The notes: generated by a model from the sequence alone, not told the origin. 33,339 bases of DNA, filler included, from an uncultured virus (IMG/VR IMGVR_UViG_2049941000_000888) (13 parts of one record of this genome joined end to end with filler, not necessarily neighbours in it), one strand, 5' to 3'. Positions 1 through 33,339 are shown, numbered from the whole stretch's first letter. Translations and numbers: made by a program.

Positions 1-351
1 GTGTTCGACATTGAGTTTTACGCTTTACCAGATGGGCGAAGACCCGTAGAAGAGTTTCTCGATAGTCTTCCTACAAAGATGCGAATCAAAGCCATCGACA
101 GTCTTGATTTACTGGAGAGATATGGGAATCAACTACGTATGCCATATTCAAAGGCATTGAATGACGGTCTTTTTGAACTGCGAATTAAGTTATCCAGTGA
201 TATCTCCAGAATTTTTTACTTCTTCTATGTTGGTAACAAGATTGTTGTAACGAACGGTTTTGTCAAGAAAACCCAAAAGACACCACAAGCACAACTTGTA
301 AAAGCTCAAAAGTACAAGAAAGATTATGAAAGGAGACATAACCATGAGTGA
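1..351 (+). CDS. RelE/HigB-family type II toxin (Gp49-like)
   Basis: 116 aa; motifs GLFELRIK..DISRIFYFF...IVVTNGFVKKTQKTP; overlaps the downstream HTH gene. Confidence 0.88.
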   Translation: MFDIEFYALPDGRRPVEEFLDSLPTKMRIKAIDSLDLLERYGNQLRMPYSKALNDGLFELRIKLSSDISRIFYFFYVGNKIVVTNGFVKKTQKTPQAQLVKAQKYKKDYERRHNHE

Positions 352-616
352 TCTTCAGAAGTATAAGAAAAAGCAGCTGCAGGATCCGGCATTTAAAGAT
401 GAATATGAACGCACCCGTCCTGAGTTTGAGATCATGCGTGCACTTGTTGATGCTCGGATCAGTCAGAATCTGACACAAAAAGAACTGGCGGAAAAATCTG
501 GTGTGCGCCAATCAAATATCAGTCGAATTGAAAATGGAACATGCAGTCCAACGATTGCCACTCTGGAAGCATTAGCAACCGGTATGGGGAAGAAGCTTAT
601 TGTGTCTTTTGAATAA
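344..616 (+). CDS. XRE/HTH antitoxin (HigA-like)
   Basis: ATG 344 after AAGGAG; LTQKELAEKSGVRQSNISRIENG HTH; toxin-first order. Confidence 0.88.
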   Translation: MSDLQKYKKKQLQDPAFKDEYERTRPEFEIMRALVDARISQNLTQKELAEKSGVRQSNISRIENGTCSPTIATLEALATGMGKKLIVSFE

Positions 617-1006
617 AACATAATGAGGTAATCCATATATGGCTGAAGACAATCACCTGAAAACTGCGTACCCTTGTCAGCGACTTGTTCACATCAACCA
701 ATGACCGTCAGCCCGTATAACTTTCTGCATAATGTACTGTTGGGGCTCATAGCAGCGGCAGGGAACCAGACAACAGAACCGTCCGTTATGCAGTGCTCAC
801 TTGTCAGGCGGAAAATGAATGGTACGGTAATCTCCTTCATTTTCTCATAATTCGGCCAGCTTGATCCTGATCAGGGTTTTAGTCGTATAGATTGCGTCGT
901 CGATCCNNNNNNNNNNNNNNNNNNNNNNNNNNNNNNNNNNNNNNNNNNNNTTAATTAATTAANNNNNNNNNNNNNNNNNNNNNNNNNNNNNNNNNNNNNN
1001 NNNNNN

Positions 1007-1078
1007 CTTCGTATTTTCATCATCAACAAAATCAAGCATCAGCGCAAGATTGTGTTCTGCCAATAGTTCACACTTCAT
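1007..1078 (-). CDS. N-terminal fragment, probable GNAT acetyltransferase
   Basis: MKCELLAEHNLALMLDFVDDENTK after GAGG; resembles small Firmicutes GNATs (from memory); truncated by gap. Confidence 0.45.
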
Positions 1079-1085
1079 ATCATCT

Positions 1086-1125
1086 GACCTCAAACTCCGA
1101 TTTGACGATGGTGCATTATCTCAAA
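1086..1125. repeat. 40-bp repeat, copy 1
   Basis: GACCTCAAACTCCGATTTGACGATGGTGCATTATCTCAAA, identical to 1284-1323; internal inverted repeat TCAAA-N6-TTTGA. Confidence 0.9.
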
Positions 1126-1174
1126 AGTTAACCCTACTAAGCATCCGTTTGAATGCGCTATAAAGCGTGCTCTC

Positions 1175-1204
1175 ATTATATCCTCCTAAGCCTATAATTC
1201 GCAA
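1175..1204 (-). promoter_or_regulatory. Putative sigma-A promoter reading away from the tape measure gene
   Basis: Minus strand TTGCGA (1204-1199), N18, TATAAT (1180-1175). Confidence 0.5.
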
Positions 1205-1224
1205 GAAAAAGAAGGTGAAATCTC

Positions 1225-1272
1225 ATGGCTGAAACCCTGCGCGAACTGGTGGTCGCGCTGTCGCTGGACTCC
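1225..1272 (+). CDS. Phage tape measure protein, N-terminus (fragment)
   Basis: GAAGGTG RBS then MAETLRELVVALSLDS, a typical TMP start. Confidence 0.7.
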
Positions 1273-1283
1273 NNNNNNNNNNC

Positions 1284-1323
1284 GACCTCAAACTCCGATT
1301 TGACGATGGTGCATTATCTCAAA
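1284..1323. repeat. 40-bp repeat, copy 2
   Basis: Identical to 1086-1125; 13 bp downstream of the stop of the minus-strand ORF ending at 1337. Confidence 0.9.
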
Positions 1324-1336
1324 TATATCTTCCGAG

Positions 1337-1709
1337 TTAGCTGTTTACCGCTTTTTTATACAGCAGCGTAAAATGATTCTGTCCGTCCTTGCTGGGTGCA
1401 GTATTGCACGTCACACCCCCTTTGAGTTCATCCATCTCAGAAGCCATCATGACCAGCATCATTGTGGGAAGACCGGTATATCTGGCCGCACTTTCTTCCG
1501 TCAGTCCGAATACGCAGTAACGCTCTCCCTCTTCATTCAGAACGGGCATATCCCTGATCCATTCAGAGATATGGGACCATCCGTGACGCTCGAAAACGAT
1601 GGCGGCGTCTTCCGGGACCCGGTTGGGTTCTTCTTTCCCGTCAGGGTTGACAAGGATTCTGTCAGCGGAATCCAGGCTGCCGTCATGAATAGCCCGGATC
1701 ACGTTCTCA
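1337..1709 (-). CDS. Hypothetical protein, C-terminal part
   Basis: Open frame from gap to TAA at 1337; no recognisable motif. Confidence 0.55.
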
Positions 1710-1809
1710 NNNNNNNNNNNNNNNNNNNNNNNNNNNNNNNNNNNNNNNNNNNNTTAATTAATTAANNNNNNNNNNNNNNNNNNNNNNNNNNNNNNNNNNN
1801 NNNNNNNNN

Positions 1810-2299
1810 GTCGGAAGCCTATGAAGATCCGACCGGCGCTCTGCACGATCCTGGTGTGAAGTTCTGGAAGGACGGACAGGAGATCCCGGTATCCGCAGTT
1901 ACAGAAGATATGCTGAAACCGGAGGATGTCGCTGTTCTGGACAAGGACGGTACCATGCATGTCCTAATCACCGCCGAAGTGACCGGTGCCCCTGAGGCTA
2001 TTGCCGAAATGCGGGAACAGGTCGCGGAAGTGGACCAGCTGGGCATGACGGCCTTTGGCACTGCCATGACCGGCATCATGCCTGCGTCGCTTCTGGATTT
2101 NNNNNNNNNNCGTCGCTGTTCTGGACAAAGACGGCACAATGCATGTCCTGATTACCGCTGAAGTGACCGGTGCCCCTGAGGCTATTGCCGAGATGCGGGA
2201 ACAGGTAGCAGAAGTGGATCAGCTGGGCATGACGGCCTTTGGCACTGCTATGACCGGCATCATGCCTGCGTCGCTTCTGGACTTTATCAAATCCGCAGA
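1810..2299 (+). CDS. Probable tape measure internal fragments (two overlapping variants, 1810-2100 and 2111-2299)
   Basis: MHVLITAEVTGAPEAIAEMREQVAEVDQLG repeated across a 10-N gap; composition like the other tail genes. Confidence 0.5.
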
Positions 2300-2344
2300 N
2301 NNNNNNNNNTGCTGTTTGCGGATGGCTCTGGTTCCCGGTCCGGA

Positions 2345-2494
2345 TTACCAGATATCGACGGAACCGGTCTCTTCGCCGCGGATCCACCAGAGCTTGTTCT
2401 GGTCCACGCGGACGAACACGGATTCGGCGCCTTCCGGCAGCTTCGCCGCGATTTCCTCGGGGGTGATGTTGCCGCCCAGGGGGGACTGGACGAA
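2345..2494 (-). CDS. Small host protein C-terminus (possibly DUF6465-like)
   Basis: FVQSPLGGNITPEEIAAKLPEGAESVFVRVDQNKLWWIRGEETGSVDIW*; strongly GC3-biased codons. Confidence 0.5.
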   Translation of the reverse strand, partial: FVQSPLGGNITPEEIAAKLPEGAESVFVRVDQNKLWWIRGEETGSVDIW

Positions 2495-2596
2495 NNNNNN
2501 NNNNNNNNNNNNNNNNNNNNNNNNNNNNNNNNNNNNNNTTAATTAATTAANNNNNNNNNNNNNNNNNNNNNNNNNNNNNNNNNNNNNNNNNNNNGG

Positions 2597-2923
2597 ATGG
2601 AGCTCTATTATTTCTGGCATATTGCAGGGGAACGTCTGGACAGCAAAATGATAGATGGCGACGATGGAAAACTGACTTATGCCAGTGTTGAGGATGAAAG
2701 CCGAGCTAATTGGATTCAAAGTCAAGAGAGTTATTATTACATGAGAGTTCCGGAATTTGCGCCTATATCAACATCACGTTTCACAACGATACAAAACGAA
2801 GCGGATGAAAACAGAATTCGGTGGATGTTGGAGGGAGTACCCGGGATTGAGGAGAAAGACATCCTCCGATTGTTTGAACTGATGAATCAGGTTCAGGATG
2901 AGATGAATAATTCACAAATTTAA
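2597..2923 (+). CDS. Hypothetical cargo protein upstream of tal copy A (probably 5'-truncated)
   Basis: 108-codon AT-richer ORF followed by a hairpin and the tal RBS. Confidence 0.6.
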   Translation: MELYYFWHIAGERLDSKMIDGDDGKLTYASVEDESRANWIQSQESYYYMRVPEFAPISTSRFTTIQNEADENRIRWMLEGVPGIEEKDILRLFELMNQVQDEMNNSQI

Positions 2924-2941
2924 CTGCACATCTCGAAATCA

Positions 2942-2973
2942 AGCCTCGTTCAGAAGAGCGGGGCTATTTCTAT
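2942..2973 (+). terminator. Hairpin terminator before tal copy A
   Basis: AGCCTCGTTC-AGAA-GAGCGGGGCT with G-U pairs, then ATTTCTAT. Confidence 0.6.
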
Positions 2974-2994
2974 ACCCTTTTGGAGGTGACTTCC

Positions 2995-4014
2995 ATGATC
3001 TGCGTTTATCCTGCTGACTGCACGGACTTTTCCACGAACGGAAACGGCACCATTGAGCCGACTTCCGCGCTGGTAACGGAAACCTTGAACGGAGAATACG
3101 AACTGCAGTTGGTTCATCCGATCGATGATGCGGGGAAATGGCAGCGGCTGGTGGAAGGCTGCATCCTCCGTGCTCCTGTTCCGGCGGCGACAACGCCCCG
3201 GGTGCACTTTTCCGCCCCGGGTGATGACAGCGGGACAGAGATCTATCGTATCCATACGGACTTTCCCGGAGCGGAAACCCGGAAAGGCACCCTGAACCTG
3301 CGCTCTGGCCCCGGCAGGAGCTATAAGATCCTCGCAGCCTACAAGAACACTCTGACCGTGCAGGTGATCGCCAAGACTAGCTCTACCTGGTATGAGGTGA
3401 CAGCTCCAGATGGAAAACACGGGTATATGGATACTACGTACCTTGTGTATGATCACACCGAGGGCAGTGCTTCTGAGGCTGTTTCCTCTGTGGTAGAGGA
3501 ACGGCAGCTTCGGGATCAGCCCTTNNNNNNNNNNCGGATACATGGATACGACCTATCTGGTGTTCGATCATCAGGAAGGTTCAGCTTCCGAGGCTGTTTC
3601 CTCTGTGGTAGAGGAACGGCAGCTTCGGGATCAGCCCTTCCGGATCTACCGGATCGTCCCAGAACTGGATAAGATCACGGTATATGCCCGGCATGTGTTT
3701 TACGACTTGCTGGACAATATGATCAAAAGCTACAAGCCTTCATCCTCTGCGGTGGGGGCTTCTGTTGTACAGACGGTTTCTTCTTCCTGCCTTTCGGATC
3801 ATGATTTTACCTTCTACTCTGACTTGGACAGCACCGCCGAGGATGTAGTATTCGAGAATGTGAACCCCGTGGATGCCATCCTCGGTGAAGACGGTGTCGT
3901 CGAAAAGTATACCGGCGAACTCACCCGCGACTGGTGGGATGTTTTTGTCGTTAAACGCGTCGGGCGGGATACCAACGTCCAGATCCGGCAGGCAAAGAAC
4001 CTGCTGGGAATCTC
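2995..4014 (+). CDS. Phage tail spike/Tal N-terminal region with SH3b insert, copy A (islands 2995-3524 and 3535-4014)
   Basis: MICVYPADCTDFSTNGNG..ETLNGEYELQLVHP; QPFRIYRI..ITVYARHVFYDL; GELTRDWWD..KNLLGI; GGAGGTG RBS. Confidence 0.85.
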
Positions 4015-4114
4015 NNNNNNNNNNNNNNNNNNNNNNNNNNNNNNNNNNNNNNNNNNNNTTAATTAATTAANNNNNNNNNNNNNNNNNNNNNNNNNNNNNN
4101 NNNNNNNNNNNNNN

Positions 4115-5164
4115 TGGAGTGACAATAACCGCAACGGCTGCGGGGTACCAGGGCAGCACGATCTCNNNNNNNNNNCTACCTGAGCAATGTCTACCACGTG
4201 GTAGACTGGCGGTTTGGTACAAAGGTGAAGAGTACGACTACTGCTGTCGGCGCTTCTTCCACTTCCTATACGATCCCGTTGAGTTGGCTGACTGTTATTC
4301 CCAATGCGACGTCCGGCACGGCAACTGTATCGGTTACGACTTATGCGTCCGGCGGCTTGGAGCTGGGAACAGACACGTACAGTTTCACCATNNNNNNNNN
4401 NCAGATCCCGAATGCTACCAGCGGCGTGTGCACGATCACCTGTAACAGCTTTGTCAATGGAACGCTCACGGGAACACGGACGTGCACAATCACGCTGACA
4501 GTCCCGTCCAGCGTTGTACCGACAATCTCTGCCGTTACAGTGGATGACACGAACAGCACAGTCAAAACCCGGATCGCCGCATACGTGAAGAGCCTGAGCA
4601 AGCTGTCTGTGGCCATCACGGCGGCAGGCGCGTACAGCAGCACCATTTCTTCCTACCGGACAACGCTGGATGGTGTGACCTATACAGCGGCATCTTTCAC
4701 TGCGACAAAAGCACTCTCCGCAGCTGGTTCCCTGACGCTTACGGTCACGGTTACGGATAGCCGGGGCCGGACAGCGACATACAGCACCACCATCACGGTG
4801 CTGGATTACGCCTATCCGTCAATCAGNNNNNNNNNNNNNNNNNNNNNNNNNNNNNNNNNNNNNNNNNNNNTTAATTAATTAANNNNNNNNNNNNNNNNNN
4901 NNNNNNNNNNNNNNNNNNNNNNNNNNCTATGCCAGCAATAATGCCCAGTTCACAATCACGGCGACAGTTGTCCAGCAGTATGCGAAATCCTCTGCACGGG
5001 TTACCTCGAGCGTGGAGGCGGGTGGCACATCTACCGTCACCTTCATTAACCCTTATTTGAGCAACGTCTACCATGTGGTGGACTGGCGGTTTGGCACAAA
5101 GGTGAAGAGCACGACTACTGCTGTCGGCGCTTCTTCCACTTCCTATACGATCCCGTTAAGCTGG
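4115..5164 (+). CDS. DUF859-like siphovirus minor tail protein fragments (4115-4165, 4176-4391, 4402-4826, 4927-5164)
   Basis: IPNATSG..TITLTVPSSVVPTIS..AYSSTISSY..TVTVTDSRGR..TITVLDY motifs. Confidence 0.7.
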
Positions 5165-5174
5165 NNNNNNNNNN

Positions 5175-5513
5175 CGATGACGTCTACGACGATATGATCC
5201 TGACCGCTACCTGCTTTATCGCTGATCCGGAGCGGATCCCTGTGATTGCCGCATGGCTGAAGGGAAAAGGCACCGTGACCTTTGCCAACCGGACTGGCGG
5301 GCACTACAATGCCCGGATCGCCAACCAGATCCCCTTTGAGAAAGTTCTCCGGGGCAATCCGCATTGTTCCTTTGCTGTGAACTTCCGGTGCTTTCCATTT
5401 TGGTACAAGGACAATGTATCGGATGTGACGATCACCACGTCCGGCGGCACAATCACCAATCCAGGCAGCGTTTATTCTGAGCCGATCATCACTGTGACGG
5501 GCTCCGGGGATAT
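5175..5513 (+). CDS. Distal tail protein (Dit), internal fragment
   Basis: IAAWLKGKGTVTFAN..YNARIANQIPFE..FAVNFRCFPFWY..ITNPGSVYSEP. Confidence 0.8.
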
Positions 5514-5523
5514 NNNNNNNNNN

Positions 5524-6224
5524 AAAGGCAAACTACCAGAACAGTATTGCCTCTGGGGTGACCGGTTCCGGCTATGTCGGTGATGCGTTGGGAACCTTCA
5601 CGGGGCATTTCTACGGAAACACTTCTGCTTATGAACTGACCGGATCGCTGTACAACGCCGTCGCGGCTTATCTTGCTGCTGGGAATAACACATTCACGAT
5701 TTACAANNNNNNNNNNCCTGTCCTGGTCGGATGTCGTCATCACGGTAACGTATGAGGAAGCAGCCTCCCAGCCAAGCACTTCGGCATCTACAGTGGCGAT
5801 GGGCAGTGCGGTGACGATCTATACCAACCGCCCAAGCTCTGCCGTGACGCACACCATCTCATACTGGTTCGGAAATACCAGTGGCGCGATTGCCACAAAT
5901 GTTGGAGCATCCGTCTCCTGGACTCCACCTCTCTCGCTGGCAAGTCAGATCCCGAATGCTACCAGCGGTGTGTGCACGATTACTTGTAACAGCTTTGTCA
6001 ACGGAACGCTAACGGGTACCCGAACGTGTACGCTCACCCTGACAGTCCCGTCCAGCGTTGTGCCGACTATCTCCGCCGTTGCTGTGGATGATACGAACAG
6101 CACGGTTAAAACCCGNNNNNNNNNNCGCCATGGGTAGTGCGGTGACAATCTACACCAACCGTCCGAGTACCGCTGTGACGCACACCATCTCATACTGGTT
6201 CGGAAATACCAGTGGCGCGATTGC
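5524..6224 (+). CDS. DUF859-like tail protein fragments (5524-5706, 5717-6115, 6126-6224)
   Basis: SWTPPLSLASQIPNATSGVCTITC; near-identical to 7259-8063. Confidence 0.7.
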
Positions 6225-6234
6225 NNNNNNNNNN

Positions 6235-6684
6235 CCTTGGCCTTTCGCCGGATGTATTTGGTGATGCTTTCGCCGTTTCCGATGTTTCAAAACAGTTTGC
6301 AAACGGAAACCCAAGTTATGTTGCCGGAATAAACGGATGTGAGCTTGCAAGAAAAGTACTGTCTGAAACAAATATATCTTTTCATGATACGGAAGATATT
6401 ATGTATTTGGACAAATCACCGGAGTACTGGGCCGGATGGGCTTTGGCATATTACCAGTGGTACAGTGACCGCTCTTTCATGGAGATCCTGACTGCTGTTC
6501 CTCTGGAGGTAATTATTGATCTGTATAATCCTTACCACGAAATGGACATCAGACAATTTGTTGATCTGATGGATCAGAAATTGAAAATGGCATTTCCACA
6601 GACCAGACTGAAAAAACGGCGTGAAATCTGTGGGCTGTCTCAGTCAGAATTAGCAAACGAAGCTGGTGTCCCGCTTCGACAGAT
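6235..6684 (+). CDS. Transcriptional regulator with C-terminal XRE HTH (fragment)
   Basis: FANGNPSYVAGINGCEL..SPEYWAGWALAYYQW..YHEMD then RLKKRREICGLSQSELANEAGV. Confidence 0.75.
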
Positions 6685-6983
6685 NNNNNNNNNNNNNNNN
6701 NNNNNNNNNNNNNNNNNNNNNNNNNNNNTTAATTAATTAANNNNNNNNNNNNNNNNNNNNNNNNNNNNNNNNNNNNNNNNNNNNATCCGACTATATAACA
6801 GTACAAGGAATAAACCTGACATTTAGCAATCCAGATATGTATGAATTGGGAGAGATTGTTACGTCCATAGATGCATCTGATCCTGATGTTAACGAAATGC
6901 CGGACCGGCAATAACGCCATACGAAAATTTGCTCTTCTTTTACTTTTCCACGCAAGTGGGAAAACCCGCAAAGCCGCGAAAAA

Positions 6984-6999
6984 CCACAAGATATTGTGT
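6984..6999. promoter_or_regulatory. Palindromic site resembling an NrdR box
   Basis: CCACAAGATATTGTGT versus consensus acaCwAtATaTwGtgt; no nrd gene visible. Confidence 0.3.
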
Positions 7000-7025
7000 C
7001 TTTGTAGCTATGATCATACTACATA

Positions 7026-7084
7026 GGGAGAGCACATCGTTCACATCGATGGGGTCGTTGGTTCGAGTCCAACTGTCACCACCA
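7026..7084 (+). tRNA. 5'-truncated tRNA-Val(CAC) fragment, probable att-site duplication
   Basis: GGGAGAGC-A-CATCG-TTCACAT-CGATG-GGGTC-GTTGG-TTCGAGT-CCAAC-TGTCACC-A-CCA; no upstream strand pairs with acceptor TGTCACC. Confidence 0.8.
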
Positions 7085-7089
7085 GAGCG

Positions 7090-7121
7090 GAAGCCGTTGA
7101 AAATCAACGGCTTCTTCTTTT
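7090..7121 (+). terminator. Rho-independent terminator after the tRNA fragment
   Basis: GAAGCCGTTGA-AAA-TCAACGGCTTC then TTCTTTT. Confidence 0.8.
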
Positions 7122-7258
7122 ATGCCTTCACCCCGGGGTGCACTGCCCCGGGGTGGTTNNNNNNNNNNNNNNNNNNNNNNNNNNNNNNNNNNNNNNNNNN
7201 NNTTAATTAATTAANNNNNNNNNNNNNNNNNNNNNNNNNNNNNNNNNNNNNNNNNNNN

Positions 7259-8063
7259 TGGAAATAACACATTCACGATTTACAATCCCAACCCCAGTGC
7301 GTCGGCACAGGGCTATTCCTATAACTATCTGTCATGGTCGGATGTCGTNNNNNNNNNNGAAGGCAAACTACCAGAACAGTATTGCCTCCGGGGTAACCGG
7401 TTCCGGCTACGTCGGTGATGCGCTGGGAACTTTTACCGGACACTTCTATGGCAATACATCCGCTTATGAGCTGACCGGATCATTGTACAATGCCGTCGCG
7501 GCTTATCTTGCTGCCGGAAATAACACGTTCACGATTTACAATCCCAACCCCAGCGCGTCGGCACAGGGCTATTCCTANNNNNNNNNNCATCACAGTCACG
7601 TATGAGGAAGCGGCCTCTCAGCCGAGCACTTCTGCCGCAACAGTTGCCATGGGTAGCGCGGTAACAATCTATACCAACCGCCCGAGCTCTGCAGTGACAC
7701 ATACCATCTCGTACTGGTTCGGCAATACTAGCGGTGCGATCGCGACGAACGTCGGGGCATCCGTTTCCTGGACTCCGCCTCTGTCGCTGGCAAGCCAGAT
7801 CCCGAATGCCACCAGCGGTGTGTGTACGATCACCTGTAACAGCTTCGTCAACGGAACCCTGACGGGTACCCGAACATGTACGATTACACTGACAGTCCCG
7901 GCTAGTGTAGTGCCTTCCATATCCGCTGTGGCTGTGGATGATACGAATAGCACGGTTAAAACCAGGATCGGGGCCTATGTGAAGAGCCTGAGCAAGCTGT
8001 CTGTGGCCATCACGGCGGCAGGTGCGTACAGCAGCACCATTTCCTCTTACCGGACAACGCTGG
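7259..8063 (+). CDS. DUF859-like tail protein fragments, variant copy (7259-7348, 7359-7577, 7588-8063)
   Basis: Same protein as 5524-6115 with mostly synonymous changes. Confidence 0.7.
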
Positions 8064-8181
8064 NNNNNNNNNNGATATTCTGTTTTTCCTGTAGAGTCAT
8101 CAGATAGTCCCCCAATCGTTAGATCGTTTGACTATCTACGCCCAAAGAACGAGTGATTTTATAAACGGAAATCGAAAAAAC

Positions 8182-8307
8182 TTACGCTAAGTTTCTCACA
8201 GGAACGCTTATCATGGCCCTTTGCATGTTAAAGCACAATCCTGCCTGTCTGCCGATCGGAAGGATAATCGCATCAAGGGTATACCGGTACCCTTTCTTCC
8301 ATCCGGC
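8182..8307 (-). CDS. C-terminus of uncharacterised paralog-family protein (variant of 18053-18477)
   Basis: AGWKKGYRYTLDAIILPIGRQAGLCFNMQRA..* matches AGWKKGYRYTLEAIILPIGRQTGLFFNLERA. Confidence 0.75.
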   Translation of the reverse strand, partial: AGWKKGYRYTLDAIILPIGRQAGLCFNMQRAMISVPVRNLA

Positions 8308-8471
8308 NNNNNNNNNNCCCTTCCAATGGCTGACACGGGATACGGTAAGAGTAATCTTCCTCCCAGCCCATAGTTGCAAACAGCACCTTGCTCAGTGAAC
8401 TGGCACCCCGACTGTTTGAATCCCATGGGATCGCGTTCGGATTATCAACCTTGCATGGACGNNNNNNNNNN

Positions 8472-8918
8472 TCAGCGGCAGTCCATTGTGAAATGGGCCG
8501 CTTTTGCCGCAGCCATCGGTCCCGCCGTCCTGATCCTCGGGAAAGTGGTCGGCGCTGTCGGAAAGGTCTCCGGCGCTCTGGGTACCGCCTTTACCGCCAT
8601 CGGAAAGTTCTCCGCGAAAGTCAGCATGGCTGGCGGCGGACTGGGCGGATTGCTGAAAACACTGGTTTCCTCCAAACTGGCCATGGTGGCGCTTGCCGCA
8701 GCCGTTGTGTACGGTGCTATCAAACTGGTGGACTACGCTTCCGGCGCGAAAGCGGCGCGTGAAGCCCTCGAGGGCATGGCGAAAACAGCAAAGAGCTGGA
8801 AAGAAACCGAAGCGGACACTTTCTACAGCCGGAGCAAGGGGTTGTCCTTCTTTGGCATGACGAAGGATGACTTTGTCCGCACGACGGCCAGTGCTAAGGA
8901 ATGGCTTTCCGGCCTGAC
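8472..8918 (+). CDS. Tape measure protein fragment
   Basis: QRQSIVKWAAFAAAIGPAVLILGKVVGAVGKV.. Ala/Gly-rich hydrophobic TMP segment. Confidence 0.8.
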
Positions 8919-8928
8919 NNNNNNNNNN

Positions 8929-9138
8929 AGCGGCAGTCAGGTGATACTTCACCTCGATTGCTTCCCGGGTATCGATCAGTTCCTGCAGGCGGAGTTTATC
9001 TTTTTCCGTCAGTTTCCGGTTCTTCCGCTTTTTCAGGAGAGTGGTGATCTCCTTGTCCATGGCATCCAGCGTTTTGATGTCCGCCTGTAGCTGATCCGAA
9101 ACAGAAGTATACCCGGCGGCATCCGCTGTATCCTTCAT
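8929..9138 (-). CDS. Tape measure fragment, reverse-oriented variant of 9180-9394
   Basis: MKDTADAAGYTSVSDQLQADIKTLDAMDKEI on the minus strand. Confidence 0.6.
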
Positions 9139-9148
9139 NNNNNNNNNN

Positions 9149-10184
9149 GACTGCCACCACCCGGGAATCCCTGCAGGAAATGAAGGATACAGCGGATGCC
9201 GCCGGGTATACATCCGTTTCAGATCAGCTGCAGGCGGATATCAAAACGCTGGACGCCATGGATAAGGAGATCACTGCTCTCCTGAAAAAACGGAAGAACC
9301 GGAAACTGACAGAAAAGGATAAGCTCCGCCTGCAGGAGCTGATTGATACCCGGGAAGCGATCGAGGTCAAGTATAAACTGACCGCCGCCGACACNNNNNN
9401 NNNNNNNNNNNNNNNNNNNNNNNNNNNNNNNNNNNNNNNNNNNNNNNNNNNNNNNNNNNNNNNNNNNNNNNNNNNNNNNNNNNNNNNNNNNNNNNNNNNN
9501 NNNNNNNNNNNNNNNNNNNNNNNNNNNNNNNNNNNNNNNNNNNNNNNNNNNNNNNNNNNNNNNNNNNNNNNNNNNNNNNNNNNNNNNNNNNNNNNNNNNN
9601 NNNNNNNNNNNNNNNNNNNNNNNNNNNNNNNNNNNNNNNNNNNNNNNNNNNNNNNNNNNNNNNNNNNNNNNNNNNNNNNNNNNNNNNNNNNNNNNNNNNN
9701 NNNNNNNNNNNNNNNNNNNNNNNNNNNNNNNNNNNNNNNNNNNNNNNNNNNNNNNNNNNNNNNNNNNNNNNNNNNNNNNNNNNNNNNNNNNNNNNNNNNN
9801 NNNNNNNNNNNNNNNNNNNNNNNNNNNNNNNNNNGATGGCGGACATGGTGAATCCCGTCTGGAAGCAGGATAATGTTCAGGAAGCAAAAGGCCAGATCGG
9901 TGAACTGATGCAACTGCTGCGCCAGTACAGTACCGCGAAGACCGACTCTGAGAAGAAGGCCTTCCTGCCTGAACTGAACAAGCTGACTGCCAGCATGGAC
10001 GAGGGTGCACTGACGGAATATGTCAGCTTGCTTACCCAGATCCAGTCCCTGCTGGACAGCGGGATGACGGAAGACGAAGTCCAGGCTATGTTCCCGGATA
10101 TCGACTTCACGACTGCGCTGGACCAGCTGGCGGCAATCCAGCAGTTCCTGAAGGATAATAAATGGGATACAAACTTGACCAGCC
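9149..10184 (+). CDS. Tape measure fragments (9149-9394, 9835-10184) across a 440-N gap
   Basis: Helical/coiled-coil sequence consistent with a TMP continuation. Confidence 0.6.
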
Positions 10185-10284
10185 NNNNNNNNNNNNNNNN
10201 NNNNNNNNNNNNNNNNNNNNNNNNNNNNTTAATTAATTAANNNNNNNNNNNNNNNNNNNNNNNNNNNNNNNNNNNNNNNNNNNN

Positions 10285-10645
10285 CTCTTTTGCCGTGAAC
10301 TTCCGCTGCTATCCCTTCTGGTACAAAGATAATGTATCGGATGTGACAATCACCACATCCGGCAGCACAATCACCAATCCAGGCAGCGTTTATTCCGAGC
10401 CGCTCATCACCCTGACAGGCTCCGGGGATATCACCCTGATGGTCGGAACTACGATCGTAGAACTGACGGATATCACCACGGGTATTGTGCTGGACTGTGC
10501 CTTGAAAGAAGCGTACCTGGGAACGACTCTTATGAATGACCATATGTCCGGGGATTTCCCAGTACTGAAACCCGGCCTGAACGCCATCAGCTGGTCTGGG
10601 AATGTGACGAGCGTTGTGATTTCTCCGAGATGGCGGTTCCTTTGA
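10285..10645 (+). CDS. Dit C-terminal half
   Basis: FAVNFRCYPFWY..NPGSVYSEP..MSGDFPVLKPGLNAISWSGNVTSVVISPRWRFL*. Confidence 0.85.
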
Positions 10646-10676
10646 TGGTGGTTTCATGGTATTCTGNNNNNNNNNN

Positions 10677-10762
10677 CGGTACTGAAACCCGGCATGAACG
10701 CGAACAGCTGGACCGGGAATGTGACGAGCGTTATGATTTCTCCGAGATGGCGGTTCCTTTGA
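10677..10762 (+). CDS. Dit C-terminus, variant contiguous with the ECF cargo
   Basis: VLKPGMNANSWTGNVTSVMISPRWRFL*; same downstream sequence as 10646-10666. Confidence 0.8.
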
Positions 10763-10878
10763 TGGTGGTTTCATGGTATTCTGTTTTCGGCAGGAAAGAC
10801 CTGCCACAAATTATTTTCTCAAAATACGACATTTTTTCTTCCTCATCAGTCTGTAGGGATGTAGGGGGTGATCAACAC

Positions 10879-11406
10879 GTGAGCAATGTTATGGGCCCTA
10901 ACACTGCTCCGAATCATGATCAGATATTTGAACGGCTTGTGGATCAGTACCAGGAATCAGTTCTTCGCACTTGTTTCCTCTATCTTTGTGATAAAACATT
11001 GGCTGAGGATGCAACGCAGGAAACTTTCCTGAAGGTGTACCGTGCAATGGATTCATTCCGTGGAGAGAGCAGTGAAAAGACATGGGTACTAAAGATCGCC
11101 ATGCACACTTGCTATGACATAAATCATTCAGGTTGGTTCCGCCTAATGAATCGTTGTGTGACACCAGAAATGCTCCCTGATCAATCTTCCACAGCGGTCA
11201 TCGATCATGATGAAGAGTTAGCAACGGCGGTAATGAAACTGCCCAGAAAACTGCGTGAAGTGATTCTTCTACATTATTATCAGGAATTGAATGTTAACGA
11301 AATAGCAGTTGCCCTGGGCATCTCGCATTCCTCTGTATCAGGCAGATTGAAAAGAGGACGCGAAAAGCTGAGAAAACTGCTGGAAGGGAGAGAAATCGAT
11401 GAATGA
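10879..11406 (+). CDS. ECF sigma-70 factor (cargo between dit and tal)
   Basis: GTG after GGGGGTGA; region 2 LAEDATQETFLKVY..KTWVLKIA; region 4 LPRKLREVILLHYY..EIA..SVSGRLKRGR. Confidence 0.92.
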   Translation: MSNVMGPNTAPNHDQIFERLVDQYQESVLRTCFLYLCDKTLAEDATQETFLKVYRAMDSFRGESSEKTWVLKIAMHTCYDINHSGWFRLMNRCVTPEMLPDQSSTAVIDHDEELATAVMKLPRKLREVILLHYYQELNVNEIAVALGISHSSVSGRLKRGREKLRKLLEGREIDE

Positions 11407-12391
11407 AAAGATAAGTGCTAACGAGTTCCGTCAGTCGCTTGACCGTCATCTCTCTCACATGAAAGCTGATCCATGGCTTGCTCAGCGCATCATAGCTTCA
11501 GAGAGAGGAGAAACAAAAGTGAAAAAGAAACTTTCTGTCAGCATGATAGTCGCTTCACTCTTGCTGGTACTAACAACTGTAGCGTTGGCAGTCACCGGTC
11601 TTTACCGGGTAATCAATTGGCAGGGTGATGTCACCAGAACGACGGATCCCTCACAAACACCCGGCACAGATACTGTGCAAGCTGTATCTGAGGAGTGGCA
11701 TGTAGATTCTCTTAATTCTTTTATAAGTGAAATACCGAATGAAGAAACCGCCTTCGCATGGTACAATAACGATGATGGCAGCATAAAATGCAGCGAACTT
11801 CATCAGAAACAAATACCAATCTCGTCCATCGAATGGTTTGCTGAATACATGCATGATATCCGACATCTGTCTGTACCTGTTTCGTTTCCAGAAGGAAATG
11901 TTACCTATTGTTATGGGAAAGTATTCATGGAATGCAAAGCCTTCGGAAAATATTCACTGATCAAAAACGGTCAGTCAGGATCAATGTGCTACAACCGGTT
12001 TCTGATTGACGAATCGAGCTCCATTGTTACAGGCTATGACCTATTCTTTGCTTTGGGTGACCCGGAGAATGGAACCCGATTTATTATCAGATCCGAGTTG
12101 CATGACAGAACTTATGAAGAACCGCTCATGCTCCGTGAGGGTGAAACAGCAAAGAAGGTAAGCATCGAAGGCATGTCGGACGCTTTACTGATCATGGCAG
12201 AGGATCCTGCCTATCCGGATGGACTAATCATGCAACGAAAACTCGACGAACCTGTCCAGTTAAAACAGCTTCCTTTAAATAACAGATTAGAAGAATCTGA
12301 CGACAGGAATTGTCAATATGAATATATAACCGTTTGGGTATATAATTGTGACGATCCTGAATGCTTGCTGGAACTGTTTTCTGCAGAATAG
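11399..12391 (+). CDS. Anti-sigma factor-like single-pass membrane protein
   Basis: Overlaps the sigma stop; short cytoplasmic N-terminus, KKK + TM (LSVSMIVASLLLVLTTVALAV), large extracellular domain. Confidence 0.8.
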   Translation: MNEKISANEFRQSLDRHLSHMKADPWLAQRIIASERGETKVKKKLSVSMIVASLLLVLTTVALAVTGLYRVINWQGDVTRTTDPSQTPGTDTVQAVSEEWHVDSLNSFISEIPNEETAFAWYNNDDGSIKCSELHQKQIPISSIEWFAEYMHDIRHLSVPVSFPEGNVTYCYGKVFMECKAFGKYSLIKNGQSGSMCYNRFLIDESSSIVTGYDLFFALGDPENGTRFIIRSELHDRTYEEPLMLREGETAKKVSIEGMSDALLIMAEDPAYPDGLIMQRKLDEPVQLKQLPLNNRLEESDDRNCQYEYITVWVYNCDDPECLLELFSAE

Positions 12392-12412
12392 ATGTAAACT
12401 GAATTTCTCTAT

Positions 12413-12443
12413 AACGCCATTCCTTGTGGGTGGCGTTTTCATT
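12413..12443 (+). terminator. Hairpin terminator before tal copy B
   Basis: AACGCCATTC-CTTGT-GGGTGGCGTT then TTCATT. Confidence 0.7.
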
Positions 12444-12467
12444 ATGCCAATAAGGAGGTGACTTCCC

Positions 12468-12907
12468 ATGATCTGCGTTTATCCTGCTGACTGCACAGAC
12501 TTTTCCACGAATGGAAATGGAACCATTGAGCCGACTTCCGCACAGGTGACGGAAACCCTGAACGGAGAATACGAACTGCAGCTGGTACATCCGATTGATG
12601 AAGCGGGAAAATGGCAGCGACTGGTGGAAGGCTGTATCCTCCGTGCTCCGGTTCCGGCGGCAACTACACCCCGGGTACACTTTTCTGCACCGGGTGATGA
12701 CAGCGGCACAGAGATCTACCGGATCAATACAGACTTTGCCGGAGCGGAAACCCGGAAAGGTACCCTGAATCTGCGCTCCGGCCCCGGCAGGAAATATAAG
12801 ATCCTTGCGGCCTATAAGAACACTCTAACCGTTCAGGTGATCGCCAAGACCAGCAGTGCCTGGTATGAGGTCACTGCTCCTGACGGGAAACATGGGTACA
12901 TGGATAC
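12468..12907 (+). CDS. Tal/tail spike N-terminus, copy B
   Basis: MICVYPADCTDFSTNGNG..; AGGAGGTG RBS. Confidence 0.85.
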
Positions 12908-12918
12908 NNNNNNNNNNC

Positions 12919-13875
12919 TGGATTGACCTCCGAAAGCAGTATGAGGACCCCAGCAATCTCTTCAAAAACAAGCTCAAACTGGAGAGCTTCCTGAAGGAGG
13001 TGCCGGACTGGTGTATCATGCCGACTCTTTTCCCTTTTATGGTGTTGACCGACCGATTTGGAGAAGTCTTCTACATGAGCCACATGGACGAGATCATGAC
13101 TCTGGGCAGTACGTATATCTGGCGCTGTAGCAAAGGCATATACCGTTTCGCGCCAGAAATCTACCAGGCGTTGATCAGCCAGCCAATTACTGGCGATCTC
13201 CCAATGGAGTGCCTGTACCATCTGCCGGAATGGGCAGTGTACATTGAGACTCCCGGGCTCACGTATGAAAGGCATCCAATGTACGGATTTATTGCGCATC
13301 TGGACTACAACTTATTCAGCAAAAACGTCGACCTCCAGTTTGCCATGTTTTTGGAAGGAAGAGAGATGCCGAAAACAGTTGCCCTGCCATTCGGTGAAGG
13401 CGGCGTTCAGGAAGCTATGGAGCGCGTGGATCAGGTGGATAGCCTGTTCGGGAACCCACATGTGCAGGTACGCTATGTCGGAAGCCGCGACGAGTACAAA
13501 GCAACCTTCACAGCCATGCTACAGCTGCTACTTTATCTATGCAGCGATGAGCCCGATATGCCCGAGATAGAGCATCCGCAGAAACGAAAAACGCTCTCCG
13601 GGCGCGTCAGGCCACCAGAAGAGCCGAGGGTTTGGGACGTTGGTGTGCGGATTTCCAATGTGATCCGGAGATGCCGTGAAAGCGGAGTATCATACCGGTA
13701 TGATGAAAACGCGGAGCCTGGTTCCCACGCCAGCCCACGTCCACACGTCAGGTCAGCCCACTGGCACACGTATTGGACTGGCCCCCGTCAGGCTCATTTC
13801 CCGGAAAGAAAACCAATTGTGAAGTGGATACCGCCAATTCCGATAGGTATGGACTGGAAAAGAGAACTACCAACC
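12919..13875 (+). CDS. AcrVA2/FinQ-family-like protein (both ends truncated)
   Basis: WRCSKGIYRFAP..GDLP..LYHLPEWAVYIETP; LLLYLCSDEPD; WDVGVRI; SPRPHVRSAHWHTYWTGP; VKWIPPI. Confidence 0.75.
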
Positions 13876-13885
13876 NNNNNNNNNN

Positions 13886-14246
13886 CTCTTTTGCGGTGAA
13901 CTTCCGCTGCTATCCATTCTGGTACCAGGACAATGTAGCCGATGTGACAATTACGACGTCAGGCAGCACAATCACCAATCCCGGCAGCGTTTATTCTGAG
14001 CCGATCATCACTGTGACGGGCTCCGGGGATATCACGCTTATGGTCGGAACTACGATCGTAGAACTAACAGACGTTTCCCAGAGCATTGTGATCAACTCTA
14101 CCCTGAAGGAAGCCTACAAAGGTAATACCCTGATGAACGACCACATGAGCGGAGATTTCCCTGTGCTGAAACCGGGCCTGAACGCGATCAGCTGGACTGG
14201 CACTGTGACACAGGTGACCGTGAAGCCGAACTGGCGATATCTGTAA
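13886..14246 (+). CDS. Dit C-terminal half, variant upstream of the DUF6442 cargo
   Basis: ..MSGDFPVLKPGLNAISWTGTVTQVTVKPNWRYL*. Confidence 0.85.
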
Positions 14247-14262
14247 TATGCCCATCAACTTT

Positions 14263-14343
14263 TTGACAAGAAAACTTGGCAAAAAGTGTTGACAAGTATA
14301 CTTGGCAATGATATATTATGTTCATGCCAAGTGAACTTGGCAA
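14263..14343 (+). promoter_or_regulatory. Sigma-A promoter overlapped by three palindromic operators
   Basis: TTGACA (14289)-N17-TATATT (14312) with TG extension; operators TTGACAAGAAAACTTGGCAA, TTGACAAGTATACTTGGCAA, ATGCCAAGTGAACTTGGCAA. Confidence 0.85.
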
Positions 14344-14356
14344 AGGAGGGTAGATA

Positions 14357-14677
14357 ATGAACAAAGAAGAAATCCTGGAAAAAAGCAGGCAGGAAAATCA
14401 TGGACAGGATATTGCAAACCTTGAGGTGTCCAGATCGAGCATTGTGTGTGGCTGGATCGTCGCTGTATGCATACTTGCAGTCGTTGCTGTTACTGAAGCA
14501 TTGAAATATGACCGAATGAACAATGGGATATTCTTTGCCATCATGGCAGGATGTTCAGCCATCTTCATTCGCAAATACCTGAAGCTTCACAAACAACACG
14601 AGCTGATCATTTCCATCGTATATATTGTTGCCGCTATTGCGTTTCTCGTTGGCTGGATTTTGCAGTTGGTGAATTGA
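14357..14677 (+). CDS. DUF6442-like small three-TM membrane protein
   Basis: MNKEEILEKSRQEN start, three hydrophobic segments; AGGAGG RBS. Confidence 0.75.
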   Translation: MNKEEILEKSRQENHGQDIANLEVSRSSIVCGWIVAVCILAVVAVTEALKYDRMNNGIFFAIMAGCSAIFIRKYLKLHKQHELIISIVYIVAAIAFLVGWILQLVN

Positions 14678-14689
14678 TGAGGTGGCAGT

Positions 14690-14896
14690 ATGGATGATCA
14701 GCTTATTCTGAAAAACAGACTCAAGGAAATCCGAGCAGAGAAGAAACTATCACAGACTGATTTAGCAGAGATGGTTGGTGTTTCACGCAACACAATCAGT
14801 TCAATTGAAACAGGTCAGTTCTGTCCCACTGCCAAATTGGCTTTAATACTTTGCATCGCTTTAGATAAAAAGTTCGAGGATGTATTTTTCTTCTGA
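14690..14896 (+). CDS. XRE-family HTH regulator
   Basis: LKNRLKEIRAEKKLSQTDLAEMVGVSRNTISSIETGQFCPTAKLA. Confidence 0.92.
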   Translation: MDDQLILKNRLKEIRAEKKLSQTDLAEMVGVSRNTISSIETGQFCPTAKLALILCIALDKKFEDVFFF

Positions 14897-14915
14897 TCCT
14901 GGCCAGCACACTTTC

Positions 14916-14951
14916 GGCGTCGCTCAAGCAAACGAGCGGCGCTTTCATTTT
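14916..14951 (+). terminator. Hairpin terminator before tal copy C
   Basis: GGCGTCGCTC-AAGCAAAC-GAGCGGCGCT then TTCATTTT. Confidence 0.7.
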
Positions 14952-14973
14952 GCCATCGAGGAGGTGAATTCCC

Positions 14974-15620
14974 ATGATCTGTGTTTATCCCGCTGACTGT
15001 ACCGATTTCTCTACCAATGGCAACGGTACGATTTCTCCTTTGACTGCGGAAGTCACCGAGACCCTGAATGGTGAGTATGAACTGACAGTTGTTCATCCGA
15101 TCGACGATGAAGGGAAATGGCAGCGGCTGGTCGAGGGGTGTATCCTCCGTGCTCCGGTGCCTGCGGCAACCACTCCCCGGGTGCACTTTTCCGCGCCGGG
15201 CGATGACAGCGGCACAGAGATTTATCGAATCAATACCGACTTTGCCGGAGCGGAAACCCGGAAAGGTACCCTGAACCTCCGCTCTGGTCCCGGCAGGAAC
15301 TACAAGATCCTTGCGGCCTACAAGAACACCCTGACCGTTCAAGTGATTGCCAAGACCAATGCCTCCTGGTATGAGGTCACAGCCCCGGATGGAAAGCACG
15401 GGTACATGGATACGACCTATCTGGTATTCGATCACCGGGAAGGTTCCGCTTCTGAGGCTGTTTCCTCTGTGGTGGAAGAACGCCAGCTCCGGGACCAGCC
15501 GTTCCGGATCTACCGGATCGTTCCTGACCTCGATAAGATCACAGTATATGCCCGGCATGTCTTCTACGACCTGCTGGACAATATGATCCAGTCCTACAAG
15601 CCCTCATCCTCTGCGGTGGG
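14974..15620 (+). CDS. Tal/tail spike N-terminus, copy C
   Basis: MICVYPADCTDFSTNGNGTISPLTAEV..; truncated by gap. Confidence 0.85.
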
Positions 15621-15720
15621 NNNNNNNNNNNNNNNNNNNNNNNNNNNNNNNNNNNNNNNNNNNNTTAATTAATTAANNNNNNNNNNNNNNNNNNNNNNNN
15701 NNNNNNNNNNNNNNNNNNNN

Positions 15721-16470
15721 TGAACCGATGGTGGAAGCTGAAGTGTACACGCTGACTCTGTGTGTTTCTTCGTTGGATCTGTCCGAGATTGACGTCTATA
15801 CGGCTGACGGGCACGTCCTGCTTGAGAGCATCAGTCTTGATACTTCAGCGACTTCGGAAATCGTCCACGCCACCTTTATGGCGGAGTACACCACCGGGTA
15901 TACTCCTGAGGATGATCCGAACAACGCTGATATCCTGATCAAGCGTTCTCCGACGGGAATGTCGTCGCCTGAAGACTTCACGATCCATTGGGCCAAGCTG
16001 GAGAAAGGCAACCGGGCAACNNNNNNNNNNGGTAACGAGGATCAACCAGCTGGAGGAAGACCTGCAAAATGCCCATGAGGCAACGGAAGAGGAACTGGCC
16101 ATCATCCGTACCTACATGACCTTCGGGGATAATGGCCTGATCATCGGCAAGACCGGGAACCCGTTCACTTTCCGGGTCGTGAATGACAGGCTGGCATTCT
16201 ACATGAACGACACCGAGGTTGCCTATCTNNNNNNNNNNCTACATGACCTTTGGGGATAACGGCCTGATTATCGGGAAAACCGGAAACCCGTTCACCTTCC
16301 GGGTCGTGAACGATAGGCTGGCATTCTACATGAATGACACCGAGGTTGCCTATCTGAGCAACAACAAACTGTACGTCACACAGGCCGAGATCCTGACAAA
16401 GTTGATCATCGGTAAGTTTGCCTTTGTCCCGCAGACGAACGGCAACATGTCCATTGTTTACAACGGGTAA
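15721..16470 (+). CDS. Tail spike C-terminal fragments (15721-16020, 16031-16228, 16239-16470)
   Basis: WAKLEKGNRA; YMTFGDNGLIIGK..NDRLAFY..VAYLSNNKLYVT..QTNGNMSIVYNG*. Confidence 0.75.
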
Positions 16471-16490
16471 TACCGGGAAAGGAGAATACC

Positions 16491-16659
16491 ATGGCAACAA
16501 CCGTAAATTACGCCGCANNNNNNNNNNCAATAGCGCGGCGCAGGAATTCTATGAAGCCGGTTCAAACAACGTTGGTATCATCTGCTTTTCCGGTATGAAC
16601 CTTGCGAACAAGGTCATACAGGAAATCATCTTCACCATTACGGCAAAGAAAGCCGGTTA
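16491..16659 (+). CDS. Start and fragment of the following minor tail protein(s) (16491-16517, 16528-16659)
   Basis: AAGGAG then MATTVNYAA; NSAAQEFYEAGSNNVGIICFSGMNLANKVI. Confidence 0.55.
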
Positions 16660-16669
16660 NNNNNNNNNN

Positions 16670-16758
16670 ATGAGGAATACCTACGCAGGGAAGAAGAAAT
16701 GGCGGATTTATCAGACGATTATTTGAACATATTGAAAGAACAGTATCTATCGTACTAA
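16670..16758 (+). CDS. C-terminus of unknown cargo upstream of tal copy D
   Basis: EEYLRREEEMADLSDDYLNILKEQYLSY*; AT-rich. Confidence 0.45.
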
Positions 16759-16781
16759 TGCTTTATCATGAATAGTGTTAT

Positions 16782-16812
16782 GCGTCGTTTGATCGAACGG
16801 CGCTTTAATTTT
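16782..16812 (+). terminator. Hairpin terminator before tal copy D
   Basis: GCGTCGTTT-GATC-GAACGGCGC then TTTAATTTT. Confidence 0.7.
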
Positions 16813-16834
16813 GCCCTCAAGGAGGTGACTTCCC

Positions 16835-17025
16835 ATGATCTGCGTTTATCCTGCTGACTGCACGGACTTCTCCACCAACGGAAACGGAACGATCGAGCCG
16901 ACTTCCGCGCTGGTGACGGAAACTCTGAATGGTGAATATGAGCTGCAGCTGGTGCATCCCATTGATGAAGCGGGTAAATGGCAGCGACTGGTGGAAGGCT
17001 GTATCCTCCGTGCTCCGGTTCCGGC
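16835..17025 (+). CDS. Tal/tail spike N-terminus, copy D
   Basis: MICVYPADCTDFSTNGNG..LRAPVP. Confidence 0.85.
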
Positions 17026-17035
17026 NNNNNNNNNN

Positions 17036-17547
17036 TGACGCCAGTTTCTCAACGCTGACAGACGGCCAGCAGATCGTATACTGGCTTCCGATCGCCGCGA
17101 CATCCACTGCGGTCACGTTGGAGCTGACGCTCTCCGGCGGAGGGACTACCGGGGCGATCCCTGTTTATTACAGTGGAACCACCCGGCTAACCACCCATTA
17201 TCCCGCAGGTAACGCCATCCGGCTGATCTACAAAGTGGATGCCCCCATCGGTGAGGCCTANNNNNNNNNNNNNNNNNNNNNNNNNNNNNNNNNNNNNNNN
17301 NNNNTTAATTAATTAANNNNNNNNNNNNNNNNNNNNNNNNNNNNNNNNNNNNNNNNNNNNGATTACCGGCGACAAGATTGCCGCTGCCACCATTGAGGGC
17401 AGCAACATCAAGGCTGGGGCAATCACTACGACACATATCTCCTCTGACTTCGGCCAGACCCTTGACCTATCCAGCAATACGGGTATCAACCAGCGGGTAC
17501 AGCAAATCTACACCGACATGAACGCCGCCATTGCAGCGGCGGGCGGC
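17036..17547 (+). CDS. Tail spike/fiber internal fragments (17036-17260, 17361-17547)
   Basis: LTDGQQIVYWLP..TGAIPVYYSGTTRLTTHYPAG; ITGDKIAAATIEGSNIKAGAITTTHISSDFG..LDLSSN. Confidence 0.6.
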
Positions 17548-17557
17548 NNNNNNNNNN

Positions 17558-17702
17558 CGTACCGGGCTGCCTCCAGCTTTTCGAAGCTGATGATGAAGTC
17601 GCATTCCCCTTCGGTCACAATGGGGCTGTATACTTTCTCGCCGAACCGCACGTAGGTCACGACGCTGCCGCCGCGCTGGCTCATGCCGTGCACTTCGCTG
17701 AC
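17558..17702 (-). CDS. iorB: Indolepyruvate:ferredoxin oxidoreductase beta subunit fragment
   Basis: [42 protein letters not shown]. Confidence 0.85.
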
Positions 17703-17802
17703 NNNNNNNNNNNNNNNNNNNNNNNNNNNNNNNNNNNNNNNNNNNNTTAATTAATTAANNNNNNNNNNNNNNNNNNNNNNNNNNNNNNNNNNNNNNNNNN
17801 NN

Positions 17803-18042
17803 TCACCCGCCCATTCCGGCAGGCTGGTCAGCCGGATCTTTTCTCCCGTCAGCGGATGCACGGTCTCCAGCATAGCGCTGTGCAGCGCGAAGCAGCCGGG
17901 AAACTCTTCCGGCAGTTCCTTTCCGTATAAAAAATCCCCCCGCACCGGGCAGCCGGCATGGCTCAGATGCACCCGGATCTGGTGGGTCCGTCCTGTTTCC
18001 AGCTCCAGCAGGACAAGTGCGCCGTTCCCCTGTTCCCGCAGC
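17803..18042 (-). CDS. RluA-family pseudouridine synthase C-terminal fragment
   Basis: LETGRTHQIRVHLSHAGCPVRGDFLYG..LHSAML..HP. Confidence 0.88.
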   Translation of the reverse strand, partial: AAGTGERRTCPAGAGNRTDPPDPGASEPCRLPGAGGFFIRKGTAGRVSRLLRAAQRYAGDRASADGRKDPADQPAGMGG

Positions 18043-18052
18043 NNNNNNNNNN

Positions 18053-18477
18053 ATAGAAATTTGTAACGTGGCTCTCTCCAGGTTGAAGAACAACCCCGTC
18101 TGTCTGCCGATGGGAAGGATAATCGCCTCAAGCGTATAGCGATATCCCTTCTTCCATCCAGCTCTTCCTATGAGCCGGGCAAGATCCCGCTGCCTGTACC
18201 GGTTGAGCGGATCAATCCCGGTGTCGCTGACACGCAGGCTGTCGGGACTCCGGTACTCCGTCCCGATCAGGAGAAGCGTCAGGTCGTCCATGCTCATCAG
18301 AAGCTGAACATAGGTGGGATTGTCCAATGCCCGGATCGCCGCTCTGGAAATAATCATGCGGCTCTGTTTTCCGGTTTCAAAGGACAAGGTGATGTTACCC
18401 CTGAAGCAGTTCCTCAGCGCGGACTCCCAATCCAAATTGTTCCGAGTGATCTGCGGGGTGAGGCTGCTTCCATTCAT
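18053..18477 (-). CDS. Uncharacterised paralog-family protein (3'-truncated)
   Basis: AAGGAG then MNGSSLTPQ..IISRAAIRALDNPTYVQLL..GWKKGYRY..LFFNL. Confidence 0.75.
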
Positions 18478-18943
18478 GCTGCTTCGCTCCTTTCCGCTTG
18501 TAGCTGTCGGACATGTAGGAATCCTCGAGATCAAAGACCAGCGTCGGTTCATCGTTCACAAGGCGGACGGGTGCCAGGTCCCCGAATACCGTGTACCGAC
18601 ACCCTGATTTCCATTCCATCAGGTTCCAGAGGCGGTTTACAAACGAGCCGCCGGAAATCGTGCCGTTTACGCCGTTATCGTCACGTGAACGAAGCTCTAT
18701 GCAGTTCGGCACTTTTGCGTTTGAGCCCATCAGCATGAGCTGATGCCTTTTCGGATTGATCAAAACAAGGCCATACATAGGATTGCGCAGGGCGTTCAGC
18801 GCCGCTTCTGATACCTGAATCCTTCCTCCCTTCCGGTCGTCGAATGCGATCGCAATACGATTTCCCGTGTTGAAGAATTGCCTTTTCACGGTCTCCCAGG
18901 AGGGATCAGAACCAAAGTCGAGCCGTTCAATTTCACTGTTCAT
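18395..18943 (-). CDS. Uncharacterised paralog-family protein
   Basis: IQVSEAALNALRNPMYGLVLIN..FVNRLWNLMEWKSGCRY..LVFDL; AAGGA RBS. Confidence 0.75.
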   Translation of the reverse strand: MNSEIERLDFGSDPSWETVKRQFFNTGNRIAIAFDDRKGGRIQVSEAALNALRNPMYGLVLINPKRHQLMLMGSNAKVPNCIELRSRDDNGVNGTISGGSFVNRLWNLMEWKSGCRYTVFGDLAPVRLVNDEPTLVFDLEDSYMSDSYKRKGAKQHEWKQPHPADHSEQFGLGVRAEELLQG

Positions 18944-18961
18944 ATGTTTTCAGTCCTTTCT

Positions 18962-19264
18962 TTATGCGACATCCGAGAAGCATTCCGGGTTTTCTTTGGG
19001 ATTCACAATGAATTGGTACGTGTTATTGTTTTCCTTGCTGCAATGCAGGATTTTCAGCAGCGTGAACTGATGCAGCGCTGCACACACATGTGCGGAGGAG
19101 TATTCGAGCGTTGCGATTACCATCTCAGAAGAGAAAAATTCGTCCCCGAATGAGTGGTACAGCGTCGTTGCCATTTCTTTTTGAGAAGGAAGCAGTTCAC
19201 CGGGGCCAGGCTTGACATCCGGAAGGATACGGTAGGTCTGGGCATTTTCTTTTTCGACAAGCCC
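18962..19264 (-). CDS. Hypothetical protein C-terminus, possible winged helix
   Basis: Open frame from gap: LYHSFGDEFFSSEMVIATLEYSSAHVCAALHQFTLLKIL..YQF. Confidence 0.55.
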   Translation of the reverse strand, partial: GLVEKENAQTYRILPDVKPGPGELLPSQKEMATTLYHSFGDEFFSSEMVIATLEYSSAHVCAALHQFTLLKILHCSKENNNTYQFIVNPKENPECFSDVA

Positions 19265-19364
19265 NNNNNNNNNNNNNNNNNNNNNNNNNNNNNNNNNNNN
19301 NNNNNNNNTTAATTAATTAANNNNNNNNNNNNNNNNNNNNNNNNNNNNNNNNNNNNNNNNNNNN

Positions 19365-19511
19365 CGCGCAGCAGGCAAGATCCTTGGTAGTGAAATGTCT
19401 TGTTTCCCGGGTCACTTCTGAGTTTCTCGGTGCAGCGCGGGAAAGACGCATCAGTCGTTTTACATTGGCGGAGAGCGGTCTCGTCTTCGCTGGATTCTTT
19501 GATATGTACAT
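19365..19511 (-). CDS. N-terminus of the protein continued at 23574-24312
   Basis: AGGAGG then MYISKNPAKTRPLSANVKRLMRLSRAAPRNSEV; same peptide as at 23574. Confidence 0.75.
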
Positions 19512-19554
19512 CTTCACACCTCCTGAAAAAAACAGTGTCCGATGACCACAGAGA

Positions 19555-19998
19555 TCATCGGCTGCTATCAGATACTACTTTTGCTTTCAGTACGGAGCTG
19601 TCTTTCTTTATCGGGATCTTCGGCGGATCATTCAGGATCTGATCAAAGAGATCGTCTACAGTGGCGCTTTCCACCTTATGTGTGATGTCCAGTGGCCGGG
19701 CCGGGATCATCATGTCCCAGGTATCCCCTTGTGAAAAGCCCCGGACATTGGATTCGTGTTCAAAGGCCGGAATACCGAATATCTTCTTGTTCATCTCCAC
19801 CGCCTTCTGGAACTTTTCTTCCATGTCTTTGATTTCCTGTGGTTCCTCATCATCCTCCGGCGGGTAGAAATAGCTTTTTCCGCTATTATCTGTTTCCATC
19901 TCCACCTGTTTCCGGGCAATAATCACTTCCTCTGATTTGTTAATGGCGCGGCCCACATAGTTATCCAGGTCAAAGAACAAAACCACTTCTTCGTTCGG
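19555..19998 (-). CDS. C-terminal fragment with VLFFDL motif (paralog family, or tail of a serine recombinase)
   Basis: Open from gap; EEVVLFFDLDNY..YFYPPED..IFGIPAFEH parallels LYLFDL..LPVEW..SFGMEVREH at 24887-25255. Confidence 0.55.
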   Translation of the reverse strand, partial: PNEEVVLFFDLDNYVGRAINKSEEVIIARKQVEMETDNSGKSYFYPPEDDEEPQEIKDMEEKFQKAVEMNKKIFGIPAFEHESNVRGFSQGDTWDMMIPARPLDITHKVESATVDDLFDQILNDPPKIPIKKDSSVLKAKVVSDSSR

Positions 19999-20009
19999 NN
20001 NNNNNNNNC

Positions 20010-20183
20010 CGTCTGCGAGAAACTGTGCTTTTATACTATTTTGAGGACATGACTACAGTGGAAATTGCTGAAACGCTTCATATATCACAGCAAGCTGTTT
20101 CAGGCAGACTAAAACGGGCATTGTCAAAACTACGAGCCATTCTTGGCGATACACTTGAAGGAGATGAACCAGATGATTACTAA
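20010..20183 (+). CDS. ECF sigma factor, region 4 fragment
   Basis: RLRETVLLYYFEDMTTVEIAETLHISQQAVSGRLKRA; close to 32812-33339. Confidence 0.85.
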   Translation, partial: RLRETVLLYYFEDMTTVEIAETLHISQQAVSGRLKRALSKLRAILGDTLEGDEPDDY

Positions 20184-21505
20184 GAAAGACGCTCAGGAAG
20201 CTCTGAATCGATCTCTTTCCGGTCTCCAGAATAATCCGTATCTTGTCCAGAAAATCATTACGGGCACGAAAGAAAAAGTACATAAAAGAAAAAAGTTATC
20301 AAGCTCTGCGATTATTGCTTTTGTTCTGGTCGGTATCATAGCTTCCGCGATGGCCACTGGAATTGCTATCAATGGAAAGCCCTGGGGTGTACTTAATTGG
20401 ATTTTTGAAGCACAGCCCAACAGTACGGCTGTTACTGCTACGCAGAAAATTTATTCGGATTCTGAACAGATTTTGCAGGAGGCTACTGCGTCTCCGTCCG
20501 AAACAGAAGCAATAATTCCAATGGAAGTAGCGGCGATTTCAACAGAAAGCTGCGAATTTGATTTTGCCACACTTTCGATCAGGGAAGCTGTTACAGATGG
20601 ATATGGGATTTATCTGTCCGTAGCGGCAGTTCCTTCAAATCCTGATATTCTTTTGCTGGATTGGAGTATCAATCCGTTTGAGTCTTCTCCGGAGCGTATT
20701 GGACGAGTATCAGATGATCCGGATCAAACAATAGCAGAATGGGCAGTAAATCATGGATATAATCAATTAATCCGGCTCTCCATTGGGTCACCTTCGCCTG
20801 AACCATACACACATGGTCGATTGGTTTCCTCTGAAAAATATGATCCAAATCCGACAATTGCAGATAAACAGATTGTTCAGTCTGACGGATGGTTAAACGA
20901 CTTGATAAGCAATGGCCCGGGCTTTGATTCCTTCATTAATCGGCAAATGGTATTAGAAGAGGATGGGACTTCTCTGATCATGATTGCCGGTGGNNNNNNN
21001 NNNNNNNNNNNNNNNNNNNNNNNNNNNNNNNNNNNNNNNNNNNNNNNNNNNNNNNNNNNNNNNNNNNNNNNNNNNNNNNNNNNNNNNNNNNNNNNNNNNN
21101 NNNNNNNNNNNNNNNNNNNNNNNNNNNNNNNNNNNNNNNNNNNNNNNNNNNNNNNNNNNNNNNNNATTAGCGGAATACGATGGAGAAATCCCGCTGCTGT
21201 CTAATCCTGAGATAACCAGTCATATTCATGTTCAGTTTATACGTACGAGTTTGAATGATTACTGCCTTGCGGAATACAGTGACCCAGATCGTGTATATGA
21301 GCATCTGTTGGTCTATAAGGATGAAACGCCTGGTAGCTTTATTTCTTATAGCAAACTATATGTTTCCTGTTATCAGTTAAACGGAGAAACTATTTCTTTC
21401 CTACGCTCCTGCATTGTTCCCAATGAGTTTCCAGAAACCATCTATCTCCAATGGGTGGACGATTATGAGAACATGAGGCAGACATTTACAATTAATAAGC
21501 AATGA
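20173..21505 (+). CDS. Anti-sigma-like membrane protein (DUF4179-like), gap at 20994-21166
   Basis: MITKKDAQEALNRSLSGL..KRKK + TM; LSIREAVTDGYGIYL; overlaps the sigma stop. Confidence 0.75.
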
Positions 21506-21524
21506 TACGAACTTGTGATTTTGT

Positions 21525-21546
21525 GGCAGCTCCGGCTGCCTTTTTT
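21525..21546 (+). terminator. Rho-independent terminator
   Basis: GGCAGC-TCCG-GCTGCC-TTTTTT. Confidence 0.8.
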
Positions 21547-21550
21547 CGTT

Positions 21551-21608
21551 TGAAACAATCAAAATATCAGGCCGAAACGTCTAATAGATGTGGAGGTTGA
21601 TGAGCATC
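21551..21608 (+). promoter_or_regulatory. ECF-type promoter element and start of the next gene (ATG 21600, MSI..)
   Basis: CGTCTAA at 21578 then GGAGG; the same CGTCTAA precedes the sigma at 32812. Confidence 0.45.
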
Positions 21609-21618
21609 NNNNNNNNNN

Positions 21619-22270
21619 GATCACAGACTGGCATCCGGACGAACCACTCACCGGGTTTGCTCATGTGGATGTGGAAGCTACTGCGGATACCTGGCTGACG
21701 GATGATCCGGATGTAAGCCAATATTCTCAGTTTAAAGTACCGAAGGGCACACAGTTCACCTGTATGGGGCTGTATAATGACTATTATGCTTATGTAGGCG
21801 CGGAAGTGAAGAACGACAAGTTCGTGGATGGAGGGGCCATCATCTGGGGCTTTGTGCCGGTCCGGGATCTGAAGCCGATGGAACAGGAAAAACAACCGGA
21901 GGCTATGGATAAGCTGATCGGTAACTGGAAGGTCTATGCCGGTGGCTCCATGGCGGATGATTATCTGGTTTTCAACAGTGATGGTACCTTCACTGCCGGA
22001 ATGTGGGACTGGGATCTTGATACGCCGGAACGGGTGGAAAATGCAGCCAGAGCTTCAGGCACGTGGTATGTGACGAAATACAATCCTTTTATGAACTTAT
22101 ACTGGAACAAGCCGCCTTATCAGTTGACTTTAATATACAATAATGGCCGGGTAACGATCCGGGGATTGGATTTTGACGATGAAGGATTCAGTCTAACGAA
22201 TGAGGAAGGCGGTGGAGGATATATTCCCGCTACGGAAGATGACGTACAACTGACAGAAGATCATGGATGA
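21619..22270 (+). CDS. Extracellular protein C-terminal part (possible anti-sigma sensor domain)
   Basis: Open frame; WLTDDPDVSQ..YAYVGAEV..WGFVP; acidic, beta-rich. Confidence 0.55.
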
Positions 22271-22315
22271 GGTATTTCGAATAGACAAATATTGATGAAG
22301 TGAATNNNNNNNNNN

Positions 22316-22892
22316 GTCAGGCGGATTGAGAAGCTATTATACCGCATCGCCTGGTCCTATCTGGCCAATAACGCTGATGTGGAAGATGCGGTACAGGATG
22401 CATTGATCAAAGCCTGGGAAAAGAGAGCGTCATTGCGGGATATGAAACAATTCAAACCGTGGATGACCCGGATTCTCATGAACCAGTGCAAGGATCAGCT
22501 GCGCAAGCGCAAAAAGTGGAGCTTCTATCCCCTGGAGGACGCCGCCGCACAGGAAGTGAAACCGCCTGAACCGGATGCCCCGGTGTTGGAGGCAATAAGA
22601 AAGCTGAAACCAGAACTCAGCCTGATCATTACGCTCCATTATGTGGACGGNNNNNNNNNNTGCCGCACAGGAAGTGGAACCTCCTGAACCGGATGCCCCG
22701 GTGCTGGAGGCAATGAGAAAGCTGAAACCAGAACTCAGCCTGATCATAACGCTCCATTATGTGGACGGCTACTCCATACAGGATGTGGCGAGCTCTCTGG
22801 GAATCCCGGAAAGCACGGTCAAAACCCGTATGAGAAGCGCACGGAAACAGCTAAGCAAGACTCTCCTCGTAGAATGGGAGGCAGAATCATGA
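22316..22892 (+). CDS. ECF sigma factor (overlapping variant islands 22316-22650 and 22661-22892)
   Basis: LYRIAWSYL..DVEDAVQDALIKAW..FKPWMTRILMN; LHYVDGYSIQDVA..TVKTRMRSAR. Confidence 0.9.
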
Positions 22893-23242
22893 ACAGCAAT
22901 GAATTCAAAGATAAACTGACATCTGTAGCCCCTGAAGTCCCGGAGCATTTCCATAATCGTGTTGAAATGACGCTGGAGAACATCGTAACGCAGGAGGCAC
23001 AAATGAAAGAGAGTACAAAGCAGGCCATCAAAACCGCTNNNNNNNNNNATGGAAATGACGCTGGAGAACATTGTTTCGCAGGAGGCACAAATGAAAGAGA
23101 GTACAAAGCAGGCCATCAAAACCGCTGGCCGTTTCAGTAGCAAGACAATTGCAATCGCTCTGGCTATTACACTTCTGGCAGGAGCAGTCGCATTTGCGGC
23201 AACACAGTGGAATCTTTTCGCGAGCATTCCTTTCCTGACAGG
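22889..23242 (+). CDS. Anti-sigma-like protein N-terminus (two variant islands)
   Basis: ATGA overlap with the sigma; PEVPEHFHNRV..; TM IAIALAITLLAGAVAFAA. Confidence 0.75.
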
Positions 23243-23252
23243 NNNNNNNNNN

Positions 23253-23464
23253 CAGAACCCGAAACGAAGATCATGGAACTGCGGGATGCGGTGGAAAGAC
23301 TTCCTGAAAAGATACGGCTCCCGTTTCTGCTGGTTTACATGGAAGGATACAGTTCACAGGAAGCAGCCTCCGTTATCGGTATAACACTTTTTGCCCTGAA
23401 GTCGCGACTGAAACGAGCAAAGAAGAACCTACAGATTGAACTCAGAGAGGAGGGAGACTCATGA
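23253..23464 (+). CDS. ECF sigma factor region 4 fragment
   Basis: AVERLPEKIRLPFLLVYMEGYSSQEAASVIG..LKSRLKRAK. Confidence 0.85.
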
Positions 23465-23563
23465 AGCGTTATACTCAAAGTGAATTACGGAAAATGTATA
23501 TGGAACCTTCAGCGGAACTGAAGGATCGCATTCACCAGGAAATATCCTCCCTCCCGATCAAGG
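23461..23563 (+). CDS. Anti-sigma-like protein N-terminus (fragment)
   Basis: ATGA coupling; MKRYTQSELRKMYMEPSAELKDRIHQEISSLP. Confidence 0.6.
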
Positions 23564-23573
23564 NNNNNNNNNN

Positions 23574-24312
23574 GGCGAAGACAAGACCGCTCTCCGCCAA
23601 TGTGAAACGGCTAATGCGTCTTTCCCGCGCTGCGCCGAGAAACTCAGAAGTGACCCGGGAAACAAGACATTTCACTACCAAGGATCTTGCCTGCTGTGCG
23701 AAACAAGGAGAGCTGTTCATGGAAGCAGCATCCATGGGGTTTTCCATGGAGGAATTTGCACCGCTGTTTATGACAAGCCAGATGGCCGGTGTATTCGACG
23801 CCAGCTTCTCCAGTTCGGCAGTTATGGAAAATGAGAATTTATCCAACTTTCTACAGATTCCGGTTTTGCTGAAAAGCCCTGAACTGATTGTGGAATCACT
23901 GTACTGGATTGACGATATCATTTCCCGAGCCCAGGAAGGTGACAACAAAAGCCTGCTGATCACAGAAGCATATCGGGCAGAAAAGCTGAAACTGCCTCAG
24001 GCATTGGCAGAGCTTCCTGCTGAACAGAATCGGAATATTGCGGATCTGTCCTATGCCTATTGGCTTGGCTTCATTTATCGCTGCGAGTGCCTGCTGCATG
24101 AGGAATCCAGCCGGATGGTATATGGGGCTTTCACAGAGAAGATCATGCGGGCTGCTTACGATCGCCTGATGGCCAGCCCTCTCGCGGATGAAAACCTTGT
24201 GGACATCGCGGAAAATATCTGCTCCGATCTGGACAGGCTCTTGGTAGAGAAGATCTGGCCTGCTGAAGAAAAACAGCAACTGCAGCGGCAGGCTGCAGAA
24301 CTGAAACGGTAA
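23574..24312 (+). CDS. Uncharacterised helical protein, related to the N-terminal domain of 6235-6684
   Basis: QGELFMEA..FAPLFMTSQMA; YAYWLGFIYR..ESSRMVY..MRAAY versus EYWAGWALAYY..SFMEIL..LYNPY. Confidence 0.7.
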
Positions 24313-24358
24313 AACGCGCATGAGTGGTCCAATGCGCTGAAAAAGGAGGAATCAAATA

Positions 24359-25255
24359 ATGGATCAGCAGTGGAACCAGCCTGGCTATCGGCCCGGCAAC
24401 AACTACTTCGGCCCTAACAGTCAAGGGGCAGTATCAGGGAAAGTCGGGGGTTATCAGCGCCCGTACCCGGCACAACAACCGCCTCCTGTGAGCCCTACTC
24501 AGCCACGACTTACCCGGGAAGAACAGATGGAAGCAAAGCGTCTGGCAGAGCANNNNNNNNNNTGGAATCAGCCTGGCTATCGGCCCGGCAACAACTATTT
24601 CGGCCCTAATGGTCAAGGAGCAGTTCCAGGGAAAGTCGGGGGCTATCAGCGCCCATATCCGGCACAGCAACCACCTCCTGTGAGCCCTGCTCAACCACGA
24701 CTTACCCGGGAAGAACAGATGGAAGCAAAGCGTCTGGCAGAGCAGGCTAAGTTCACTTTCGACGGATATCAGGTTGTCCGCAGGGAGTTCATTTCACACA
24801 ACTTTGATCCTGCCATGACGATCAAAGGCAACAGCATCACGTTCAACAATTCCTGCATCAGCAAACTGGAAAATGCNNNNNNNNNNCGTGAAGATAAACG
24901 GAGGAGCCGTCAAATCACCTGTACCATCTTCATCGAGAAGTTACGGGAAATGATGGGCTGGGATGATCTGTACCGTTATAGGCTGCAGGGAATGCGGATT
25001 GACCATGACGGAGAACAACTGTACCTGTTTGACCTGAACTCCAAAGAATGCTTCCTGCCGCAGAGCCGTGATCCGGAAACAGGAAAGCTCCGCAGGCCAC
25101 GACCGATTCTCCCTGTCGAATGGCGCGATTCCTTTGGTATGGAAGTCAGAGAACACACCGCGTCCACACAGGTGGATCTTACACAAGGATATATCTCCAC
25201 TGAAGTGATCACCGAAGAAGAAAATGCACCTTTGATTACTGCGCAAATTGAATAA
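24359..25255 (+). CDS. Uncharacterised paralog-family protein with Q/P/G/Y-rich N-terminus (three islands)
   Basis: FDGYQVVRREFISH..ITFNNSCISKL; FIEKLREMMGWDDLYRYRLQG..LYLFDL..DSFG. Confidence 0.75.
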   Translation: MDQQWNQPGYRPGNNYFGPNSQGAVSGKVGGYQRPYPAQQPPPVSPTQPRLTREEQMEAKRLAEXXXXWNQPGYRPGNNYFGPNGQGAVPGKVGGYQRPYPAQQPPPVSPAQPRLTREEQMEAKRLAEQAKFTFDGYQVVRREFISHNFDPAMTIKGNSITFNNSCISKLENXXXXREDKRRSRQITCTIFIEKLREMMGWDDLYRYRLQGMRIDHDGEQLYLFDLNSKECFLPQSRDPETGKLRRPRPILPVEWRDSFGMEVREHTASTQVDLTQGYISTEVITEEENAPLITAQIE

Positions 25256-25282
25256 TGGAGGCGAAAGCGATGNNNNNNNNNN

Positions 25283-25994
25283 GGTACACAGCCATCCTTG
25301 CTGCGCTGTGTGTATTTATCGCAGTCTTTACTTATTTCTTCCATGCCACGAGCATGAATTATATTCTCTGGCAGGATGGCTTGATCGAGGTTGTAGGTGT
25401 CGAAACCGTCAATCCTGCTGAGTATTACAGCGGTGAGGTGTATCTGCCGATAGATGACAAAGCGGCTCCTGTGCCAACTGTTGCTCCTGCTTCCGCGGAG
25501 CAATCCTGTGAAGCTTTGATTCTGAAGGTTAGCAGCTTCATCAACGGGTTTGAGGAGCATGTGGTCGTTGAGGATGACGGCACAACAACTGTCATCCTGC
25601 AGGCATTCAGCACAAATCAAGGTTCCAATCATCAAACCCAGTCGTATTATGAATCAACCTATTATCCTGTACCTGACCGTCTGATTTATGGGTTTGAACA
25701 GCGGCAGGTGCTGCTATGGGGAACTCCTCTGAATGGAGGAACAGTAGTTCTTCCTCGCCTTGCGCTGGGATATTATTTACTGATTGCGGCAGGGTTGTCG
25801 GGATTGCTTGGACTGCTTTGGGTGATTTTCAGAAAATGGGATTACAGCTGGATTCTGCGCCAATTCTTCTTTGTGCCCATTTCCTATATCCTGTCACATA
25901 TTCTTTTGAAAGGCACTAAGACAACAAGCAACTTTATGGAACATGATCTTTTCAGCATCCTGTTGGTAGCGCTTGCTGTATATGCATTCCTTTC
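25283..25994 (+). CDS. Multi-pass membrane protein fragment
   Basis: One TM, an extracellular loop, then LPRLALGYYLLIAA and further TMs. Confidence 0.6.
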
Positions 25995-26004
25995 NNNNNN
26001 NNNN

Positions 26005-26187
26005 TCCTTCCGGCGTCAGCACCATGGAACGGGTCGTGCGGATAAACAGCTTTTGACCCAGTTCCTCTTCCAGCTCCTGGATTTGCCGGGACATGGTGGG
26101 CTGGGTCACATGGAGCACTTCGCTGGCTCCGGTCAGTCCGCCCTCCCGTGCTACCGTCAGAAAATAATTGAGTACCCGAAGTTCCAT
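26005..26187 (-). CDS. LysR-family regulator N-terminus
   Basis: MELRVLNYFLTVAREGGLTGASEVLHVTQPTMSRQIQELEEELG..LFIR. Confidence 0.92.
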
Positions 26188-26380
26188 ATACATCCCTCCC
26201 ATACCATGATGCCAGCCGTGCCCGCTGTTTGTGGCCCGGCTGGACGAATCATTGGCTTTTAGCTAATTTTGTCACCATTATACAGCATTTATTATTGCCT
26301 GAAAAGCAAAAGTTGCTTTGTCTTTTAAGTATTTGCTATTTTAAATGGTGAACTTTACAATATGATCGGGAGGTGAAAAT

Positions 26381-26611
26381 GTGATTGCTATGACTGCAGA
26401 GCAGGTTCATGAATGCCTGGCGGATGCGGGCTGTGACGAAGAACTGATCAAACAGTTCGAAACATGTCAGGGCTCCGGGCGTCAGAAGGAACAGCTGCGG
26501 CTGCTTGGGGATTGTCGCCGCCTCCTGCTGGAAAGAATACACGCGGAACAGAAGAAATTGGATCTGCTGGATTATCTGATCTGGAACGTGAAAACAAAAG
26601 CTTCTTTGTAG
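26381..26611 (+). CDS. Small hypothetical protein
   Basis: GGAGGTG RBS; LADAGCDEE..RRLLLERIHAEQKKLDLLDYLI. Confidence 0.7.
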   Translation: MIAMTAEQVHECLADAGCDEELIKQFETCQGSGRQKEQLRLLGDCRRLLLERIHAEQKKLDLLDYLIWNVKTKASL

Positions 26612-26624
26612 AGGAGGGAAAGCA

Positions 26625-27179
26625 GTGAAAAGATGGATTCCCGTTATGCTGGCAGCGATGATGACCTTGCTCCAGACAGGCGCATTCGCGGAAAGCGATG
26701 ATGAGATCAGGAACTACACCCGATACACGGATTATACCCCGCAGGCTGCGGAACCTGTCGGCCTGATTCCCGGAGAGGATCACAGGATATTGGTTGTCTG
26801 GTTTTCCCGTGTGGGCAATACGATGTTTGATCCGGACGTGGACGTGGTATCAAGCGCCACCCTGAACCGGGGTGAAGGCGGCGAATTGGTCGGCAATGCC
26901 CAGATGATCGCCGGCTGGATCGCCGAGGAGACCAAAGCGGATGTATTCCAAATCCAGACCGCCTACACTTACCCCTCTGATTATTATCAAACCGTGCAGG
27001 TAGGCGAAGGCCAGGATATCGACTTTGTGGATTTGACGCTTGCGACTCACTTGGAGGATGTCAGAAGCTATGACACTGTGTGGCTGGTAGCCCCGATCTG
27101 GCACTACACCGTATGTACCCCTCTGCGGACTTTCCTGGAGGAGACCGATCTCTCCGGCAAAACGGTTTATGTCATGACC
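26625..27179 (+). CDS. Exported flavodoxin-like protein (3'-truncated)
   Basis: Signal peptide; ILVVWFSRVGNT..GNAQMIAGWI..YDTVWLVAPIW..DLSGKTV. Confidence 0.8.
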
Positions 27180-27189
27180 NNNNNNNNNN

Positions 27190-27970
27190 CTATGAGCTTG
27201 CCGGTGATGAATCCTTTCTCAGTGGCAAAGCGGACGTTCGAAAGCGGGAAGAGATTCTGGATCCGGAAAGGTTTTCAGAAATCGGATATCCGCCGGAGGA
27301 TCTGCTGGATTTTATGCAGGAGATGCTTTCTTCCCACGGAATAACAGATGTCGAACTGGTGCTGTATCGTGCAACAGCCCTGGGACCCATGTGTTATGTC
27401 AAACAAGGGAAAACCTTTAACAAAAAATACTCTTTCCCTTGTTCTGTTGCGGACACGACAAAGCCTTGGAAGCATGATACATCCCGGGGATATCATATTG
27501 GTGTGACCCACAAAGTAGCAGGACTGCCCGTATTTCTTTCAGGAACCGTTTACCCCGTCGATTCTGATCATACACGCTCATGGCTATATTATATCGACAA
27601 GGATCATTACAGTATTTGTATAAATTACATCACTGTGGAGGAAATGCTGTCCCCGGATGAAAAGCTTCTTTCCTTTGATGCGCTCGTGGAAATATTGACC
27701 GAACGGATCAGAAATGGAAACCTGCAGACGGTTCTGGAAATCAATCTGGGCTACTATACCCTGGATCAAAACGTTGCCAATCATACGAATGAAACAGTCT
27801 GGCAGCTTATTCCTGTCTGGCAGATTCGCGGGTATGATACATCTCTGGATCAGCTGCTGAACGGCGTACTGTCCACATGCAGCGAAGAGGATCGAATAAA
27901 ATATGATCCTGAGTGTGTGTACAGCATTTATATTAATGCGCTTACAGGCGAGCTCGTGCCAGCTGACTGA
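27190..27970 (+). CDS. Secreted hypothetical protein, C-terminal part (variant of 28889-29338)
   Basis: Shares YELAGDESFL..LGPMCYVK with 29117-29338; LIPVWQIRG..INALTGEL. Confidence 0.7.
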
Positions 27971-28072
27971 TTAAAGATATAATAATGTCATTACTTTCGA
28001 ACTAACAGATCAATGATCTGATTTTAACATTGGACGGATAGCGACGCCAGAGTAAAAATCTGNNNNNNNNNN

Positions 28073-28823
28073 AGGCAATGCTGAAGCGGATCTGGAAGCC
28101 CATCATGTCGGATGGTGGATTGATGCCATCTGGTTCAACGGTAAAGAAATGGCGATGCCCAATAATTCTGGTTCCGTCGTATCCGGAAGCACTGTTCCCG
28201 GTGAAATTATTCACACCGAATACTGGCGTCTGGACAATGAAGGCTTTTCTCTGAACGGCCCGATTCAGATCAGCCTGCCCATCGGAGAACAGCAGGATCT
28301 GGCAGACTACAGCAGAAAGAATCATCCGGAAAAATATGATGTGGACGGCTCTCTAAAGCTTCCGGAGAAGGGTATCGTTACTTTTACCTATGACGCAAAA
28401 GATATTCTGGCGCAGGTGAACACACTCCACCCCGCAGAAGAAAAAGTGCTGCCTGATGTCACTGCGAAGGTGAAGGAAGCTGCATTCTCACCCCTCATGA
28501 CCTATATCACCCTGGATCTGAAGGTGAACCCCGATTCCCTGGCGGCATTCATCAAGGAAAACGGTGAAGGCCCGAAGAATGAGGCAGGCGAAGTCATGTG
28601 GCCTTATGGCGGGATGGACGTGTTCCAGGAGTGGATCTGCAGTCTGGAGCTGGTGGATGGACAGGGCAATCTGGTATTCCCCGGACACGCCGGACAGAAT
28701 GGCTACGGTAACGAGTGGGCTGAATTCCTCTATCCTTATCTGGAAAACATTCCTGCTGAATTGTATCTGGCCCCCATTGAGGATGGTGTGGCAGATATGA
28801 GCCAGGCTGTGCGTGTGAAGTAA
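28073..28823 (+). CDS. Extracellular domain fragment, probable DUF4179-type anti-sigma C-terminus
   Basis: Open frame from gap; VKEAAFSPLMTYITL..LELVDGQGN. Confidence 0.55.
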
Positions 28824-28839
28824 TTCAATTATTATTCCG

Positions 28840-28872
28840 GGAGGGCATGAAGCGATCCATGCCCTCCTGTTT
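28840..28872 (+). terminator. Hairpin/terminator
   Basis: GGAGGGCATG-N8-CATGCCCTCC-TGTTT. Confidence 0.65.
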
Positions 28873-28888
28873 ATGGAGGCTGATTGTT

Positions 28889-29338
28889 ATGGCCAAAAGG
28901 AAAGTAATATGTAGTGTTATCTGCCTTCTTTGTTTGCCCGCGCTCGCATTAGCGCAGGAAACTGTAAGTGTTCTCGAACTGAAAGCGGCTGCTCCGGCCA
29001 GATGGACCTGTGAGATTCAGACAAACGAAGGAGAAACCGTAACGGTTGACGCGCCTGTTCATATCCCTGATGTGGATGCTGTTCCGCTTCAGATGGTCAG
29101 CGAAGCCCCTTTCATTTATGAACTGGCTGGCGATGAATCCTTTCTCGGTGGCAAAGCGGACGTTCGAAAGCGGGAAGAGATTCTGGATCCGGACAGGTTT
29201 TCGGAAATCGGATATCCGCCGGAGGATCTGCTGAATTTTATGCAGGAGATGCTTTCTTCCCACGGAATCACAGATGTCGAACTGGTGCTGTATCGTGCAA
29301 CAGCCCTGGGACCCATGTGCTATGTCAAACGAGGGACA
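28889..29338 (+). CDS. Secreted hypothetical protein, N-terminal part
   Basis: GGAGG then MAKRKVICSVICLLCLPALALA signal peptide; VTVDAPVHIPDVDAVP. Confidence 0.7.
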
Positions 29339-29348
29339 NNNNNNNNNN

Positions 29349-29675
29349 CCAGAGAATACGGTCAAGACCTACTTCAAGCGGAACACAGCTGAGATGCCCG
29401 CCACACCGGAATCCGGTGATGACGGGCATTTTTGTTTGAACTGCGGGGTGCCTGTCAAGCAGATGCCGGGACGGAAGGAAAAGAAATTCTGTTCGGATGC
29501 TTGCCGGAATAAATGGTGGAATGGCCACATGGATCAGGTGAAGCGAAAGAGCTCCCGCAGCTTTACCTGCCCAGTGTGCGGTACAGAGGTTGCCACATAC
29601 GGGACAGCAGGAAAGAAATACTGCAGTCATGCTTGCTACATCCGGGACCGCTTCGGGGGTGTGGATTGCGAATGA
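29349..29675 (+). CDS. HTH/Zn-finger protein typical of recombinase-adjacent modules (5'-truncated)
   Basis: NTVKTY; CLNCG..KKFCSDACRNKWW; CPVCG..KKYCSHACY. Confidence 0.8.
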   Translation, partial: PENTVKTYFKRNTAEMPATPESGDDGHFCLNCGVPVKQMPGRKEKKFCSDACRNKWWNGHMDQVKRKSSRSFTCPVCGTEVATYGTAGKKYCSHACYIRDRFGGVDCE

Positions 29676-29890
29676 CAAAGCAGGAATTCCACGCTGAAAG
29701 TACCTATGCGGTCACTATGAGTCATGTCCTTAGCATGCTCCGGAGTGGGCTGATAACGCCGGAGGAATACCGGTTAATGAACGACCGGATGAAGGAAAAA
29801 TACCGCCCGGTTTCGGACGGATTAATCTTTGAAACTGACTTGATTTTGGTTGGAAAGAGAGCCATTATGTCCGCTGGAAAGGAGGCCTGA
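29672..29890 (+). CDS. Small SHOCT-like protein
   Basis: ATGA coupling; MLRSGLITPEEY..KYRP. Confidence 0.75.
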   Translation: MTKQEFHAESTYAVTMSHVLSMLRSGLITPEEYRLMNDRMKEKYRPVSDGLIFETDLILVGKRAIMSAGKEA

Positions 29891-29892
29891 TA

Positions 29893-31164
29893 ATGCCGAA
29901 AATTCAACGGATCGAGCGGGAAATGAAGCCCTGTTTCCAGCGGAAAAAAGTCGCCGCTTATGCACGGGTTTCTCTGGATACAGATAAGCTCATGCACTCG
30001 CTTTCAGCACAGATCAGTTTCTACAGCGAACTGATCCAGAGCAATCCGGAATGGGAATACGCTGGGGTATATGCTGACGCCGGTATTACCGGAACGGATA
30101 CCAAAGACAGGCTCCGCTTTCAGGAGATGATCGCGGACTGTGAAGCCGGAAAGATCGATATCATTCTGACGAAATCCATCTCGCGTTTCGCCAGGAATAC
30201 CGTTGACCTACTTTCGACAGTTCGCCACCTGAAGGATCTGGGAGTGGAAGTTCGCTTTGAACGGGAGCATGTAAACACTTTCACCGCCGACGGTGAGGTG
30301 ATGCTCTCCATCCTGGCTAGCTTTGCTGAACAAGAGAGCATCAGTCTTTCCCAGAACATCAAATGGCGGGTAAGAAAGAAATATGAACAGGGACAACCTC
30401 ATGCCCACCTGAAACTGTTTGGATATCGCTGGGAGGGCGATGAGCGAGTTATAGAACCGGACGAAGCAGAAATCGTCCGGTTCATTTTTTCTGAATATCT
30501 TGATGGTAAGACCTTCAAAGCGATAGCTGAAGAACTCGATGCGAAGGGCGTAAAGAGCGTCAACGGAAAAGACAAATTCCACCCGATGAGCGTCCGGAGG
30601 ATCATCGGAAATGAAGAATATACCGGCTGCCAAATCTACCAGATGGCATACGCACCTTCCCCGAGAAAGCTTAAGCTGAACCACGGAGAAGTTCCGATGT
30701 ACAGGGTGGACGATCACCATGAAGCCATCATCGATCCGGAGACCTTCGCGGCAGCGCAGGCAATGCGGGTGGAGCGTGGAAAGAACCAGCGTCATGAGAA
30801 ACGGAATCCCAGCGCTTACACAGGCATGGTTTGGTGTGGCAAGTGTGGTGCAAAAGTATACCTGCACAGCGTACAGCACGGGCAGTTTCGGTATTGGAGC
30901 TGCGATGCCAAAAAGACGAAGAAAAGCTGCGATGCCCATAATTGGCGTGATGATGATCTGCTCCGGGCAGTTCAGGAAGCCATCGGCACAGAGAAAATGG
31001 AGCGGAAGCTGAAGCAGCAGGTAAAACGGATCGTCCTCTTCGACGATCATCTGGAAATCGAAATGATGAACGGGAGGAAACGGAATGGCACAAAGAGTAA
31101 GGGTCATACCCGCTACGATAGATCGGACAACGTCAGCGCCGATTGCCAGTGCAGCGAAGCGTAA
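29893..31164 (+). CDS. Large serine recombinase 1
   Basis: VAAYARVS catalytic motif; TKSISRFARN; recombinase domain; Zn ribbon CGKCG..WSC. Confidence 0.95.
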   Translation: MPKIQRIEREMKPCFQRKKVAAYARVSLDTDKLMHSLSAQISFYSELIQSNPEWEYAGVYADAGITGTDTKDRLRFQEMIADCEAGKIDIILTKSISRFARNTVDLLSTVRHLKDLGVEVRFEREHVNTFTADGEVMLSILASFAEQESISLSQNIKWRVRKKYEQGQPHAHLKLFGYRWEGDERVIEPDEAEIVRFIFSEYLDGKTFKAIAEELDAKGVKSVNGKDKFHPMSVRRIIGNEEYTGCQIYQMAYAPSPRKLKLNHGEVPMYRVDDHHEAIIDPETFAAAQAMRVERGKNQRHEKRNPSAYTGMVWCGKCGAKVYLHSVQHGQFRYWSCDAKKTKKSCDAHNWRDDDLLRAVQEAIGTEKMERKLKQQVKRIVLFDDHLEIEMMNGRKRNGTKSKGHTRYDRSDNVSADCQCSEA

Positions 31165-32656
31165 GGTGGCTGGGTACGCCCGGGTGTCCACTGAGCAGGA
31201 AGAACAGCAGTCCAGCTATGAAGCCCAGGTCAGCTACTACACGGACTACATAAAGCGGCGTACGGACTGGGTTTTTGTGAACGTGTATACGGACGAGGGC
31301 ATCTCGGCGACCAGCACAAAGCACAGGGAAGGCTTCCAGCAGATGGTAGCGGATGCGATGGATGGGAAAATCGACCTGATTGTCACAAAGTCAGTCAGTC
31401 GGTTTGCCCGGAACACCGTGGACAGCTTGACAACCATCCGGCAGCTGAAGGAGCACGGTACAGAGGTTTACTTCGAGAAGGAAAATATCTGGACGTTCGA
31501 TTCCAAGGGAGAACTCCTGCTGACCATCATGAGCAGCTTGGCTCAGGAAGAAAGCCGGAGTATTTCCGAGAACGTACGCTGGGGCCAGAGGAAAAAAGCG
31601 GCTGACGGAAAGTACAGTCTGCCTTATGCCATCATCCTCGGGTACGACAAAGGGCCGAATGGTGAACCAATCATCAACCAAGAACAGGCTGTGATCGTGC
31701 GGAAGATATATGGATTGTTCCTTGAAGGGTACTCCTACAATCGAATTGCAGGAATCCTGACGGAAGAAGGCATTCCGACAGTGACCGGAAAAAACCGCTG
31801 GAATGATGTGACTGTCGCCAGCATCCTGTCGAATGAGTTATACATGGGCGATAAAGTGCTCCAGAAAACTTACTCGGTGGACTTCCTGCACAAGAACCGG
31901 CTGAAGAACAAGGGCCAGGTTCCTATGTACAGGGTCGAGCAGGATCATGAGGCAATAATCCCGCCAGAGACCTTCAGGCGAGTGCAGGATGAGATCGCCA
32001 GACGGAAGGAAGTGCCGGTTCACGGCCTGACGGTTTTCTCCGGAAAGATCTTCTGCGGGTGTTGCGGGTCGGTTTTCGGCTCTAAGGTTTGGCACAGCAA
32101 TGACCGGTACCGCCGGGTCATCTGGCAGTGCAACAACAAGTACAAAGGCGCGAAGATCTGCCGGATGCCGCACTTGTACGATGACAACCTTCAGGCTGAC
32201 TTCGTAAAAGTCTGCCAGCGGCTCAGCGTCGAACGGGACGAGGTTATCGGAAACCTGCACGAATTGCAACAGCTGATCGGGGGAACGGATGAACTGGAGA
32301 AACAGAAAGCCGAATTGGAAGCAGAACTGGACTCCATAGGAGAACGCCTGCAGGCACTGATCGATCACAATGCCCGGGTGGCGATGAATCAGGAGGTATA
32401 CAAGGTCAGGTTCGATGAACTGTCCGGGCAGTACCAGCAGGCAGACGAAAAGGTGAAAGAGATCGAACAGACCATTTTGAAGAAGGAATTAAGGCAGCGG
32501 CAGGTCAAAGATGTGATTCAAACGATCGAAGGGATGCCGGAAATTGTGACGGAATTTAGCCCGGAGCTCTGGGCAACCCTGGTGAAGAAGGTGACGATCT
32601 ACGGAAAGGACGACATACGCTTCACGCTGACGAGCGGGGCGGAGGTGCGGGCCTGA
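31085..32656 (+). CDS. Large serine recombinase 2
   Basis: VAGYARVST; TKSVSRFARN; CGCCG..WQC Zn ribbon; coiled coil; GGAGG RBS. Confidence 0.95.
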   Translation: MAQRVRVIPATIDRTTSAPIASAAKRKVAGYARVSTEQEEQQSSYEAQVSYYTDYIKRRTDWVFVNVYTDEGISATSTKHREGFQQMVADAMDGKIDLIVTKSVSRFARNTVDSLTTIRQLKEHGTEVYFEKENIWTFDSKGELLLTIMSSLAQEESRSISENVRWGQRKKAADGKYSLPYAIILGYDKGPNGEPIINQEQAVIVRKIYGLFLEGYSYNRIAGILTEEGIPTVTGKNRWNDVTVASILSNELYMGDKVLQKTYSVDFLHKNRLKNKGQVPMYRVEQDHEAIIPPETFRRVQDEIARRKEVPVHGLTVFSGKIFCGCCGSVFGSKVWHSNDRYRRVIWQCNNKYKGAKICRMPHLYDDNLQADFVKVCQRLSVERDEVIGNLHELQQLIGGTDELEKQKAELEAELDSIGERLQALIDHNARVAMNQEVYKVRFDELSGQYQQADEKVKEIEQTILKKELRQRQVKDVIQTIEGMPEIVTEFSPELWATLVKKVTIYGKDDIRFTLTSGAEVRA

Positions 32657-32679
32657 GNNNNNNNNNNCAAAAAGAATTA

Positions 32680-32717
32680 GAGCGTCGTGACGTGAAATCA
32701 CGGCGCTCAGCTTTTTT
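32680..32717 (+). terminator. Rho-independent terminator
   Basis: GAGCGTCGTGA-N7-TCACGGCGCTC-AGCTTTTTT. Confidence 0.8.
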
Positions 32718-32811
32718 CGTTTTGGCTGGAGCTTTTCGAAATATTTCTCGGGAATGTTGTATAATCGTTTTATGCTTGCGTCTAAATAGGTGAAAGGGGG
32801 TATGCGGTGCC

Positions 32812-33339
32812 ATGGAAACGGTAAAGGGCCCTTGCCGTTCGGCTGAGGAAGAGATTACGTATCTGGTTGAAACACATCAGCTCGCACTGCTGCGTCTGTG
32901 TTTTGCCTATTTACATGATCAGGCACTAGCGGAGGATGCTGTTCAGGAGACTTTTCTGAAAGCATATCGGAAACTGGGCCAGTTTCAAGGAAACTCAAAT
33001 GTAAAGACCTGGCTTTCAGCAATTGCGATCAATTGCTGCAGGGATATGAGCCGTGGAAGCTGGTTTCGGCATATAGACCGGTCGGTTTCAATCGATACAC
33101 TGCCGCTACGTACGGAGGAATCAAACCCTGAGGATGACTCAGTGTCCGTCGAAGTAATGAATCTACCAATCCGTCTGAGGGAAGTCGTTTTACTTTATTA
33201 TTTCGAGGATATGAATACCCATGAGATTGCGGAGACGCTCCGAATATCCCAACAAGCGGTTTCAAGCCGATTGATGCGAGCAAGGAAGAAACTCCGCAAG
33301 GCGCTGAGTAGTAATGAAAGGAGTGAGCGGGATGGATGA
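32812..33339 (+). CDS. ECF sigma-70 factor
   Basis: LAEDAVQETFLKAY..KTWLSAIAIN; LPIRLREVVLLYY..AVSSRL; CGTCTAA upstream at 32779. Confidence 0.93.
   Translation: METVKGPCRSAEEEITYLVETHQLALLRLCFAYLHDQALAEDAVQETFLKAYRKLGQFQGNSNVKTWLSAIAINCCRDMSRGSWFRHIDRSVSIDTLPLRTEESNPEDDSVSVEVMNLPIRLREVVLLYYFEDMNTHEIAETLRISQQAVSSRLMRARKKLRKALSSNERSERDG

What the first reader, a model, noticed from the sequence alone, without database searches (positions are those of the whole stretch)
2597..17025. Variable cargo slot between dit and tal in a multi-copy tail module
Seen within gap-free islands: dit - ECF sigma - anti-sigma - tal (10677-12907) and dit - promoter - DUF6442 - XRE - tal (13886-15620). Two more tal starts (2995, 16835) are preceded by two other unrelated AT-richer ORFs. 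That is four different passengers at the same position, while Dit and Tal stay nearly identical. Established: dit and tal are normally adjacent in siphoviruses, and morons carry their own promoter and terminator. Inference: a dedicated gene-capture hotspot exchanged by recombination in the conserved flanks, shuttling host regulatory modules. This is the best candidate here for an undescribed system.
Basis: partly seen in the sequence, partly recalled or inferred. Interest (0 to 1): 0.85.

Follow-up and report, generated by a model that had tools for sequence, protein, structure and literature searches.

The report
Swappable cargo slot between tail genes
A family of dormant viruses in rumen and gut bacteria keeps a slot between two tail genes where dozens of different self-contained host-type genes are swapped in and out, a richly populated example of a known kind of viral add-on site.

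Summary
The window is a patchwork of short, strain-mixed contigs carrying several variants of one siphovirus tail module. Between the dit stop codon and the tal ribosome-binding site lie different inserts: two ECF sigma/anti-sigma cassettes, DUF6442+XRE, and an L002-type HTH protein.

In 68 independent public loci with both gene ends, 13 slots are empty, 2 are short and 53 are occupied. The occupied slots hold 37 distinct cassettes in 32 families. Neighbouring tail junctions are almost never occupied: 0 of 43, 5 of 46 and 0 of 31.

Each cassette is AT-richer than its flanks. It usually begins with a sigma-70-like promoter just after the dit stop. It ends in a conserved, covarying terminator hairpin about 30 nt before tal.

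Identical cargo sits in diverged flanks, with breakpoints inside dit and tal. This fits exchange by homologous recombination.

No recombinase or att-like repeat was found, so "dedicated capture" is unsupported. This is a moron hotspot, a new variant of a known kind. Its unusual traits are cargo diversity, a backbone-owned terminator and, in one sub-clade, shared promoter/leader and 3' boxes around unrelated ORFs.

The parts
10285..10645 (+). Dit C-terminal 116 codons plus stop, on its own island; its 3' end overlaps the next island at 94%
   Evidence: full-length homologue L001:4575-5273 matches phrog_33 'distal tail protein Dit', E 7e-38
10677..10762 (+). last 86 nt of dit, including the stop, at the start of the gap-free island 10677-12907
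   Evidence: aligned with L066
10763..10884 (+). leader of the ECF cassette, with hairpin GGCAGG-AAAGA-CCTGCC; shared with L066, L037 and L025; no sigma-70 consensus promoter found
10885..11406 (+). ECF-type sigma factor gene (start codon uncertain)
   Evidence: Pfam Sigma70_r2 4e-13 and Sigma70_r4_2 2.5e-13; phrog_1740; 99.4% aa identity to L066
11399..12391 (+). 330-aa putative anti-sigma factor overlapping the sigma stop; no Pfam family
   Evidence: Its N-terminal 52-109 residues resemble the partners of the other slot sigmas: L037 55.8% over 52 aa, L025 28.4% over 109 aa
12413..12437 (+). terminator hairpin followed by TTCATTATGC, then RBS GGAGGTGA
   Evidence: -13.2 kcal/mol, z -2.69
12468..12907 (+). 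Tal N-terminal 146 codons (cut by the island end), with an SH3_3 insert
   Evidence: full-length L001 Tal matches PF06605 at 63.8 bits
13886..14246 (+). Dit C-terminal 119 codons plus stop
   Evidence: 99% aa identity to L001
14289..14317 (+). sigma-70-like promoter TTGACA-17-TATATT with TG, 43 nt after the dit stop, flanked by repeated TTGGCAA-type operator-like words
14357..14677 (+). DUF6442 small membrane protein gene (cargo)
   Evidence: Pfam PF20040 1.5e-15
14690..14896 (+). XRE-family HTH regulator gene (cargo)
   Evidence: Pfam HTH_3 1e-15
14916..14943 (+). terminator hairpin (10 pairs) followed by TTCATTTTGC
   Evidence: -18.3 kcal/mol; hairpin family covaries
14974..15620 (+). Tal N-terminal 215 codons (cut by the island end)
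2597..2923 (+). C-terminal 108 codons of an anti-sigma factor of a second ECF cassette (L039 type), cut by the island start
2942..2965 (+). terminator hairpin before tal
   Evidence: -18.9 kcal/mol, z -5.0
2995..3524 (+). Tal N-terminus, third copy
16672..16758 (+). last 28 codons plus stop of an L002-type 230-aa HTH protein (fourth cargo)
16782..16803 (+). terminator hairpin before tal
16835..17025 (+). Tal N-terminus, fourth copy (63 codons)
5175..5513 (+). internal Dit fragment of a further variant

Best explanation
The dit-tal junction of a family of temperate siphoviruses is a moron hotspot. The hosts are rumen and gut Clostridia, and Christensenellales is named in several record titles. 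The nearest named phages are Ca. Heliusvirales. Each insert is an insulated transcription unit in the same orientation as the tail genes. A promoter sits directly after the dit stop codon, followed by one to six AT-richer host-type genes. A GC-rich hairpin with a T-run lies about 30 nt before the tal ribosome-binding site.

Shown here: the anatomy, the specificity of the site, the cargo diversity, selection on the hairpin, and cargo tracts nearly identical inside diverged dit and tal flanks.

Inferred:
(i) Cargo is expressed from the prophage for the benefit of the lysogen, through regulation, efflux, arsenic resistance, alarmone synthesis and candidate phage defence.
(ii) The terminator keeps cargo transcription out of tal during lysogeny, while late transcription reads through it.
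(iii) Cassettes move between co-resident or co-infecting relatives by homologous recombination in dit and tal.
(iv) New cargo enters by rare illegitimate recombination inside the slot. This leaves nested remnants of older cassette ends, namely the shared promoter/leader and 3' boxes.
For: Specificity.
- Junctions longer than 150 nt: tmp>small 0 of 43, small>dit 5 of 46, dit>tal 53 of 68, tal>next 0 of 31.
- Of the 68 loci with both ends, 13 are empty (30 nt or less), 2 are short and 53 are occupied. The occupied ones hold 37 cassettes in 32 families.

Anatomy.
- A promoter-like site lies in the first 160 nt after the dit stop in 26 of 37 cassette representatives, against 14 of 319 coding control segments.
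- The conserved-type hairpin is present in 33 of 37 representatives. In 38 aligned sequences 95.9% of cells pair, 7 of 9 pairs carry compensatory changes, and 0 of 500 shuffles reach this. Slid controls give 29-63% paired.
- Cargo GC is below flank GC in 37 of 37 (median 0.453 against 0.563).

Boundaries.
- Homology between loci ends within 10 nt of the dit stop in 2332 of 3852 pair ends. It resumes at -40..-31 or -20..-11 from the tal ATG in 2508 of 3852.

Exchange.
- L023/L064: dit 98-100%, cargo 99.9%, tal 68-69%.
- Window ECF cassette against L066: 91.7%, 99.3%, 87.5%.
- L017/L040: 90.3%, 95.0%, 76.1%.
- Mismatch-free tracts end 26-350 nt inside dit and 0-270 nt inside tal.
- Nine pairs have tal at 95% or more but dit below 80%, and eight of them (all but L015/L061, both MarR/MerR-type unrelated inserts, so in fact all nine) differ in slot content; the pairs include one locus with an empty slot (L020).

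Cargo.

Independent support.
- Contigs bridge both junctions.
- Several copies occur per MAG. Two copies lie in one 1.6-Mb long-read contig, one occupied and one empty.
- Nine of 50 genome loci are tal 5' stubs that keep the hairpin. In the seven that keep upstream sequence, accessory genes (GNAT, flavodoxin-like, Fic and others) lie upstream; ordinary host genes lie downstream. This fits cargo retained after prophage decay.
Against: - No expression data of value. The RNA runs are contigs only and cover dit, cargo and tal alike.
- Read-through or antitermination is pure inference. The only hint is that L001 has other terminator-like hairpins inside the same operon.
- Eleven of 37 cassettes show no sigma-70 consensus promoter, and these include all four ECF cassettes.
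- L043 and L054 show no terminator hairpin.
- Nearly all loci come from short-read metagenome assemblies. The 50-60 nt of near-identical sequence spanning terminator, RBS and tal start could let an assembler switch strains exactly there. Some of the recombination patches could therefore be chimeric contigs.
- Recurrent breakpoints are more regular than random illegitimate recombination would predict: +73..79 after dit and -82..-87 before tal, shared by five or more unrelated cargoes.
- Only 4 of 39 cargo proteins match PADLOC families with more than a generic HTH or P-loop stretch, so a benefit to the host is unproven for most.
Confidence: 0.8

Rival explanations
1. The slot is a backbone-owned expression platform rather than a site for self-contained morons. 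The phage supplies a fixed promoter/leader and a fixed 3' box plus terminator, and ORFs are exchanged between them. Exchange runs through circularised dit3'-cargo-tal5' fragments that integrate by homologous recombination and can build tandem arrays. This would be a recombinase-free analogue of PeSL cassettes or integron arrays.
For: - An ~85-nt left box follows the dit stop in front of at least 7 unrelated cargoes (L008, L046, L048, L049, L053, L062, L073). It holds an extended -10 (TGCTATATT), two small hairpins and an RBS.
- A ~30-nt right box (ATTCCAGTTTTCCGAGATGAATAA) lies between the cargo stop and the hairpin in L015, L048, L052, L053, L073, L075 and L079.
- Breakpoints recur at +73..79 and -82..-87.
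- The hairpin travels with the tal clade, not with the cargo.
- L073 is a tandem array whose joints are tal5'(31 codons)::dit3'(34 codons) and right-box::dit3'(39 codons).
Against: - The boxes occur only in one sub-clade. Other cassettes carry their own distinct promoters with cognate operators, for example DUF6442-XRE, ArsR, MarR and MerR.
- Nested breakpoints at 0, +18, +73 and +83 fit successive random replacements as well.
- Only 1 of 87 loci, and not the window, shows an array.
- No circle junction has been observed.
Confidence: 0.15
2. A dedicated site-specific capture system, integron-like or driven by a tyrosine or serine recombinase, inserts cassettes at an attachment site between dit and tal.
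For: The insertion point is very sharp and shared, and a conserved hairpin sits at the right boundary.
Against: - No repeat is shared between the left and right cargo boundaries. Local alignment scores fall within the shuffled null in 8 of 8 loci tested; the best was L062, reached by 9 of 300 shuffles.
- Empty sites show no conserved core beyond the coding sequence and RBS.
- No recombinase gene lies in or beside the slot, apart from one IS5-like transposase inside the L012 cargo.
- The hairpin is followed by a T-run, like an ordinary intrinsic terminator.
- L005 shows a left breakpoint inside dit.
Confidence: 0.03
3. The variable slot is an assembly artefact, produced by chimeric joins of unrelated contigs at repeated tail genes.
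For: The window itself is a patchwork with non-colinear islands and overlapping strain variants.
Against: - Cargo abuts the dit stop and the tal RBS inside gap-free islands.
- The same junctions recur in independent IMG/VR and MAG contigs of up to 1.6 Mb, and in a DNA-run contig.
- Twenty runs of 14 studies hold the stretch.
- Several cassette-plus-flank combinations appear in two or more separate contigs: L017 and L034 (IMG/VR contigs) are 100% identical to each other, L040 (MAG) carries the same cassette at 95.0% cargo identity with diverged flanks (dit 90.3%, tal 76.1%), and L008 = L041 and L010 = L047 are 100% identical.
Confidence: 0.02
4. The slot is chiefly an anti-phage defence or superinfection-exclusion island, like the hotspots of P2/P4.
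For: - L010 435 aa matches PDC-S01 (E 2.6e-112).
- L027 KilA-N protein matches PDC-S22 (E 1e-131).
- RelA_SpoT proteins match PDC-S33 (E 1e-23), and a NUDIX protein matches PDC-S07.
- A RelB/ParE pair sits in the slot of the published phage PV036419.
- Small membrane protein plus XRE pairs could be exclusion systems.
Against: - Thirty-three of 39 cargo proteins have no PADLOC match; of the 6 with any match, L002 and L008 match only over a generic HTH or P-loop stretch, leaving 4 substantive matches.
- Many cargoes are regulators, transporters or resistance genes: ArsR-ArsP-thioredoxin, ACR3, MATE, MerR-TipAS and ECF sigma pairs.
- The PDC families are themselves untested candidates.
Confidence: 0.2

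Closest known systems
Morons of lambdoid phages, e.g. the HK97 gene 15 moron inside the tail operon. Hendrix 2000, Juhala 2000 and Cumby 2012 were seen only as citations and passages in PMC11087260 and PMC6379469.
   Same: Extra genes between two phage genes that are adjacent in relatives. They have their own promoter and terminator, a deviating base composition and host-type functions, and they lie inside a tail operon.
   Different: Here a single junction (Dit-Tal) in a phage family of Clostridia (Bacillota) hosts carries 37 different cassettes. The terminator is a conserved, covarying backbone element shared by unrelated cargo, and in one sub-clade so are the promoter and leader.
Cargo hotspots of P2-like phages and P4 satellites (Z/fun, tin/old). 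Rousset 2022 was seen only in a reference list. Earlier scan notes e1-372853, e1-524976 and e1-397708 also apply.
   Same: Fixed positions between conserved phage genes holding interchangeable accessory genes. Some slots lie between tail genes.
   Different: A different phage lineage, host phylum and junction. The cargo is dominated by regulators and resistance modules rather than recognised defence systems, and it runs in the same orientation as the tail genes.
PeSL (promoter-early stem-loop) regulatory cassettes of T4-type phages. Arbiol et al. 2010, PMC2839356; abstract and outline read.
   Same: Conserved promoter and terminator stem-loop motifs flank unrelated small ORFs and offer homology for modular shuffling. 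The L073 joint of terminator, tal5'::dit3' and promoter resembles a composite terminator-promoter motif.
   Different: PeSLs are many short repeats scattered through the hyperplastic regions of lytic myoviruses, and mini-circles were shown physically. Here there is one slot in temperate siphoviruses. The main homology is the flanking structural genes, and no circles have been observed.
Anti-CRISPR (acr-aca) loci between structural genes of Mu-like Pseudomonas phages
   Same: Variable small genes at one fixed position between conserved structural genes, with their own promoter and a trailing HTH regulator. Compare DUF6442-XRE and AAA_14/DUF4143-XRE here.
   Different: No acr homology was tested or found. 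The cargo here is much broader.
Integron gene cassettes
   Same: One site, many promoterless or self-contained cassettes, and occasional arrays.
   Different: No integrase, no attI or attC, and no repeat shared by the two cassette ends.

Membership tests
Moron (Hendrix/Juhala definition, recalled; usage confirmed in PMC11087260 passage) | Lies between two genes that are directly adjacent in related phages | tested here: met
   13 of 68 loci have dit and tal 30 nt or less apart. PV036454 (16 nt) and L088 (15 nt) are also empty.
Moron | Own promoter upstream of the extra gene(s) | tested here: inconclusive
   Consensus match in 26 of 37 cassettes against 14 of 319 controls. No experimental start-site data. 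ECF cassettes lack a sigma-70 match.
Moron | Own factor-independent terminator downstream | tested here: met
   Hairpin plus T-run in 33 of 37 cassettes, with 7 of 9 pairs covarying and 0 of 500 shuffles as good. L027 and L036 have other hairpins. L043 and L054 have none.
Moron | Base composition differs from the surrounding phage genes | tested here: met
   Cargo GC below flank GC in 37 of 37.
Moron | Expressed from the repressed prophage | not testable with these tools
   RNA runs are available only as contigs. They cover cargo and flanks alike.
Siphovirus Dit | Homology to the distal tail protein, encoded after TMP and before Tal | tested here: met
   phrog_33 E 7e-38. Gene order is TMP, 76-aa ORF, Dit, Tal, DUF859 tail protein. 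No Pfam hit.
Siphovirus Tal / tail-tip protein | Prophage_tail (PF06605) N-terminal domain, large protein following Dit | tested here: met
   PF06605 at 63.8 bits (cut-off 31.3) at residues 197-460 of the 1438-aa L001 protein. An SH3_3 insert lies at 99-150.
Integron-like or site-specific cassette system | Recombinase gene next to the site, and a repeated recombination core at both cassette ends | tested here: not met
   No repeat between the left and right boundaries in 8 of 8 loci. Neighbours are tail genes only.
PeSL-type regulatory cassette shuffling | Conserved promoter and stem-loop motifs flanking unrelated ORFs | tested here: met
   Left box before at least 7 cargoes. Right box plus hairpin after at least 7 cargoes, in one sub-clade only.
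PeSL-type regulatory cassette shuffling | Circular recombination products (mini-circles) | not testable with these tools
   Indirect only: the tandem array with tal5'::dit3' joints in L073, 1 of 87 loci.
Phage-defence hotspot | Cargo enriched in known or candidate defence families | tested here: inconclusive
   4 of 39 cargo proteins match PDC families: S01, S22, S33 and S07. A RelB/ParE pair sits in PV036419.

The most novel reading that the evidence does not exclude
The Dit-Tal slot is a phage-owned, insulated expression site with a fixed promoter/leader and a fixed 3' box plus terminator. ORFs are exchanged almost ORF-precisely through circular dit3'-cargo-tal5' intermediates that integrate by homologous recombination, occasionally building arrays. 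This would be a recombinase-independent counterpart of integrons operating across prophages of gut and rumen Clostridia (Bacillota).
Probability: 0.15. Interest if true: 0.8.

Novelty: new variant of a known kind. Interest (0 to 1): 0.55.

Why it matters
- The slot marks by position alone a large, mostly uncharacterised set of genes that prophages carry for uncultured rumen and gut Clostridia. The set includes 37 cassettes: ECF sigma pairs, one-component regulators with membrane partners, arsenic and efflux modules, small alarmone synthetases and candidate defence genes. This makes it a guilt-by-location resource.
- It documents how regulators and resistance modules move between strains on phage backbones.
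- It also shows a natural position where a tail operon tolerates a foreign transcription unit, with a conserved terminator as insulator. That bears on how late transcription passes terminators in these phages.

Tried and rejected
- Whole-genome context: none is held.
- Rfam: nothing reached a gathering score on window 10285-17025 or on the L048 slot. The best hit was ncS54 at 23.2 against 43 bits.
- Direct repeats or an att core at the cassette ends: scores fall within the shuffled null.
- Depth in RNA contigs: the cargo contig has higher word depth than the flanks in X16 and X19 and lower in X15.
- Earlier notes of this scan: nothing for this genome or this sequence.
- My greedy ORF caller picked antisense shadow ORFs in several slots (L011, L014, L017, L051, L057). 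These were corrected by Pfam and by junction similarity. Only L043, L062 (197 aa) and L072 (174 aa) may hold real minus-strand genes, and none has a Pfam hit.
- Literature on a Dit-Tal slot:
  - 'moron' + 'distal tail protein' + 'prophage' gave 10 papers. The two I opened were irrelevant.
  - 'moron' + 'hotspot' + 'tail genes' + 'temperate' gave 4 papers.
  - 'dit' + 'tal' + 'inserted between' + 'prophage' + 'accessory' gave 0 papers.
  - 'Christensenellales' + 'prophage' + 'tail' gave 7 papers.
  - 'Heliusvirales' gave 6 papers. In PMC11283538 the words hotspot, cargo, accessory and variable region occur 0 times, and moron occurs once in a figure legend. Its supplements were not read.
- A pattern scan for further tal5'::dit3' joints in public collections was considered and dropped, because each event would have its own joint.

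Full report
**What the window is.** The 33,339-base window is not a contiguous genome stretch. It consists of 70 islands. Many are joined by 10-N gaps. Twelve joins are 100-base linkers of the form N44-TTAATTAATTAA-N44. Islands on either side of a 10-N gap often overlap at 91-96% identity. Island order is also not colinear with the phage. For example, 16528-16659 maps 4.4 kb downstream of tal in L001 and L003, yet it sits just before a tal start in the window. The window therefore looks like a strain-mixed, scaffolded metagenome assembly. No whole genome is held for it. Only what lies inside a single island counts as linkage.

**Check of the observation.** Two islands contain a complete interval.
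- Island 10677-12907 holds the last 86 nt of dit and then an ECF sigma factor gene (Sigma70_r2 and r4). Next come an overlapping 330-aa ORF with no Pfam family, a hairpin with a T-run at 12413-12437, and tal at 12468.
- Island 13886-15620 holds the Dit C-terminus followed by a near-consensus extended promoter at 14289-14317. Next come DUF6442, an XRE regulator, a terminator at 14916-14943, and tal at 14974.

Full-length relatives confirm the gene names. L001 Dit matches phrog_33, 'distal tail protein Dit' (E 7e-38). L001 Tal carries PF06605 at 63.8 bits. The gene order is tape measure, a 76-aa ORF, Dit, Tal, then a DUF859 tail protein.

The other two tal starts (2995 and 16835) are real, but what precedes them was misread.
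- ORF 2597-2923 is the C-terminal part of an anti-sigma factor. It is 100% identical over 193 aa to the one in L039, where a complete ECF sigma/anti-sigma cassette fills the slot.
- Only 165 in-island bases lie upstream of 16835. They encode the last 28 codons of a protein like the 230-aa HTH cargo of L002.

The window thus shows four different cargo contexts: two ECF cassettes with unrelated sensor parts, DUF6442-XRE, and an HTH protein. The Dit and Tal copies are 79-90% identical in DNA, not nearly identical.

**Independent support for the junctions.**
- L001 (IMG/VR, 52-kb contig) matches 13888-15620 at 96.3%.
- L066 (MAG contig) matches 10679-12907 at 96.8%.
- The DUF6442-XRE stretch is held by 20 public runs from 14 studies.
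- One DNA-run contig spans 13886-15231.

**Is it a hotspot?** I collected 35 viral loci and 50 loci from species-representative genomes with the 215-residue Tal N-terminus. Both the dit stop and the tal start could be placed in 68 of them.
- 13 intervals are 30 nt or less.
- 2 are short (56 and 75 nt).
- 53 are longer than 150 nt (median 844, maximum 4618).

As a control I measured the neighbouring junctions with the same method. Intervals longer than 150 nt occur in 0 of 43 for tape measure to the small ORF, 5 of 46 for the small ORF to dit, and 0 of 31 for tal to the next gene. The 53 occupied intervals fall into 37 distinct cassettes (at least 90% identity over at least 80% of length) and 32 families. 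Several of the 68 loci are the same element found in two collections, which is why I count cassettes rather than loci.

Two published Ca. Heliusvirales phages of Christensenellales, at 57-60% Tal identity, show the same alternatives. PV036454 is empty. PV036419 carries a RelB/ParE pair.

**Cargo**.
- Regulators, often with a membrane or enzyme partner: XRE, ECF sigma with anti-sigma, MarR+MATE+RelA_SpoT, ArsR+ArsP+thioredoxin (with ACR3 in L076), MerR-TipAS, TetR, HxlR+radical SAM, and LytTR+DUF3021.
- Enzymes: GNAT, NUDIX+VanZ, a YpsA SLOG protein, Nmad3, and a P-loop kinase-like protein.
- Large secreted proteins: BspA-LRR, SH3 and WG-repeat proteins.
- Many ORFs without any family.
- Four of 39 cargo proteins scanned match PADLOC candidate families. 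Two match over their full length: PDC-S01 at E 2.6e-112 and PDC-S22 at E 1e-131.

**Anatomy.**
- Cargo is AT-richer than the flanks in 37 of 37 cassettes.
- A sigma-70-like site lies within 160 nt after the dit stop in 26 of 37 cassettes, against 14 of 319 coding control segments. The four ECF cassettes are among the exceptions and share their own leader.
- At the right end, 33 of 37 cassettes have a GC-rich hairpin of one family (GCGTCG...CGGCGC) followed by TTTCWTTTT, about 30 nt before the tal ATG. Empty sites lack it.
- I aligned 38 of the 47 distinct right-flank sequences. Nine were dropped: L027, L028 and L036 (other hairpins), L043 and L054 (none), L064 (same as L023), and three window rows identical to L039, L066 and L001. 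In the alignment 95.9% of cells pair, 7 of 9 pairs show compensatory changes, and none of 500 shuffles reaches this. Slid controls give 29-63% pairing.
- The hairpin varies with the tal clade, not with the cargo. For example, L008, L010 and L023 share it but carry unrelated cargo.

**Exchange.**
- Between loci with different cargo, homology stops within 10 nt of the dit stop in 2332 of 3852 pair ends. It resumes at the T-run or at the RBS in 2508 of 3852.
- Where two loci share a cassette, the cargo is often far more alike than the flanks:

| Pair | dit | cargo | tal |
|---|---|---|---|
| L023 / L064 | 98% | 99.9% | 69% |
| Window ECF cassette / L066 | 91.7% | 99.3% | 87.5% |
| L017 / L040 | 90.3% | 95.0% | 76.1% |

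- Mismatch-free tracts end 26-350 nt inside dit and 0-270 nt inside tal.
- Nine pairs have tal at 95% or more but dit below 80% and differ in slot content. One locus in these pairs, L020, has an empty slot. One pair (L023/L064) has dit at 95% or more, tal below 80% and the same cargo.
- This is the signature of homologous recombination in the flanks at a module boundary.
- The caveat is serious. These are mostly short-read assemblies, and the 50-60 conserved bases around terminator, RBS and tal start are a place where assemblers can switch strains.

**What was not expected.**
- In one sub-clade the first ~75-85 nt after the dit stop are shared by at least seven unrelated cargoes. This stretch holds an extended -10, two small hairpins and an RBS.
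- In the same sub-clade a ~30-nt box between the cargo stop and the hairpin is shared by at least seven.
- Breakpoints are nested: 0, +18, +73..79 and +83 on the left, and -37, -50, -82..-87 and -105 on the right.
- No repeat links the two boundaries.
- L073 is a tandem array of three cassettes. Its joints are a tal 5' stub fused to a dit 3' stub. It is the only such case in 87 loci plus the window.
- L005 shows a deletion running from inside dit into the anti-sigma gene.
- Nine of 50 genome loci keep only the hairpin, the RBS and a tal stub of 20-270 codons. In the seven that keep upstream sequence, accessory genes lie upstream. RuvB, sugar kinase or esterase genes lie downstream of the stubs. 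This looks like cargo retained after prophage decay.

**Mechanism proposed.**
- Shown: a specific, insulated, swappable cassette site.
- Inferred: expression from the prophage, insulation of tal by the terminator, read-through by the late transcription complex, exchange by homologous recombination among co-resident relatives, and rare illegitimate acquisition within the slot that leaves older cassette ends behind.
- On read-through, L001 has other strong terminator-like hairpins in the same operon, at 4524-4557 and 12597-12620.
- On co-resident relatives, MAGs show 2-3 close copies. One 1.6-Mb long-read contig holds two copies, one occupied and one empty.

**Comparison with what is known.** The design is that of a moron, and morons inside tail operons are known (passages in PMC11087260 and PMC6379469). 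Interchangeable cargo slots between tail genes were also noted elsewhere in this scan. The conserved promoter and terminator boxes recall PeSL cassettes of T4-type phages (PMC2839356, abstract). I found no description of a Dit-Tal slot in the searches listed under Tried and rejected. The Heliusvirales paper does not mention one in the passages I saw, and I did not read its supplements.

**Verdict.** This is a real and well-supported feature, and a new variant of a known kind. It is not a new kind of system. No dedicated capture machinery is in evidence.

Noticed in passing
window 1-33339: The window is a concatenation of 70 short islands joined by 10-N gaps and twelve N44-TTAATTAATTAA-N44 linkers. 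Neighbouring islands overlap at 91-96% identity, and island order is not colinear with the phage. ORFs that cross gaps are artefacts.
   Followed up: yes
L006:2282-4272, L024:3556-4532, L030:4476-5286, L069:5156-6433: There is a second, rarer cargo site between the 76-aa ORF and dit, occupied in 5 of 46 loci. It holds a group II intron reverse transcriptase/maturase (L006, just after the backbone hairpin), an ADP-ribosylglycohydrolase with its own promoter and terminator (L024), two small ORFs (L030), and EamA plus a CsoR-like repressor on the minus strand (L069).
   Followed up: partly
L073:3679-7291: A tandem array of three cassettes: an alpha/beta hydrolase, a 201-aa ORF, and NUDIX+VanZ. 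They are separated by tal5'::dit3' and right-box::dit3' scars. The array ends in a 97-codon tal stub followed by a 415-aa minus-strand ORF that I did not scan against any family library.
   Followed up: partly
L071, L074, L075, L079, L080, L081, L083, L084, L085: Tal stubs of 20-270 codons keep their hairpin and RBS and sit in ordinary chromosomal context (RuvB, FGGY kinase, DUF711). In L075, L079 and L084 a GNAT gene lies directly upstream of the hairpin; L085 has a methyltransferase and a GGDEF protein, L084 also a flavodoxin-like gene and L079 a Fic gene further upstream.
   Followed up: partly
L005:4781-5625 (= window 2595-2994): A variant in which Dit is cut after about 70-107 residues and fused to the distal part of the anti-sigma gene. 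The deletion removes the Dit C-terminus, the sigma gene and the anti-sigma N-terminus, so the prophage is presumably defective.
   Followed up: yes
window 29839-32653, 29513-29887: Two adjacent large serine recombinase genes (Resolvase+Recombinase+Zn_ribbon) follow a SHOCT-domain ORF. This is probably another mobile element in the same assembly.
   Followed up: no
window 22316-22648 and 32794-33336: Two further ECF-type sigma genes lie outside any dit-tal slot. The second is 43.6% identical to the slot sigma and 56.5% identical to the L025 slot sigma.
   Followed up: partly
window 12919-13875: A 319-codon open frame with no Pfam family and no match in any fetched locus sits between the two slot islands across 10-N gaps. 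It is not part of the tail module.
   Followed up: partly
L001:4524-4557 and equivalent in relatives: A 15-pair hairpin followed by TTTTT lies directly before the dit RBS in the phage backbone. Together with the slot terminator, it suggests that late transcription in these phages passes intrinsic terminators.
   Followed up: no
window 12760-12905, 15266-15423; L001 Tal residues 99-150: The Tal N-terminus carries an inserted bacterial SH3_3 domain ahead of the Prophage_tail domain.
   Followed up: no
window 1-348: A Gp49-like (PF05973) ORF lies at the window start. It may be a HigB-type toxin-like phage protein.
   Followed up: no
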